DNA of 64,000 nt from Gammaproteobacteria bacterium (GTDB lineage Bacteria; Pseudomonadota; Gammaproteobacteria; Steroidobacterales; UBA11654), in the NCBI GenBank assembly GCA_029244925.1, contig JAQWQE010000047.1, forward strand, positions 1,515 through 65,514. The letters run 5' to 3'. The translations under genes were made by a program, and so were the position numbers. Below, in pieces: positions 1 to 64,000 of this stretch. Numbering within the stretch: the first letter of the stretch is position 1; every line of letters begins with the position of its first letter. The notes below the pieces were generated by a model, which searched no databases, was not told the origin of the DNA, and worked only from the letters and a program-made list of their open reading frames with translations.

Positions 1-34
1 ATAATTAATTTTTAACTTAAAAACAAATTATAAC

Positions 35-66
35 TTTGGTAATATATCATTAAGAATATTACCAAA
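35..66. promoter_or_regulatory. 11-bp perfect inverted repeat (TTTGGTAATAT-N10-ATATTACCAAA) upstream of the thiolase/FadB-like operon; candidate operator or 5'-UTR hairpin
   Basis: Read directly: arms 35-45 and 56-66 are exact reverse complements. The repeat ends 15 nt before the ATG at 81, just ahead of an AAGAAGG Shine-Dalgarno-like stretch. Confidence 0.45.
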
Positions 67-80
67 TAAGAAGGTGCAAT

Positions 81-1292
81 ATGACAGACGCATATATTTT
101 TGATCATGTAAGGACGCCAAGAGGCAAAGGAAAAAGTGATGGTTCATTGCATGAGGTCACTCCTATAGAGCTTGTCACGCAAGTTTTAAAATCTTTAAAA
201 AATAGAAATAATTTAGATACCAGTCGTATTGATGATGTCATCATGGGAGTGGTAGGCAGCCAAGGAGAGCAAGCTTCCAATCCTGCTAGAGTAGGAGCAA
301 TAAATGCCGGTTATAATGAAAAGGCAGCCGGTAAACAACTCAATAGATTCTGTGCTTCAGGTCTAGAAGCAGTAAACTCAGCTGCAGCTCAAATTATGTC
401 TGGAATGTCAGATCTTTGCATTGGTGGAGGACTGGAGTCCATGTCCAGAGTCCCTATGAATTCTGTTGGCGGTGCGCTTGGAGTGGACCCACAAGTTGCC
501 TATGAAAATTATATAATTCCTCAAGGGATTAGTGCTGATCTTATTGCTACAAAGTATGGTTTTAATCGTGATGATGTTGATTCTTATGCTGTTGAGAGTC
601 AAAAAAGGGCATCCAATGCTCGAGATAAAGGGTATTTTAATAACTCAATCGTTCCAGTAAAAGATCAGCATGGAGAAGTATTATTAGATCATGATGAAGC
701 GATTCGTAGTGGCACAACCATGGAGGATCTAGCAAAACTAAAACCCTCTTTTTCAGACTTAGGGGCAACCTATGGCTTTGATTCTGTGGCCATACAAAGA
801 TACCCAGAGGTTGAGAGAATGGAACATATTCACCACGCAGGAAATTCAAGTGTAATAGTTGATGGATCATCAGTTGTTCTTATAGGAACAAAAGAAGTGG
901 GCAAAGAGTTGGGATTGAAGCCAAGAGCAAGAATCGTTGGATTTTCCTCCATCGGAACAGAGCCTACAATCATGTTGACAGGACCAGGGCCTTCTGCAAA
1001 GAAAGTGCTGAAAAGATGTGGCATGACAAAGAATGATATTGATCTCTTTGAACTCAATGAAGCATTTGCAGTCGTAGTACTTCGTTACATGCAAGAGATG
1101 GATATTTCACACGATCAAATTAATGTCAATGGAGGAGCTATAGCGATGGGTCACCCCCTAGGCGCAACCGGTGCAATGGTTTTGGGAACAATGCTTGATG
1201 AAATGGAAAGACAAGACCTGAATACTGGATTGGTTAATTTATGCATCGGTGGTGGAATGGGAACCTCAACCATCATCGAACGTTGTAATTGA
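81..1292 (+). CDS. acetyl-CoA C-acyltransferase (3-ketoacyl-CoA thiolase), FadA/FadI-like
   Basis: 403 aa. Thiolase motifs are present: NRFCASGLEAV (nucleophilic Cys), NEAFA, GGAIAMGHPLGATG and CIGGGMG. It directly precedes a FadB/FadJ-like gene. Confidence 0.9.
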   Translation: MTDAYIFDHVRTPRGKGKSDGSLHEVTPIELVTQVLKSLKNRNNLDTSRIDDVIMGVVGSQGEQASNPARVGAINAGYNEKAAGKQLNRFCASGLEAVNSAAAQIMSGMSDLCIGGGLESMSRVPMNSVGGALGVDPQVAYENYIIPQGISADLIATKYGFNRDDVDSYAVESQKRASNARDKGYFNNSIVPVKDQHGEVLLDHDEAIRSGTTMEDLAKLKPSFSDLGATYGFDSVAIQRYPEVERMEHIHHAGNSSVIVDGSSVVLIGTKEVGKELGLKPRARIVGFSSIGTEPTIMLTGPGPSAKKVLKRCGMTKNDIDLFELNEAFAVVVLRYMQEMDISHDQINVNGGAIAMGHPLGATGAMVLGTMLDEMERQDLNTGLVNLCIGGGMGTSTIIERCN

Positions 1293-1319
1293 GTTGAGAT
1301 AGACAAATAAGGAAAACTA

Positions 1320-3461
1320 ATGAGTGAAAATATAAAAATAAATATTGGTTCAGATGGCATTGCTATTCTAGAAATTGATGTTAAAGACAGACCCATGAAT
1401 GTGATTACATCTGATTTTGCTAAAGAATTGGCTGAACGTGTTGAGCAAGTGACTACTGATGAAAAAATTATTGGTGCCATCATCACTTCATCAAAAAATG
1501 ATTTTATGGCTGGAGCTGAACTTAAATCAATGCTGCCATCTTTAATGAAGCTTAGTAACGCTTCAGAGATGGTAGATGCAGTTGTCCAAAGCAACGGTGT
1601 TTCAAGAAATATTGAAACTTGCGGTAAACCTTTTGTTGCTGCAATCAATGGCACAGCTCTAGGCGGTGGCTTGGAGATTTGTTTGGCTTGTCATTATCGT
1701 ATAGCCATAGATAGACCAGATGCTGTTTTGGGATTACCAGAAGTTCTAGTAGGCTTATTACCTGGAGGCGGAGGCACCCAAAGACTTCCAAGAATGATAG
1801 GAGTTCAAAATGCATTGGAACTCATGACCCAAGGAAAACATATTAAGCCAGCAGTGGCTAAATCCATGGGCATTGTTGATGAACTCTCTTCAAAAGAAGA
1901 TCTCATTGGTAAGGCCAAGCAATGGATTATCGATGTTGGAGATCCAGTTAAGCCTTGGGATAAAAAAGGGTTTAAAGTACCAGGAGGATTTGATCCAAAC
2001 ACAACATCAACTATACAGGTATTTTCCATTGTTAATGCAATGGTTGCTAAAAATACTAATCATAATTACCCTGCACCAATATCAATCGTATCTTCTGTTT
2101 ATGAAGGCTGTCAGGTTCCAATAGATACAGGTTTAAGAATAGAATCTAAATATTTTGTGAAACTACTTCGTGATCCAGTTGCTGGAAATATGATAAGAAG
2201 CTTATTCATTAATAAGCAGTCCGCCGATAAATTAAGAGCAAGACCGAAAGATGTTGAGAAATCCAAAGTAACTAATTTAGGGATGCTTGGAGCAGGTATG
2301 ATGGGATCCGGTATAGCATTGGTCAGCGCTCAGGCTGGAATTAATGTAGTTCTTTTGGACTCAACCATAGAGAGTGCAACTAAAGGCAAGAAATACACTG
2401 AAAAGTATTTAGAAAAAAGTATTGCTTTGAAGAAAATGACATCAGAAAAAGCAAAAGTAATAATTGATCGTATTCAAGTAACCACTGATTTTAATGATCT
2501 AAAAGATTGCGATCTTATTATTGAGGCTGTATTTGAGAATAGAGAAATAAAGGCTGATGTCACTCAGAAAACTGAGAAAGTGATAGCAGATTCAGTTATT
2601 TTTGCCTCGAATACCTCAACCTTACCAATCACTGGACTTGCTAAAGCATCAAGTAGACCGAAGAGTTTTATCGGCATGCATTTTTTCTCCCCAGTGGAGA
2701 GAATGCCTCTAGTAGAGATCATTATGGGAGAAGAGTCTTCAGATGAAGCTTTGGCTAAATCACTCGATTACATACAACAAATTAGAAAAACACCAATGGT
2801 CATCAATGACAGTCGAGGATTCTTTACATCAAGAGTTTTTAGTCAGGCCTGTAATGAAGCTAATGAAATGTTAAGAGAGGGCGTACTGCCTGCATTGATT
2901 GAAAATGGTGCTAGGCAAGCAGGATATCCAGTTGGTCCTTTAGCCGTTCAGGATGAGACCAGCATAGAGTTAGGCCATAAGATTCATGTTCAAACTATTG
3001 AAGATATTGGGGATGAATACAAACCTCAATCAGCGGTAGATGTTGCAGAAAAAATGTATGAACTTGGAAGACTGGGTAAGAAATATCGAAAAGGTTTTTA
3101 TGAGTATCCAGAAGACGGACCGAAAAAAATATGGTCAGGCTTAGCAGAAGCATTTCCAGTGTCTCAAACACAACCTGACCTTCAGTTAATTAAAGACAGG
3201 TTGATGACAATCCAATCATTGGATGCGTATCGATGCCTTGAGGAAAATGTATTGACCTCTCCAGATGACGGAGACATAGGTTCTATATTTGGTTGGGGTT
3301 TTCCACCATGGTCAGGAGGTGTTTTTTCTTATATCGATACTGTGGGCATTAAAGCATTTGTAGAAAGATGCGATGATTTTCATAAACGATTTGGTGAACG
3401 ATTTAAGGTTCCAGATAGTCTTAGAGAACGTGCCAATAAGAATGAGTCTTTTTATTCCTAG
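1320..3461 (+). CDS. multifunctional fatty-acid oxidation alpha subunit (enoyl-CoA hydratase / 3-hydroxyacyl-CoA dehydrogenase), FadB/FadJ-like
   Basis: 713 aa. N-terminal crotonase motif FVAAINGTALGGGLEICLACHYRIA; central NAD-binding motif LGMLGAGMMGSGIALV. The thiolase-first order resembles fadIJ. Confidence 0.9.
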   Translation: MSENIKINIGSDGIAILEIDVKDRPMNVITSDFAKELAERVEQVTTDEKIIGAIITSSKNDFMAGAELKSMLPSLMKLSNASEMVDAVVQSNGVSRNIETCGKPFVAAINGTALGGGLEICLACHYRIAIDRPDAVLGLPEVLVGLLPGGGGTQRLPRMIGVQNALELMTQGKHIKPAVAKSMGIVDELSSKEDLIGKAKQWIIDVGDPVKPWDKKGFKVPGGFDPNTTSTIQVFSIVNAMVAKNTNHNYPAPISIVSSVYEGCQVPIDTGLRIESKYFVKLLRDPVAGNMIRSLFINKQSADKLRARPKDVEKSKVTNLGMLGAGMMGSGIALVSAQAGINVVLLDSTIESATKGKKYTEKYLEKSIALKKMTSEKAKVIIDRIQVTTDFNDLKDCDLIIEAVFENREIKADVTQKTEKVIADSVIFASNTSTLPITGLAKASSRPKSFIGMHFFSPVERMPLVEIIMGEESSDEALAKSLDYIQQIRKTPMVINDSRGFFTSRVFSQACNEANEMLREGVLPALIENGARQAGYPVGPLAVQDETSIELGHKIHVQTIEDIGDEYKPQSAVDVAEKMYELGRLGKKYRKGFYEYPEDGPKKIWSGLAEAFPVSQTQPDLQLIKDRLMTIQSLDAYRCLEENVLTSPDDGDIGSIFGWGFPPWSGGVFSYIDTVGIKAFVERCDDFHKRFGERFKVPDSLRERANKNESFYS

Positions 3462-3566
3462 AAAGAATTTGTTAGTAGAATAAATCTTTTTTAGATTCTT
3501 GTTTTTTTCAACAAAACATATAATCTATATTTCTTAATACTACTTATTAACTCAAAGGGGAAAAAG

Positions 3567-3908
3567 ATGTCTAGTAATATGGGCGGATCTTCTAAAGGTA
3601 AGGTCACAAATACAGGTAAACCTCTCGGCTCGATTAAACATACTCAATCTAAAGCAGTAAAAAGCTGGATCAAAAATGAGCTGAAACAACAAACAACACG
3701 ATTCAAAAAGATTTTAGAGCATATGGATGAAATTGCTCCAAAAAGAGATAAATGGATTGCTGATTTTCTTGAGACAATAACTACTCGTGGAACCAATATT
3801 GATGGCGATCTCCGAAATGTTATTGACAAAGAGGACCTGCCTAAAAAACCAAAAAGAAAATTCAGAGTAACTTATGAATCAAAAGATCTTAAAGGATTCA
3901 AACATTAA
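3567..3908 (+). CDS. hypothetical small basic (Lys-rich) protein
   Basis: 113-aa ORF preceded by a good AAAGGGGAAAAAG ribosome-binding region. I recognise no motif. Confidence 0.45.
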   Translation: MSSNMGGSSKGKVTNTGKPLGSIKHTQSKAVKSWIKNELKQQTTRFKKILEHMDEIAPKRDKWIADFLETITTRGTNIDGDLRNVIDKEDLPKKPKRKFRVTYESKDLKGFKH

Positions 3909-3925
3909 AAAAAGGAAGATGAATT

Positions 3926-4816
3926 ATGCCTAGACCCCACATAGAACCATATGACGAAAGGCCAGCACCTTTCAAAAGAATGACTTTGCCAGGATTTGGT
4001 AAAGGAATGCATTATAAAGTTTTAAGCATGGATACAGAAACAGGTGCATGCTCATTAAAAGTTAAATTTGAAAGCGGCTATAAATTACCCCCAGGTATGA
4101 GTTATGCAGAGCTAGAGATGTTTGTTGTTTCTGGTTCAATCACTTATGGCGATACTACTTATGGAGATGGATACTATTTCTTGATCCCACCTGGAGTGAG
4201 TATGCCAGAAATGAGAGTTAAGAAAGGGGCTGTGGTAATAATGTTCTATAACTACGGAGAACCAAGTTTTATTCCATCAGATGAAGACCATCCGTTGGCT
4301 GAACGTTTTAGATTATCAATCGTTGATTCAATGAAGGATATTAATTGGATGCCAGGGAATAGGATTGTCCCTTCAGTAGCTTCTGGATGCATGTTGAAAC
4401 CACTGAAGTATGATCCTGATACCGAAGCGCATACATTTCTTTATTGCATGACACCGGGTTTCAACCAAGATAATATTTCTTATCATGACTGTTGCGAGGA
4501 GTCTTATCATATTTGGGGAACTTCTTGGATGATGCAATTTGGTGATCTGCCCACAGGTGGATATTTTTGGAGACCTCCTTATATCAATCATGGTGCATTC
4601 GCCAGCAAAAATGGGATTATTGCAATAGGCAGAACGGATGCTCATTTGCATAACTATTTTCATCATAATCCTTGGACAACGCCTAAGGAAAATGCTGATA
4701 GAGCGTCTGCAAGATTGCGAAGACTGAGGCCCTCTTTGTATGAGTGGACTAGGTCGCCTGATGGACATAATCATTTCACTGACTTTGAGTATCCTCATTA
4801 CCATGATCATGACTAA
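3926..4816 (+). CDS. cupin-fold (probable bicupin) protein of unknown function with a His-rich C-terminus
   Basis: 296 aa. Partial cupin motif-2-like GGYFWRPPYINHGAF and upstream YHDCCEESYHIWG; tail HNHFTDFEYPHYHDHD. The start lies 17 nt after the preceding ORF. Confidence 0.5.
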   Translation: MPRPHIEPYDERPAPFKRMTLPGFGKGMHYKVLSMDTETGACSLKVKFESGYKLPPGMSYAELEMFVVSGSITYGDTTYGDGYYFLIPPGVSMPEMRVKKGAVVIMFYNYGEPSFIPSDEDHPLAERFRLSIVDSMKDINWMPGNRIVPSVASGCMLKPLKYDPDTEAHTFLYCMTPGFNQDNISYHDCCEESYHIWGTSWMMQFGDLPTGGYFWRPPYINHGAFASKNGIIAIGRTDAHLHNYFHHNPWTTPKENADRASARLRRLRPSLYEWTRSPDGHNHFTDFEYPHYHDHD

Positions 4817-4857
4817 ATGAGAAGCTGCTAAAGGTTTTATCTTATAAGCAAATAAAT

Positions 4858-6054
4858 ATGTCCGGACCACTAGAAGGAGTTAAAATACTCGAATTAACCA
4901 GTGTCGTATTGGGACCTTGGGCCGCTCAAATTATGGGCGATATGGGTGCAGAAATCATTAAAGTTGAGGCACCTTTTGGTGATAGTAACCGACAACTAGG
5001 CGCTTATAGAAATAAAGGCATGGCTGCACTTTATTTATCTAATAATAGAAATAAAAGAAGTTTGGTTTTAGATTTAAAGCAAGAATCAGCAAGGAATGCT
5101 TTGCTCGAAATCGTTAAAGATTGTGATATTTTCTTACACAACAATAGACCTCAAGTGATGACTAAGCTGAGATTGGAGTACGATCACTTAAAAGCAGTTA
5201 ATCCAACCATTGTTTATTGCGGTACTTATGGGTATAGCAAACATGGACCTTATGGTAAGAAAGGTGCTTTGGATGATTCAATACAAGGAGCCAGTGGCAT
5301 TGCAAGTCTGAATGAACTGGTATTGGGAGAGCCTAAATACTTGCCAACAGTTATTGCAGATAAAACAACTGCTATTACTGTTGTCTATTCTATTTTAGCA
5401 GCACTATTTTATAAAGAGAAAACAGGTGAAGGGCAAGAAATTGAAGTTCCTATGTTTGAAACTATGGTTAATTTTACTATGGCAGAACATCTTTGGGGCG
5501 AGGTTTTTGAACCACCTCTAGCGAAGGCAGGGTATACAAGATTAATGTCTCATCATAGAAAACCATACAAAACTAAAGACGGATATATTTCTGTTTTACC
5601 TTACATGAACAATCATTGGAAAATATTTTGTGAAAAGGCAGAAAGGCATGATTTGATTGATGATGAGAGGTTTAAGGATCTTTCATCTAGGGTAACTAAT
5701 ATTGATGATACATATTCTGAGACAGGAAAGATTCTAGCCACAAAGACCACTCAGGAATGGCTTGATATTCTAGAAGAAACAAAAGTACCAGCAATTGAAG
5801 TCAATTCACTCGATGATCTTTTCACCGATCCTCATTTAGATGCCGTAGGTTTCTGGAAAGAAGTGGATCATCCTAGTGAAGGCAAACTCAAAATGCCAGG
5901 TTTCCCTGCTCGATTTTCAAAAACACCTGCTAGCATAAGGAAGCATGCTCCCAAACTAGGAGAACATAGTCTAAAAATTCTTGAAGAAGCAGGTATAGAT
6001 AATAAAACAATCAATGAGATGATTGATTCAAAGGCTACAGTAATATCGGATTAG
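4858..6054 (+). CDS. class III CoA-transferase (CaiB/BaiF family)
   Basis: 398 aa. The N-terminal GPLEGVKILELTSVVLGPWAAQIMGDMGAEIIKVE is the typical family III CoA-transferase signature region. Confidence 0.85.
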   Translation: MSGPLEGVKILELTSVVLGPWAAQIMGDMGAEIIKVEAPFGDSNRQLGAYRNKGMAALYLSNNRNKRSLVLDLKQESARNALLEIVKDCDIFLHNNRPQVMTKLRLEYDHLKAVNPTIVYCGTYGYSKHGPYGKKGALDDSIQGASGIASLNELVLGEPKYLPTVIADKTTAITVVYSILAALFYKEKTGEGQEIEVPMFETMVNFTMAEHLWGEVFEPPLAKAGYTRLMSHHRKPYKTKDGYISVLPYMNNHWKIFCEKAERHDLIDDERFKDLSSRVTNIDDTYSETGKILATKTTQEWLDILEETKVPAIEVNSLDDLFTDPHLDAVGFWKEVDHPSEGKLKMPGFPARFSKTPASIRKHAPKLGEHSLKILEEAGIDNKTINEMIDSKATVISD

Positions 6055-6599
6055 CTTTGCAGGCTTTTTAATTCATCTATGACTTCTTGAGTATGAGAAT
6101 CAGGATTTACTTTTTTATAATGTTTAACCACTGTTCCTTCAGGGTCAATAATAAAAGATTCTCTTTTAGCTATAGTCATCATCATGAAAGTACCCATAAC
6201 TCCATATTCTTCGGCACATTCTTTTGTAACATCAGCAAGAATAGGGTATGGCAGACTGTATTTTTCACTAAACTCTTGATGAGAACTAACATCATCAAGA
6301 CTTACGCCTAATATTTGGGTATCCAAGCCCTTAAATTCAAAAATGTTGTCTCTAAAACTACATGCCTCAGTAGTGCATCCAGGCGTATCATCTTTTGGAT
6401 AGAAGAATAAGACAACCCACTGACCTCTATAATCTTCTAGCGTATGCCATTTTCCATTCTGATCTTGTAAATTAAAATTAGGAGCTACTTGGCCTATATT
6501 TATTTCTTCACTAGCATCAGACTGATTTGTGAATGAGAAGGCCAATAAAAATATTGGAATAATTAGAAAGAATTTTATTTTTTGAATCATTGGTTTCAC
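6051..6599 (-). CDS. Bcp-type peroxiredoxin (AhpC/TSA family) with an N-terminal signal peptide
   Basis: 182 aa. Peroxidatic-Cys motif FFYPKDDTPGCTTEAC; hydrophobic leader KIKFFLIIPIFLLAFSFTNQSDA. Confidence 0.8.
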   Translation of the reverse strand: MKPMIQKIKFFLIIPIFLLAFSFTNQSDASEEINIGQVAPNFNLQDQNGKWHTLEDYRGQWVVLFFYPKDDTPGCTTEACSFRDNIFEFKGLDTQILGVSLDDVSSHQEFSEKYSLPYPILADVTKECAEEYGVMGTFMMMTIAKRESFIIDPEGTVVKHYKKVNPDSHTQEVIDELKSLQS

Positions 6600-6666
6600 C
6601 TTAAAAAAAACATAAACTAATTTATTAATAAAAGATTTAATAGTTTACAGCGTTTAATAATTAATT

Positions 6667-7812
6667 ATGGATAATATATTCGAAAATAAATTGGGATTGG
6701 TTTTACCTGGAGGCGGAGCAAGAGGTGCCTATCAAGTTGGGGTACTAAAAGCCATCAGCGAAATTTTACCTGATTCCAGTAAAAATCCTTTTCCAATAAT
6801 GAGTGGAACTTCAGTTGGAGCTATTAATGCTGCACTATTAGCAGCTGAATCAGAATCTTTTGTTAATGGGGTAATAAAGCTCAATAATACTTGGGGTAGT
6901 TTTAGCTCTAATAGAATCTATAAAACAAATCCTATGAGTTTATTTCTAAGCAGTCTTCATTGGCTATTAACTTTAATTACTGCAGGTATTTTAGTTAAGA
7001 ATCCTAAATCACTTCTTAATAATGATCCATTACAGAGAATGCTTATTGAAGCAGTTGATTTTGAAGGAATTCAATCGAATATAGATAAAAAAAATATTGA
7101 AGCTCTTGCGGTGACTTGTGCTAGTTATAGCAAGAGAAGCACTTCAACATTTGTTCAATCTAATAATTCAAATCTGATATGGAAGAAATTTCATCGAGAA
7201 GGAAAGAATGCAGTTATTAACGTTTCACATCTTATGGCCAGTGTGGCATTACCTCTTATTTTTCCAGCAAAAATAATAGAGCATCAATATTTTGGTGATG
7301 GTGCAATGAGGCAAGCAACTCCATTGTCACCAGCGATTAGATTGGGTGCAAATAAGCTTTTAATTATTACAACAAATGAAACTCATCGAGATATAAAACC
7401 TAAACAACCCCCCTCCATACATCCTTCAATTGCCGAAATTGGTGGTTATATGCTTGACGCATTATTTTCTGATGGTCTTTATTCTGATTTAGAACGATTA
7501 GATAGGATCAATCAAATTGTAGATAATAATGATTCAAGTATAAAAACTAACAATAAGAAAATGAAAAAGATTGATTATTTAGTAATTTCACCATCAAAGA
7601 GTATCAATGAAATAGCTCAGAATAACTACCATCAGATACCTTTATCTATTAGGTTAATCTTGAGAGGACTAGGCGTTAAGAATAATAGAAATTCTGATTT
7701 GGTTAGTTTTTTATTATTTGAGTCTTTATTTACCAGGTCATTAATAGAGTTGGGTTATGAAGATGGTATAGCTCTTAAAAATGAGATACTACATTTAACA
7801 CAGGTGAATTAG
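6667..7812 (+). CDS. patatin-like phospholipase
   Basis: 381 aa. Oxyanion motif PGGGARGAYQVGVL, serine motif GTSVGA, and a later DGA(M) Asp motif. Confidence 0.85.
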   Translation: MDNIFENKLGLVLPGGGARGAYQVGVLKAISEILPDSSKNPFPIMSGTSVGAINAALLAAESESFVNGVIKLNNTWGSFSSNRIYKTNPMSLFLSSLHWLLTLITAGILVKNPKSLLNNDPLQRMLIEAVDFEGIQSNIDKKNIEALAVTCASYSKRSTSTFVQSNNSNLIWKKFHREGKNAVINVSHLMASVALPLIFPAKIIEHQYFGDGAMRQATPLSPAIRLGANKLLIITTNETHRDIKPKQPPSIHPSIAEIGGYMLDALFSDGLYSDLERLDRINQIVDNNDSSIKTNNKKMKKIDYLVISPSKSINEIAQNNYHQIPLSIRLILRGLGVKNNRNSDLVSFLLFESLFTRSLIELGYEDGIALKNEILHLTQVN

Positions 7813-7814
7813 TC

Positions 7815-9167
7815 TTAAACTATGTAGGGTAAAAATAGAGTTGCTAACCCTAGGAAAGTAATAAATCCAAGTACATCAGTTAACGTTGTCATCATCACAC
7901 CACCAGCAAGAGCTGGATCAATACCAATTCTTTTTAGGAAGAAGGGAATTGAGACACCAGCGATGGCTGAAGCAATTATATTAATCAACATAGATAGACC
8001 GACGATAATACCTATCTCCCATTTAGTATTAAAAAGTATGACAGCAAATATAGACACCACTATTGACCAAATGAAGCCATTTAGTAATGCAACTAATGCC
8101 TCTTTATTTAATAGTTTAATTGCATTAGATTTTTGTATCTTACCCATTGCAATACCTCTTATAACTAAGATCAATGTTTGATTCCCAGCTACTCCTCCCA
8201 TACTGGCAACTATTGGCATAAGAACAGCAAGAATTACAATTTGATCTAATGTTTCTTGAAATAAGCTAACAGCAGTGGCCACAATAAATGCAGCAACTAA
8301 GTTTGCACCCAACCATACAGCCCTTCTTTTTGAACTGATGAAGATTGGAGCAAACATATCATCTTCATCGTCCAATCCAGCCATATTAAATATTTCACTA
8401 TTAACCTGATCTTGAATCACATCAACTACATCATCAATGGTTATTTGACCAAGGAGTCTATTATTAGAATCAGTTACAGGAGCAGAAATTAAATCTAAAT
8501 CTTGAAACTCTATCGCAACTTCTTCAGCCAAAACATCTGCATTAATAGCCTTAACATTAGAGTCCATGATTTCTTCAATTGGCATTTCTTTTGATTGTGT
8601 AAATAAATCAACTAATTTAACAGCACCAATGTATTGATTATCTCTATTGATTACATAAATATAATTTGTATTTTCAGGAAGAGAGTGCATATTTCTTAGA
8701 TACTTCATTAATCCATCTATATTTACACCTCTTCTTGTTGAAACAATTTTAGGATTAGTTAAGCCACCTGCAGTATTTTCATCATAAGATATAACTGATT
8801 CAAGTCTATTCTGATCTTGTTTATCCAGTGCTTTTATAACTTGATCTGTTATCTGATTTGGAAGATCAGATAAAATATCAGCTAAATCATCTAATTCCAT
8901 GTCTTGTGTAGCAGCAATTAGTTCAGAAGCATTCATTTGGCTAATTAAATTCTGTCTAACTTCCTCAATAAGCTCTTTTAGAATCTCACCTTCATCTTCT
9001 TGATCAACCATTTGCCATAGAACATTTCTTTCTCTTTGGGTCAATGATTCTAATAATCTAGCAATTTCTGATGGATTTAGTGAAGATAGAGTGTTTTTAA
9101 TATTTGTAGCTTTATCTCTTTCAAGATCATTGATTATTGTGCTTAATTTTTTCTCAGACTTTTCCAT
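7815..9167 (-). CDS. mgtE: magnesium transporter MgtE
   Basis: 450 aa with MgtE architecture: acidic N-domain, CBS-pair region, and a C-terminal TM domain containing GNQTLILVIRG and MTTLTDVLGF-like segments. Confidence 0.85.
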   Translation of the reverse strand: MEKSEKKLSTIINDLERDKATNIKNTLSSLNPSEIARLLESLTQRERNVLWQMVDQEDEGEILKELIEEVRQNLISQMNASELIAATQDMELDDLADILSDLPNQITDQVIKALDKQDQNRLESVISYDENTAGGLTNPKIVSTRRGVNIDGLMKYLRNMHSLPENTNYIYVINRDNQYIGAVKLVDLFTQSKEMPIEEIMDSNVKAINADVLAEEVAIEFQDLDLISAPVTDSNNRLLGQITIDDVVDVIQDQVNSEIFNMAGLDDEDDMFAPIFISSKRRAVWLGANLVAAFIVATAVSLFQETLDQIVILAVLMPIVASMGGVAGNQTLILVIRGIAMGKIQKSNAIKLLNKEALVALLNGFIWSIVVSIFAVILFNTKWEIGIIVGLSMLINIIASAIAGVSIPFFLKRIGIDPALAGGVMMTTLTDVLGFITFLGLATLFLPYIV

Positions 9168-9239
9168 AGAATGGTTTCACTCTCATTATTTCAGTCAATA
9201 AAAATTATAATTCATCTTTTTTGATACAGAAATATAATT

Positions 9240-9965
9240 TTACAATTTAAAGTTTTCACCCAAGTAAACTTTTTTTACTTCTGAGTTTGATAAAATTTGT
9301 TCAGGACTGCCTGATGCAATGGTTGATCCATCATTAACAATGTATCCTCTATTGCATATTTTTAATGTCTCTCTGACATTATGATCAGTTTTTAAAATTC
9401 CTATACCATCATTAGATAGATTTTTTATAATTCTTTGTATATCAATTACTGATATTGGGTCAACGCCAGCAAAAGGTTCATCAAGGAGTATAAATTTTGG
9501 CTCCATAGCTAGAGTTCTTGCAATCTCAACTCTTCTTCTTTCTCCACCGGATAAACTAATACCATTTGTGCTCCTAATATCATTTAGATTTAATTGATCT
9601 AAGAGTTGATTAAGTAAGTTTTCCATTCCCGATGTGGTTAACTCTTTTCTGGTTTGCAGAACAGCAAGAATATTATCTTCCACAGACAGTTTTCGAAATA
9701 CCGATGCTTCTTGAGGAAGATATCCTAGACCTTTTCTTGCTCTCTCATGAATTGGTAAGTTGGTAAGGTTGTATTCATCCAACATTATTTTCCCTAATTC
9801 TGGCTTTACTAAGCCTACTACCATGTAAAATGCTGTAGTTTTTCCTGCGCCATTTGGACCAAGTAATCCAATAATCTCTCCACTTTTTATATTAAAGCTA
9901 AGATTTTTTACAACTTTTCTTGAGTTGTAAGATTTTTCTAATTCTTCTGCAATTAAAATACTCAA
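9240..9965 (-). CDS. lptB: LPS export ABC transporter ATP-binding protein LptB
   Basis: 241 aa. Walker [10 protein letters not shown], signature LSGGERRR, Walker [13 protein letters not shown] and TDHNVRETL; sits downstream of kdsD and lptC. Confidence 0.9.
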
Positions 9966-9983
9966 AATTTACTACTCAGTGTT

Positions 9984-10532
9984 TTAATTTTCGATATTAA
10001 TATTAATATTTGAGCTAAATTTTAACTTATTATCTTTCAGTTGAGCGCTCAAACCATTAGCTTCTATCATATTATTATTAATCTCTATAATTACCTTTCT
10101 ATTAGTAGCAACTGTAAATGTATTAGGATTAATCTCAAGATAATCAGTTAAGATTTTTGAATTATTATTTTCAGTATTATTCTTGATCAGGACATTTCCA
10201 GAGAGTGTTAGTATATTCATATCAGAAATAATTTGACCTCTATCTGATGTAATAATCCAATTAACATCTTCATCAGTGTATGTAAGCTTTACTTGCTCAA
10301 GAAAGATTTGATTATTTAAGTCATTCGCTTTAGCTTTTTTTGAGAATATTTTATATGAAAAATCTCCATTTTTACTGCTACCCAATAGTTCTGCATTTTT
10401 TACTATAAATTCAACTTCTTTTGTTACTAGATTCTCTTCTTCAGTATTGTCATTGGGAGAGAATAAATAGAGCAATATAGAAACGGCCGCTAATACAGAT
10501 AAGATAATGAAGTTTAAGAGGAAATTTTTCAA
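9984..10532 (-). CDS. lptC: LptC-like LPS export protein (N-terminal membrane anchor plus OstA-like fold)
   Basis: 182 aa with a single N-terminal TM helix and a beta-rich remainder. Positioned between kdsD and lptB as in the canonical kdsD-kdsC-lptC-lptA-lptB operon. Confidence 0.6.
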   Translation of the reverse strand: MKNFLLNFIILSVLAAVSILLYLFSPNDNTEEENLVTKEVEFIVKNAELLGSSKNGDFSYKIFSKKAKANDLNNQIFLEQVKLTYTDEDVNWIITSDRGQIISDMNILTLSGNVLIKNNTENNNSKILTDYLEINPNTFTVATNRKVIIEINNNMIEANGLSAQLKDNKLKFSSNININIEN

Positions 10533-10545
10533 TTTTATACAATAA

Positions 10546-11526
10546 TTACATTAATCCAGCTCTGAATAAATCATGTATATTCAGGGCGCCAACTATTTTA
10601 TTTTTTTGTGCAACAATTAATGAGGTTATTTTCTTACCCTGTAAAATTTCTACAGCATTAGTAGCTAATTGATCGGGAGAAATTACAAACGGTTTTTTAC
10701 TCATAACTTGATGCATTAGTGTATTTTCTATGTCCACTTTTTTTTCTAACGTCCTTCTCAGGTCACCATCAGTAAAAATTCCAGTCAATTCATTTTTATC
10801 ATTAATGACAGCTGTCATACCTAATGCTTTTTGAGACATTTCTATTAACCCAGTAGATAGTTTATCGCTCTCACTAACATAAGGAATTTCATCTCCTATA
10901 TGCATAATATCTTTTACTAAAAGTAGTAGTTTTTTACCTAGAGTTCCTCCAGGATGAGATTTAGCAAAATCTTCTTCTGAGAAACCCTTTTTTTCCAATA
11001 GAGCTACTGCAATTGCATCACCCATTGCTAAAGCTGCTGTTGTGCTTGCTGTAGGAGCTAAATTCATAGGACATGCTTCTTCTTTAACTGAAACATTTAT
11101 ATGACTATCTGAGGCTTTTGCTAACTTAGATTCATTATTTCCAGTAAGTGAAATAATTGGGATCTTCATTTTTTTTAGGACTGGTAGAAGTTCTATTATT
11201 TCTTGAGATTCTCCAGAATTAGATAGAGCTATGATAATATCGTTTTGGTCTATCATTCCAAGATCACCGTGAAGTGCTTCACTGGGACTAACAAAAAATG
11301 AGGGGGTGCCAGTGCTTGCAAAGGTGGCTGCTATTTTATCTGCAATATGACCAGATTTACCCACCCCCATAACAATTATTTTGCCATTGCATTGAATGCA
11401 TGCATTGCATGCAGACTCAAAGTCTTCATCCAGATGGTTTTTAAGTTCACTTATTGCTTTGGATTCAATATCAAGAACTCTTTTCCCTGTATCTATAAAA
11501 TTAAATTTTTCTTTTTCTTCTTGCAA
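10546..11526 (-). CDS. kdsD: arabinose-5-phosphate isomerase KdsD (SIS domain plus CBS pair)
   Basis: 326 aa. SIS motif GVGKSGHIADKIAATFASTGTPSFF, and a C-terminal CBS pair ending ALNIHDLFRAG. Confidence 0.9.
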   Translation of the reverse strand: MQEEKEKFNFIDTGKRVLDIESKAISELKNHLDEDFESACNACIQCNGKIIVMGVGKSGHIADKIAATFASTGTPSFFVSPSEALHGDLGMIDQNDIIIALSNSGESQEIIELLPVLKKMKIPIISLTGNNESKLAKASDSHINVSVKEEACPMNLAPTASTTAALAMGDAIAVALLEKKGFSEEDFAKSHPGGTLGKKLLLLVKDIMHIGDEIPYVSESDKLSTGLIEMSQKALGMTAVINDKNELTGIFTDGDLRRTLEKKVDIENTLMHQVMSKKPFVISPDQLATNAVEILQGKKITSLIVAQKNKIVGALNIHDLFRAGLM

Positions 11527-11614
11527 AGTTTTAATAATTTGAATTGTTATCTCTATATAATTACTGTTTTAAATATATAGACAGTTTATCTTAAAATAAA
11601 ATTAAGGATATAAA

Positions 11615-11845
11615 ATGAATGTTGAAGAAATTAAGAATTTAATCCAAAAATCTATCATGGATGCTGAAGTTATTGTAAATAGCGATGATAATGTTCACTT
11701 TGAGGCCATTATAATTTCTGACCTATTTATAGCTAAGACTCTCATACAACGACATCAAATGATTTATCAAAGTTTAGGAAGTAAAATGGATTCTGAAATA
11801 CATGCTTTATCAATTAAAGCTTTGACCAAAGAAGAATGTAATTAA
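11615..11845 (+). CDS. ibaG: BolA-family protein IbaG (YrbA)
   Basis: 76 aa, BolA-like (HFEAIIISDLF...RHQMIY...IHALSIKALT). Immediately upstream of murA, as in E. coli. Confidence 0.7.
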   Translation: MNVEEIKNLIQKSIMDAEVIVNSDDNVHFEAIIISDLFIAKTLIQRHQMIYQSLGSKMDSEIHALSIKALTKEECN

Positions 11846-11881
11846 AATTGTTTTCCTAAAATTAATATTGGATAGGTTCTT

Positions 11882-13138
11882 TTGCAAAAATTAAAAATAA
11901 ACGGCGGTATATCCTTATCTGGTGAGATTGATATTTCTGGATCCAAGAATGCAGCACTACCAATAATAGCATCCAGTATATTGTCTTCAAGTTGTCTAAA
12001 AATTAGTAATATACCAAAATTACATGATGTTTCTACAATGATTGAGTTGTTGAAAACAATGGGTGCTTCTTATACAAATCAAGGTGATTATTGTTTAAAA
12101 ATAGAGGCAAATAATTTAAATAATCATATAGCTCCCTATCATCTAGTTAAAACAATGAGAGCATCAATATTAGTCCTTGGCCCTTTACTAGCTAGGTATG
12201 GAAAAGCCCGTGTCTCACTTCCGGGTGGTTGTGCTATTGGGGCTCGACCAGTAAATTTACACATAGATGGCTTAAGAAAGATGGGTGCTGATATACAAAT
12301 TAAAGAAGGGTATATAGATGCAAAAGTAAATAGACTTAAAGGAGCCAAAATCTTTTTGGATCCCATTACTGTAACAGGCACTGCTAATCTGATGATGGCT
12401 GCAACGTTAGCTGAAGGGAAAACAATTATAGAAAATGCAGCTATTGAACCAGAGATTGTAAATTTAGGAGAGTGTTTGCAATCTATGGGTGCAAAGATAG
12501 GTGGTTTAGGAACAAGAGTTATGTCAATTGAAGGAGTTGATTATCTTGGAGAAGCTGATCATGAGGTCATCCCAGACAGAATTGAGGCTGCTACTTTTTT
12601 AATTGCGGCATGTGTTACTAAAGGGTCTTTAAGAGTAAATAGAGTGCGCATAGATCATTTGGATTCAGTGATTGATTTACTGAAAAGAGCAGGTGCAACA
12701 ATCTCATTTGATGAAAATCACATTGATATAAGCTTAAAAGGGGCTATTAAGCCTATTGATTTTACAACTAACCCATACCCAGGTGTCCCAACTGATGTTC
12801 AGGCGCAATTTATGGTTTTAAATGTACTTGCAGAAGGAGATTCAAAAATAATAGAGACTATTTTTGAGAATAGGTTAATGCATGTTTTAGAATTGCAAAG
12901 AATGGGGGCTAGTATTAACCTCGACAAAAATACAGCTTATGTAAAAGGGGTAAGAAAGCTTAGTGCAGCACCTGTAATGGCAACTGATTTAAGAGCATCT
13001 GCTGCACTTGTATTGGCTGGCTTAGCTGCAAAAGGAGAAACAATTATTGATCGAATTTATCATATCGATAGGGGTTATGAAGAAATAGATCAAAAGTTAT
13101 TTCAATTAGGAGCAAAAGTTCTTAGATTAGACTCCTGA
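11882..13138 (+). CDS. murA: UDP-N-acetylglucosamine 1-carboxyvinyltransferase MurA
   Basis: 418 aa with a TTG start. ISGSKNAALPI, the catalytic Cys loop LPGGCAIGARPVNLH, and C-terminal IYHIDRGYE. Confidence 0.95.
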   Translation: MQKLKINGGISLSGEIDISGSKNAALPIIASSILSSSCLKISNIPKLHDVSTMIELLKTMGASYTNQGDYCLKIEANNLNNHIAPYHLVKTMRASILVLGPLLARYGKARVSLPGGCAIGARPVNLHIDGLRKMGADIQIKEGYIDAKVNRLKGAKIFLDPITVTGTANLMMAATLAEGKTIIENAAIEPEIVNLGECLQSMGAKIGGLGTRVMSIEGVDYLGEADHEVIPDRIEAATFLIAACVTKGSLRVNRVRIDHLDSVIDLLKRAGATISFDENHIDISLKGAIKPIDFTTNPYPGVPTDVQAQFMVLNVLAEGDSKIIETIFENRLMHVLELQRMGASINLDKNTAYVKGVRKLSAAPVMATDLRASAALVLAGLAAKGETIIDRIYHIDRGYEEIDQKLFQLGAKVLRLDS

Positions 13139-13213
13139 TTAATTATATATTCATGTATAATCGCGACGACAATTTATTGGGGTGAAGATGCGCTTATTGA
13201 GTATTAAGAGGGG

Positions 13214-13804
13214 TTGATGAGTAAATTAGGTAGAAGAAAGTTTTTATCAATAGCTACTAGTGTTACTGGTGCTGTTGGTGGAATATTTGCTCTTACACCA
13301 TTTATATCATCCTTCCAGCCTAGCAAGAGAGCAAAAGCACTAGGAGCTGCAATAAAAATCAATATAGAGAAAATTGAACCTGGGTCCATTGTTAAAGTTA
13401 TATGGAAAGGTATGCCAGTATGGATATTACATCGTTCTGAAAAAATGCTTGATAAGATTGACTCCTCTATTGATGAATTGAGAGATCCTAATTCAGAATT
13501 ATCAGTTCAACCTAACTTTGCAAAAAATACTTTTAGATCTATTAAGCCAGAATATTTAGTCGTTGAAGGTGTGTGCACTCACCTTGGATGTGCACCTATT
13601 GAAAAATTTGCAATTGCACCTGCTGATATGGGGCCTGACTGGAAGGGTGGTTTTTTCTGTCCTTGCCATGGATCAAAGTTTGACCTCTCAGGAAGAGTAT
13701 TTGCTGGCGTTCCAGCACCATCAAATTTAAGAATACCACCTCATCGATATGAGAATGAGACAACTCTTATAATTGGTGAGAATGAAGAGGAAGAAAATGC
13801 CTAG
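13214..13804 (+). CDS. petA: ubiquinol-cytochrome c reductase Rieske iron-sulfur subunit
   Basis: 196 aa. Tat-like RRKFL leader; Rieske boxes CTHLGC and CPCHGS. Confidence 0.9.
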   Translation: MMSKLGRRKFLSIATSVTGAVGGIFALTPFISSFQPSKRAKALGAAIKINIEKIEPGSIVKVIWKGMPVWILHRSEKMLDKIDSSIDELRDPNSELSVQPNFAKNTFRSIKPEYLVVEGVCTHLGCAPIEKFAIAPADMGPDWKGGFFCPCHGSKFDLSGRVFAGVPAPSNLRIPPHRYENETTLIIGENEEEENA

Positions 13805-15047
13805 CGATAATAAGCAAGAAGTATACTTCTCTAATCCTATGCTTAAATGGGTTGATGAAAGGTTTCCTCTTTCTAAAGTCTTAAGAGAACATGCTACAGA
13901 GTATTATGCGTCAAAGAACTTTAATATTTGGTATATTTTTGGAGTCTTATCTACTGTAGTTCTAGTTTTGATGTTGCTAACTGGGATATTTCTAACTATG
14001 AATTATAAGCCATCTGCAGCTGAGGCTTTTAATTCTGTTGAGTATATTATGCGTTCAGTTGAATATGGATGGCTTATGAGATATATGCATTCAACTGGAG
14101 CTTCTTTTTTCTTTATAGTTTTATATCTGCATATGTTCAGAGGAATGCTTTATGGCTCTTATAAAAATCCTAGAGAGTTGATTTGGTTGCTAGGTATGAT
14201 GCTCTATTTTTGCTTAATGGCTGAAGCTTTTCTGGGATATATTTTACCGTGGGGAAATATGTCCTACTGGGCAGCTCAAGTCATTGTTAATTTATTTGGA
14301 ACCATTCCTTTCATAGGCGATACTTTAGTTGAATGGATTAGAGGTGATTATTATATTTCAGATATTACTCTAAATCGTTTCTTTGCCTTGCATGTTATAG
14401 CAGTGCCTTTAGCAATTCTTGGTTTAGTTTTTGCACATATTGTGGCACTTCATCATATTGGATCAAACAACCCTGATGGCATTGAAATTAAAGACAATAA
14501 AGATGCACAAGGTAAACCCATTGATGGAGTTGCTTTTCATCCATTTCATACAAGTAAAGATTTAGTTTGGATTACGATTTTCTTAATACTTTACTTTGGG
14601 GCGGTATTCTTTGCACCAGAGATGGGTGGTTTATTCTTAGAGGTTGATAATTTTGAACCCGCAAACCCATTAAAAACTCCTGAGCATATTGTTCCTTCTT
14701 GGTACTTTACACCTTACTATGCGATCTTAAGATCCATCCCTGATTCATTACTTGGTTTTATAGCTCTAGTTTCAGCGGTTCTTTGTTTTGTTTTTCTACC
14801 GTGGTTGGATAAGTGTAAAGTTAAATCCATAAGGTATAGAGGTTGGCAGTACAAAGTAGCACTAGCTATTTTTGTTATTTCATTTGTATCACTTGGATAT
14901 TTAGGCATGCAACCTTCCTCAGGTATTTATTTGATCTTAGCCAGATTATTTACAGTGGTTTATTTTTCTTTTTTTCTATTGATGCCTTTTTACACACGTT
15001 TAGAAAAAACAAAGCCTGTGCCAGATCGAGTAGTGTATAAAAAATGA
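13797..15047 (+). CDS. petB: cytochrome b of the bc1 complex
   Basis: Multi-TM cytochrome b sequence (RYMHSTGASFFF, WGNMSYWAAQVI). I prefer the ATG at 13797, which overlaps the petA stop, over the track start at 13773. Confidence 0.9.
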   Translation: MPSDNKQEVYFSNPMLKWVDERFPLSKVLREHATEYYASKNFNIWYIFGVLSTVVLVLMLLTGIFLTMNYKPSAAEAFNSVEYIMRSVEYGWLMRYMHSTGASFFFIVLYLHMFRGMLYGSYKNPRELIWLLGMMLYFCLMAEAFLGYILPWGNMSYWAAQVIVNLFGTIPFIGDTLVEWIRGDYYISDITLNRFFALHVIAVPLAILGLVFAHIVALHHIGSNNPDGIEIKDNKDAQGKPIDGVAFHPFHTSKDLVWITIFLILYFGAVFFAPEMGGLFLEVDNFEPANPLKTPEHIVPSWYFTPYYAILRSIPDSLLGFIALVSAVLCFVFLPWLDKCKVKSIRYRGWQYKVALAIFVISFVSLGYLGMQPSSGIYLILARLFTVVYFSFFLLMPFYTRLEKTKPVPDRVVYKK

Positions 15048-15718
15048 AGATTTTTAATAAAGTAATACTGTTGTCTTTTTTTCTATCACTATTTAGCGTT
15101 GTTTATTCTGCCTCTTCTGTCGAGAAAAAATCTAATGATTATTTGCCAGCCTTAAATGATATTACTGATTCAAAATCTTTACAAAGAGGAGCTAGAAACT
15201 TCTTTAATTATTGTGCTGGGTGCCATTCACTAAAATATGTCAGATATAATCAAATGGCTAAAGATATTGGCATCTCTGAAGAGCAATTAAATAGCTACTT
15301 AATATTTACAGGGGCAGCCCCTCAAGATGTTATCTCTATGAATATGCTTGAAGAAGATGGCAATCGATGGTTTGGCAAAGCCCCTCCTGATTTATCCATG
15401 ATCACAAGAGTGAATTCAAATACTTATGTCTATAACTTTCTTAGGTCTTTTTATCCTGATAAGGACTCTCCTACGGGTGTAAATAATAAAGTAAAAGATG
15501 GAACAAGTATGCCTAATATATTATGGGTACTTCAAGATGAAATGGATAAGAAAGAATTTGATTCGTTCGTTCTTGATATTGTAAATTTCCTTGATTATGC
15601 AGGCGAACCAATCAAAGCAAAGAGGAAATCTTTAGGCATATGGGTGATATCTTTTTTATTCATTTTTCTAATTCTTAGTTTTGCATTGTATAAAGATATT
15701 TGGAAAGAAGTTAAATAG
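15044..15718 (+). CDS. petC: cytochrome c1
   Basis: 224 aa with a signal peptide, heme motif CAGCHS and a C-terminal TM anchor. ATGA start/stop overlap with petB. Confidence 0.8.
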   Translation: MKIFNKVILLSFFLSLFSVVYSASSVEKKSNDYLPALNDITDSKSLQRGARNFFNYCAGCHSLKYVRYNQMAKDIGISEEQLNSYLIFTGAAPQDVISMNMLEEDGNRWFGKAPPDLSMITRVNSNTYVYNFLRSFYPDKDSPTGVNNKVKDGTSMPNILWVLQDEMDKKEFDSFVLDIVNFLDYAGEPIKAKRKSLGIWVISFLFIFLILSFALYKDIWKEVK

Positions 15719-15750
15719 TTTATTATTGAAATGATTTTAAGAGGTTAAGT

Positions 15751-16380
15751 ATGACAAATGTCTCAAATAGAAGATCTATGATGGGTTTATATTCAGGTAA
15801 TACCTGTATTCGTTCGCATCAAGTAAGATTTGTTTTATCGGAAAAAGGAATATTGACTGAAATCAATAATATTGATGGATCAAAAGTTCCTGAGGATTTA
15901 ATAGCATTGAATCCCTTCGCTACATTACCAACATTAATCGATCGAGAATTAGTGTTGTATGATTCAACGGTAATTATTGAATATCTAGATGAAAGATATC
16001 CCCATCCTCCTTTAATGCCTGTCAGCCCTGTAGAAAGAGCAAAAATTAGATTGGCCCTTGCTTCACTTGAAAAAGAAATTGTTGGGCCTGCTATTCAGTT
16101 AGATCTCGCTATTGGAACAAGGAATGAAAATGCAGAAAGAAAGAAATTGAAGTCAATACTAAATTCATCAGCAGATATGTTTGATGCTAATAAATATTTT
16201 CTTAGTGATGATTTTACAATAGTAGATTGTGTTTTAGCCCCCATCCTATGGAGGTTAGATTATTTTGCAATATCATTATCTAACGATCATAAAAGTATAA
16301 TGGAGTATTCTGAAAGAGTATTTTTAAGAGATACATTTAAAGAAAGCTTGAGTGAAGATGAAGAGGAAATGCAACTATAA
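15751..16380 (+). CDS. sspA: stringent starvation protein A (GST-like)
   Basis: 209 aa GST fold (TLPTLIDRELVLYDSTVIIEYLDERYPHPPLMP). Sits after the petABC genes, as in many gammaproteobacteria. Confidence 0.85.
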   Translation: MTNVSNRRSMMGLYSGNTCIRSHQVRFVLSEKGILTEINNIDGSKVPEDLIALNPFATLPTLIDRELVLYDSTVIIEYLDERYPHPPLMPVSPVERAKIRLALASLEKEIVGPAIQLDLAIGTRNENAERKKLKSILNSSADMFDANKYFLSDDFTIVDCVLAPILWRLDYFAISLSNDHKSIMEYSERVFLRDTFKESLSEDEEEMQL

Positions 16381-16408
16381 TTATTTTTTATTTCGTTGAG
16401 ATATCTTA

Positions 16409-17242
16409 ATGGCAGGAGAATTATTTATAGTTTCAACTCCCATTGGTAACCTGAATGATATTACATTGAGAGCAATACAAACCATTAAAGATGTAGACTT
16501 TATTCTTGCTGAAGACACAAGAGTTGCTAGAAAATTATTAAACCATCTTGGGATCAAAGCAAATCTTCAATCACTTAATGAACACAATGAGTTGAAAAAA
16601 ATTCCTAGCGTCTTAAGTCATTTATTAAAAGGCAAGAATATTGCACTTATCTCTGATGCAGGTACACCCTTGATAAGTGATCCAGGATTTAAGTTAGTTA
16701 AAAGAGCCAAAAAAGAATCGTTGAGAGTAGTACCTATACCCGGTTGTTCAGCTGCTATTGCAGCCTTGTCAGCTTCAGGTATACCAACAGATAGATTTTA
16801 TTTTTATGGATTTTTACCAAAGACTAAAAACAAACGTGTTGATGCTCTCAAAAAATTAGCCACTAAAGAAGAGTCAATTATTTTATATGAATCAGTTCAT
16901 CGATTAAGTTCCTCAATTGAAGACATCATCAAAGTATTTGGTAAAAGCCATATTGCAGTTTTATGTAAAGAAATAACAAAACTACATGAGGAGTTTATCG
17001 GGAATGATCTCGAGGAGATTAGATTATTTTTAATGGATAATCCATCTAAAATAAAGGGCGAGTTTACCCTGATTTTGAATGGTAAAGAATCTTCTGAAGA
17101 ACCCAATACTGAAAAGATTGACAGTATACTTAATGAGTTATTGCCTATTGTTTCAGTTAAAGTTGCAGTAAGGATATGTTCTATATCCACAGGCTTTAAT
17201 AAAAATAAAATCTATAAACGAGCTATAGAGTTAAAACCTTGA
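16409..17242 (+). CDS. rsmI: 16S rRNA (cytidine1402-2'-O)-methyltransferase RsmI
   Basis: 277 aa. The N-terminal LFIVSTPIGNLNDITLRA...AEDTR and ISDAGTPLISDPG motifs mark the tetrapyrrole-methylase-like RsmI family. Confidence 0.9.
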   Translation: MAGELFIVSTPIGNLNDITLRAIQTIKDVDFILAEDTRVARKLLNHLGIKANLQSLNEHNELKKIPSVLSHLLKGKNIALISDAGTPLISDPGFKLVKRAKKESLRVVPIPGCSAAIAALSASGIPTDRFYFYGFLPKTKNKRVDALKKLATKEESIILYESVHRLSSSIEDIIKVFGKSHIAVLCKEITKLHEEFIGNDLEEIRLFLMDNPSKIKGEFTLILNGKESSEEPNTEKIDSILNELLPIVSVKVAVRICSISTGFNKNKIYKRAIELKP

Positions 17243-17281
17243 AACTTGTATTTTGTTTATGAGTATTGAATAATCGCACAT

Positions 17282-17614
17282 GGAGTTGACTAGGCAATCG
17301 CCCAATTCTTATTGGGAGGAAAGTCCGGGCTCTAACGGGTACGATGCCAGGTAATACCTGGAAGGCGTGAGCCTATGGAAAGTGCATCAGAAAATAAACC
17401 GCTTTAATTTAGCAAGGGTGAAAAGGTGCGGTAAGAGCGCACCGCATAAATGGTAACATTTATGGCATTGCAAACCCCATCGAGAGCAAGACCAAATATA
17501 GGAGTAATGATTTCCCGTGATCACTCCAGGGTAGGTTGCTAGAGGTACTTGGTGACAAGTATCCTAGATGAATGATTGTCCAAGACAGAACCCGGCTTAT
17601 CGGTTAACTCCATA
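17282..17614 (+). ncRNA. rnpB: RNase P RNA, bacterial type A
   Basis: Universal elements read directly: GGAGGAAAGTCCGGGCTC, AGGGTGAAAAGGTGCGGTAAGAGCGCACCG and ACAGAACCCGGCTTATCGG. The 5' GGAGTTGAC pairs with the 3' GGTTAACTCC to form P1. The ends are approximate. Confidence 0.93.
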
Positions 17615-17639
17615 TTCCTTCAATCAATGTCTTTTTTAA

Positions 17640-17667
17640 TTGACATCATAAACTAATGACATATAGT
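17640..17667 (+). promoter_or_regulatory. near-consensus sigma70 promoter (TTGACA-N16-TATAGT), candidate Pmra of the dcw cluster
   Basis: TTGACA at 17640-17645 and TATAGT at 17662-17667, about 55 nt upstream of the mraZ ATG. Confidence 0.6.
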
Positions 17668-17690
17668 GTTATTTAGTGGTAAAAAGTGGG
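17665..17690 (+). promoter_or_regulatory. three direct AGTG(T/G)(T/G) repeats at exact 10-bp phasing; candidate MraZ operator
   Basis: AGTGTT at 17665-70, AGTGGT at 17675-80 and AGTGGG at 17685-90. They overlap or follow the -10 box. E. coli MraZ boxes are TGGGN with 5-nt spacers, which is the same phasing. Confidence 0.6.
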
Positions 17691-17720
17691 ATATATATCT
17701 TGATCCTATTAATAAATATG

Positions 17721-18167
17721 ATGTTTCGTGGCTTAAATAAAATAAATCTTGATTCCAAGGGTAGAATTTCTATCCCTTCAAACTATAAGGCGATCTTAAC
17801 TAAGAGAGCAATAAAAAAATTAATTTGTACTATTGATCTAGATAATTGTCTACTACTTTACCCATATAAGAACTGGGAAAAAATTGAAAAGAATATTATG
17901 GAATTGCCTTCTTTAGATAGGAACTCTAGAAATCTGCAAAGACTTCTAATAGGGCATGCAGCAGAAATAGAAATTGACTCTAATTCAAGAGTGTTGATCC
18001 CTAGAGAATTAAGAGACTTTGCTGCTTTAGAGAAAGAAGTTATGTTTGTGGGTCAGGGCAATAAGTTTGAGTTATGGAATTATAAGAAATGGTGTTCATT
18101 GCGAGATGAATGGCTAACTACAAAAGAAATTAAATTGCCTGATGCATTTAATGATTTATCAATTTAG
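17721..18167 (+). CDS. mraZ: transcriptional regulator MraZ
   Basis: The canonical N-terminus MFRGLNKINLDSKGRISIP begins at the ATG at 17721, and a second DxxxR-type repeat (IDSNSRVLIP) is present. The track start at 17676 lies inside the operator repeats. Confidence 0.9.
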   Translation: MFRGLNKINLDSKGRISIPSNYKAILTKRAIKKLICTIDLDNCLLLYPYKNWEKIEKNIMELPSLDRNSRNLQRLLIGHAAEIEIDSNSRVLIPRELRDFAALEKEVMFVGQGNKFELWNYKKWCSLRDEWLTTKEIKLPDAFNDLSI

Positions 18168-18186
18168 AATTTAGCGGAGAGTATAA

Positions 18187-19320
18187 ATGAGTGAATTTGC
18201 CTTTGAATTAATGGATACAGAAAGCCAAAAGGCGAATATAAAAGTCATTGGGGTTGGTGGAAGTGGAGGAAATGCAGTATCTCATATGGTTAATCATGGA
18301 ATCCAAGGAGTAGATTTTCTCTGTGCAAATACAGATGCTCAAGATTTAAGCAAATCTAATGTTCAAACAAAAATACAAATTGGAATAGAGACAACAAAGG
18401 GGTTGGGAGCTGGAATGGATCCTAGCGTTGGAAGGATATCAGCTGAAGAAAGCAGAAAAGATATTAAAAATGCTATTCAGGGCGCTGATATGCTTTTCAT
18501 TACTGCAGGTTTTGGTGGAGGCACTGGAACAGGAGCAAGCCCTGTTATTGCTAAAATTGCTAAAGAAATGAATATTTTGACCGTGGCAGTTGTAACGAGG
18601 CCTTTTTATTTCGAAGGAGTTTTAAGATCTGAGTATGCAGAAAGCGGTATAGAAGAGTTGGAGAAAAATGTAGATTCTTTAATTATTGTTCCAAATGATA
18701 AATTACAAGAACTAGGAAAAACTATAAGCATGATTAATGCTTTTGAAGCAGCAGATGATATCTTATTGAATTCAGTTCAAGGGATAGTTGAGCTGATTAC
18801 TGTTCCAGGTAAAATTAATTTGGACTTTGCTGACGTCAGAGCTGTAATGCTCAATAAAGGTAGAGGGATAATGGGATCTGCAATTGCAAAAGGTCCCGAT
18901 AGAGCTAAAAAAGCCATAGAGGAAGCAGTTAATAGCCCTTTACTTGAAGATGCTAATTTAGAGGGAGCTGAAGGCATACTATTAAATGTTACTTTTGGAG
19001 ATGATCTTGCAATTTCAGAATTTAATGAAATTGGCAATATTGTGAGAAGTTATGCATCGGATGAAGCAAAAGTTATAGTTGGAACCTCTGTTGATGAATC
19101 CATGTCAGATTCCATTAGGGTTACTATCGTTGCTACTGGGTTAGGCGAAAGGTTAGAGAATCAAGAAACAAATTTTAGAAATTATGATAATCCTATAACC
19201 CAAAGAAGACCATTAATCGAGACACAAGATTTATTTCAGGATCAAGAAGTGAGTCCAATTCATGATGTAGAGTCAGAAATATTGGATGTGCCAAACTATC
19301 TAAAAAGACAGGATGGGTAA
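18187..19320 (+). CDS. ftsZ: cell division protein FtsZ, in a non-canonical position
   Basis: 377 aa. [12 protein letters not shown], tubulin signature [18 protein letters not shown], and C-terminal peptide DVPNYLKRQ. Near-collinear by eye with E. coli FtsZ. Confidence 0.95.
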
Positions 19321-19355
19321 TTTATTTTATAAAATTTAATTCTTGATCATTATCA

Positions 19356-20285
19356 ATGCCTGATTTAATTCATGAGCCAGTTTTATTAAAAGAATCTCTG
19401 ATGAATCTTATAAGAAATTATTCAGGTAATTACCTTGATGCAACTGCAGGTTTTGGAGGCCATTCTTCTGGGATATTAGATATTATCAATCAAGAAGGAA
19501 CTCTAGTTTCAAACGATAGAGACCAAGATTCTATTAATTATATAACTAAAAGATTCTCAGAGAATCCTAATATGCAAATACTTAAATCTAATTTTAGTCA
19601 AATCAGTCAAGCTTTAAAGAAGAAGAATTTGAAATTAAAATTCGATGGAATAATTGCCGATCTTGGAATGTCATCCTATCAGTTGGATAATGCAGAACGT
19701 GGGTTTAGTTTTATGAGAAAGGGCAACTTAGATATGCGTATGGACCAACAGCAAGGTATTACAGCTAAGGATTGGATTAATACAGCTTCAGAAAATGAGA
19801 TAGCTAATGTTATATGGAGATATGGTGAGGAAAGCTCTTCTAGAAAAATTGCCAGCGAGATAGTTAAAAAAAGAAAGATAAAATTAATCGGAACAACAGA
19901 AAGTCTTTGTGAGATTATTGTAGATGTCAAAAAGAATACTTTTTATAAAAATAAAAAGCATCCTGCTACAAAAACATTTCAAGGTATAAGGATTTTTATT
20001 AATAATGAGTTAGGAGAGCTTGAATTATTTTTAGAAAATAGTCTCGAACTATTAAACCCAAAAGGGAGGCTTTGTATCATAAGTTTCCATTCATTAGAGG
20101 ATAGAATAGTAAAACGTTTTTTTAGAGATCAATCAAGAATTGATCCTAATTTATCAAGATTACCTAATGTTCAAGATACCAGTAGTCTTAAAGTGATTGC
20201 TAAAAAAATAAAACCTATGGCATCTGAAATAAGACTTAACCCTAGATCAAGAAGTGCAGTACTTAGGGTAGCAGAGAGAACTTAG
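19356..20285 (+). CDS. rsmH: 16S rRNA (cytosine1402-N4)-methyltransferase RsmH (MraW)
   Basis: 309 aa. HEPVLLKE, DATAGFGGHS, DLGMSSYQLD, ISFHSLEDRIVK and NPRSRSA motifs. Confidence 0.93.
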   Translation: MPDLIHEPVLLKESLMNLIRNYSGNYLDATAGFGGHSSGILDIINQEGTLVSNDRDQDSINYITKRFSENPNMQILKSNFSQISQALKKKNLKLKFDGIIADLGMSSYQLDNAERGFSFMRKGNLDMRMDQQQGITAKDWINTASENEIANVIWRYGEESSSRKIASEIVKKRKIKLIGTTESLCEIIVDVKKNTFYKNKKHPATKTFQGIRIFINNELGELELFLENSLELLNPKGRLCIISFHSLEDRIVKRFFRDQSRIDPNLSRLPNVQDTSSLKVIAKKIKPMASEIRLNPRSRSAVLRVAERT

Positions 20286-20290
20286 GTATC

Positions 20291-20584
20291 ATGAGGGGTG
20301 AATGGTATAAAAGATCTTTCTTAATATTTCTTATGGTATTTATTTCAGGACTATTTGAGATAGACATTCATTTCAAGAAACGAGAATATTTCAAGAAATA
20401 TCAATCTTTGATTCAAGATAAGCTTCGATTAGAGATTGATTGGAGAAAGATACAGATTGATCTTTCAGAAATCTCTTCAGGTCTATCCTTAGAAAAAGAT
20501 GCTGAGACAAAAGCAAAGATGACTATCTTGGACCCATCCTTAGCAAAAATTGTAATATTGAATGAGCAAGAAACAAAAAAATAA
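20291..20584 (+). CDS. ftsL: cell division protein FtsL
   Basis: 97 aa with one N-terminal TM helix followed by a coiled-coil-like segment. Lies between rsmH and ftsI and overlaps the ftsI start. Confidence 0.7.
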   Translation: MRGEWYKRSFLIFLMVFISGLFEIDIHFKKREYFKKYQSLIQDKLRLEIDWRKIQIDLSEISSGLSLEKDAETKAKMTILDPSLAKIVILNEQETKK

Positions 20585-22250
20585 AAATAAATTTATCAGG
20601 AATCGTTTCCTTTTTCTTTCTTTAATCCTGATTACTTCATTGGGTTTGTTGCTATCAAGATCTTTTTATCTTCAGTACATTGAAAAAGATTATCTGAATA
20701 CCGAAGGAGAAAAAAGACATATTAAGCTTGAAAGAATTGCTTCCAATAGAGGTAACATTTATGATCGTAGATCCACTCTATTAGCAGTAAGTACTCCTAT
20801 TTATAATGTTGTTGTGGACCCAAAGAAGTTCATAGAATCTAAAATATATAGTCAACAAATTCAAATACTAAGTGAAATTCTTTCAATGAATGTAAAAGGT
20901 ATTGATAGTGCAATTAAAAAACGACCCAATCGAAGACATTTGATTATTAAAAAAGAAATAACCGATAATCAAATTGAGCAAATTCGTTCAAATAAATGGA
21001 GAAATTATCTCTATCTTGAGAAAAGCTATAAGCGTTTTAATCCGTCTGGCGAAGTAACGGGTCAGTTTTTAGGCTTCACGGATCTTAACGATAGAGGACA
21101 AGAAGGACTTGAGTATATGTTGAATGATTATTTAGTGGGTACAGATGGTATCAAGAAAGTACTGAAGGATAGAAAGCAAAATGTTGTTCGAGATTTAGAA
21201 TTCCTTCAAGCTGCTAAAGATGGGAACGATATTTATACTAGTATCGATCTACGTATACAATTTATTGCTCATAGGGCATTGAGTAATGGATTAAAGAATT
21301 CTAAAGCTAAAGCTGCTTCAGCAATTGTTCTAGATATCAGAACAGGAGAGATCCTAGCTATGGTTAACCAGCCTTCTGCTGATCCTAATGATCGAAGTTC
21401 AAGACAGGCAAAATACTTTAAAAATAGAGTTGTTACCGATCAATTTGAGCCAGGTTCTACATTTAAACCCTTGATAGTGGCTACCGGTATTGAGAATAAA
21501 ATATTCAGTTCTCAAGATACAATAGATACGACTCCATTTTATATTGGAAAGAAATTGATCGGAGAGGATAACCGTTGTTCAAGCCAAAAAGTAACACCTG
21601 AAAAGATATTGGTTAATTCTTGTAATGCTGGTACAGCTAGAATGTCTTTGCAAACTGAAAGTAAATTATTTTCTCAAATGCTCAATAATCTAGGTGTAGG
21701 AAGAGTTACAGCTTCAGGTTTTCCTGGCGAGGCCTCAGGTACCCTTGATGGTAACTATGATCGCTGGAGAGACATTAGGCGAGCATCGCTTTCATATGGA
21801 TATGGAGTGGATGTAACTCTATTGCAATTGGCGAGTATTTATTCTGTTTTAGCTAACAAGGGAATTAAAAATCATGTAAGCATTGAAAGAATAGAGGGAG
21901 AACCTGTTTCAGAAAGAGTTCTTTCTGAAGAAACAGCAAAGAAATTATTACTTATGCTTGAACAGGTAGTCGAAAATGGAGTTAGAAGAGCTAAGGTTAA
22001 TGGTTATAGAATTGGAGGCAAAACTGGAACAGTTCAAATTTATTCTTCAGGCTATTCAAATAAATCTCATAATGGAATATTTGTCGGAATTGCACCAATT
22101 AGTGAACCTAGGATTGTAACAGCAGTTATAGTCAATGAACCAGGTGGCGATCAGTATTATGGAGGGCAAGTTGCAGCTCCTATATTTTCATCTATAGCTT
22201 CTGCCTCACTAAGAATATTAGGTATTGCACCTGATAAGGTTAATAATTAA
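20562..22250 (+). CDS. ftsI: peptidoglycan D,D-transpeptidase FtsI (PBP3)
   Basis: 562 aa. N-terminal TM, RGNIYDR, and transpeptidase motifs STFKP, SCN (here NSCN) and KTGT. Confidence 0.92.
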   Translation: MSKKQKNKNKFIRNRFLFLSLILITSLGLLLSRSFYLQYIEKDYLNTEGEKRHIKLERIASNRGNIYDRRSTLLAVSTPIYNVVVDPKKFIESKIYSQQIQILSEILSMNVKGIDSAIKKRPNRRHLIIKKEITDNQIEQIRSNKWRNYLYLEKSYKRFNPSGEVTGQFLGFTDLNDRGQEGLEYMLNDYLVGTDGIKKVLKDRKQNVVRDLEFLQAAKDGNDIYTSIDLRIQFIAHRALSNGLKNSKAKAASAIVLDIRTGEILAMVNQPSADPNDRSSRQAKYFKNRVVTDQFEPGSTFKPLIVATGIENKIFSSQDTIDTTPFYIGKKLIGEDNRCSSQKVTPEKILVNSCNAGTARMSLQTESKLFSQMLNNLGVGRVTASGFPGEASGTLDGNYDRWRDIRRASLSYGYGVDVTLLQLASIYSVLANKGIKNHVSIERIEGEPVSERVLSEETAKKLLLMLEQVVENGVRRAKVNGYRIGGKTGTVQIYSSGYSNKSHNGIFVGIAPISEPRIVTAVIVNEPGGDQYYGGQVAAPIFSSIASASLRILGIAPDKVNN

Positions 22251-22312
22251 GAACTAAATATTAATCATTCATATAGAATAATAAAGTATTGTATTACCAC
22301 AAAGGATAAGAA

Positions 22313-23392
22313 TTGTTTTTATTTTTCTCAGAACAGTTAACTGATTTTTTTTCAGCTTTTAATGCTTTTACTTATATCACTACTCGGGGTATTTTAAGTG
22401 CTTTGTCGGCCTTAATAATTTCATTTGTTTTTGGACCAAAATTAATTAGATTACTTAGTAATAATGAAATTAGTGAGAATATAAGATCAGATGGACCAGA
22501 AACCCATTCATTGAAATCAGGAACACCCACTATGGGCGGTTTAATTATATTATTCTCTATAACAGTGAGTACTTTGATATGGAGTGATTTAAGCAATCCA
22601 TATATTCTCAATATATTAATATCAACTTTACTTTTTGGGCTAATAGGTTTTATAGATGATTTCTCCAAACTCAAAGGTAATCCCAATGGTATGAAGCCTT
22701 CTGTTAAGATTTCTCTTCAAATTTTAATTGCATCTTTATCGGTATATTTTTTAAATTTTTATAGTGGGATTGAAATAAATACAGAATTACTTATCCCTTT
22801 TACTAATAATTTCAATATAGATCTAGGTGTATTATTCTTCCCCTTTATTGTTTTTGTGATTGTGGGTTCAAGCAATGCAGTTAACTTGTCGGATGGTCTT
22901 GATGGTTTAGCAATTATGCCAGTTGCAATGATAGCAATTGCATTAGGAGTCTTTGCCTATGTTACTGGCAATATCAATTTTGCTAATTATCTGGATTTAC
23001 CTTTCTTAAATGATTCGGGTGAGGTATTTGTTATTTGTTGTGCCATTGCTGGCTCTGGCTTAGGCTTTCTTTGGTTTAATACGTATCCAGCTGAAGTTTT
23101 TATGGGTGATGTTGGAGCTCTTTCATTAGGAGCAGCTTTAGGACTGATTGCAGTCATTGTGAAGCAAGAGCTAGTACTAGCAATTATGGGCGGTGTTTTT
23201 ATTATTGAAACTTTTTCGGTCATACTTCAAGTTGGGTCATTCAAGTTAAGAGGTAAAAGAATATTCAATATGGCTCCAATTCATCATCATTTTGAGCTTA
23301 AAGGTTGGGCTGAGCCTAAAGTCATTGTCCGCTTTTGGATAATCACAGTTTTTTTAGTTTTAATAGCATTATCAAGCTTGAAAATTAGATAG
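22313..23392 (+). CDS. mraY: phospho-N-acetylmuramoyl-pentapeptide transferase MraY
   Basis: 359 aa with a TTG start. The N-terminus is collinear with E. coli MraY. Also KSGTPTMGG, NAVNLSDGLDGLA and PIHHHFELKGW. Confidence 0.95.
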   Translation: MFLFFSEQLTDFFSAFNAFTYITTRGILSALSALIISFVFGPKLIRLLSNNEISENIRSDGPETHSLKSGTPTMGGLIILFSITVSTLIWSDLSNPYILNILISTLLFGLIGFIDDFSKLKGNPNGMKPSVKISLQILIASLSVYFLNFYSGIEINTELLIPFTNNFNIDLGVLFFPFIVFVIVGSSNAVNLSDGLDGLAIMPVAMIAIALGVFAYVTGNINFANYLDLPFLNDSGEVFVICCAIAGSGLGFLWFNTYPAEVFMGDVGALSLGAALGLIAVIVKQELVLAIMGGVFIIETFSVILQVGSFKLRGKRIFNMAPIHHHFELKGWAEPKVIVRFWIITVFLVLIALSSLKIR

Positions 23393-23420
23393 AACCAATC
23401 AAATATTTATATAGAAAAAA

Positions 23421-24578
23421 TTGAGGCCTAATAGAAAACAACATCAACTTTGGGAAGGCATAGATAAGCTCTTCTTAATAGCAATTGTTTTTTTACTATT
23501 TGCAGGGATCATGATGCTCGCATCAGCTTCGATGCCTATCGCTGATAGAGATCTAGGTGACCCATATGGCTATGTATTTAAGCAATCATTTGCAATTGTA
23601 TTGGGGTTGCTATTTGGACTAATTATTTTTTCTATACCTAGTCAATTTTTGGAAAAATTTGGAATTGCATTACCCATTATTGCACTACTATTATTGTCAA
23701 TGGTTTACATTCCTGAAATAGGTATCAAGGTAAATGGAGCTACTAGATGGATTAATTTAGGTGTTGGGCCGAATATACAGGTAGTTGATCCAGCTAGGCT
23801 ATTATTTTTAATTTATATTTCTGGTTATTGCTATCGCCAACAAAAAGAACTTAGGGAAGGCTTTGTAAGTCTTCTAAAACCTATGATTTTTATTTTACCA
23901 GCTTGCACTCTTCTTCTTTTACAACCAGATTTTGGATCGACAGTAGTACTATTAACTGTAACTGCAGCTCTCTTTTTTCTTGCAGGATTTAAGTTAAGGT
24001 ATTTCTTTTTATTGATAATAATCTTGGCTTTATTGTTCTCAGCACTAGTTTATTTTTCACCTTATAAGTTAGCAAGAGTGGTTTCCTTTATGGATCCATG
24101 GTCAATGGCTGATAAAGGTGGTTATCAATTAGTTAATTCACTCATTGCGATTGGATCAGGTGGTTTTTTTGGAATTGGATTAGGAGAAGGAGTTCAGAAA
24201 CTTTTCTATCTACCTGAAGCCCATACTGATTTTATTTTTGCAATTATTGCTGAAGAATTAGGTTTAATGGGGACAATCCTATTTTTATCTTTCTATACTT
24301 TATTAATTTCTAGAGTTTTTATAATAGCCTTTAGAGCAATATCCATAGAAAGATTATTTCAAGGATATCTCTGTTTTTCGATAGGAATATGGATTTCAAT
24401 TCAGGTCATTATTAATTTAGGTGTAAACATGGGTTTATTGCCAACTAAAGGCCTAATATTACCTCTCATTAGTTACGGTAGCAGTAGTATGATCATGACA
24501 TTGATAACCTTAGCAATTGTATTGAGAATTGGATGTGAAATTCCTAGAGAGAAGATAAATAAAAAAATTAATGGCTGA
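23421..24578 (+). CDS. ftsW: peptidoglycan glycosyltransferase / lipid II flippase-family protein FtsW
   Basis: 385 aa SEDS-family polytopic protein (QPDFGS, LPEAHTDFIFAIIAEELG, PTKGLILPLISYGSSS). Confidence 0.9.
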   Translation: MRPNRKQHQLWEGIDKLFLIAIVFLLFAGIMMLASASMPIADRDLGDPYGYVFKQSFAIVLGLLFGLIIFSIPSQFLEKFGIALPIIALLLLSMVYIPEIGIKVNGATRWINLGVGPNIQVVDPARLLFLIYISGYCYRQQKELREGFVSLLKPMIFILPACTLLLLQPDFGSTVVLLTVTAALFFLAGFKLRYFFLLIIILALLFSALVYFSPYKLARVVSFMDPWSMADKGGYQLVNSLIAIGSGGFFGIGLGEGVQKLFYLPEAHTDFIFAIIAEELGLMGTILFLSFYTLLISRVFIIAFRAISIERLFQGYLCFSIGIWISIQVIINLGVNMGLLPTKGLILPLISYGSSSMIMTLITLAIVLRIGCEIPREKINKKING

Positions 24579-25746
24579 AGAAAAAAAATACACTATCCTC
24601 ATTGGTGCAGGCGGGACAGGCGGCCATGTGTTCCCAGCCATAGCCCTTGCGAAAAAGTTTAAATTCGATGGACATAAAGCTGTAATTATCGCTACCGGTA
24701 ATAATCTAGAAAAGAAAATATTTGAGGACCACGATATTGAGACCACTTTTTTTGAGAGCAAACTTAAGGATCAATCAAGTTTTTCAAAACTATTATATGC
24801 CATAAGGCTCTCTTTCTCACCTATTGCTTATAATAAGAGAATTGCCAAATTTGTAAAAGAAATCTCACCACAATTAATTTTAGGAATGGGCGGTTATGCC
24901 TCTTTTGATCTTCTCCAAGCAGGAAATTTAATTATGGTAGAAGAAGGTATTAATGAGCCTTATATAGCTATTCATGAACAGAATGCGAAGGCTGGCAGGG
25001 CAAACAGAGCCAGCGCAGTGAATCTAGCAAGAGGTATTATTGAAGGTTTACCAGGAGCGTTTGACTGGAAAACTACTTTTTTTCAACTTTCGACTGATGA
25101 CCATGTCTTTCTTGGTAATCCAGTAAGAAATGAGATCCTCAATATCAATCGAAAGGTTAGATCATTTAAAGAATGTTCAAAAAGTCCGAGAATCTTGGTT
25201 TTAGGAGGGAGTCAAGGTGCTAGATCAATCAATTATGCTATGCCAGAAGCTATAAAACGGCTTTCATCAGAGATGAATATAGAGGTCGTGCACCAAACAG
25301 GCGAACCTGATCATGAGGAAATATGTCAAATGTATAAAGAGAATGAATTGTCTCCAGAAATATTTCCATTTATTAAGGATATGGCTCAGGCGTATGATTG
25401 GGCTGATTTGGTCATAGGAAGGTCCGGGGCTATGACAGTTTCAGAACTCTCAGCAACAGGTATGCCTTCAATTTTAATTCCGTATCCCCATGCAACAGAT
25501 AACCATCAATGGTTTAATGCACAATTTATTGCAAAAAAAGGAGGAGCTGAGGTTATTTTAGATAAAGATCTAAAGTTAGAGATTCTAGTAAAGACAATAA
25601 AGAAGATTTTTTCACATGAAAGGGTTCTAAGTGATATGGCAGAAGCAACGTATGATGAGACTTTTGTCAATGCCACCCAGAACATAGCTCAATTTTGCTA
25701 CAAGATGATAGAACAGCCCCCTTTAAAGGATGTGTATTTTGATTGA
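24571..25746 (+). CDS. murG: UDP-GlcNAc:lipid I N-acetylglucosaminyltransferase MurG
   Basis: 391 aa. GAGGTGGHVFPAIALA, LGMGGYAS, HEQNA, GGSQGA and RSGAMTVSEL motifs. It carries a few short insertions relative to E. coli MurG. Confidence 0.92.
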   Translation: MAEEKKYTILIGAGGTGGHVFPAIALAKKFKFDGHKAVIIATGNNLEKKIFEDHDIETTFFESKLKDQSSFSKLLYAIRLSFSPIAYNKRIAKFVKEISPQLILGMGGYASFDLLQAGNLIMVEEGINEPYIAIHEQNAKAGRANRASAVNLARGIIEGLPGAFDWKTTFFQLSTDDHVFLGNPVRNEILNINRKVRSFKECSKSPRILVLGGSQGARSINYAMPEAIKRLSSEMNIEVVHQTGEPDHEEICQMYKENELSPEIFPFIKDMAQAYDWADLVIGRSGAMTVSELSATGMPSILIPYPHATDNHQWFNAQFIAKKGGAEVILDKDLKLEILVKTIKKIFSHERVLSDMAEATYDETFVNATQNIAQFCYKMIEQPPLKDVYFD

Positions 25747-26623
25747 AATCACTAAAAAAATCAAAGGTCAGTCTCTTTTCAATGAGCCACTATCTAAATA
25801 CACGTCATGGAAAGTTGGCGGGCCGGCAGATATTTTCTTTATCCCCCAAAGTCGCAATGACTTGTCTGACTTTCTGAAATCAAACCATGATAAGCCCATT
25901 ACATGGTTAGGTAATGGAACTAATATTCTTGTTAGGGATGGCGGTATTAGGGGTGCTGTTATTGCAACAAAAAAATTTCTGAATGAGATTAAGAAAGAAG
26001 AGCATAATGCTTGTAGAGTCGAGGTAGGAGCTTCATGTATGGATTTAGCATTGTTTGCTGAGAAGAATGAATTAGGTCCAGCAGCATTCTTTTCTGGGAT
26101 ACCTGGATCAATCGGAGGGGCTCTAGTAATGAATGCAGGTTCTTTTGGTCATGAAACATGGGATTTTGTGGATTCAGTCGAGGTCATTGACGAAGAAGGA
26201 GTTATACATAACTTAAACCGAAAAGATTTCAAAGTTTCCTATAGAACAGTCAAATGCCCCTTTCCCCTCTGGTTTGTATCTTGCCTGATGAAATTTTCTG
26301 AATCTGAAACAACCACCAAATCTGAATTGAAGGAATACCGTGATCAGAGGCTTAAAACACAACCTCTTAATGAGGATACTTGTGGCTCAGTTTTTAAGAA
26401 TCCTGAAAAAGGACATGCTGGAGCTCTAATAGAAAGAGCTGGCCTTAAGGGACATAGAATTGGTGGCTGTTCAATATCAAACAAGCATGCAAATTTCATC
26501 GTGAATGAAGGAAGTGCCACATCAAAAAATATAGAAGATTTAATTAAGCATGTGCAAAAAGCAGTTAAAAAAAAACATAATATAGACTTAGAAACTGAAG
26601 TTCGAATCCTTGGAGAGGATTAG
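25730..26623 (+). CDS. murB: UDP-N-acetylenolpyruvoylglucosamine reductase MurB (short type)
   Basis: 297 aa. FAD-binding region TSWKVGGPAD...LGNGTNILV, GIPGSIGGALVMNAGSFG, and CGSVFKNP...AGLKG. Confidence 0.9.
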   Translation: MCILIEITKKIKGQSLFNEPLSKYTSWKVGGPADIFFIPQSRNDLSDFLKSNHDKPITWLGNGTNILVRDGGIRGAVIATKKFLNEIKKEEHNACRVEVGASCMDLALFAEKNELGPAAFFSGIPGSIGGALVMNAGSFGHETWDFVDSVEVIDEEGVIHNLNRKDFKVSYRTVKCPFPLWFVSCLMKFSESETTTKSELKEYRDQRLKTQPLNEDTCGSVFKNPEKGHAGALIERAGLKGHRIGGCSISNKHANFIVNEGSATSKNIEDLIKHVQKAVKKKHNIDLETEVRILGED

Positions 26624-26626
26624 ATA

Positions 26627-28310
<1,684 letters not shown>

Positions 28311-28328
28311 TAAGATTAAATAATAAGA

Positions 28329-29558
28329 ATGTCTAAATACAAAACAAATGAGATTATTGCAGCAGTTGATATTGGAACATCAAAAATAGTTGTTCTGATA
28401 GCAGAAATTAATAAAGAAGATCAATTGAAGATTATTGGGATGGGCATAGAAAAATCGGTAGGATTAAAAAAAGGAGTTGTGATTAATATTGAAGCTACTG
28501 TTGATTCAATACATAGCGCCATAAGGCAAGCAGAAGAATTAGCTGGATGTGAGATAAATACTGTTTTTGCTGGTATAGCTGGTAACCATGTTAGAAGCTA
28601 TGATGGGCATGGGTTTGTCAGAATCAATGAAGGTGAGGTATCTCAGAGTGATATTGATGGAGCAATAGATGCATCTAAAGCCATGAAGATTCCAGATGAG
28701 GAACACATACTGCACGTTCTGCCTAAGGACTTTATCATTGACGGCCAAGATGGCATTAGTGATCCAATAGGTATGTCTGGTGTTAGATTAGAAGCAGATG
28801 TTCATATTGTAACTGTCTCAAAGAGTGCTGAAGAAAATATTATTAAATCCCTAGAGCGTTGCAACTTAGAAGTACAGGAGATTGTCTTAGAGCCTCTGGC
28901 CTCTAGTCTTTCAGTTTTATCGGATGATGAAAAAGACCTAGGGGTTTGCTTGGTTGATATTGGGGGTGGAACAGCAGATATTGCTGTCTTTAAGGATGGA
29001 AAAATCGTTACTACGAGAGTTATTCCTATTGGAGGTGATCATGTAACTAAAGACATTGCACATGAGCTAAGAACGCCACAAGATGAGGCTGAAGAATTAA
29101 AATTAAAATATGCCTGTACTCCTGAGATGTTAGATAAACTTCAGACCATAGAAATACCTAGTCTTGGGGATAGAGCACCAAGAAGAACTGATTTGATGGT
29201 TTTGGCTAAGGTAGTTGAACAAAGATATAAGGAATTATTTGAAGTTATCCTAGCTGAAATAGGAAAAATAAATTTTGAGAGTTTAAGGGCAGGGGTTGTT
29301 TTAACAGGCGGTACTTCTCAGTTACATGGATGTACAAAGGTAGCTGAGCAAATATTCCAAACAGACGTGAGACTCGGCTCGCCGAGACCCATGAGTGGGG
29401 CCTTTGAAACTATAGATAGTCCAATTCATTCAACAGGAGCGGGTTTATTACTTTATGCACTTAATAAATATAAAATCAATCCTCTTAGCCTTGAGCAACA
29501 AAAAATATCACAATCTTTTTTTGAGAAAGTAAAATCATGGTTTGATTCTAATTTATAA
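28329..29558 (+). CDS. ftsA: cell division protein FtsA
   Basis: 409 aa actin-like ATPase (AAVDIGTSKIVVLIAE, VDIGGGTADIAVF, VLTGGTSQL). Confidence 0.93.
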   Translation: MSKYKTNEIIAAVDIGTSKIVVLIAEINKEDQLKIIGMGIEKSVGLKKGVVINIEATVDSIHSAIRQAEELAGCEINTVFAGIAGNHVRSYDGHGFVRINEGEVSQSDIDGAIDASKAMKIPDEEHILHVLPKDFIIDGQDGISDPIGMSGVRLEADVHIVTVSKSAEENIIKSLERCNLEVQEIVLEPLASSLSVLSDDEKDLGVCLVDIGGGTADIAVFKDGKIVTTRVIPIGGDHVTKDIAHELRTPQDEAEELKLKYACTPEMLDKLQTIEIPSLGDRAPRRTDLMVLAKVVEQRYKELFEVILAEIGKINFESLRAGVVLTGGTSQLHGCTKVAEQIFQTDVRLGSPRPMSGAFETIDSPIHSTGAGLLLYALNKYKINPLSLEQQKISQSFFEKVKSWFDSNL

Positions 29559-29644
29559 AAAATAATAGTTTAAATATGTTTGTGTCAGCTACTTTATGGT
29601 ATCTTGAATTGCTTTATTTATATGATTTAAAAGGATTTATTTAA

Positions 29645-30559
29645 ATGCTTCAGCAACGAACTATAGGGAAAAGTATTTCCGCATCTGGTGTAGGGTTACA
29701 CTCAGGTAAGAAGGTTAATATGACTCTTCGTCCTGCAAATGAAAACATAGGTATTGTTTTTAGGCGAGTTGACTTAGATCCAGTTCAAGAAATTGAGGCC
29801 AAAGCAGAGTTTGTTACTGATACGGTCCTTGGGACCACCATTACTAAAAATAGTGCTTCCGTGATGACAGTCGAACATCTTTTAGCTGCTTTTTCTGGAT
29901 TAGGTATAGACAATGTTTATGTGGATCTAAAGGGACCTGAGATACCTATAATGGATGGGAGTTGTATTTCATTTATATTATTAATTGAATCAGCTGGAAT
30001 CAAGGAGCAAGACTCTCCTAAAAAGTTTCTTCGTATCAAAAAAAGTGTTCGTGTTGAGGATGGAGAAAAATTTGCTGAGTTTAAACCTTATGATGGGTAT
30101 CGAATTTCATTTGAAATCGAATTTGACCACCCAATGATAAAGAATAAGGTTACTCAATTGAGTCTAGATTTTTCTACTTTGACTTTCTTGAAAGAGATCA
30201 GTCGTGCTAGAACGTTTGGGTTTTTAAAAGAAATAGAAACATTACGATCTAAAAACTTAGCTTTGGGTGGCAGTTTAGATAATGCCATAGTGCTTGATGA
30301 CTATAGGATATTAAATCAGGATGGGCTGAGATTTGATGATGAATTAGTAAGGCATAAGATTTTAGATGTTGTTGGAGATCTTTACTTGATGGGACATATC
30401 CTAGTAGGAGAATTTAATGGATTTAAATCAGGACATGATCTTAATAACCAATTAATAATGAAGCTATATTCAGATGAATCGGCATGGGAAGAAATAGATG
30501 AATCAGAAATTAAAGACATTCCAATTTCATATTGGACAGCGGCTTTAGGTAAAATCTAA
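29645..30559 (+). CDS. lpxC: UDP-3-O-acyl-N-acetylglucosamine deacetylase LpxC
   Basis: 304 aa. QRTIGKSISASGVGLHSGKKV, TVEHLLAA, FGFLKEIE and HKILDVVGDLYL motifs. Confidence 0.95.
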   Translation: MLQQRTIGKSISASGVGLHSGKKVNMTLRPANENIGIVFRRVDLDPVQEIEAKAEFVTDTVLGTTITKNSASVMTVEHLLAAFSGLGIDNVYVDLKGPEIPIMDGSCISFILLIESAGIKEQDSPKKFLRIKKSVRVEDGEKFAEFKPYDGYRISFEIEFDHPMIKNKVTQLSLDFSTLTFLKEISRARTFGFLKEIETLRSKNLALGGSLDNAIVLDDYRILNQDGLRFDDELVRHKILDVVGDLYLMGHILVGEFNGFKSGHDLNNQLIMKLYSDESAWEEIDESEIKDIPISYWTAALGKI

Positions 30560-30846
30560 CTTTTTGTATATGTCCTGAATTTTATTTTTTTAGGATTGAT
30601 ATCTAGATGGCTGCATATTTTCTTTATATTACTATCTTCATATCTAAGTCTTGCTGATATTTCATTGCTTTGTGTTTCTATAATTAAAGTATTTCTCTCA
30701 TTTAAATAGGCCGCAACTATATACTTACCATAGGTATCAATATTTTTTTGTAAATACTTAGTAAGGAGTGTCTTGTCTTTAAGAACGTCAGAGAAATTAT
30801 CAATTTTTTTAAATCCTTTTCCGATTATTTCTGAAATATGTTTCAT
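30556..30846 (-). CDS. small DUF721/DciA-like protein (putative)
   Basis: 96 aa. The pattern (A-x-Y-L..., TLIIETQSNEISARLRYEDSNIKKIC, IKFR) and the location between lpxC and secA resemble DUF721 proteins. Assignment is by eye only. Confidence 0.4.
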   Translation of the reverse strand: MKHISEIIGKGFKKIDNFSDVLKDKTLLTKYLQKNIDTYGKYIVAAYLNERNTLIIETQSNEISARLRYEDSNIKKICSHLDINPKKIKFRTYTKS

Positions 30847-30968
30847 TACTATTAATAATTCTAATAACTAAGATAATTAAATTTTGTTCTATCTAGGTAT
30901 AATAGCGTTCTTAACAAATCTATAAAAGAATTGAATGATAAAGGCATCTAAAATTATAATCTAATCCC

Positions 30969-33695
30969 ATGAGTATTAACTTTAGTAACATTTTTAAAAA
31001 GGTATTTGGCAGCAGTAATGAAAGGCTGCTTAGTCAGTATTCTAAGACGATAGATAGCATTAATGCTCTAGAAGAATCTCTAAAAAATCTTAGCGATGAA
31101 GAGTTAAGAAATAAATCTGGTCAACTTAAAATAAAATACAATCAAAATAAGAATTTAGATGAAATTCTTCCTGAAGCTTTTGCTGTAGTCAGAGAAGCAT
31201 CTCAGAGGACAATTGGACTTAGACATTATGATGTTCAGCTAATTGGTGGTTTAGTTCTGCATAATGGAAAGATCTCTGAAATGAAAACAGGAGAGGGAAA
31301 AACCTTAGTTTCAACTTTGCCTGCATATCTTAATGCACTTGCAGGTACGGGAGTTCATATTGTTACTGTTAATGAATATTTAGCAGAAAGAGACTCTGAT
31401 TGGATGAGACCTATTTATGAATTCTTAGGCTTATCAGTGGGATTTATCCGTTCTGAACAAACTCAGGCAGATAAAAGAGCTGCTTATAATTGTGATATTA
31501 CCTATGGAACCAATAATGAATTTGGATTTGATTATTTGAGGGATAATTTATCTTATGATAAGCAATCCCAAGCTCAAGGCCAACTTGGCTTTGCCATTGT
31601 GGATGAAGTAGATTCTATTTTGATTGATGAAGCCAGAACACCATTGATTATTTCTGGTCAAGCAGATCAAGGTACAGACTTATATCTTAGAGTGAATCAA
31701 ATTGTTGATAGACTAAAGCCCGCTATCAGTGAAGATGAAACGATGGATTACACGATAGATGAGAAATCTAAACAAGTGTATTTAACTGAAGAAGGCCATA
31801 CTAATATCGAGAATATACTTATTGAACTAAAAATCCTTAGTTTAGGTGAAAGCCTATATGACCCTAAAAACATTAAGCTAATGCATCACATCAATGCTGC
31901 AATCAGAGCACATAAATTATTTAAAAAAGATGTTGATTACATTGTTAAAGACGGGGAAGTAATTATAGTCGATGAATTCACCGGCAGAACCATGACAGGA
32001 AGGAGGTGGTCTGATGGTCTGCATCAAGCTGTTGAAGCGAAAGAAGGCCTGAGCATTAAGGAAGAAAATCAAACAGTAGCATCCATTACCTTTCAAAATT
32101 ATTTTAGATTGTATGAAAAACTATCAGGAATGACAGGTACTGCTGATACAGAGGCATTTGAATTTCAACAGATTTATGGATTGGAAGTTGTGGTTATACC
32201 GACCCATGAAAAAATGGTAAGAGATGATTCATCAGATCTTGTTTATCTGAATAGAAAAGGTAAATTTGACAATATAATTAAAGACATAAAAGAAAGAAAA
32301 TCAAATGGACAGCCTATCTTGGTTGGAACAGCTTCAATTGAAAATAGTGAGTATATTTCAAGCTTACTTGTAAAAGAGAGTATAAAACATGAAGTATTAA
32401 ACGCTAAACAGCATAAAAAAGAATCAATTATCATTGCACAAGCAGGACAACCTGGAGCTGTAACAATAGCTACTAACATGGCTGGAAGAGGAACGGACAT
32501 AGTTTTGGGAGGTAATTTTGAAGCAGAAATAAAATTATCCGGTAAGACAGTGGATGCACAGAGAACTGAAGAGTTAAGGCAACAATGGGTAAAAAGAAAT
32601 AGACAAGTAATTGAATCTGGAGGATTGCATATTATTGGAACAGAAAGACATGAATCCAGAAGAATCGATAATCAGCTTAGGGGACGTTCAGGAAGACAAG
32701 GAGATCCTGGTTCAACTAGATTTTATTTATCAATGGAGGATGATCTTCTAAGAATATTTGGTGATCCTGAGAGAACCAAAAACATGCTTTCAAGAGTAGG
32801 CATGGAGGAAGGAGAAGCAATAGAGAGTAAGCTTTTAACAAAACAAATAGAAAGAGCTCAAAGAAAGGTTGAGTCACATAATTTTGATATCAGAAAAAAT
32901 CTTCTCGAGTATGATGATGTTGCCAATGATCAAAGATCAGTTATATATCAATTAAGAACAGATATTTTATCTTCCAATACTATCGAAGACATCGTCTCTG
33001 GTATCAGTAAAGAGTCTATCCAAGAATTAACAAATCAATACGTCAGTGCAGACTCTCAAGAAGAAGAATGGGATCTCGAAGGATTATCTCAATCAATTTT
33101 TAACGATTTTTTGATTACACTAGATCTGGAAACCATAATCAATCAAGATGATTCCATTGGATCTGATCAGATTTGGAAAATAATTCATGATGAGTATAAG
33201 AAAAACTACAGTGCAAAAGAACATGTAGTTGGGGAAAAACCAATGAGAGAAATCGAGAAAGCAGTGATGCTCCAACAGTTGGATTTTTATTGGAGAGAGC
33301 ATTTGGCTGCTATGGATCATTTAAGGCAAGGGATACATTTAAGGGGTTACGCGCAGAAGAATCCCAAGCAAGAGTATAAGAGAGAATCTTTTGAAATGTT
33401 TGCAAACATGATGGATCAATTAAAGTTTAATGTGATTAGTATTTTATCTAGAGCAAAGTTTAAGGGCGAGGAAGATGCTACTACTGTAAATGAACAATTA
33501 CCAAAATTTGATGATGTTGAATTAAAGCATAAAGAATCCTCAGTCTTTAAAACGCCACCAAATCAATCAGGTTCTGGCCAAAATGAACCCATGCAATCAA
33601 CTTTTATCAGAGAGGATAAAAAAGTTGGTAGAAATGAACCATGCCCATGTGGATCAGGTAAAAAGTATAAGAAATGTCATGGTATCCCACAGTAA
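30969..33695 (+). CDS. secA: preprotein translocase ATPase SecA
   Basis: 908 aa. [39 protein letters not shown], and the C-terminal zinc motif [14 protein letters not shown]. Confidence 0.97.
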
Positions 33696-33726
33696 ATTTT
33701 TCTAAGTATTCATTCTCTAAAAGAAC

Positions 33727-34113
33727 ATGTTGAAAGTTTCGATTGGCATAATAGAAAATTCTAGTGATGAAATTCTTATAAGCAATAGAGAAAATAAAAA
33801 AATCTTTAATAATCATTGGGAATTTCCTGGTGGCAAGCTCCAAGATAGAGAGTTACCTGAAGAGGCCTTGGTTAGAGAATTAAATGAGGAGTTGGGGATA
33901 GCTCCAATTGAATTCTTTCATATCGATAATATAAAATACCATTACACTGATTACACAATTGAACTTATACCATTTGTCATAAAACAATATTCAGGCGTGA
34001 TAACAAGTAAAGAGGGGCAGGGATTAAAATGGGTTTCAATAGAACAACTCAGTCAGATAAAAATTATACCTGCTAGTAAACCTGTGATTGAATATCTGTT
34101 AGCTAATAATTAG
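33727..34113 (+). CDS. mutT: NUDIX hydrolase, MutT-like 8-oxo-dGTP diphosphatase
   Basis: 128 aa. Nudix box GGKLQDRELPEEALVRELNEELGI; follows secA as in E. coli. Confidence 0.8.
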   Translation: MLKVSIGIIENSSDEILISNRENKKIFNNHWEFPGGKLQDRELPEEALVRELNEELGIAPIEFFHIDNIKYHYTDYTIELIPFVIKQYSGVITSKEGQGLKWVSIEQLSQIKIIPASKPVIEYLLANN

Positions 34114-34871
34114 CAAAGAGAAATCTTAAAATTAACATTGTTCTTATGTTGTTTTGAATCATTAGAATTAGTGTCATATTCAAAGAATCGAACAGCAATT
34201 AAATGTTTTCCACCGCTTATCTCAGGGTAAATGGATTTATTTTTTAAGAAAATTCTAACAAGTGAAATCTGAGTTTTTCTTTCAATTTGATGATTATATA
34301 GGCCATCAACTGCAACTGTTCCTATAGGTTCTGCGCTTTCTCTAATCAGCCATAAAAGTTTTTCAATTCCCATACAGATTGGTGCTATTACACCAATCCA
34401 TGAATTAAGAAGGCGTTTTACTTTGACATCACTGGAATCAAGCCAATGTTTATATTTAGGCATATCAAATTCAGCTTTTCCACCTGGAAGCGTATGGCGA
34501 TGAAGTAAACTTGAGATGAATTCATTATTTCTTAATGGTTCTAGATAGCCTGTCCCTATAGTGTCCACATTATTTTTAATATTTTCAAGATCTGAAAGTA
34601 TATCTGCTGCAATTTCTGAATCAGCATCTGGCACACTTTGGAATCTCTCCATTTGCACAATAAATCTTTCAAGATCTGCAAGCACTTCTCTTCTTACATC
34701 CGTTCTTGATAAAATGGAGTAGATTTCTAATAAACTATGGATGGATGATCTAATAGCCCAGGGTCCTGAAGACTCTTGAGAGAAATATTTGAGTCTTTCA
34801 TATAAAAACTCAATTCTCATGAAAGTTCTCAATCTTTCATTTAGAGGTAGTTCATAAATTCCTTTTGTCAT
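34110..34871 (-). CDS. zapD: cell division protein ZapD (YacF)
   Basis: 253 aa. The N-terminal YELPLNERLRTFMRIEFLYERL is collinear with E. coli ZapD, and the gene is adjacent to coaE. Confidence 0.8.
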   Translation of the reverse strand: MTKGIYELPLNERLRTFMRIEFLYERLKYFSQESSGPWAIRSSIHSLLEIYSILSRTDVRREVLADLERFIVQMERFQSVPDADSEIAADILSDLENIKNNVDTIGTGYLEPLRNNEFISSLLHRHTLPGGKAEFDMPKYKHWLDSSDVKVKRLLNSWIGVIAPICMGIEKLLWLIRESAEPIGTVAVDGLYNHQIERKTQISLVRIFLKNKSIYPEISGGKHLIAVRFFEYDTNSNDSKQHKNNVNFKISLC

Positions 34872-34905
34872 ATAAATTCTTACTTTTTAAAAGGTGGTTT
34901 AGTAT

Positions 34906-35526
34906 TTACTTTTTGTAAGTTCTAATCAAATCTAAATAAAAATTATGGATGTTCTTAACTTCCTCTTCTAATTTTATCAGTGAGTTGTTTTTTTCATTTT
35001 TTACTGTTTCATTAGCAAATTTTAATCTTGTTTCTCTATCGATTTGATTACTCAGTATATTTTTAGCATATTCTTCTGTAATCTCATCTCTTTTCATTAA
35101 TCTCTCCATCTGAGTTTGAATTGAGCAATCCACTACTAGTATTCTATCGGTAAACTTTTGAAATCCTGATTCAATCAAAAGAGGAACTTCAATGATTTTA
35201 TATTCACCTTCTGCGCTCTTTATTTCAGTTTGTATAGTATCCAGAACTTTTGGATGAATGATTGATTCAAGTTTTTTTTTGTCTCTTTTACTTTTAAAGA
35301 CAATAGATCCTAATTTCTTTCTATCAATATCACCATTTTCACCAGTAATACTTTCTCCAAAACACTCTATAATTTCTGAGTATGCTAAGCCATTTATTTT
35401 TGTTAAATCATGTGAAATCTGATCGGCATCAATAATTGGTATAGATAAATTTGAAAAAAACTTACACACAGTACTTTTGCCGGAAGCGATTCCGCCAGTT
35501 AAGCCAATGATTAGAGAATCTTTCAT
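34906..35526 (-). CDS. coaE: dephospho-CoA kinase
   Basis: 206 aa. P-loop IGLTGGIASGKST; VPLLIESG. Confidence 0.9.
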   Translation of the reverse strand: MKDSLIIGLTGGIASGKSTVCKFFSNLSIPIIDADQISHDLTKINGLAYSEIIECFGESITGENGDIDRKKLGSIVFKSKRDKKKLESIIHPKVLDTIQTEIKSAEGEYKIIEVPLLIESGFQKFTDRILVVDCSIQTQMERLMKRDEITEEYAKNILSNQIDRETRLKFANETVKNEKNNSLIKLEEEVKNIHNFYLDLIRTYKK

Positions 35527-35626
35527 AAAAAATAACTAAAAAATATGTTTAATTACATTATAGTTTAGATCAAAATAGCCTAGTTGTAATAAGTTCTATT
35601 TTAAATAACTATATTTTCTTAGCTTT

Positions 35627-36790
35627 ATGAATCTACATGAGTATCAATCAAAGCAAATATTTTTAGAATCGGGTATTCCCGTCTTGGATGGTGGAGTTGC
35701 AGTAAGTCCAGACGAAGCCTTTGAGGTTGCTAAAAATCTTTCCACAAATATTTGGGTTGTAAAAGCACAAGTTCATGCCGGAGGACGAGGAAAGGTAGGT
35801 GGTGTTAAGATTACCAAGAACATCGATGAAGTTAAGGACCTTGCTGAAAAAATGTTGGGTACGAGACTTGTTACTAAACAAACTGATGTCAAGGGTCTTC
35901 CAATTAATCATGTTTATATTGAAGCGGGCACTGAAATTGTTGCAGAATATTATTTTAGTTTAGTTATTGATCGAGCTAAAGAAACGTATACATTCATTGT
36001 TTCATCTGAGGGTGGGATGGATATAGAAGCGGTTGCAGACGATACTCCAGAAAAAATAATTAGATACTCAATAGATCCAAGTAAAGGCTTGAGTAACGAG
36101 TCTTTGCGCTCATTAGCAAAGAAGCTTAATTTCATGAGCCACTTAGAGGATGAATTTATTGATTTTGCAAAAAAAATATATGAATTAGCTAAAAAAACAG
36201 ATGCAAATCTAATTGAGGTTAATCCATTAATTATTGATGGAGATAATCATTTAATGGCTTTGGATTCAAAAATAGCAATTGAGGATAATGCTCTTTTTAG
36301 ACAGCCAGAATTATATGAGCTAAGAGACCCAGAGCAAGAGGACAAGTTAGAAGAGAAAGCATCCAACAATGATCTTAGCTATGTTTCTTTGGACGGCAAT
36401 ATTGCCTGCATGGTTAATGGAGCCGGCTTAGCAATGGCGACTATGGATCTTATTCAGATTCATGGAGGTCGTCCAGCAAACTTTCTTGATGTGGGGGGTG
36501 GGGCCACTACTGAGAGAGTGACGGCTGCATTTGAGATTATTTTAGAAAATCCAAATGTTAAGGCTATTTTAGTGAATATTTTTGGTGGCATTGTGAGATG
36601 TGATGTTATAGCTGATGGCATCATTAATGCGGTCAGGTCATCCAATATAGCCATACCCATTATTGTAAGGTTGGAAGGCACTAATGTAGAAAATGGCAAA
36701 CTGAAATTAGAAGAATCTGGTTTGGAAATAATATCGGCTAATGATCTTACTGATGCAGCAGTCAAAGTAGTTGAATCTGCTGGAGTATAA
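35627..36790 (+). CDS. sucC: succinyl-CoA synthetase beta subunit
   Basis: 387 aa. MNLHEYQSKQIF, VVKAQVHAGGRGKVGGVK, and ACMVNGAGLAMATMD. Confidence 0.95.
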   Translation: MNLHEYQSKQIFLESGIPVLDGGVAVSPDEAFEVAKNLSTNIWVVKAQVHAGGRGKVGGVKITKNIDEVKDLAEKMLGTRLVTKQTDVKGLPINHVYIEAGTEIVAEYYFSLVIDRAKETYTFIVSSEGGMDIEAVADDTPEKIIRYSIDPSKGLSNESLRSLAKKLNFMSHLEDEFIDFAKKIYELAKKTDANLIEVNPLIIDGDNHLMALDSKIAIEDNALFRQPELYELRDPEQEDKLEEKASNNDLSYVSLDGNIACMVNGAGLAMATMDLIQIHGGRPANFLDVGGGATTERVTAAFEIILENPNVKAILVNIFGGIVRCDVIADGIINAVRSSNIAIPIIVRLEGTNVENGKLKLEESGLEIISANDLTDAAVKVVESAGV

Positions 36791-36793
36791 ATT

Positions 36794-37663
36794 ATGAGCG
36801 TGTTAATTAATTCTTCTTCAAAAATTTTATGCCAAGGCATTACAGGTAGTCAAGGAACATTTCATACAGAGCAGTGTATAGAATATGGAACCTCAGTGGT
36901 TGCAGGAGTCACTCCTGGACGAGGCGGTAAAGATCACTTGGGCGTTCCTGTTTTTAATTCTGTTAAAGAAGCTAGAGAGAACTTAGAAATAGATGTGAGT
37001 ATGATCTTTGTTCCTGCAAAATTTGCATCGGAGGCAATTATAGCCGCAATAGAAGCTGAAATTGGATTGATTGTTTGTATAACAGAAGGGATACCTGTCC
37101 AAGATATGATTGCTGTAAAAGCTAAAATTAAAGATTCTAATTCAAAACTAATTGGACCTAATTGCCCTGGAATTATTACTCCTGAGGAGTCTAAGATCGG
37201 CATTATGCCAGGATTTATTCATAAGAAAGGTTCCGTTGGTATTATTTCAAGATCAGGTACTTTGACTTATGAAGCGGTCCATCAAACTACTCACTATGGT
37301 ATGGGACAAAGTACATGCATAGGTATTGGTGGCGATCCCATTAAAGGGCTCAATTTTATTGATTGTTTGGAGTTATTTGAAGCTGATCCTGATACTAAAG
37401 GTATAGTCATGGTTGGAGAAATTGGTGGATCCGATGAGGAAAAAGCTGCAACTTTTATCAAAGATAATATTTCAAAACCTGTTGTGGCTTATATTGCTGG
37501 TGTGTCAGCGCCACCGGGGAAAAGAATGGGCCATGCTGGAGCGATTGTTACTGGCAAAGAAGGAACAGCGTCTGCTAAATACGAAGCTCTAAATGAAGCA
37601 GGAGTTCATACTGTTGAATCTCTAGCGTTGATTGGTGAGAAAATGAATTCAGTTTTAAAATAG
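36794..37663 (+). CDS. sucD: succinyl-CoA synthetase alpha subunit
   Basis: 289 aa. [20 protein letters not shown], and the phosphohistidine loop MGHAGAIV. Confidence 0.95.
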
Positions 37664-37668
37664 TTTTT

Positions 37669-38460
37669 TTACCAAATTTTATACCAAGGCTCTTTATCCT
37701 CAGTGTCAATTGTTTGAACCAATGAATCAGGAGCATTAGCTAGATAAATACTTTCAGCATTTCCTGCTAAATCAGACATCCCTAAATTTCTATAACCATC
37801 CGCAATAATTTTTAAAGACTCAATTGTGGCAGGCGCTCCATTGTATTGCTCAATAGAAAATTTTGCTCTATTAACTGCCGCAACATAGGCACCTCTTTCC
37901 ATATAATGTTGAGCCACATGGTTTTCATACTTCGCCAGTCTATTTCTAAGAAAAATCATTCTTTGTCTGGAGTTATCAACATAAACACTATTTGGGTATC
38001 TGCGAATGAGTTGAGAAAATACGGAAAAAGATTCCTGAGCTTTGCTTGGCGAACGTTTCGTTAAATCCACATCAAAGACATCATGATACCAAGAATGCTG
38101 ACCTTCAAAGAGAGCCAGCCCCCTCATATATAGCGCATAATCGACTCGAGGATGAGTTGGGTTTTCTTTTTCAAATTGTTTTGCCTCATCAATTGCTTCT
38201 TCAAATGATGAACTTCTATAGTGAGCAAATATAAGATCTAATTGAGCTTGTTTTGCTTGATTGCTGAATGGAAATGAAGTTGTTAATACCTCTAGGTAAT
38301 TAGTTGCATTTCTATAGTTACCATTTTCCATGGAGTTTGTTGCTTTCTCATAAATAATATCTGCAGATGATCTTAAGTCTGTTACTTCATCTTTACTGCA
38401 TCCCGTAATTAAAAAACAGGACATGAGAAATATAGACAATGTTTTTGCTTGTGTTTTCAA
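37669..38460 (-). CDS. bamD: outer membrane protein assembly factor BamD (TPR lipoprotein)
   Basis: 263 aa. Lipobox LITGC and TPR-like repeats; divergent from rluD, as in E. coli. Confidence 0.85.
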   Translation of the reverse strand: MKTQAKTLSIFLMSCFLITGCSKDEVTDLRSSADIIYEKATNSMENGNYRNATNYLEVLTTSFPFSNQAKQAQLDLIFAHYRSSSFEEAIDEAKQFEKENPTHPRVDYALYMRGLALFEGQHSWYHDVFDVDLTKRSPSKAQESFSVFSQLIRRYPNSVYVDNSRQRMIFLRNRLAKYENHVAQHYMERGAYVAAVNRAKFSIEQYNGAPATIESLKIIADGYRNLGMSDLAGNAESIYLANAPDSLVQTIDTEDKEPWYKIW

Positions 38461-38549
38461 AATTGTAAAACTAGTTATTTGTTTAAGTTAAAAAAATAAT
38501 ATGGAATTATAGCTTAAAATTAGATTAAAAGAATTCTACTAATAAAGAT

Positions 38550-39542
38550 ATGGATCAAAAGAAAATAATAATTACTGTTGATGAGAAGCTAGCAGAAGTA
38601 AGAATTGATAAAGCCATCAGCAGTATTTTGAAAGAATTTTCTAGGATGAACATTAAACAATGGATTAATTCTGGGAATATTTTAGTCAATCAAGAGAAGG
38701 TTGAACCCAAGACTAAATTAATCATTGGGCAAATTGTTAGTGTTGAACCTATCTTTGAAGACAGAAAAGAAACTGTTTCTGAGGCTATGGATCTTAGTAT
38801 TGTTTTTGAAGACGATCATATGATTATCATCAATAAGCCCCATGGGCTAGTTGTACATCCAGGCACAGGTAACATGGAAGGAACATTGCAGAATGGACTT
38901 TTACACCATCATCCAGCTTTAAGTAAGTTACCTAGAGCAGGCTTAATTCATAGGCTTGATAAGAATACAAGTGGCCTTTTAATCATTGCTAAAACCAATC
39001 AATCTTATAATGCATTAGTTTCTGATCTACAAGAGAGACTCATTACTAGAGAGTATCGTGCAATTTGTGTTGGGGTTATGACAAGTGGTGGGACAGTCGA
39101 TGCTAATTTATCAAGAGATCCTAATAATAGAATACGCTTCAAAATCATGAATCAGGGAAAAAGGGCAGTGACCCATTATCGAGTGCTAAAAAAATTCAAA
39201 AACCATACTTTTTTAGGGTTAAGACTTGAGACAGGAAGAACCCATCAAATCAGAGCCCATCTTTCACACATACAATACCCTTTGATAGGTGATCCACTGT
39301 ACGGTGGAAGGTTTTTTACCCCAAAAGGTGCAAAAGAAGACCTGATTTTGAAGCTAAAGAATTTTAAAAGACAGGCTTTGCATGCTTGCTTACTTTCTTT
39401 TAATCATCCTATTGAGAAGAGAAACGTAAAATTTGAGTCCACACTGCCAACTGATATGGAATCGATATTATTAGAGATGTCTGAAGGGTCTTTAACAAAA
39501 GAATCAGCAAATAAAATAGTCTATCCTGAAGCTAAAGTTTAG
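38550..39542 (+). CDS. rluD: 23S rRNA pseudouridine synthase RluD
   Basis: 330 aa. S4 domain plus the RluA-family catalytic motif GLIHRLDKNTSGLL, and GRTHQIRAHL. Confidence 0.9.
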   Translation: MDQKKIIITVDEKLAEVRIDKAISSILKEFSRMNIKQWINSGNILVNQEKVEPKTKLIIGQIVSVEPIFEDRKETVSEAMDLSIVFEDDHMIIINKPHGLVVHPGTGNMEGTLQNGLLHHHPALSKLPRAGLIHRLDKNTSGLLIIAKTNQSYNALVSDLQERLITREYRAICVGVMTSGGTVDANLSRDPNNRIRFKIMNQGKRAVTHYRVLKKFKNHTFLGLRLETGRTHQIRAHLSHIQYPLIGDPLYGGRFFTPKGAKEDLILKLKNFKRQALHACLLSFNHPIEKRNVKFESTLPTDMESILLEMSEGSLTKESANKIVYPEAKV

Positions 39543-39617
39543 ATATTTTTGTAGCACTGGAGTAAGATACCAAAATTTTAGATATAAAATTTTTATCAAT
39601 AGTAAGAATTATAATTT

Positions 39618-39932
39618 ATGCCCATATATGAATATCAGTGTCAGGAATGCGAGCATCTCTTTGATGCGCTGCAGAAAATCAATGAAAAACCTCTTCTTGA
39701 TTGCCCTAGCTGTGGTGAAGATGCTCTGAAGAGGTTAATTTCAGCTCCCAATTTTAGATTAAAAGGAAAGGGTTGGTATGAAACTGATTTTAAAAAAGAA
39801 AACCAAAAAAATTTGGTAGATAGTAAGGAAGACAAGTCTTCAAAAGCAGAAGATAAAGATACAAAGAAAAAATCAGATCAACCTGAAAAAAAGAAAGCAA
39901 GCAAAGATAAAGCACCAAAAGATAAAGAGTAA
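39618..39932 (+). CDS. FmdB-family zinc-ribbon protein with a Lys/Asp/Glu-rich tail
   Basis: 104 aa. MPIYEYQCQECEHLFD...CPSCG gives two CxxC pairs; the C-terminal half is low complexity. Confidence 0.7.
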   Translation: MPIYEYQCQECEHLFDALQKINEKPLLDCPSCGEDALKRLISAPNFRLKGKGWYETDFKKENQKNLVDSKEDKSSKAEDKDTKKKSDQPEKKKASKDKAPKDKE

Positions 39933-39993
39933 TATACTAAGAGAGTGCTTTTGAAAATTATTGTTAATTGAGCAGAAATATTAAAGAATTAAG

Positions 39994-40626
39994 ATGAAGA
40001 GAATAAGACGCATAATTGTAGCAGGCCTATTGGTTTGGTTGCCACTGGGCGTCACCATATTTATCATAAGATTACTATTGGACCTTCTTGGACAAACTTA
40101 CAAAATTATTCCAGAATTTTTGAGGCCTGAGAGCATACTTGGATTCTCTATTCCAGGGTTTGAAATTCTTTTAGCCCTCGTTATCATTTTTGCTACAGGA
40201 CTAATAGCTGCAAACTTTATTGGTAAAAGCCTTGTTGACTGGTGGGAATCTTTACTCGATAAGATCCCTCTAGTTCGAAATATATACTCACCGCTAAAGA
40301 AGTTTTCTGAACTAATACTCTCAGATCAAACGCAATCATTTTCGAAAGTGCTGTTGATAGAATACCCAAGAAAGGGTTTGTATAGTTTGTGCTTTCAAAC
40401 ATCAAAAAACCTTGGAGAAATAGAAAAAAAGAGTGGAAGAGATGTGGTTTGTGTTTTTGTTCCAACGACTCCCAACCCAACTTCAGGGTTAATCTTAATG
40501 GTTCCTGAAGAAGATGTTATTGAACTAGATATGAGTGTTGAAGATGGACTCAAAATGATCATTTCATTGGGTGTGGTTGTTCCAGGCGAGCGGTTAGATG
40601 AAATACAAAGAAAAGATTTACCATGA
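39994..40626 (+). CDS. DUF502-family membrane protein
   Basis: 210 aa with two N-terminal TM helices and IPLVRNIYSPLKKF. ATGA overlap with aspS. Confidence 0.6.
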   Translation: MKRIRRIIVAGLLVWLPLGVTIFIIRLLLDLLGQTYKIIPEFLRPESILGFSIPGFEILLALVIIFATGLIAANFIGKSLVDWWESLLDKIPLVRNIYSPLKKFSELILSDQTQSFSKVLLIEYPRKGLYSLCFQTSKNLGEIEKKSGRDVVCVFVPTTPNPTSGLILMVPEEDVIELDMSVEDGLKMIISLGVVVPGERLDEIQRKDLP

Positions 40627-42407
40627 CAGAAAATAGAAAAGTTAGATCCATTTATTGCGAAGCAGTAGGAAGTAAAATGAATGGAGAAACAGTTACAGTG
40701 GCTGGCTGGGTTCATCGAAGAAGAGATCATGGAGGTGTTATTTTTGTTGATCTCCGTGATACCAGCGGCTTGTTACAATTGGTTTTTAACCCTGAGGATA
40801 TGGATCTGTTTCAGCAAGCTGAGAAAATAAGGAATGAGTTTGTTATTTCTGTTACTGGAATTGTCAGAGACAGGCCAGAAGGAACAGTGAATTCTGATAT
40901 GCCAACTGGAGCGATAGAAATTCTTGCCAGTGATATGAGTGTTTTAAACAGATCATTAACACCACCATTTCATCACGATGAAAATGCAAATGAAGACACA
41001 CGCTTAAAGTATCGCTATTTGGATCTTCGTAGAAGTGAAATGGCAGATAAACTTAAGATACGTCATAGCATCATTCGCTCATTGAGAAATTTTTTAGATC
41101 AAAAACAGTTTATAGAAATTGAGACTCCAATCCTTACTAAAGCCACTCCTGAGGGAGCAAGAGATTATCTTGTTCCTAGTAGAACTCAGAAAGGAGACTT
41201 TTTTGCCCTACCTCAATCACCACAATTGTTTAAACAGCTGATTATGATGTCTGGATTTGATAAGTATTACCAAGTGGCTCGTTGCTTTAGAGATGAGGAT
41301 TTGAGAGCAGATAGGCAACCTGAATTTACACAATTGGATATTGAGATGTCTTTTGTGGATCAAGAAGAAGTTAGAGATGTCATGGAAGCTATGGTTAAAA
41401 ATCTTTTTGAAGAAGTGCTGAATTATCAGTTTGAAAGCGAGTTTGAAAAAATTACTTATCGAGATGCAATGCATCGATATGGCTCTGATCGTCCTCATAT
41501 GGGAATTGACTTGGAGTTACAAGATGTCAGTGATTTAATGACAGATGTAGAATTTAAAGTATTTTCAGGGCCTGCCAATGCAAGTGATTCAAGAGTGGCT
41601 TGTTTGAAGCTAGCAAGAGCCTCTGACATTACAAGAAAACAAATTGATAACTACACGGCTTTTGTAGGCGAATATGGAGCAAAAGGACTGGCTTATATAA
41701 AAGTACAGGATATTGGCCAAGGCCCTCAGGGTTTACAATCTCCCATTCTTAAATTCTTGGATGAGTCAACCGTCAACGCCCTCATTGAAAGGCTCAATCC
41801 TCAAGATGGGGATGTTATTTTCTTTGGCGCTGATAAGTCAAATATTGTAAACACCTCATTAGGCGCTTTGAGGGTAAAATTGGCTGAAGATTTTAATTTG
41901 ATCAAGGAAGGTTGGTTTCCAGTATGGGTTGTTGATTTCCCTATGTTTCATTGGGACTCCAAGGAAAAGAGATGGGTGTCTGAACACCATCCCTTCACTT
42001 CACCAATTAATTCATCGCATGATGCATTGATAGAAAATCCAAGTGATGCCTTATCCAGAGGTTATGACTTGGTTCTGAATGGCAGTGAAATTGGCGGAGG
42101 ATCAATAAGAATTCACTCCCAAGAAATGCAACAGACTGTTTTTGAAGTCTTGGGAATTGATCCTGAAGAGGCCAATGAGAAGTTTGGGTTTTTTCTTGAA
42201 GCTCTCAAGTATGGTTGCCCTCCACATGGAGGTATTGCCTTTGGAATAGATCGAATAGTGATGCTAATGACTGGATCCACTAGCATTCGTGAGGTTATTG
42301 CTTTTCCAAAAACTCAAACGGCTAGTTGCCTTTTAACGGGTGCACCAAGCCAAGCAGGAAAAGATCAACTAAAAGAACTGGGAATTTCAACAAAGGCACA
42401 AAAATAA
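40623..42407 (+). CDS. aspS: aspartate--tRNA ligase
   Basis: 594 aa. N-terminal OB fold (VAGWVHRRRDHGGVIFVDLRD) and class II motifs (FRDEDLRADRQPEFTQLD, GGGSIRIH, GIAFGIDR). Confidence 0.96.
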   Translation: MTENRKVRSIYCEAVGSKMNGETVTVAGWVHRRRDHGGVIFVDLRDTSGLLQLVFNPEDMDLFQQAEKIRNEFVISVTGIVRDRPEGTVNSDMPTGAIEILASDMSVLNRSLTPPFHHDENANEDTRLKYRYLDLRRSEMADKLKIRHSIIRSLRNFLDQKQFIEIETPILTKATPEGARDYLVPSRTQKGDFFALPQSPQLFKQLIMMSGFDKYYQVARCFRDEDLRADRQPEFTQLDIEMSFVDQEEVRDVMEAMVKNLFEEVLNYQFESEFEKITYRDAMHRYGSDRPHMGIDLELQDVSDLMTDVEFKVFSGPANASDSRVACLKLARASDITRKQIDNYTAFVGEYGAKGLAYIKVQDIGQGPQGLQSPILKFLDESTVNALIERLNPQDGDVIFFGADKSNIVNTSLGALRVKLAEDFNLIKEGWFPVWVVDFPMFHWDSKEKRWVSEHHPFTSPINSSHDALIENPSDALSRGYDLVLNGSEIGGGSIRIHSQEMQQTVFEVLGIDPEEANEKFGFFLEALKYGCPPHGGIAFGIDRIVMLMTGSTSIREVIAFPKTQTASCLLTGAPSQAGKDQLKELGISTKAQK

Positions 42408-42478
42408 TTATAAAGAATTGAATATTTTCATTCTAATTTAGTGATAGATCATTGATAATACCCTTCAATTTTTAATGA

Positions 42479-43375
42479 ATGACCACTCAAATGTCTCAAA
42501 ATAAATTGATCACTAGATATTTAGGCCTGATATACCAAGCAGGAAAAGTTAGGCTAGGCTTTCTAATTATGGCCTGTGCTCTTGCTGGAATAGCTGTTTC
42601 ACCATCCTCAAACTTAAATGGTTTAGAAATTTTTGCTCTAGCTGTCTATGTGCTTGTTGCATCGTCAACTTCTGGTGCTTTCAATCAATGGTATGAGAGA
42701 GATATAGATGCCATCATGGAAAGAACCAATGATAGACCATTTGTCACTAAAGAATTATCTCCAACTAATGCTTGGACTTTATGGTTGATGGTTATTAGCT
42801 TATTGGCTCTATATGCTACTTATAAGGTCAGCAATCTAGAGGCAGCTATTTATTTATTTGCCGGTATTTTTACCTACGGTATTGTCTACACTGTCTGGCT
42901 CAAAAGAAGAACATGGATGAACATTGTAATTGGTGGTTTGGCAGGCAGTTTCGCTGTATTAGTTGGTTCTGCTGCAACTGGTAATACTTTTGCTATGGGA
43001 CCATTAATACTCTCCATTGTTTTATTCTTATGGACACCACCCCATTTTTGGGCTTTAGCCATTGGCTATAAAGAAGACTACGCTAAGGCTAAAATACCAA
43101 TGTTACCTGTCGTAGCTGGCAACAAAGTTACGAGTCAGGCTATTTTCTGGCATACATTAGTTTTAGTTCTTCTTTCATTGTCATTAGTTTTTTATGGAAT
43201 GCATTGGATCTATTTTATTTTTGCATTGAGCGGTGGCGGTTATTTTCTTTATTGCTCTTATTTACTTTTAAAAGAACAAACAAAGCCTTTAGCAAGGAAG
43301 ACCTTCTTTTCTTCAATATTTCATCTCGGACTTCTTTTATTAGGTACTATGATTGATGCTATGATATTTGACTAA
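42479..43375 (+). CDS. cyoE: protoheme IX farnesyltransferase (heme O synthase)
   Basis: 298 aa UbiA-family polytopic protein with NQWYERDIDAIMERTNDRP and TPPHFWALA. Confidence 0.88.
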   Translation: MTTQMSQNKLITRYLGLIYQAGKVRLGFLIMACALAGIAVSPSSNLNGLEIFALAVYVLVASSTSGAFNQWYERDIDAIMERTNDRPFVTKELSPTNAWTLWLMVISLLALYATYKVSNLEAAIYLFAGIFTYGIVYTVWLKRRTWMNIVIGGLAGSFAVLVGSAATGNTFAMGPLILSIVLFLWTPPHFWALAIGYKEDYAKAKIPMLPVVAGNKVTSQAIFWHTLVLVLLSLSLVFYGMHWIYFIFALSGGGYFLYCSYLLLKEQTKPLARKTFFSSIFHLGLLLLGTMIDAMIFD

Positions 43376-43399
43376 TTATTAATTAAGGTTGATATCTTC

Positions 43400-45055
43400 A
43401 TGAGTAAAATAATTCAAGTATTTTTTTACATAACCATTCTTGGTGCTACATCCTGCTCTAAAAAACAATCAATTCAGTTTGAAGATATTAGTTTTGATGC
43501 AGGTGTTGCTGATGTTGCTGTTAACAGCTCAGGCCCTTCTTTTATTGATTATGATAATGATGGCGACATCGATATATATGTTAATACAGAGTATCACGGA
43601 GAGAATCAGGGCAATCGACTATTTGAAAATGATGGAAGCGGTTATTTTATTGACGTTGCGGTTGAGAGAGGAGTGGACAATAAGTATGCCTTAGGTCGAG
43701 GTGCTTCTTGGGGGGATTATGATAATGATGGTGACATGGATTTGATTGTTTCAAATTTACCTTCCTCAGGCGGAACTAAGATACCACCCACAACTCTGTT
43801 TAAGAATCTATTAATAGAAACTGGCTCTGCTAATTTTAGAAATGCCACCATAGAATCAAATTTATTTAGAGCTAATGTTAAAGAAGATCGAGAGATTGGT
43901 GGAATTGGTAATACAGGTGCCGGCGTTGCTTGGGCCGATTATGATAACGATGGCGATTTGGATCTCTATTGGAAATGTGCTGATTATGATATTGATAATG
44001 CATTGTTTCGTAATAATGGAGATGGAACATTTACCGATGTGACAGAAGAAGCAGGCGCTGGAATAATAGATTTAGTTGCTGAGGCTGGCTCTCAAGGTTC
44101 ACCCAATTGGACTGATGTTAACCAAGATGGCTGGATAGATCTTTTGGTGACGAACGAAGGATCTGAAAAGATATTATTTTTAAACCAAGAAAATGGCACT
44201 TTTAAAAACATTACAAGATCTTTTAGGGCTCCCAGTGGGACTGTTTTTTTAAATCCAGGCAATGCCAATGGCGCTTGTATTGGGGACATAGATAATGATG
44301 GTGACATGGATGTTTTTTTACCAACTGCAGATCAGTCTAATAGGCTCTATATAAGTCTTCTAAGTGATACTGGGAGCTTGTCTTACAAAGATATATCACT
44401 TTCTTCTGGTATAGATCATAAATCAGGCGCAAGAGGCTGCACTATGGGAGATTTTGATAATGATGGATTGATTGACATTTATGTCAATAATGGCGGATTG
44501 CAAAATACCCTGATCAATGATGTCATTAATCTACCAATTTTTGTTCAATTTTATATAGCAATTGAACCAGCCTATAACAAATTGTTTCAAAATAATGGAG
44601 ATTTAACTTTCAGTGATGTAACCAAAACATCTGGCACTGAAGTTCTAGGAATAGGAAGCGGAGTAGGCAATGCAGATTTGGATGATGATGGTTTTCTAGA
44701 TTTATTTTTAACCAATAGAACATTTTACAATTCGGATAAGCAAATCACAGAATCTGACCGGAATTACCTTCTAAGAAATAAAGGCAATGGTAACAATTGG
44801 ATTAAGATTGAGCTTACAGGAACCAAAAGTAATACCAATGCTTATGGAGCTAGAGTCAAAGTTATGGCTGGTGAGTCTATTCAATACCGAGAACACACAA
44901 GTGCCCATGGTTATAATTCTGCCAATGATTATCGATTGCATTTTGGATTGGCTAATGAAGAGAGTATAGACTCTATTGAAATTATTTGGCCAAGCGGTGA
45001 GAGACAGCTTTTGACAGACGTCGCAGTTAACCAGACATTATCCATTGAAGAATAA
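43400..45055 (+). CDS. FG-GAP/VCBS-repeat beta-propeller lipoprotein with an ASPIC/UnbV-like C-terminal domain (CRTAC1-like)
   Basis: 551 aa. Lipobox-like LGATSC. Seven Ca-binding-type repeats: DYDNDGDIDIYV, DYDNDGDMDLIV, DYDNDGDLDLYW, DVNQDGWIDLLV, DIDNDGDMDVFL, DFDNDGLIDIYV and DLDDDGFLDLFL. C-terminal GARVKV...YREHTSAHGY. Confidence 0.8.
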   Translation: MSKIIQVFFYITILGATSCSKKQSIQFEDISFDAGVADVAVNSSGPSFIDYDNDGDIDIYVNTEYHGENQGNRLFENDGSGYFIDVAVERGVDNKYALGRGASWGDYDNDGDMDLIVSNLPSSGGTKIPPTTLFKNLLIETGSANFRNATIESNLFRANVKEDREIGGIGNTGAGVAWADYDNDGDLDLYWKCADYDIDNALFRNNGDGTFTDVTEEAGAGIIDLVAEAGSQGSPNWTDVNQDGWIDLLVTNEGSEKILFLNQENGTFKNITRSFRAPSGTVFLNPGNANGACIGDIDNDGDMDVFLPTADQSNRLYISLLSDTGSLSYKDISLSSGIDHKSGARGCTMGDFDNDGLIDIYVNNGGLQNTLINDVINLPIFVQFYIAIEPAYNKLFQNNGDLTFSDVTKTSGTEVLGIGSGVGNADLDDDGFLDLFLTNRTFYNSDKQITESDRNYLLRNKGNGNNWIKIELTGTKSNTNAYGARVKVMAGESIQYREHTSAHGYNSANDYRLHFGLANEESIDSIEIIWPSGERQLLTDVAVNQTLSIEE

Positions 45056-45076
45056 TAAGAATATAGGAATATTTTT

Positions 45077-46513
45077 ATGACCTCTTACAAAAGAAGAATG
45101 GCTCTAAAATCACTAGCCGCACTTTCCACCTCTGTACTTTTTAACAATCAACTAAGAGCTAAAATACATTCAGACATCATAGTTATTGGAGCCGGTTTAT
45201 CAGGGCTATCAGCAGCATTGATTTTGCAAGATGAAGGCTACAAGGTTACTGTTTTGGAAGCAGATAATAGAGTTGGTGGCAGGGTCTTATCAGAAAGAAG
45301 AGTGGCTGGTAGTCCTGAAACTGGAGGAACAGCTTTCGGTTCTGGATATGCAAGAATTATTGATATTGCACAGCGATTGGGTGTTGAACTTATAGACCTG
45401 AATCCAATTATGCCTTATTTTAGAAACCGAGAATTGGCATTGGATCAAAAAATTATTCCAATGAATGAATGGCCAGATCATCCAAGAAATCTTTTACCAA
45501 AAAACATGAAGCAATTACCACCCAATGCGTTTTTTCATCAATTTTTAGGGAAACAGAATCCCTTAGAGACAAATGATGACTGGATGAATCCAAAGAATTT
45601 TATTCATGATATTTCTGTTCACGATTGGTTAATGAAAGAAGGTTTTAATTCTGATTTTATTGATCTGGTGTATAACTTAAATATCACTCATGGCCATACT
45701 GCAAAAGATGTCTCAGTTTTAATGTTGATGTTTGTTAATGCATTTAGCAGTAATCAAAACCGACTTGGAGAAAGCACTAGCTATACTGCAAAAGGAGGAA
45801 ACATGAGTATTCCTGAGGCTATGGCTAATAATTTGAATGAACCCGTATTGATGAATAAGTCAGTAGGGTCCATTTCAACTCAATCCACAAAGGCTGAAGT
45901 GATTTGTGAAGATGGGACTAAATATCAGGCAGATCATGTGGTTTGTTCTATTCCGTTCTCTGTTTTAAAAAATATTGACATTACTCCTGCTATAAAGGGG
46001 CCTCAAGCTGACGCTATACAGAAGCTACGCTCTCAGAAAATTAATATGTTGCATCTTGTGCCCAAGTCAAGTTTTTGGGAAGAGGATGGAATGAGTCCGA
46101 GTATGTATACAGATGGCTACGCAGGTATGGTTCTAGCTGAAAGAAAAGGCTCTTCTCCAGAGGATGTCACTAGCTTAACCGCTTGGTTAAGGGGGAATAT
46201 TGCTGAGCAATTGGATCTAATGAGCGAAAAAGAAGCCATTAGAGCTGTATTGGATGCCATTGAAGAATTGAGACCTGCCGCCAAAAATCAATTGGAACCT
46301 GTATCTTATCATTCGTGGTCCCTTAATCCCTATTCGCAGGGAGATTGGTCGTATTGGGGTCCGGGACAAATTTCAGAATTTGGACAGTATGTTGGAAACC
46401 CTCATGGCCAAATTCATTTTTGTGGTGAGCATACAGCTATTTCTAATAGAGGCATGGAAGGTGCGATGGAGTCTGGAGAAAGAGCAGCGTTTGAAATTAT
46501 GGGAATTATTTAG
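45077..46513 (+). CDS. flavin-containing amine oxidase family protein with a Tat/Sec-like leader
   Basis: 478 aa. RRMALKSLAALS leader, FAD motif VIGAGLSGLSAALILQDEGYKVTVLEADNRVGGRV, and C-terminal FCGEHTA...GMEGAMESGERAA. Confidence 0.8.
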   Translation: MTSYKRRMALKSLAALSTSVLFNNQLRAKIHSDIIVIGAGLSGLSAALILQDEGYKVTVLEADNRVGGRVLSERRVAGSPETGGTAFGSGYARIIDIAQRLGVELIDLNPIMPYFRNRELALDQKIIPMNEWPDHPRNLLPKNMKQLPPNAFFHQFLGKQNPLETNDDWMNPKNFIHDISVHDWLMKEGFNSDFIDLVYNLNITHGHTAKDVSVLMLMFVNAFSSNQNRLGESTSYTAKGGNMSIPEAMANNLNEPVLMNKSVGSISTQSTKAEVICEDGTKYQADHVVCSIPFSVLKNIDITPAIKGPQADAIQKLRSQKINMLHLVPKSSFWEEDGMSPSMYTDGYAGMVLAERKGSSPEDVTSLTAWLRGNIAEQLDLMSEKEAIRAVLDAIEELRPAAKNQLEPVSYHSWSLNPYSQGDWSYWGPGQISEFGQYVGNPHGQIHFCGEHTAISNRGMEGAMESGERAAFEIMGII

Positions 46514-46516
46514 CTT

Positions 46517-47326
46517 TTACCAAGGAATAACTCTTCCGTCTTCATAGTCAATAAATTTCCCGTTGTCATCCATGGTTAGACGGTCAATCAATGCAACCAT
46601 TTTAGTGACACTTTCTTCAGTTTCTATGGCGCCAGGTATCTTCATTCCAGGAGTTGTATTAACCATTCCTGGTGAAATAATTACTGACATAATATTTTTT
46701 CTTTTAGTCTCAAAAGAAAGGGTGTATATCATACTATTCAATGCTGATTTGCTCATAGCGTAGCTATACATCATCGGCATTTTTAACCTTTCACCAAAAG
46801 AACTCGCTTTGCTTGACATAGCTATAATCTTTCCATTTTTTGATTTCTCTACATTGGGCATGAATGCTTGGATTATCTTTAAAGGGCCAAGAGCATTGAT
46901 TTCAAAGCTTTGTCTAGTAATGTCTTCTTCAACACCTGAGATTTTTTTGAAGCCTGATTTATATCTGGGTGTCAATGCAGCATTACTTAACAAGAGGTCA
47001 ATGACTTGATCACTATACTTTTCTGCCAGAGCATTGATGTCTTTATTGTTGGTAACATCTAATTTTTCAACCACAACATTGGGATTCTTTTTTGCAAATT
47101 CATTCAACTCTATAGAACTCTCTGGTCTTCTAGTTGTGGCTATCACATTCCATTTTTTTCCACTGTATTGTTTGACAAACTCAAGTCCAATATTTCTATT
47201 AGAACCTGTAATTAATAGAGTGGGTTGATTGTTATCAAACGCTTCTAATTCAGACGATAAAAAATTAGTAATGATGCTTATTGTTATAACAATGATACGA
47301 ACTAATGTTTTATTTTGATTCTTCAT
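46517..47326 (-). CDS. short-chain dehydrogenase/reductase (CsgA/carbonyl-reductase-like subgroup) with an N-terminal hydrophobic leader
   Basis: 269 aa. Cofactor motif LITGSNRNIGLE, NAA, and S...YxxxK (YAMSK). The leader is KTLVRIIVITISIITNFLSS. Confidence 0.75.
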   Translation of the reverse strand: MKNQNKTLVRIIVITISIITNFLSSELEAFDNNQPTLLITGSNRNIGLEFVKQYSGKKWNVIATTRRPESSIELNEFAKKNPNVVVEKLDVTNNKDINALAEKYSDQVIDLLLSNAALTPRYKSGFKKISGVEEDITRQSFEINALGPLKIIQAFMPNVEKSKNGKIIAMSSKASSFGERLKMPMMYSYAMSKSALNSMIYTLSFETKRKNIMSVIISPGMVNTTPGMKIPGAIETEESVTKMVALIDRLTMDDNGKFIDYEDGRVIPW

Positions 47327-47333
47327 ATTTTGA

Positions 47334-47939
47334 TTATTTTGGTTGTTGATTATGGCCTATGGGTGGAAAACTTTGAGGATTACAACCTTCTGGAGCTGAT
47401 TGCTTAACATCTTGATATAACTGATTTTCAATTTGTATACTCTTTTGTGTCACTCCAGCTATTTTTTTCCAATCGTTGGGCTGAAAGACCTCTTCTTCCA
47501 AGTCAAATGTTGAGTGTCGATTGGAAGCTAACATATTGAGAAACACTTCTAGAAAATCATGAGCTTCTTTTTTGAATGCATGTACCTCATATAATCCAGA
47601 GGTAATTAAGCCTTCTTTGGCTTTATCCAGTTTTTTTAAGGCCTCTTCCATGGCTTTTAATCCAATGCTTAGACTTTCCAGTTTATCTATATATTCCTGA
47701 TTACTTGGTTCCACATGAGGGACTAATAAGTCATGCAGAATATAATCTTGAGTTACTAAGCGATTGAGTGAGTAATTCAAATAATGACAACATGTAACGT
47801 AAAAATTAATCAATCCAGGATCGATGTGACTGCCATCTAGACTTTTTGTAAAAGCTCTTCTAACCTGCGATAAGTGAGTTCTCTCAGTCATTACATGAGT
47901 TTGATAATCTTTTTTTTCCATGGATCTATTATAGATCAC
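47334..47939 (-). CDS. hypothetical helical, His-rich protein translationally coupled to the PON-like gene
   Basis: 201-aa ORF that overlaps the upstream gene by 11 nt. It contains HxxxE-type spacings (HVMTE, HDFLE). I recognise no family with confidence. Confidence 0.4.
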   Translation of the reverse strand: MIYNRSMEKKDYQTHVMTERTHLSQVRRAFTKSLDGSHIDPGLINFYVTCCHYLNYSLNRLVTQDYILHDLLVPHVEPSNQEYIDKLESLSIGLKAMEEALKKLDKAKEGLITSGLYEVHAFKKEAHDFLEVFLNMLASNRHSTFDLEEEVFQPNDWKKIAGVTQKSIQIENQLYQDVKQSAPEGCNPQSFPPIGHNQQPK

Positions 47940-49011
47940 AAATTAATAATTTTTTATCATCAATTGACCCCATAAATAATCTATTTTTCCATATAGTACC
48001 CACACTTGCGGTCGAGAAATCATCCCCTGTGCTTAGGAAGAGTTCATCAATTCTTGTTTTGGACCCATGGGACCCAAACTCCCATTTCAATCGTAATATT
48101 TGAGAAGGAGCCGGAATAACCTCTTCCTTTTGAAAGGATATAAAGTGTTGAATCAGTGCTATTACTTTGGGTATAGCTGCGACAATTATATCGCCCTTAT
48201 CGGTGATATTAATATTGTCTGGTGAACCACTTATTTTTATGGTTTCTAATTTATTTAACTCTCCATTTTCAGCATCAATAGAAAAAACTGCAATTCTTTT
48301 TGCTGTCGTTTCAGAGGCAAATAAATATTCTTGATTATTGGAAACGTTGATTCCAGAGACTTGAGATAAGTTTTTTGCAGCAATGACTACTGAATTTCCA
48401 TTAAAATAAGCAATACTAGACATAGGTCTTCCCAATTGTTCTTGGATTTTTCCAAACATTGTTTCAGCTCCCTTGTCATTGCCTAAATAAAACTTATCTT
48501 GAGCCACTAACACAAGAGCATTAGGGCTCTTAAAGGTATTATCTTTAACAGTTTTTTGATAATTGAATAAACCGCTGATTCCTTCGGAAAATAACTCAAC
48601 AGTTTCAGTTCCCAAATCCCTATTTTTTGGGTGATTAATGACCCCTAGATGTCTTTGACCATTGTTATCAATGTACAAGCTGATCCCATGAGGTCTCAAA
48701 TGATCAGGCTGTTGACTTAATGCTGGTTTCAATTCATAGGGGCTTTTGTTTAGATTAATTTGCACCACCGTCCCTTGGACATCTTCTCCTTTTATTAGAG
48801 CGGCACGATCTTCTAAGGAGAGGTAAGCTAGGCCTCTTTCATAATCAATTTTTATATCTTCTGCACTTCCATTCATTGGCAACACTGAACAGACATCGGG
48901 TGTTTGAGCTGTCAAAGTTTTAAAAACATCCATTCTATTAGCCATATAGAATGAGAAAATTATCACTAGAATAAATACTAGTATTATTACTTTAAGTATT
49001 TTTTTAACCAT
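47929..49011 (-). CDS. paraoxonase/arylesterase (PON) family six-bladed propeller lactonase homolog, N-terminally membrane-anchored
   Basis: 360 aa, collinear by eye with human PON1: GSAED vs GSED, RPHGISLYID...GVINHP...ETVELF vs NPHGISTF...VVNHP...STVELF, SGINVS vs NGINIS, PDNINIT vs VDNISVD, and C-terminal KKLLICDL vs KALYCEL. Confidence 0.85.
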   Translation of the reverse strand: MVKKILKVIILVFILVIIFSFYMANRMDVFKTLTAQTPDVCSVLPMNGSAEDIKIDYERGLAYLSLEDRAALIKGEDVQGTVVQINLNKSPYELKPALSQQPDHLRPHGISLYIDNNGQRHLGVINHPKNRDLGTETVELFSEGISGLFNYQKTVKDNTFKSPNALVLVAQDKFYLGNDKGAETMFGKIQEQLGRPMSSIAYFNGNSVVIAAKNLSQVSGINVSNNQEYLFASETTAKRIAVFSIDAENGELNKLETIKISGSPDNINITDKGDIIVAAIPKVIALIQHFISFQKEEVIPAPSQILRLKWEFGSHGSKTRIDELFLSTGDDFSTASVGTIWKNRLFMGSIDDKKLLICDL

Positions 49012-49057
49012 AATAAAAATATTAATTCTTTTCTTAAGTTCTAGATAGTAAATGTTG

Positions 49058-49076
49058 ATGTAACAACATGTAACAA
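49058..49076. promoter_or_regulatory. tandem direct repeat ATGTAACAA-C-ATGTAACAA in the divergent PON-like/MFS intergenic region; candidate regulator site
   Basis: Read directly. It overlaps a short inverted repeat, ATGTTG (49052-57) / CAACAT (49064-69). Confidence 0.3.
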
Positions 49077-49090
49077 GACTAAAATCTTAC

Positions 49091-50455
49091 TTGTTATTCT
49101 CATCACTATCGAGCAATATTTATGATATGAAAATTGAAACAAAACCAGCCGATTATTCTCCTGAAGAATTTGGTATAAAATTTGGGCCTTGGCAATTGAT
49201 GCCTGATATTGAAAAGAGGCATTTATTCACCTTGTTTTTTGGAGCTTTTTTTGGCATCGCAACCATGGCCTTTGTGAATGTTTTTGGGCCTTATATTTTT
49301 GATAATATACTCAACATTCCAAAAGAAGAGCAAGGAAGATTAGCTGGCAATTTGACTGCCGTACAAGAAATTGTAGTGCTTTCCGTAATTGGTTTCTGTG
49401 GTGCTTTATCTGATCGAGTGGGCAGGAGGTTTGTCTACTCTATTGGCTTTTGTATTTTAGGGATAGGGTATTTCTTATATCCCTTAGCTTCCACTTCAAC
49501 TGAATTAATAATATTTAGAACGATTGTAGCATTTGGTTGTGCTTGTAATACCGTTATGTTGCCTACTGTAGCTAACGATTATACTCATGAGGTAACTCGA
49601 GGTAAGATGATTGCAACAACCTCTATTTTCAATGGACTAGGGCTAGTTCTTTTGATCAGTACTTTCAGAAATTTACCTAGTGAATTTAGTGAGATGGGCT
49701 ATGACCCAGTTTGGTCAGGTATTTATACGGCTTGGGTTGTTGCTGGTCTGGTGGTTTTTGTAGCAACAGTATTATTCTTTAATCTAAAAAAAGGAGCTCC
49801 AGCTCAGGCTTCGACTAAAGAACCTTATTTTGCAACAATGAAGATTGCTTTCAAGGCAGCTAAAGACCCAAGAATTGCGCTAGCCTATACTGCTGGAGTG
49901 GTCTCAAGAGGTGATTTATCAGTTGTCAGTACCTTCTTTACTCTATGGCTTTATCAGGAAGGAATATCTCAAGGAATGACTGGACCTGAAGCCATGAAAA
50001 CAGCAGGTGGTTTTTATGTAATGGTGCAGGCATTTGCGCTTCCTGGTGCATTTTTAATTAGCACCTTCATAGACAAAATAGATCGTGTGGTTAACCTTGC
50101 AATAGCTATGGCTGTCGCAGCATGCGGTTATTTATATTTAGGCTTTATTGATAACCCTTTGAGTAGTCAAATGTATTTTGGCGCCGCCTTACTTGGATTG
50201 GGAGAAATCTTCGCTAATTTATCTGCGATATCTCTAATTGGTAGTTCAGCACCCGCCAAAGGTCGAGGCGCTGTAATTGGTGGCTTTAGTTTTTTTGGAG
50301 CACTTGGCATATTTATTGTTGCCTTTGTTGGTGGAAATTTATTCGATTCCATCAGCCCAACCGCTCCATTTACCATGGTGGGTATTGCTAATATTGGTTT
50401 ATTAATGCTTGCTTTATTCGTACTATTTATTGAAAAGAAGAAAAAAGATTCTTAA
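49091..50455 (+). CDS. MFS transporter
   Basis: 454 aa with about 12 predicted hydrophobic spans and the MFS loop motif GALSDRVGRR. The true start may be the ATG at 49127. Confidence 0.8.
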   Translation: MLFSSLSSNIYDMKIETKPADYSPEEFGIKFGPWQLMPDIEKRHLFTLFFGAFFGIATMAFVNVFGPYIFDNILNIPKEEQGRLAGNLTAVQEIVVLSVIGFCGALSDRVGRRFVYSIGFCILGIGYFLYPLASTSTELIIFRTIVAFGCACNTVMLPTVANDYTHEVTRGKMIATTSIFNGLGLVLLISTFRNLPSEFSEMGYDPVWSGIYTAWVVAGLVVFVATVLFFNLKKGAPAQASTKEPYFATMKIAFKAAKDPRIALAYTAGVVSRGDLSVVSTFFTLWLYQEGISQGMTGPEAMKTAGGFYVMVQAFALPGAFLISTFIDKIDRVVNLAIAMAVAACGYLYLGFIDNPLSSQMYFGAALLGLGEIFANLSAISLIGSSAPAKGRGAVIGGFSFFGALGIFIVAFVGGNLFDSISPTAPFTMVGIANIGLLMLALFVLFIEKKKKDS

Positions 50456-50470
50456 ACATAGGGGAAAAGA

Positions 50471-51466
50471 ATGAAACGAAGACAATTTTTTAAAAATGTT
50501 GGCAGCTTAGGTGCTTTCAGTGCTGGAGCAGCGGCAGTTAATTTATTTTCAGAAACTGCACAAGCAGACTTACCTTCCGCTTATGGAGGATCTACGGGTA
50601 CTGACTTAAAGGGGCCATATCTAGATTTAACTACAGGAGTGGGTAATAAATATGGATATGCTAGGTTGAATGGGGACTTGGATGAAACCAAACAAAAGAT
50701 TGGCTGGTTTAAAGGCTATATTATGGCCATTAGACCCAACAAACCCATCCTTGATGTTTTGGGTGTGGCGGGTTTTGGAGTATCTCGATTGGAGCAACAG
50801 CCTGATGGTTCGTTCGCAAAAATTCTTAGAGAAGTTGCTTTTTATACCGATCTTCGTTCCGGTGAAATTCTTGAAGAATGGAAAAACCCTATGACTAATG
50901 AGTGGGTCAAAGTGGTTCCAATTGCCAATGATCCTTTTAATTATGTGATTGAAGATAATTTCCCTTCACCACCAAAATTTGGAGACTTAAATCAAGAAGA
51001 ACCACCTAAAATTCCTTTTATATTGCCATGGCAACAAAGAGGGAATCGTTTGGATATGGAAATTCATATTAATCTTTTCTACCCGAATGCACTCAACCCA
51101 AAAAAATGGGTTAGAGAGTCTTCAGGGCCTATGGTACCAGTATCAGAGGCTTTTGCTTACCATGTAGACGCCAAACATATGCAGGATTCTAGCATGACTA
51201 CTTTGCCATTCAATGGCACATGGAATAGAGTTACTCCTTGGCTTCCATGGATGCTTATGGGACAAACACCAGGGCATATGCTTTACTCAGCTTTTATGGG
51301 TTCAGGAGAAGATTTAGAGCAAGTACACAGTCGACAATTACTAGACTATGTTGAGAAAAATTATAATAAATATTTTACAGCTCCAGAAACGTATGATCCT
51401 AAGACTCCCAGTCTTTCGAGTTTGGAACTTTATGCTTTAGAGCAAGAACCAGTGAAGGTTAAATAA
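50471..51466 (+). CDS. Tat-exported protein of unknown function (DUF1838-like)
   Basis: 331 aa. Twin-arginine leader MKRRQFFKNVGSLGAFSAGAAAV. The segment REVAFYTDLRSGEILEEWKNPMTNEWVKVVPIANDP resembles DUF1838 from memory only. Confidence 0.45.
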   Translation: MKRRQFFKNVGSLGAFSAGAAAVNLFSETAQADLPSAYGGSTGTDLKGPYLDLTTGVGNKYGYARLNGDLDETKQKIGWFKGYIMAIRPNKPILDVLGVAGFGVSRLEQQPDGSFAKILREVAFYTDLRSGEILEEWKNPMTNEWVKVVPIANDPFNYVIEDNFPSPPKFGDLNQEEPPKIPFILPWQQRGNRLDMEIHINLFYPNALNPKKWVRESSGPMVPVSEAFAYHVDAKHMQDSSMTTLPFNGTWNRVTPWLPWMLMGQTPGHMLYSAFMGSGEDLEQVHSRQLLDYVEKNYNKYFTAPETYDPKTPSLSSLELYALEQEPVKVK

Positions 51467-51563
51467 CATAACTTTATTTAAAATTATTGGAATAACAAGG
51501 CAGCTTAGACATTACTAACGTTCTTGGTATAAGATTAGATTTAATAAAGTATTAAAAAATAGA

Positions 51564-52220
51564 ATGCCAAAAGCAAAAACAAAACCAAAAACAAGAAAGA
51601 GGTTAACGCCTAGCGATCGTGAAAAAGAGATCATAGAAGAAGCGGTCCAGTTTTTTGCTGAAGTTGGTTTTGAAGGTAAAACAAGAGATTTGGCAAAACG
51701 AATTGGTATCACTCAACCACTACTGTATCGTTATTTCCCAAACAAAGAAGATCTTATTGAGCGAGTTTATAAGGAAGTATTCCTAAATTGGATCAATCCT
51801 GAATGGTCTGTAAAACTCAAGGATAGGTCTGTACCGCTGCAGCAAAGATTGGTTGAATTTTATTTGTCTTATGCGACAACGGTGCATCGTTATGAGTGGA
51901 TAAGGATATATTTTTTCTCGGGCTTGATGGGTAAGCCACTCAATCGAAGATACATTAGGTTAGCAGAGGATGAATTCCTTAAACCTATGTGTGAAGAAAT
52001 TAGACTGGAATGCAATTTACCTGATATTAAAAAACTACCTATTACACCCCTGGAATTAGAGAGATTCTGGGTGATGCATGGTGGTTTATTCTACTATGCC
52101 GTTAGAAAGAATATTTATCATGCTAATGTATTAAATGATTATGAGGAGATTGTAAGTACTTCGGTACAAGTGATGCTTGAAGGCACTAAATCTATTGCTG
52201 CAAAGGAATTAGATTTATAA
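51564..52220 (+). CDS. TetR-family transcriptional regulator
   Basis: 218 aa. N-terminal HTH EIIEEAVQFFAEVGFEGKTRDLAKRIGITQPLLYRYFPNKEDL. Confidence 0.88.
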   Translation: MPKAKTKPKTRKRLTPSDREKEIIEEAVQFFAEVGFEGKTRDLAKRIGITQPLLYRYFPNKEDLIERVYKEVFLNWINPEWSVKLKDRSVPLQQRLVEFYLSYATTVHRYEWIRIYFFSGLMGKPLNRRYIRLAEDEFLKPMCEEIRLECNLPDIKKLPITPLELERFWVMHGGLFYYAVRKNIYHANVLNDYEEIVSTSVQVMLEGTKSIAAKELDL

Positions 52221-52232
52221 GAAAATCATTGC

Positions 52233-53021
52233 CTATATTTCTAAAAACTCTCTTAAGTGTTTGATGAAATCATCTTGACGCTCTAGAGGAGAAACGTGTT
52301 GCGCAGGTGAAAGCCACTGCACCTTTGTTTTTTTAATATTTTTATCCAGCCAAGAAACTGCTTCTTTGAATAAAATATTATCTTCTCTGCCACACATAAT
52401 TAAGGTATTGCTATCAATCAAGGGCGCATAGTCTTCTGTATTAGCTAAAGCAAGAGCCTCGCAGGCCAGAGCATACCCTTCGTCTGACATTGCATTAATA
52501 ACGGATCTACAGTATTCAATCTCAGGAGAATCATGCGATAGAAAATCAGGTGTAAAAAATGCTTCTAGAAGCTTTTCTCGCATGGTTGATACACCCTGAC
52601 TTCTTGCTATGCTTGCTCTTTGTGCCCAGTTATTTTTCCATTCTTCAGAATATTTAGTTGTGGTATCTATCAATACTAGTTTTTCAACTACATCAGGATT
52701 ATGAGCAGCTAAATGTTGAGCAACCATGCCACCAATCGATAGGCCCACAAAACTTGCTTTTGAAATATTATTTTTCTTGAGTGCTTTAATAAGATCTGAG
52801 GATAGGTTTTCTATTTTGTATGGATTTTTAGGCGATGGATTGATCCCATGACCCGGTAAATCATACGTCAAGGTTTGTGTTACAGCTGATAATTCTTCGA
52901 TACAAAAGTTCCATAGATTATGATCGAGCCCTAACGAATGAATAAAAATAATTGGGTGGCCATTGCCATGAATATGAAAATGAATTTCATTGTGCATCTT
53001 GGTCTGCTCCTTCTTTATCAA
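52233..53021 (-). CDS. alpha/beta-fold hydrolase (enol-lactonase/RutD-like)
   Basis: 262 aa. HG oxyanion region IIFIHSLG, and nucleophile elbow GLSIGG. Confidence 0.8.
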   Translation of the reverse strand: MIKKEQTKMHNEIHFHIHGNGHPIIFIHSLGLDHNLWNFCIEELSAVTQTLTYDLPGHGINPSPKNPYKIENLSSDLIKALKKNNISKASFVGLSIGGMVAQHLAAHNPDVVEKLVLIDTTTKYSEEWKNNWAQRASIARSQGVSTMREKLLEAFFTPDFLSHDSPEIEYCRSVINAMSDEGYALACEALALANTEDYAPLIDSNTLIMCGREDNILFKEAVSWLDKNIKKTKVQWLSPAQHVSPLERQDDFIKHLREFLEI

Positions 53022-53892
53022 TTTTTTTTAAGGTTTCATAAACTGCTGCTGTATCTTCCTCTTCCAAGCCCATCTCTAAGGCTGATTCATAGAGCTCTTC
53101 TGTGACAGCAAATAAAGGGGTAGAAATACCATAAAGATCGATAAATTCTCTGATTAAAGTCATGTCTTTCTTCCACACATTCATTTTCATAGTTGCAGGC
53201 TTGTATTCTCTTTTCATCATCATAGGTGCACGAAGCTCAAATATCTTAGAGGTGCCTGCACCAGAGGAGATCACTTCAAATATTTTCTCTAAGTCAATGC
53301 CAGTTTGATCAGCCAGTAGAATAGCTTCAGCGGAGGCAACGTTATGAATTGATACTAAAAAATTAGCTATCAGTTTAATTTTACTGCCATTACCAAAATC
53401 TCCTACATAAAAGCAATTTTTAGAAAAAGAATTAAAAATTGATTCAATCTCTTTATAGCTCTGTTTATCACCGCTTGCATAAATTACAATATCAGCTCGA
53501 GAAGCCTGTTCACCGGTACCACTAATCGGACAATCCAATAAATGAATGTTTTTAGGAATTAATTTTTCTTTGTTTTCAGACTTGCAAACAATACCAAGAG
53601 TGCTCATCTCAATGATTGTTTTAACTGCTGCATCTTTTAAAGAAACAAGTTGATTAACCGTATCATTGAGGGATTGTTCATTTGGTAGACAAGTTATAAT
53701 CACATCAGAGCTTTCAAGCAATTCTTCAAGACTCGTTGAGATTGTAAGCCGTTGTTCATTATTTTCGATAAGTTTATTTTGATCAATGTCAAAACCAATG
53801 ACTTGATGATTGCTTGAAAGTAGATGCTTTGAAATTGCCGATCCAATAATGCCTAAACCAACAACTCCAATTTGAAAAGATTTCTCTTGCAT
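52987..53892 (-). CDS. NAD(P)-dependent beta-hydroxyacid dehydrogenase family protein
   Basis: 301 aa. Rossmann motif IGVVGLGIIGSAISKHL and the 6PGDH-NAD-binding-like organisation. Confidence 0.75.
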   Translation of the reverse strand: MQEKSFQIGVVGLGIIGSAISKHLLSSNHQVIGFDIDQNKLIENNEQRLTISTSLEELLESSDVIITCLPNEQSLNDTVNQLVSLKDAAVKTIIEMSTLGIVCKSENKEKLIPKNIHLLDCPISGTGEQASRADIVIYASGDKQSYKEIESIFNSFSKNCFYVGDFGNGSKIKLIANFLVSIHNVASAEAILLADQTGIDLEKIFEVISSGAGTSKIFELRAPMMMKREYKPATMKMNVWKKDMTLIREFIDLYGISTPLFAVTEELYESALEMGLEEEDTAAVYETLKKIDKEGADQDAQ

Positions 53893-53918
53893 GATAATTA
53901 GCCTAACTGTTTATAGTT

Positions 53919-55001
53919 TCAATCTTTTTGATTGAGCTTAGGCATAACTTCCTTTGACATTAATTCCATAGATCTTTTTGAAAGTTCAGGTTCAACCCAA
54001 TCGTGAGCCGCATAAACAAGTGTACCAAAATCACCAGTTTTTTCTTTGAACGACTCTATTTGTTCAGCCACACTATCAACTGTTCCCGCAATCACTAAGG
54101 AATCAAGTACATAATCGAGAGTAACATCTGAATCCGCCATATCCCTGTCATGCTTAAATAAATCAGGTCTGCCATTTCCAATAAGTTTTTTCATCATTTG
54201 TTCAAAATAAAAATGATAAGGTCCATCAGGTCCTTTGCCATATCTCTGCGCTGTTTTTTCATCGTCAGCAACAAAAATACTTTTCGCTACTCTCCAATTT
54301 TCCGTTTTCGCTTCAAATCCTCCTAGTTCACAACCTTTCTTATACATTGGCCAATGAGAAGCTACCCATACTGGTTGTAGGAAATTCGCTGAAATTGGTG
54401 TCCATCCTCTTTGTGCAGCTAAGACAATTCCTTTTGAGAATGGCGCTACAACTGTTACAACTATGGGTGGATGAGGTTTTTGATAAGGGGAGACTATAAT
54501 GCCTTGTCCTGTTTCTTTATCCAGATTCTTCTCTGTTGAGATGTTCCAATATTTACCCTCTAGATTATATGGCGCCTCTTTATTCCAAATATCCAATATA
54601 TGGTTGATTGATTCGACAAACATTTCAGTTCTATCTTTATCTAGATTACCAAATATCTCAGCATCCGATAAGAGTCCACCGGGACTGATACCAAATAGAA
54701 ATCTTCCTTCCAGCATATTATCGATCATTGCCACTTGAGCAGCTATTCCTGCTGGATGACTGTTCGGTAAATTAACGGTACCACTTCCAAGTTTAATATT
54801 TGTGGTGGCATTGATTAGGCTAGCAATAAATATAAGACATGAAGTTACTGCTTCAGCTTTGTCTGTAACATGCTCTCCTATAAACGCTTCCTCAAAACCT
54901 AACTGATCAGCCAGGATAATAGCTTCTCTATCTTCACGAAGTACTTCTGTGTAACTTCGCGCAGGAGGGTGCAAGGGCATTGTAAAAAGTGATAACTTCA
55001 T
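53919..55001 (-). CDS. luciferase-like (LLM class) flavin-dependent monooxygenase
   Basis: 360 aa. MKLSLFTMPLHPP..., EEAFIGEH, and GRFLFGISPG, typical of LLM oxidoreductases of the LimB/alkanal-monooxygenase-like type. Confidence 0.8.
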   Translation of the reverse strand: MKLSLFTMPLHPPARSYTEVLREDREAIILADQLGFEEAFIGEHVTDKAEAVTSCLIFIASLINATTNIKLGSGTVNLPNSHPAGIAAQVAMIDNMLEGRFLFGISPGGLLSDAEIFGNLDKDRTEMFVESINHILDIWNKEAPYNLEGKYWNISTEKNLDKETGQGIIVSPYQKPHPPIVVTVVAPFSKGIVLAAQRGWTPISANFLQPVWVASHWPMYKKGCELGGFEAKTENWRVAKSIFVADDEKTAQRYGKGPDGPYHFYFEQMMKKLIGNGRPDLFKHDRDMADSDVTLDYVLDSLVIAGTVDSVAEQIESFKEKTGDFGTLVYAAHDWVEPELSKRSMELMSKEVMPKLNQKD

Positions 55002-55023
55002 CTTCTTAATCTATTAAATAATC

Positions 55024-55065
55024 TTATTTATTGATCAATTGAAAATTTATTTATTGATCAATTGA
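55024..55065. promoter_or_regulatory. two identical 19-bp direct repeats (TTATTTATTGATCAATTGA), each containing overlapping palindromes ATTGATCAAT and ATCAATTGAT; candidate tandem operators
   Basis: Copies at 55024-55042 and 55047-55065, read directly. They lie in the 156-bp divergent region between the LLM operon (-) and the RidA operon (+). A TTGACG box follows at 55082. Confidence 0.55.
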
Positions 55066-55157
55066 TAAATAGTAGTATATCTTGACGTATTTAACAATTA
55101 ACATTAGTTAATAATGAGTGATATCTTAATAGTAATTAAATAAACAATGCTGAGTTA

Positions 55158-56474
55158 ATGCCTAAAAAACTAGAAAAAGTAACCAAACCAATAGCTATTT
55201 GGCCGGGATTAGAAGATGGAGTTCCTAAACCGGTTATGCCTTACAGCCCAGCTGTTAAAGTAGGTGATTGGGTCTTCGTTGCTGGTCAGTTGGCTAGTAA
55301 TTTTAAAACCGGTCTTCCAAAAGAAGTTATACCAAATAGTAAAAATCGAACAAGCGGTTTGGAACTTCAATCTGATTTTGTCTTTAGGAATATGGCTCAA
55401 ACACTTCAAGCAGCTGGCTGCAATATGAGAAATGATACGATTAAACTCTGGGAGTGGTTTGTATCCGATCGTCCAAATCAGAAAGATTTTTTATTGGGTA
55501 ATAACAATCATCAATTAGACATTCAGCCTTATGAATTTTCTATGAAGAATACTTTTCAAGATTTTTTGCCACCTAGATCCTCTATTGGAATTGGAGAACT
55601 CATGTGGGTTGGAACACAAATTGAGTTGGAAGTTATTTGCCTGACCAACCAGGATAAATCGACTCATTATTCATTGGATACTGATTCATCAGAAAATTCT
55701 TCAACGCATACAGATGCCATTCGCAAGGGAGATTGGATTTTTATTAGTAATCAGAATGGAATGAGTAAAGATGATTTGTCTTCTGTGCCTATTGAGATAC
55801 AAACCGAACGCATGCTGGAAAAATTGTTACAACTATCGGAAAAATCAGGCAGCAGTTTTAATCAAGCAGTTAAGGCAGAAGTTTTTATTGGTGATTCTAA
55901 GGATTTCACAGTTGTTGATGAGATTTGGAAGAAGTGGTTTCCACATAATCCTCCTGCTCGATTTGTTCTCCCTCATGCGGGTATGAACCGAAGTGGAATA
56001 AAAATTGAAGCCTCTCTGATGCTACTAAGTAATAACAGTAAGTTGAAAAAAGAAATTATTGAAACTTCCAATGCTCCAAAACCATTAGGGCATGAATCGC
56101 AAGCTGTAAAAGTTGGTAATTTATTATTTTTTAGTACCCAAATGGCTTTTGATAATAGCGGTAAAATAGCAGAAGGAATGATTAGGAATCCAGCAGCACC
56201 ATGGTATGGAAGACCTGCTCAGATGCAGATGAGATATATGATGGAGAATATTAATGCAATTTCTGAAGCTGCAGGCACGACGGTTGAAAACATTGTTAGG
56301 CGTGCGTGTTTTCATGACGATCTTCAATGGTTTGCTGAGTCCATTGAATCTTGGGCAAGCTATTTTCCTAATGATAAACCTGCATCAACCACCATTGGGA
56401 TGAATCATTCTCTAGGCATTGATGGAGCCAATACTTCATTGGATCTTATAGCTTTTGTGCCAGATGATAACTAA
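55158..56474 (+). CDS. protein made of three tandem RidA/YjgF/TdcF-like domains
   Basis: 438 aa. Three modules each open with a similar motif: AVKVGDWVFVAGQ, AIRKGDWIFISNQ and AVKVGNLLFFSTQ. Each closes with a beta-strand of the type IELEVICL, IKIEASLML or SLDLIAFV. Confidence 0.75.
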   Translation: MPKKLEKVTKPIAIWPGLEDGVPKPVMPYSPAVKVGDWVFVAGQLASNFKTGLPKEVIPNSKNRTSGLELQSDFVFRNMAQTLQAAGCNMRNDTIKLWEWFVSDRPNQKDFLLGNNNHQLDIQPYEFSMKNTFQDFLPPRSSIGIGELMWVGTQIELEVICLTNQDKSTHYSLDTDSSENSSTHTDAIRKGDWIFISNQNGMSKDDLSSVPIEIQTERMLEKLLQLSEKSGSSFNQAVKAEVFIGDSKDFTVVDEIWKKWFPHNPPARFVLPHAGMNRSGIKIEASLMLLSNNSKLKKEIIETSNAPKPLGHESQAVKVGNLLFFSTQMAFDNSGKIAEGMIRNPAAPWYGRPAQMQMRYMMENINAISEAAGTTVENIVRRACFHDDLQWFAESIESWASYFPNDKPASTTIGMNHSLGIDGANTSLDLIAFVPDDN

Positions 56475-56488
56475 TAACATTAATCATA

Positions 56489-57367
56489 ATGAAAAAAACT
56501 ATTAGCTTTCTGGGATTGGGGAAGATGGGTGCAGTGATGGCTCCCTTATTTCTTCAAGCCGGGCATCAACTCACCGTATATAATCGTGATCCAAAAAAGG
56601 CCACTGCACTTGTTGATCAGGGCGCTAAGCTTGCATGCTCTCCACAACAGGCGTGTGATTCTTCAGACTTCATTTTTACAATGCTAAGCGATGATAAAGC
56701 CATTCAGTCCGTATTTTTTGATAATAAAGGACTCCTGAGCACAGATGTAACAGGAAAGTTATTTATTGATATGAGTACTTTACAAGTTGAAACAGTAAAG
56801 ATTCTCTCTGACGCCGTCATAAAGCAAGGAGCTGACTTTATAGACGCACCTGTATCTGGAACAGTTGCTCCTGCTGCGGAAGGTAAATTGATGTTTTTCT
56901 GTGGTGGAGAAGCTGCAGTGATTGAGCGAGCAACGCCTTTGTTAGAGATTCTCTCTAGAAGAATTATCCATGCAGGTGATATTGGGTCTGGTGCTTTATT
57001 GAAGTTGGTTGTTAACTTGCCTCTAGCAGTTTACTGGCAGTCCCTTGCTGAAGCTGTAAGATTAGGATCATCAGGAGGACTGAATGAGGAGTTAATGTTG
57101 GATGCTATTGCTGACAGTTCTGCGGCATTAGCTGTCCTTTCTATGAAAATACCCACTATTTTAGGAGCCGATCTACCCGTGGCTTTTGATATGAAAAGCA
57201 TGAAAAAAGATTTAAATTCTATACTAACTACAGCTCAACAATTAAACCTAGAATTACCAACTACAACTTCAACGCTTAGAAGTTATTCGGAAGCAATAGA
57301 AAAGGGTGATATGGGTGATAAAGATGCTGTAACTGTGGTGAACTATTTAAAGAATAAGGCAAAATAA
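56489..57367 (+). CDS. NAD(P)-dependent beta-hydroxyacid dehydrogenase family protein (second copy in the cluster)
   Basis: 292 aa. ISFLGLGKMGAVMAPLFLQAGHQLTVYNRD and DAPVSG. Confidence 0.8.
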   Translation: MKKTISFLGLGKMGAVMAPLFLQAGHQLTVYNRDPKKATALVDQGAKLACSPQQACDSSDFIFTMLSDDKAIQSVFFDNKGLLSTDVTGKLFIDMSTLQVETVKILSDAVIKQGADFIDAPVSGTVAPAAEGKLMFFCGGEAAVIERATPLLEILSRRIIHAGDIGSGALLKLVVNLPLAVYWQSLAEAVRLGSSGGLNEELMLDAIADSSAALAVLSMKIPTILGADLPVAFDMKSMKKDLNSILTTAQQLNLELPTTTSTLRSYSEAIEKGDMGDKDAVTVVNYLKNKAK

Positions 57368-57383
57368 AATAGGTATATAGCAA

Positions 57384-59123
57384 ATGAAACAAACATCAGA
57401 AATAAGAGATGGCATGCAAATTGAATGGAATTATCCAATTGAAATGGACGATGGTTTGATTTTACGAGCAGACATATTCAGACCAATTGGTACTGGCAGT
57501 TATCCTGTCTTAATGACTTATGGCCCTTATGCAAAAGGCCTTCCCTTTCAACAAGGTTATCCAAGCGCTTGGGATAGAATGGCAGAAAAGCATCCCGATG
57601 TAACACAAGGTTCAACCAATAAGTATCAAAATTGGGAAGTGGTAGATCCTGAGAAATGGGTGCCTGACGGTTATATTTGCATAAGAGTTGATTCCAGGGG
57701 GTGTGGTTGTTCGCCAGGCTTTGTTGATCATTTTTCACCCAGAGAAACGCTGGACTTTTCCAATTGCATTGAATGGGCAGGTGAGCTGGAATGGAGCAAT
57801 GGGAAAGTAGGTTTGAACGGTGTTTCATATTTTGGCATTAATCAATGGCTGGTGGCTTCAAAACAGCCTAAATATTTAGAAGCAATGTGCATATGGGAAG
57901 GAGCCAGTGACTGGTATAGAGACATGACACACCATGGCGGTATCCTCAGTACTTTTTGGGCTAATTGGTTCGATATGCAAGTAAAAACAGTTCAGTATGG
58001 CTTAGGTGAAAATGGTCCAAGAAATAATTTAACGGGTGAACTGATTTGTGGTAATGAAACCCATACGGAAGAAGAGTTGGCTTTAAATCGATGTCAGTTT
58101 GGTGATGAGATAAGAAGTCATCCATTTGAAGATGAGTATCATCATGAGCGATCAGCAGTTTGGGAAAATATTAAAGTTCCTCTTTTGTCAGCAGCCAATT
58201 GGGGTGGGCAAGGGCTTCATTTAAGAGGCAATACTGAAGGTTATATAAGAGCAGCATCTAATCAGAAATGGCTTGAAATTCATGGATTAGAGCATTGGAC
58301 TGAATTTTATACCGACTATGGGGTCAAGTTGCAAAAACGATTTTTTGGTCATTTTCTGAAAGGCGAGAATAACGATTGGGCTAATCAACCAAAAGTTCAG
58401 TTACAGGTCAGACATCTTGACGGCTTCAAACAAAGAAATGAAAATCAGTGGCCTATTGATAGAACCGAGTGGCAGAAACTCTATTTAAGTGATGATAAAA
58501 AAATATCAACTGAGTACGAATGCAAAGAATCAAATAGTTTGGTTTTTAATGCAATGGGAGAGGGCATTGATTTTCACTCTGAACCATTTAAAAATGAAAC
58601 TGAGATAACGGGTCCTCTAGCACTAAAAATATTTGTGTCTTCTTCTACTAGTGACGCTGATATTTTTGTAGTGCTTCGTTTGTTTGGCCCTTCAAATAAT
58701 GAAATTGTTTTTCAAGGCGCTGTCGATCCTAACACTCCTATTGCACAGGGTTGGCTCCGAGCTTCCCATAGAAAGTTAGACCTTGAACAATCTAAGCCTT
58801 GGAGACCTTTTCATACTCATGATGAATCATGGCCCTTGAAAACGGATGAAATTGTAGAGATGGATATTGAAATATGGCCTACATCAATAGTGATTCCAGA
58901 AAATCATTATTTGTGTTTATCCATTCAGGGTAAAGATTATGAATATCCACTTGCTGAGAATCAAACTTTATCTAATTTTAAGAATCAACTCACTGGATGT
59001 GGACCTTTTCTTCATGATGACCCAATAGATAGAGACGCTACTTTTAATGGAAAAACAACAATTCACTTTAATCCAGATCATGCTCCTTACCTAATGGTTC
59101 CAGTTATTCCTGAGAAGCAATGA
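57384..59123 (+). CDS. CocE/NonD-family (S15 X-Pro dipeptidyl-peptidase-like) serine hydrolase
   Basis: 579 aa. PVLMTYGPY, nucleophile motif GVSYFG, and a C-terminal jelly-roll-like domain. Confidence 0.8.
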   Translation: MKQTSEIRDGMQIEWNYPIEMDDGLILRADIFRPIGTGSYPVLMTYGPYAKGLPFQQGYPSAWDRMAEKHPDVTQGSTNKYQNWEVVDPEKWVPDGYICIRVDSRGCGCSPGFVDHFSPRETLDFSNCIEWAGELEWSNGKVGLNGVSYFGINQWLVASKQPKYLEAMCIWEGASDWYRDMTHHGGILSTFWANWFDMQVKTVQYGLGENGPRNNLTGELICGNETHTEEELALNRCQFGDEIRSHPFEDEYHHERSAVWENIKVPLLSAANWGGQGLHLRGNTEGYIRAASNQKWLEIHGLEHWTEFYTDYGVKLQKRFFGHFLKGENNDWANQPKVQLQVRHLDGFKQRNENQWPIDRTEWQKLYLSDDKKISTEYECKESNSLVFNAMGEGIDFHSEPFKNETEITGPLALKIFVSSSTSDADIFVVLRLFGPSNNEIVFQGAVDPNTPIAQGWLRASHRKLDLEQSKPWRPFHTHDESWPLKTDEIVEMDIEIWPTSIVIPENHYLCLSIQGKDYEYPLAENQTLSNFKNQLTGCGPFLHDDPIDRDATFNGKTTIHFNPDHAPYLMVPVIPEKQ

Positions 59124-59124
59124 A

Positions 59125-59796
59125 ATGATTGAAGCAAAGAAAGTAGCTCTCATTCATGCACTAGAAGAATCCAAACAACCTGTTTGGAAATCTTTTTATA
59201 ATATTTGGCCTGAGGCAGTTTTAAGTAATTATTCAGATCTATCATTGTCAAAAGATCGAAACCTTGGTCAAAATGAGAATACGATTAGCCAAAGAATTAG
59301 TAATTTAGCAAAAATGGCAGTATCTGAGAATGCAGATGCTATTTTATATACTTGCTCTGCTTTTGGTGATGAAATCAATCGAGTGAAAGACCAATATAGT
59401 ATTCCAATTCTCAGACCCAATGAAGCTGCATTTATTGATGCCATACAGTTAAAGCAAAAGATAAAAATAATGGTCACATTTTTACCTTCCTTAGAATTGT
59501 TGACTCAAGAAATCAAAACCATGATGGTGGAGTCTAATACTGAATTAGAGGTTAAAGGAATTTACGTTAAAGAAGCTCTTAACTCACTACAAAATGGTTT
59601 AGTGAATCAACACGATGATCTGATTGCAAAGATCGCATTAGATCAGACAGACGATTGCACAATTATTTTGGGCCAATTTTCTATGGCTTCGGCATTGTCA
59701 AATATCAGTGAGAAAAATCCTGACTTGAGAGTACTGACAACTCCTGATTCATCCGTATTAAGACTGAAAAAAATCATAGAAGCTAAATTAGTTTAA
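59125..59796 (+). CDS. Asp/Glu/hydantoin-racemase-superfamily protein (arylmalonate decarboxylase / maleate isomerase-like)
   Basis: 223 aa. Cys-containing motif AILYTCSAFG and a two-lobed alpha/beta pattern. The family assignment is tentative. Confidence 0.5.
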   Translation: MIEAKKVALIHALEESKQPVWKSFYNIWPEAVLSNYSDLSLSKDRNLGQNENTISQRISNLAKMAVSENADAILYTCSAFGDEINRVKDQYSIPILRPNEAAFIDAIQLKQKIKIMVTFLPSLELLTQEIKTMMVESNTELEVKGIYVKEALNSLQNGLVNQHDDLIAKIALDQTDDCTIILGQFSMASALSNISEKNPDLRVLTTPDSSVLRLKKIIEAKLV

Positions 59797-61232
59797 TCAA
59801 TCCAATTAAAACGACTTCTCTTTCTTAGGTATTGTCTCGCATTTGTTTCGTCTAGAAGTATCTCTTGAACTTGATCTGACCTTTCAACTATCTTTCGATG
59901 ATCCAAGGTTTGATGTTGTCCTCTTTTAACTATAACTTCTCCATGAACCATGACAGCTTCAATCGCATTTTGATTTGGACCATTGCCATAAACTAAACTA
60001 GCAATTAATGAACCCATAGGTGTGAGGTGACTTTCTTCCGTTCGATCGATTAAAACAAGATCAGCTTCTTTTCCAGTTTCAATGGAACCTATTTTATCAT
60101 CCATCATTAAAGCTTTAGCGCCGTCTATGGTAGCGAGCTCTAATGCTTGCTCAGCGCTTCCATAGAGGACTTCCTCACCAGTCCATTTAATATCTGTTTC
60201 AGACATCATTAATCTATGCTGATCTCCCATTCTTTGTGCAGTTAGATAACCTCTCATGGCTGTCCACATGTTATGTCCATATGCAACTACAGCACCATCC
60301 AGACCGATTCCACAAGTGATATTGGAATCTAAAAAAGGCCTAGCATTAAAATTCACTAGGCCTAATACTTGCTCCATATCGGGTACTAAAGCAATTGAGG
60401 CACCAGCATCGGCTATCAGTTTTTCTTCTCCAGGTCTTAAGTTTTGTGCATGAGCAGCAATAACATTCGGGCCTAGTATTCCGACATGGTCCAGCCATTC
60501 AAAAGAGCCGCCTTCCCAACCCCTTCTTGCTGCCAAATATTTTTGATCAAATACTGCAGGAGCATGGATATCAAATTGTCGATTATTCTCATCAGTCCAT
60601 TTCCATAACTCTATCAACTGATCGGGTTCACAATAGGTAATACCTATGGTTGAAGCCGTCACAGAAATTTTTTCATTTTCCCATTTTGACTTGATTCGTT
60701 CTGTTTCAGCTATCCCTGCATCCAGCGTTTCTCCAAAACCTTCAGGCACTGCATCCTTATCATTGATTGTCAGTCTAGCCATTCGACACCGAATACCAGA
60801 ATCATCAACCGCTGCCAAAACCCCATCAATGGATTTTTTATGCAAATGGGTAAAGTGATCATCGGCAGTTGTGGTTACACCTCTTAAGGCCAGGTCCATA
60901 ATAGAAGGCATAGCTGCATCGTAAGATCTTTCTTCATCGCATGCACCAGTCATTGGATAATAGAATCCAAAAAGACGTTCCTCAAAAGTTGTTCCTTCTG
61001 CCATTCCTCTCATACAGCCTTGAATTAAATGTGAATGAACATTCACTAGGCCTGGCAGAATAACAAAACCTGAGCCTCCTAGGTTGTTATCAGATTCATA
61101 CTCACACTCACTGAAAGCTCCAACGGATTCGACCTTACCATCATTGATTGCGACATAACCGTCCATAAATACTTGACGATTCTCATCCATGGAGATCACT
61201 ATTCCTCTCATTAATGTATTACATGTTTTCAT
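59793..61232 (-). CDS. metal-dependent amidohydrolase (chlorohydrolase/deaminase-like subgroup)
   Basis: 479 aa. HxH metal motif LVNVHSHLIQG and the later H/D ligand context typical of Amidohydro_1. Confidence 0.8.
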   Translation of the reverse strand: MKTCNTLMRGIVISMDENRQVFMDGYVAINDGKVESVGAFSECEYESDNNLGGSGFVILPGLVNVHSHLIQGCMRGMAEGTTFEERLFGFYYPMTGACDEERSYDAAMPSIMDLALRGVTTTADDHFTHLHKKSIDGVLAAVDDSGIRCRMARLTINDKDAVPEGFGETLDAGIAETERIKSKWENEKISVTASTIGITYCEPDQLIELWKWTDENNRQFDIHAPAVFDQKYLAARRGWEGGSFEWLDHVGILGPNVIAAHAQNLRPGEEKLIADAGASIALVPDMEQVLGLVNFNARPFLDSNITCGIGLDGAVVAYGHNMWTAMRGYLTAQRMGDQHRLMMSETDIKWTGEEVLYGSAEQALELATIDGAKALMMDDKIGSIETGKEADLVLIDRTEESHLTPMGSLIASLVYGNGPNQNAIEAVMVHGEVIVKRGQHQTLDHRKIVERSDQVQEILLDETNARQYLRKRSRFNWID

Positions 61233-61262
61233 TTGATTCCTTTAGGCTAAATATATTTTCAG

Positions 61263-62582
61263 TTAATTTTCTTTTAATGTGTCTTGATTCACATTATAGA
61301 AAAACATTAATACACAACTAATAATTAAAGTTATGACAGGAAAGCCTGCTGCTGAAAAATATATCATGCTTATTACATTGTCATTTTGTATTGTTTCATT
61401 CGCATTGTATCCAGAGAAACCAAGCATCAGTCCCAAAATAGAAGGGCCAATAGCAAATGAGAGTTTTTCAACCGTTGTGTATACACCTGCTAAAATACCT
61501 TCTCTGCGTTGGCCACTACTTTGAAAGTCATATTGCATGGTGTCAGGAAGCATTGATTGCCCTACTAATAATAAACCACCAGCTCCTATACCTAGAAATA
61601 TACCCCTTGCAATGATTTCAATATTGGTTTCTCCTTGAGAAGCCAATACCCATGATAACGCTCCTAAGCCCCATAGTAATGAAGCCAGGTAATACGAACT
61701 TTTTTTACCAATTCGTGAAACAACACGAACCCAAATAGGTTGAGAGATAAACATTACGCTCCCTTGGATGAGAAAGTAGAAGCCAATGTAACTAAGCGAG
61801 AGACCCATAACTCTTGTAAAAAGATAGGGCAATGAACCTAGAAATATAGCGAACCCAGTCAGTTGAGTAACCTTGATACCCAAAAGTATTGCAAACGGTT
61901 TGACTTGAAATGCTGTTTTAAATTGTTTAAAAAAAGAAGAAGTATTTTGCTGAGTAACCGATGTTTTTATATACGAAGCACTTTTGGTTAATTGAAAACA
62001 GGTCATTCCTGCAAAAATCATAATGATTGCCAAAGAGTTTGCCATGCCAGTATGACCAACGATGCCACTTCCAAAATAAACAACTAAAGCTGGACCCAAA
62101 GCAGATCCTCCCAGTTGACCAGCAGCCACCGCCATAACTCGATAGGAGACGAGATTGGTTCTCGCATTGTAGTCGTTTGTTATTTCTGATGGCATTGCCA
62201 AATAAGGGACATTAAAAACTGTATAGCCAGTCGCATTCAGGACAAGTGCAAACAATGTAATGATTACAATATTAGGCGAATCAGCGAATGCAGCTAGGTT
62301 AAAAAGCAAAATGAAAGACGCAGCACACATGAGTGTACCTAGAAATACATAAGGCCTTCTTTTACCCCAAGGGCTTTTAGTTCGATCACTAATTCTCCCC
62401 ATTATGGGATCAGTTACTGCATCATAAATTTTAGACAAACCAATGAGAAGCCCAGCTGTTGTCGCATCAAGCTTCACAAAGTCAGTTAAATAAAGAAGAA
62501 GGAGTAAGCCAGTAGCTTGGAACATTAGAGAAACTGTTAGTGTTCCAATTCCCCAACCGAATCGTATTTTAAAAGGCAGCAT
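61263..62582 (-). CDS. GPH-family (MelB-like) MFS cation symporter
   Basis: 439 aa polytopic protein with GRISDRTKSPWGKRRPYVFLG, typical of glycoside-pentoside-hexuronide-type carriers. Confidence 0.75.
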   Translation of the reverse strand: MLPFKIRFGWGIGTLTVSLMFQATGLLLLLYLTDFVKLDATTAGLLIGLSKIYDAVTDPIMGRISDRTKSPWGKRRPYVFLGTLMCAASFILLFNLAAFADSPNIVIITLFALVLNATGYTVFNVPYLAMPSEITNDYNARTNLVSYRVMAVAAGQLGGSALGPALVVYFGSGIVGHTGMANSLAIIMIFAGMTCFQLTKSASYIKTSVTQQNTSSFFKQFKTAFQVKPFAILLGIKVTQLTGFAIFLGSLPYLFTRVMGLSLSYIGFYFLIQGSVMFISQPIWVRVVSRIGKKSSYYLASLLWGLGALSWVLASQGETNIEIIARGIFLGIGAGGLLLVGQSMLPDTMQYDFQSSGQRREGILAGVYTTVEKLSFAIGPSILGLMLGFSGYNANETIQNDNVISMIYFSAAGFPVITLIISCVLMFFYNVNQDTLKEN

Positions 62583-62596
62583 ATATTTTCCTTTGA

Positions 62597-63742
62597 TTAA
62601 CTTCTTAACAAGTCCTTAGCAATCATACTTCTCATGGCTTCAGAAGTGCCTTCATATATTCTCATAGGCCTTATATCTCGATAGCAGCGCTCTAATATTG
62701 TTTCATCAGACAAACCAGCAGCACCATGAATTTGCATGGCACGATCCACAATTTTAGCTACCATTTCAGTTGCATATATTTTAGCCATGGCTGTCTGAAT
62801 GAAAACTTTTTCACCTTCTTGTGCTCTTAAGGCAGCATCGTAAACCATCAATCGGCAAGTGTGCAGTTCAATTGCTGAGTCAGCTATCATCCATTGAATG
62901 GCTTGCCTCGAGGACAATGGTTTACCAAAAGTATGTCTTATTTTTGAATAATCTATTGCCATCTCTAAACAACGATCAGCAATACCCATAGCTCTGGCTG
63001 CAATTTGTATTCTTCCAGAGAAAAGATAATCCGTACCAGAACTCCATGCTTCTCCTGGTTTGCCTAATAATTGTTTATTGTCAACCCAACAATTATCAAA
63101 AAATAGCTCATAAGTTGATTGACCATGAATCATTTTTTGCTCTCTGCCAACCTTAAAGCCAGGGGCATCAGCATCAACAATGACCCACTGCATACCTTCA
63201 TGTCTTTGTGTACCCTTTAGTCTGGTTAACACTAAGATAAAACGAGCTGTATTGGCTTTAAAAATCCAACATTTATTGCCATTGATGACCCAACCTCCAT
63301 CTTTTTCTTCAATGGTAGTTTGAATCCCTGCCATGTCTCCTCCAGCAACTGGTTCACTAAAAGCGCTGCTTCCATGAAATTCTCCTTTGACTGAGGGAAC
63401 CATGTATTTATTCTTTTGTTCTTCAGTGCCTAGTTCGTATAGCATCGATGCAAAAGAGGCTGAAAAAACACTGCATCCTGCTGTTGATCTATGGACTTGC
63501 TCAGTGACAATGCAATTGTCTAAAGGTCCTAAGCCAGCACCGCCAGCATCTTCAGGAGTTTCTCTGGCAGTCAGTCCCATTTCATGGACTTTTCCAGTTA
63601 ACTCTAGATACAGGTCTTGAGGGAGCTCATATGAATTAGGCCTTTCCGGTAATTGTGTTTCCAGCGGTATCAGTTCATTATCAACAAAACGTTTTACCGT
63701 ATCTTGCAGCATGATGGTTTCTTCTGGCAGCTTATATTGCAT
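62597..63742 (-). CDS. acyl-CoA dehydrogenase
   Basis: 381 aa. SEPVAGGDMAGIQT, the C-terminal catalytic region IYEGTSEAMR, and overall ACAD length. Confidence 0.88.
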   Translation of the reverse strand: MQYKLPEETIMLQDTVKRFVDNELIPLETQLPERPNSYELPQDLYLELTGKVHEMGLTARETPEDAGGAGLGPLDNCIVTEQVHRSTAGCSVFSASFASMLYELGTEEQKNKYMVPSVKGEFHGSSAFSEPVAGGDMAGIQTTIEEKDGGWVINGNKCWIFKANTARFILVLTRLKGTQRHEGMQWVIVDADAPGFKVGREQKMIHGQSTYELFFDNCWVDNKQLLGKPGEAWSSGTDYLFSGRIQIAARAMGIADRCLEMAIDYSKIRHTFGKPLSSRQAIQWMIADSAIELHTCRLMVYDAALRAQEGEKVFIQTAMAKIYATEMVAKIVDRAMQIHGAAGLSDETILERCYRDIRPMRIYEGTSEAMRSMIAKDLLRS

Positions 63743-63784
63743 TATCTAATCTCTCTCTAATATTATTAAACTCTATTTTGATCA

Positions 63785-64000
63785 TTATTGTTTTAAAAAA
63801 CCAATAAAAGATTCAACCCATTGTTTTGGGTCATCTCTTATTATAAATACAGATCCGCCTTCTATCTCATTGTATTGAAAGTCTTCTCTTAGTTTTTGTA
63901 CTCTAGGCACTATGTAATGCAATGGATCTCCTGTATTGGAGATTAATAGGCAGGACTGTTTAAGGGCTGATAATGTTTGTTTTAAATCATATTGAAATGC
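63785..64000 (-). CDS. 3' end of a gene that runs off the window edge (71 codons plus stop); possibly the C-terminus of an alpha/beta-fold protein
   Basis: My translation of the minus strand is open from 64000 to the TAA at 63785-63787: ...CLLISNTGDPLHYIVPRVQKLREDFQYNEIEGGSVFIIRDDPKQWVESFIGFLKQ*. It is not in the ORF track because it is truncated. Confidence 0.3.
   Translation of the reverse strand, partial: AFQYDLKQTLSALKQSCLLISNTGDPLHYIVPRVQKLREDFQYNEIEGGSVFIIRDDPKQWVESFIGFLKQ

Follow-up and report, generated by a model that had tools for sequence, protein, structure and literature searches.

Gene order at the head of the dcw cluster

In the window (the whole 64-kb stretch of DNA that was analysed, GC 35%), ftsZ was located between mraZ and rsmH, at the head of a dcw cluster (Table 1). 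Twelve co-oriented genes followed each other across positions 17721-29558 with spacers of no more than 62 nt, and a conserved Pmra-like promoter lay upstream of them. The lengths reported for the two spacers around ftsZ in the first-pass annotation (19 and 35 nt) proved exact to the base. In the uncultured marine clade to which the window belongs, the mraZ-ftsZ spacer measured 10-24 nt and is thus too short for a separate promoter or terminator, and in most members a purine-rich stretch resembling a Shine-Dalgarno sequence preceded the ATG. The ftsZ-rsmH spacer was about 15-45 nt long in the clade, and no terminator-like hairpin was found adjoining ftsZ.

Table 1. Features of the dcw cluster and its flanks in the window
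Feature	Positions	Strand	Evidence or remark
rnpB (RNase P RNA, class A)	17282-17615	+	Rfam RF00010, 314 bits; ancestral left neighbour of mraZ
Pmra-like sigma-70 promoter, TTGACA-16-TATAGT	17640-17667	+	11/12 matches; upstream of mraZ
MraZ operator-like GTGT-6 nt-GTGG-6 nt-GTGG	17666-17689	+	begins inside the -10 hexamer
mraZ	17721-18167	+	TIGR00242, 143 bits (cutoff 98); alternative start ATG 17718
mraZ-ftsZ spacer, 19 nt	18168-18186	+	Shine-Dalgarno GGAG at 18176-18179
ftsZ, full length, 377 aa	18187-19320	+	TIGR00065, 414 bits (cutoff 295)
ftsZ-rsmH spacer, 35 nt	19321-19355	+	no terminator-like hairpin
rsmH (mraW)	19356-20285	+	TIGR00006, 347 bits
ftsL (weak match)	20291-20584	+	NF008040, E = 2.4e-5; TIGR02209, E = 7e-4; both below cutoff
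ftsI (class B PBP)	20562-22250	+	NF011685, E = 4e-114
mraY	22313-23392	+	TIGR00445, 417 bits; directly 3' of ftsI
ftsW	23421-24578	+	TIGR02614, 362 bits; directly 3' of mraY
murG	24571-25746	+	TIGR01133, 259 bits
murB	25730-26623	+	NF010480, 350 bits; directly 3' of murG
ddl	26627-27559	+	three in-frame stop codons, at 27194, 27350 and 27401
ftsQ	27552-28310	+	Pfam POTRA_1 and FtsQ_DivIB_C
ftsA	28329-29558	+	Pfam FtsA and SHS2_FTSA
ftsA-lpxC spacer, 86 nt	29559-29644	+	empty canonical ftsZ slot
lpxC	29645-30559	+	Pfam LpxC, 364 bits; ancestral right neighbour, followed by secA

The gene at 18187-19320 had been read as a full-length FtsZ on account of its GGGTGTG signature and C-terminal peptide, and the profile and structure searches agreed with this. 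Its score over the whole protein exceeded the equivalog cutoff of TIGR00065, and the best solved relative was PDB 8h1o (E = 8e-114, 369 residues aligned). Both Pfam domains PF00091 and PF12327 (Tubulin and FtsZ_C) were present in all close homologues, and the GGGTGTG motif and the NLDFAD T7 loop fell in alignment columns that were invariant or nearly so. The C-terminal peptide matched LDIPAFLRRQ of other Proteobacteria and the C-terminus of 8h1o, and by its sequence it belongs to the conserved FtsA/ZipA-docking type (DIPAFLRKQ in E. coli). The absence of ftsZ from its canonical place was also borne out: the ftsA stop was followed by lpxC after 86 nt with no ftsZ remnant, and, apart from the gene itself, tblastn with FtsZ as query detected nothing FtsZ-like across the 64 kb at a threshold as loose as E ≤ 10. 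In a relative from the same clade (L081), ftsA-lpxC-secA was likewise found without ftsZ in between. One could still propose that the gene at the head of the cluster is an extra paralogue and that the cell relies on another ftsZ outside the window, since the window covers only 64 kb and FtsZ paralogues are known in some bacteria. However, the protein is entirely orthodox: it scores above the equivalog cutoff, and its GTPase motif, T7 loop and docking peptide are intact. Furthermore, the ftsA-lpxC slot is empty, and a scan with peptide patterns from the window FtsZ, which would be blind to a divergent paralogue, gave one FtsZ locus per clade genome. We regard the paralogue reading as very unlikely, although a second, divergent ftsZ beyond the 64 kb is conceivable.

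In E. coli, the dcw cluster reads mraZ-rsmH-ftsL-ftsI-murE-murF-mraY-murD-ftsW-murG-murC-ddlB-ftsQ-ftsA-ftsZ-lpxC, and ftsZ dosage strongly depends on promoters inside ddlB/ftsQ/ftsA. The 3'-terminal ftsQ-ftsA-ftsZ arrangement is among the most conserved bacterial gene orders and is the basis of models for the FtsZ level and the FtsZ:FtsA ratio. Much of the canonical cluster was retained in the window: all genes lay on a single strand behind Pmra and MraZ boxes, the order rsmH-ftsL-ftsI-mraY-ftsW-murG-ddl-ftsQ-ftsA was kept, and rnpB upstream and lpxC-secA downstream were the same as in other Gammaproteobacteria. However, ftsZ was second instead of last and interrupted the adjacency of mraZ and rsmH, the ftsQ-ftsA-ftsZ end before lpxC was absent, and the ftsZ promoters embedded in E. 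coli ftsQ/ftsA could have no role in such an arrangement. Furthermore, murE, murF, murD and murC were missing from the cluster and murB occupied the usual place of murC. Neither the 64-kb window nor any locus of the clade contained a Mur ligase homologue, and there was no room for these genes in the cluster, where ftsI and mraY were 62 nt apart, mraY and ftsW 28 nt apart, and murG and murB overlapped. The assignment of ftsL rested on weak matches in the window, and the Pfam FtsL domain was present in its orthologues in two clade contigs (L161 and L163). Compared with the intact ddl genes of two relatives (L001 and L002), the three stop codons in the window ddl corresponded to the changes TAC to TAA, GAA to TAA and TTG to TAG. 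The first-pass annotation had mentioned neither these stops nor the missing Mur ligase genes. No tRNA genes were found in the window.

A close position of mraZ and ftsZ is also known from Mollicutes. For example, mraZ-mraW-ftsA*-ftsZ of Mycoplasma genitalium is a short operon with mraZ at its head and control from GTG(G/T) boxes (PMC12957436; PMC8475190). In that case, however, the two genes came close through the loss of all cell-wall genes, and ftsZ is still last, as in the ancestral relative order. The window cluster has retained wall genes and differs in the order of the genes themselves.

Conservation in the marine clade and recurrence in other lineages

The order mraZ-ftsZ-rsmH is a real and inherited trait of a whole uncultured marine gammaproteobacterial clade that includes the genome UBA11654. 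It was present in every clade relative examined, namely eight species-level genomes (L001-L008, MAGs from several studies and single-cell genomes) and five metagenome contigs (L081 and L161-L164), with FtsZ identities of 63-97%. The FtsZ proteins of L161/L162 occurred on 17 contigs and those of L163/L164 on 22 contigs. A metagenome scan with generic MraY peptide patterns contributed at least one further clade member (L081), and two loci from other lineages (L097 and L154, see below) were among the matches listed in it. The comparison of synteny in relatives, which the first-pass annotation had proposed, gave the same order throughout. A chimeric contig, in which ftsZ was misjoined between mraZ and rsmH, would have nothing in its favour beyond the a priori unusual order. 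The same junctions were found in Tara and other MAGs, in GORG single-cell genomes and in JGI/ENA metagenome contigs of up to 100 kb, they were kept even though FtsZ had diverged to 63% identity, and the canonical slot was empty both in the window and in L081. Misassembly was ruled out on the grounds that the order is kept in every clade relative examined, and we consider it virtually impossible.

The same order was also observed in SAR11-type Alphaproteobacteria, including the complete genome of an isolate, Ca. Fonsibacter ubiquis (CP024034.1, L165), as well as L154 and a Pelagibacterales-like contig (L166). The earlier suspicion that the feature might be unique or chimeric calls for correction: it is fixed in the whole marine clade, and the SAR11-type and Thiomicrospiraceae cases (see next) lower its uniqueness while adding recurrence. 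The head of the SAR11-type cluster, rnpB-mraZ-ftsZ-rsmH-ftsL-ftsI with very short spacers, was identical to that of the window clade. However, murE, murF and murD were kept in the SAR11 cluster, and SAR11 FtsZ is 485-499 aa long with a long alphaproteobacterial linker, compared with 377 aa in the window. It could be supposed that the mraZ-ftsZ-rsmH head came in as one cassette, transferred horizontally from SAR11-type Alphaproteobacteria. In favour of this are the identical order in Ca. Fonsibacter and the Pelagibacterales-like contig, and the lifestyle of the two groups, which are AT-rich plankton of marine or fresh waters, with SAR11 sharing the ocean habitat. Against such a transfer, MraZ, FtsZ and RsmH of the window were 40-60% identical to gammaproteobacterial homologues and only 25-28%, 42-48% and 35-36% identical, respectively, to those of SAR11. 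The length of the FtsZ linker differed between the two groups, and they were never sisters in a neighbour-joining (NJ) tree of MraY, FtsW and FtsZ (86 loci, 100 bootstraps). In this tree, which gives the AT-rich clade a long branch, the window clade and SAR11 were each monophyletic in 100/100 bootstraps and sisters in 0/100. On these identity comparisons and the bootstrap tree the cassette transfer was ruled out, and we hold it to be extremely unlikely.

In Thiomicrospiraceae, the order was mraZ-rsmH-ftsZ-ftsL, as seen in Thiomicrospira sp. (L097), Hydrogenovibrio kuenenii (L167) and Thiomicrorhabdus sediminis (L168). As in the window, ftsZ lay in the 5' part of the cluster, behind TTGACA...TATAGT and then GTGG repeats at 10-nt spacing. 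However, it was inserted one gene later, the Mur ligase genes were kept, and a hairpin was found 3' of ftsZ. A single relocation common to the window clade and Thiomicrospiraceae was unsupported, the two being sisters in 0/100 bootstraps of the NJ tree, which covers three proteins only. The sequence affinities and the three-protein tree indicate that ftsZ was relocated independently in the window clade, in SAR11-type bacteria and in Thiomicrospiraceae.

Proposed origin of the permutation

Two observations bear on where the displaced gene came from. The adjacency of rnpB and mraZ was found in clade relatives, SAR11, Thiomicrospiraceae and a canonical-order gammaproteobacterium (L095), so that the flanks of the window cluster, including lpxC-secA downstream, are ancestral. 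Furthermore, the window FtsZ was 52-60% identical to that of Methylococcales and other canonical-order Gammaproteobacteria, compared with 42-48% to that of SAR11. The gene is of the gammaproteobacterial type, which argues that it was moved and not acquired. We consider it probable that an old permutation within the dcw cluster became fixed in the ancestor of the clade, in which the native ftsZ exchanged places with the adjoining block rsmH...ftsA, and that ftsZ most likely shares a transcript with mraZ. The cluster now runs rnpB, then Pmra with MraZ boxes, then mraZ-ftsZ-rsmH-ftsL-ftsI-mraY-ftsW-murG-murB-ddl-ftsQ-ftsA, then lpxC-secA. A tandem duplication followed by reciprocal deletions would be a plausible route, along which the cell would never have been without an essential gene; no trace of this route is left after such divergence.

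Promoter, MraZ boxes and predicted transcription of ftsZ

The promoter hexamers upstream of mraZ were both invariant in 12 clade members, whose FtsZ differed by up to 37%. In the 620 nt upstream of ftsZ, these 12 shared no sigma-70-like site at a conserved position other than TTGACA-16-TATAGT, and in particular none inside mraZ. Between promoter and mraZ, three GTG(G/T) boxes at 10-nt spacing (6-nt spacers) were present in the window; the three-box pattern occurred once in the window and in 0 of 100 shuffles, and boxes 2 and 3 (GTGG(G)) were invariant across the 12 clade members. The MraZ operator is defined by three such boxes, each 6 nt from the next (PMC12957436). The boxes in the window fit this textbook operator, and binding of MraZ and repression of Pmra are predicted from it. 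In the rest of the cluster and beyond (20000-34200), 50 promoter-like matches were obtained against 61 ± 7 expected by chance in AT-rich DNA, and five terminator-like matches against 6.4 expected; such consensus promoter scans carry little weight, being insensitive in DNA of 35% GC.

The first-pass annotation had placed ftsZ as the first structural gene behind Pmra and a putative MraZ operator. Its position, the promoter and the boxes were all upheld, while the regulatory effect drawn from them stays a prediction. Because the only conserved sigma-70-like site lies upstream of mraZ and is followed by the MraZ boxes, mraZ and ftsZ most likely share a transcript that is under MraZ control. Transcription would start from this single promoter, in which the -10 region and the MraZ operator overlap, and translation of ftsZ would use its own Shine-Dalgarno sequence. 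FtsZ would then be the structural product encoded nearest to the promoter of the operon, with its synthesis tied directly to MraZ autoregulation, and the cell could dispense with the promoters embedded in ddlB/ftsQ/ftsA on which E. coli draws. The relocation may alter FtsZ dosage or the FtsZ:FtsA ratio.

Alternatively, ftsZ might be expressed mainly from a promoter inside mraZ, or be set apart by RNA processing, its position being a neutral permutation of no regulatory meaning. In its favour, E. coli ftsZ relies largely on promoters that lie within the coding genes upstream of it, promoter scans are insensitive in AT-rich DNA, and gene order can drift neutrally. A weak promoter within mraZ, or one of non-sigma-70 type, is conceivable, as is processing of the mRNA. 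However, none of the 12 clade members shared a conserved sigma-70-like site within mraZ whilst the Pmra hexamers were invariant, and three lineages independently placed ftsZ within one or two genes of Pmra, a recurrence that is hard to square with pure neutrality. We judge this explanation unlikely, though deserving of some weight, and prefer co-transcription with mraZ after an ancestral permutation.

The arrangement is a real, conserved and recurrent variant of a known cluster. No account of a dcw cluster headed by ftsZ in this way turned up in a full-text literature search, whose scope did not extend to the key survey of Megrian et al. (2022, Nat Microbiol), and no publication on the SAR11 mraZ-ftsZ-rsmH order was found. 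The orders of the clade, SAR11-type bacteria and Thiomicrospiraceae seem to be undescribed, though the genomes are public. It is tempting, but for now rather doubtful, to see the placement of ftsZ behind Pmra and mraZ as an adaptive, convergently evolved regulatory design instead of neutral shuffling, one that arose at least three times and handed FtsZ dosage, and with it division timing and cell size, to the enigmatic repressor MraZ and promoter proximity in place of the multi-promoter ftsQAZ arrangement. In that case, division rate would have MraZ as its main regulator in bacteria that rank among the ocean's most abundant, SAR11 being globally dominant.

Three lineages that permute ftsZ with the cluster intact amount to a natural experiment, and cultured representatives exist for two of them. 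It raises the questions of whether operon position sets FtsZ dosage, what purpose MraZ serves and why the canonical order is so constrained. Since Ca. Fonsibacter ubiquis and relatives of Thiomicrospira can be grown, the start of ftsZ mRNA at Pmra and its response to MraZ are directly testable. The ftsA-ftsZ adjacency was kept in 68 of the 86 loci of the tree set, i.e. in most loci with readable ftsZ flanks, and pipelines for annotation or synteny that look for ftsZ beside ftsA will mis-score genomes such as those described here.

Gene order and its conservation in the clade

The first-pass annotation had placed ftsZ between mraZ and rsmH, and its coordinates, spacers and gene order were matched exactly by the ORF map and family scans (see table). 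Downstream of rsmH, these gave ftsL, ftsI, mraY, ftsW, murG, murB, ddl, ftsQ and ftsA in order, and rsmI also lies upstream of mraZ. As judged from its sequence, the encoded FtsZ is orthodox: it carries the GGGTGTG motif and the NLDFAD T7 loop, its C-terminal peptide [10 protein letters not shown] aligns with LDIPAFLRRQ of other Proteobacteria, and its closest solved structure is 8h1o (E = 8e-114). No second FtsZ-like sequence was found in the 64-kb window by tblastn with FtsZ, even at E <= 10.

Coordinates of features in the window and in the comparison loci
Feature	Position or length	Remarks
ORF-free gaps	3461-3926; 39542-39994	~450 nt each
RNase P RNA gene	17282-17615	RF00010, 314 bits; upstream of mraZ
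Promoter-like site	17640-17667	
GTG(G/T) boxes	17666-17689	
mraZ	17721-18167	TIGR00242, 143 bits (cutoff 98)
mraZ-ftsZ spacer	19 nt	GGAG 7 nt 5' of ATG
ftsZ	18187-19320	377 aa; TIGR00065, 414 bits (cutoff 295)
ftsZ-rsmH spacer	35 nt	
rsmH	19356-20285	TIGR00006, 347 bits
Junctions without Mur ligase genes	22250-22313; 23392-23421; 25730-25746	
murG	24571-25746	
ddl	26627-27559	in-frame stops at 27194, 27350, 27401
ftsA	28329-29558	then 86 nt to lpxC
lpxC	29645-30559	secA next downstream
96-aa ORF	30556-30846	minus strand
SAR11-type rnpB-mraZ-ftsZ-rsmH loci	L154 348-1808; L165 9525-12508; L166 9530-12529	
Thiomicrospiraceae loci	L097 2169-5207; L167 8525-11593; L168 8500-11604	

Two minor features were recorded. 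The 96-aa ORF between lpxC and secA had no Pfam match at E <= 1e-6. The two gaps hold no ORF of at least 120 aa, and no tRNA or Rfam match at the gathering threshold was found in them.

When the window FtsZ was searched against one genome per GTDB species, eight close relatives were recovered (FtsZ identity 63-97%), comprising marine "Gammaproteobacteria" MAGs from several projects and two single-cell genomes. The order mraZ-ftsZ-rsmH was present in all eight, which bears out the relocation, and the full order rsmI-mraZ-ftsZ-rsmH-ftsL-ftsI-mraY-ftsW-murG-murB-ddl-ftsQ-ftsA was found wherever the flanks were long enough. One of them (L004) is genome UBA11654, which gives its name to an order-level GTDB group of Gammaproteobacteria. 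On a metagenome contig of the clade (L081), ftsA, lpxC and secA follow one another and ftsZ is not between them. The protein database also contained many FtsZ homologues, recovered from Tara, GOS and further marine datasets, in subgroups of about 97, 72, 69, 65 and 63% identity. For two of these homologues, gene calls on contigs that carry them gave the same order, with products assigned to Pfam MraZ, Tubulin/FtsZ_C and Methyltransf_5; the two proteins occur on 17 and 22 contigs, of which the longest measures 100 kb. An assembly artefact as the source of the order was ruled out by its recurrence across the clade relatives. The other loci with readable ftsZ flanks, including those of Methylococcales, Arenicellales, Burkholderiales, Alphaproteobacteria and others, retained ftsA-ftsZ(-lpxC), except for SAR11-type and Thiomicrospiraceae cases. 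The arrangement, which had been put forward as a possible novelty, is a lineage trait with independent parallels rather than a unique feature.

Promoter-like site and putative MraZ boxes upstream of ftsZ

The strongest promoter-like site of the region, TTGACA-16-TATAGT, matched 11 of the 12 positions. It is joined by three boxes with 6-nt spacers (GTGT-6-GTGG-6-GTGG), the first of which starts within the -10 hexamer; the window has a single copy of this pattern, and 0 of 100 shuffles contained it. Published MraZ operators consist of GTG(G/T) boxes, usually three, with six spacer nucleotides (PMC12957436), and the array fits this description. When 12 clade members were aligned, no variation was seen in either promoter hexamer or in the two downstream boxes, unlike in the flanks; the promoter-like site was the only position-conserved sigma-70-like one in the 620 nt 5' of ftsZ. 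Across the clade, mraZ and ftsZ are separated by 10-24 nt and ftsZ and rsmH by about 15-45 nt, no terminator-like hairpin was found in either spacer, and most members have a purine-rich SD-like stretch 5' of the ftsZ ATG. Because of the conserved Pmra, the boxes, the short spacers and the missing hairpin, we infer that ftsZ would be co-transcribed with mraZ from Pmra, under MraZ control. The earlier interpretation is partly supported: the relocation stands, and control by Pmra and MraZ is likely. Promoter scans elsewhere in the cluster were at chance level in this DNA of 35% GC, so internal promoters may or may not exist there.

The cluster resembles a dcw operon headed by Pmra and MraZ, and its genes are ordinary family members. 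Three order-based features of the canonical cluster are lacking: mraZ-rsmH adjacency, a 3'-end ftsA-ftsZ pair and interleaved Mur ligase genes. The closest regulatory analogue is the mraZ-mraW-ftsA*-ftsZ operon of Mollicutes, in which ftsZ depends on Pmra, as it probably does here; there the proximity arose by gene loss, whereas in the window it arose by permutation.

Parallels in SAR11-type bacteria and Thiomicrospiraceae

Two unexpected loci were among the metagenome scan matches listed. One, a SAR11-type contig of 28% GC (L154), reads mraZ C-terminus-ftsZ-rsmH-ftsL-ftsI-murE-murF-mraY, and its FtsZ shares 90% identity with the protein of Ca. Fonsibacter ubiquis (LD12, a freshwater SAR11 lineage). 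The complete genome of that species (L165, CP024034.1) and a 214-kb Pelagibacterales-like contig (L166) both have [rnpB]-mraZ-ftsZ-rsmH-ftsL-ftsI-murE-murF-mraY-murD-ftsW-murG. RNase P RNA also adjoins mraZ (SAR11_0033) in Ca. Pelagibacter ubique HTCC1062 (PMC2704228). At the start of L154 (1-347), a segment of about 115 nt with the mraZ 3' end and the ftsZ start is duplicated, which looks like a contig-end assembly artefact; the ftsZ-rsmH junction is unaffected and is confirmed by L165. Two MAGs labelled Pelagibacterales (L059, L068) retain ftsA-ftsZ-lpxC.

The second of these loci, from Thiomicrospira sp. (L097), has mraZ-rsmH-ftsZ-ftsL-ftsI-murE-murF-mraY-murD, and the mraZ-rsmH-ftsZ-ftsL order recurs in Hydrogenovibrio kuenenii (L167) and Thiomicrorhabdus sediminis (L168). 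Four GTGG boxes lie downstream of a TTGACA...TATAGT promoter in H. kuenenii. A GC-rich hairpin lies directly 3' of ftsZ in both L167 and L168.

For the window's MraZ, FtsZ and RsmH, identity to gammaproteobacterial homologues is 40-60%, but to SAR11 proteins it is only 25-28%, 42-48% and 35-36%, respectively; Thiomicrospiraceae proteins are no nearer than those of canonical-order Gammaproteobacteria. A neighbour-joining tree of concatenated MraY, FtsW and FtsZ was built from 86 loci (993 columns). Monophyly was recovered in 100/100 bootstraps for each of three groups: the window's clade, Thiomicrospiraceae and the SAR11 pair. These groups were sisters in 0/100, and canonical-order lineages surrounded each of them; the tree comes from a simple distance method applied to three proteins, with the AT-rich clade on a long branch. 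Separate relocation events are also favoured by the differing insertion points, which fall before rsmH in some groups and after it in others, and by the differing Mur-ligase content. The flanks of the cluster are ancestral, with rnpB on the left and lpxC-secA on the right, so the simplest event would be that the neighbouring segments [rsmH...ftsA] and [ftsZ] exchanged places, as could happen through tandem duplication and reciprocal loss.

Head-of-dcw ftsZ in SAR11, Thiomicrospira or any marine gammaproteobacterial clade was undescribed in the literature searched in full text, which did not include the principal survey of dcw clusters, by Megrian et al. (2022), so an earlier mention is possible; the genomes of SAR11 and Thiomicrospiraceae became public years ago. 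The most interesting aspect is the recurrence across lineages.

Mur ligase genes, ddl and murG

In the clade, ftsI-mraY, mraY-ftsW and murG-murB are joined directly, and murB occupies the place of murC. No Mur-ligase homologue was found within the 64-kb window or any clade locus, and thus murE, murF, murD and murC are gone from the clade's dcw cluster, whereas SAR11 and Thiomicrospiraceae retain Mur ligase genes within theirs. Among the cluster genes, internal stops occur in ddl alone. Each of the three differs by one transversion from the sense codon in the intact genes of two close clade relatives, L001 and L002 (Tyr TAC to TAA, Glu GAA to TAA, Leu TTG to TAG), and the remainder shows 90-91% protein identity to them without a frameshift. 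The stops could mean that ddl has recently become a pseudogene, or could reflect a variant within the population or an error in the sequence. Furthermore, murG has diverged much more among close relatives than the genes around it: it is 80% identical to that of L001 and 62% to that of L002, while its flanking genes are 82-97% identical, except ftsL and ftsQ against L002. Such divergence points to local recombination or replacement, or to relaxed constraint.
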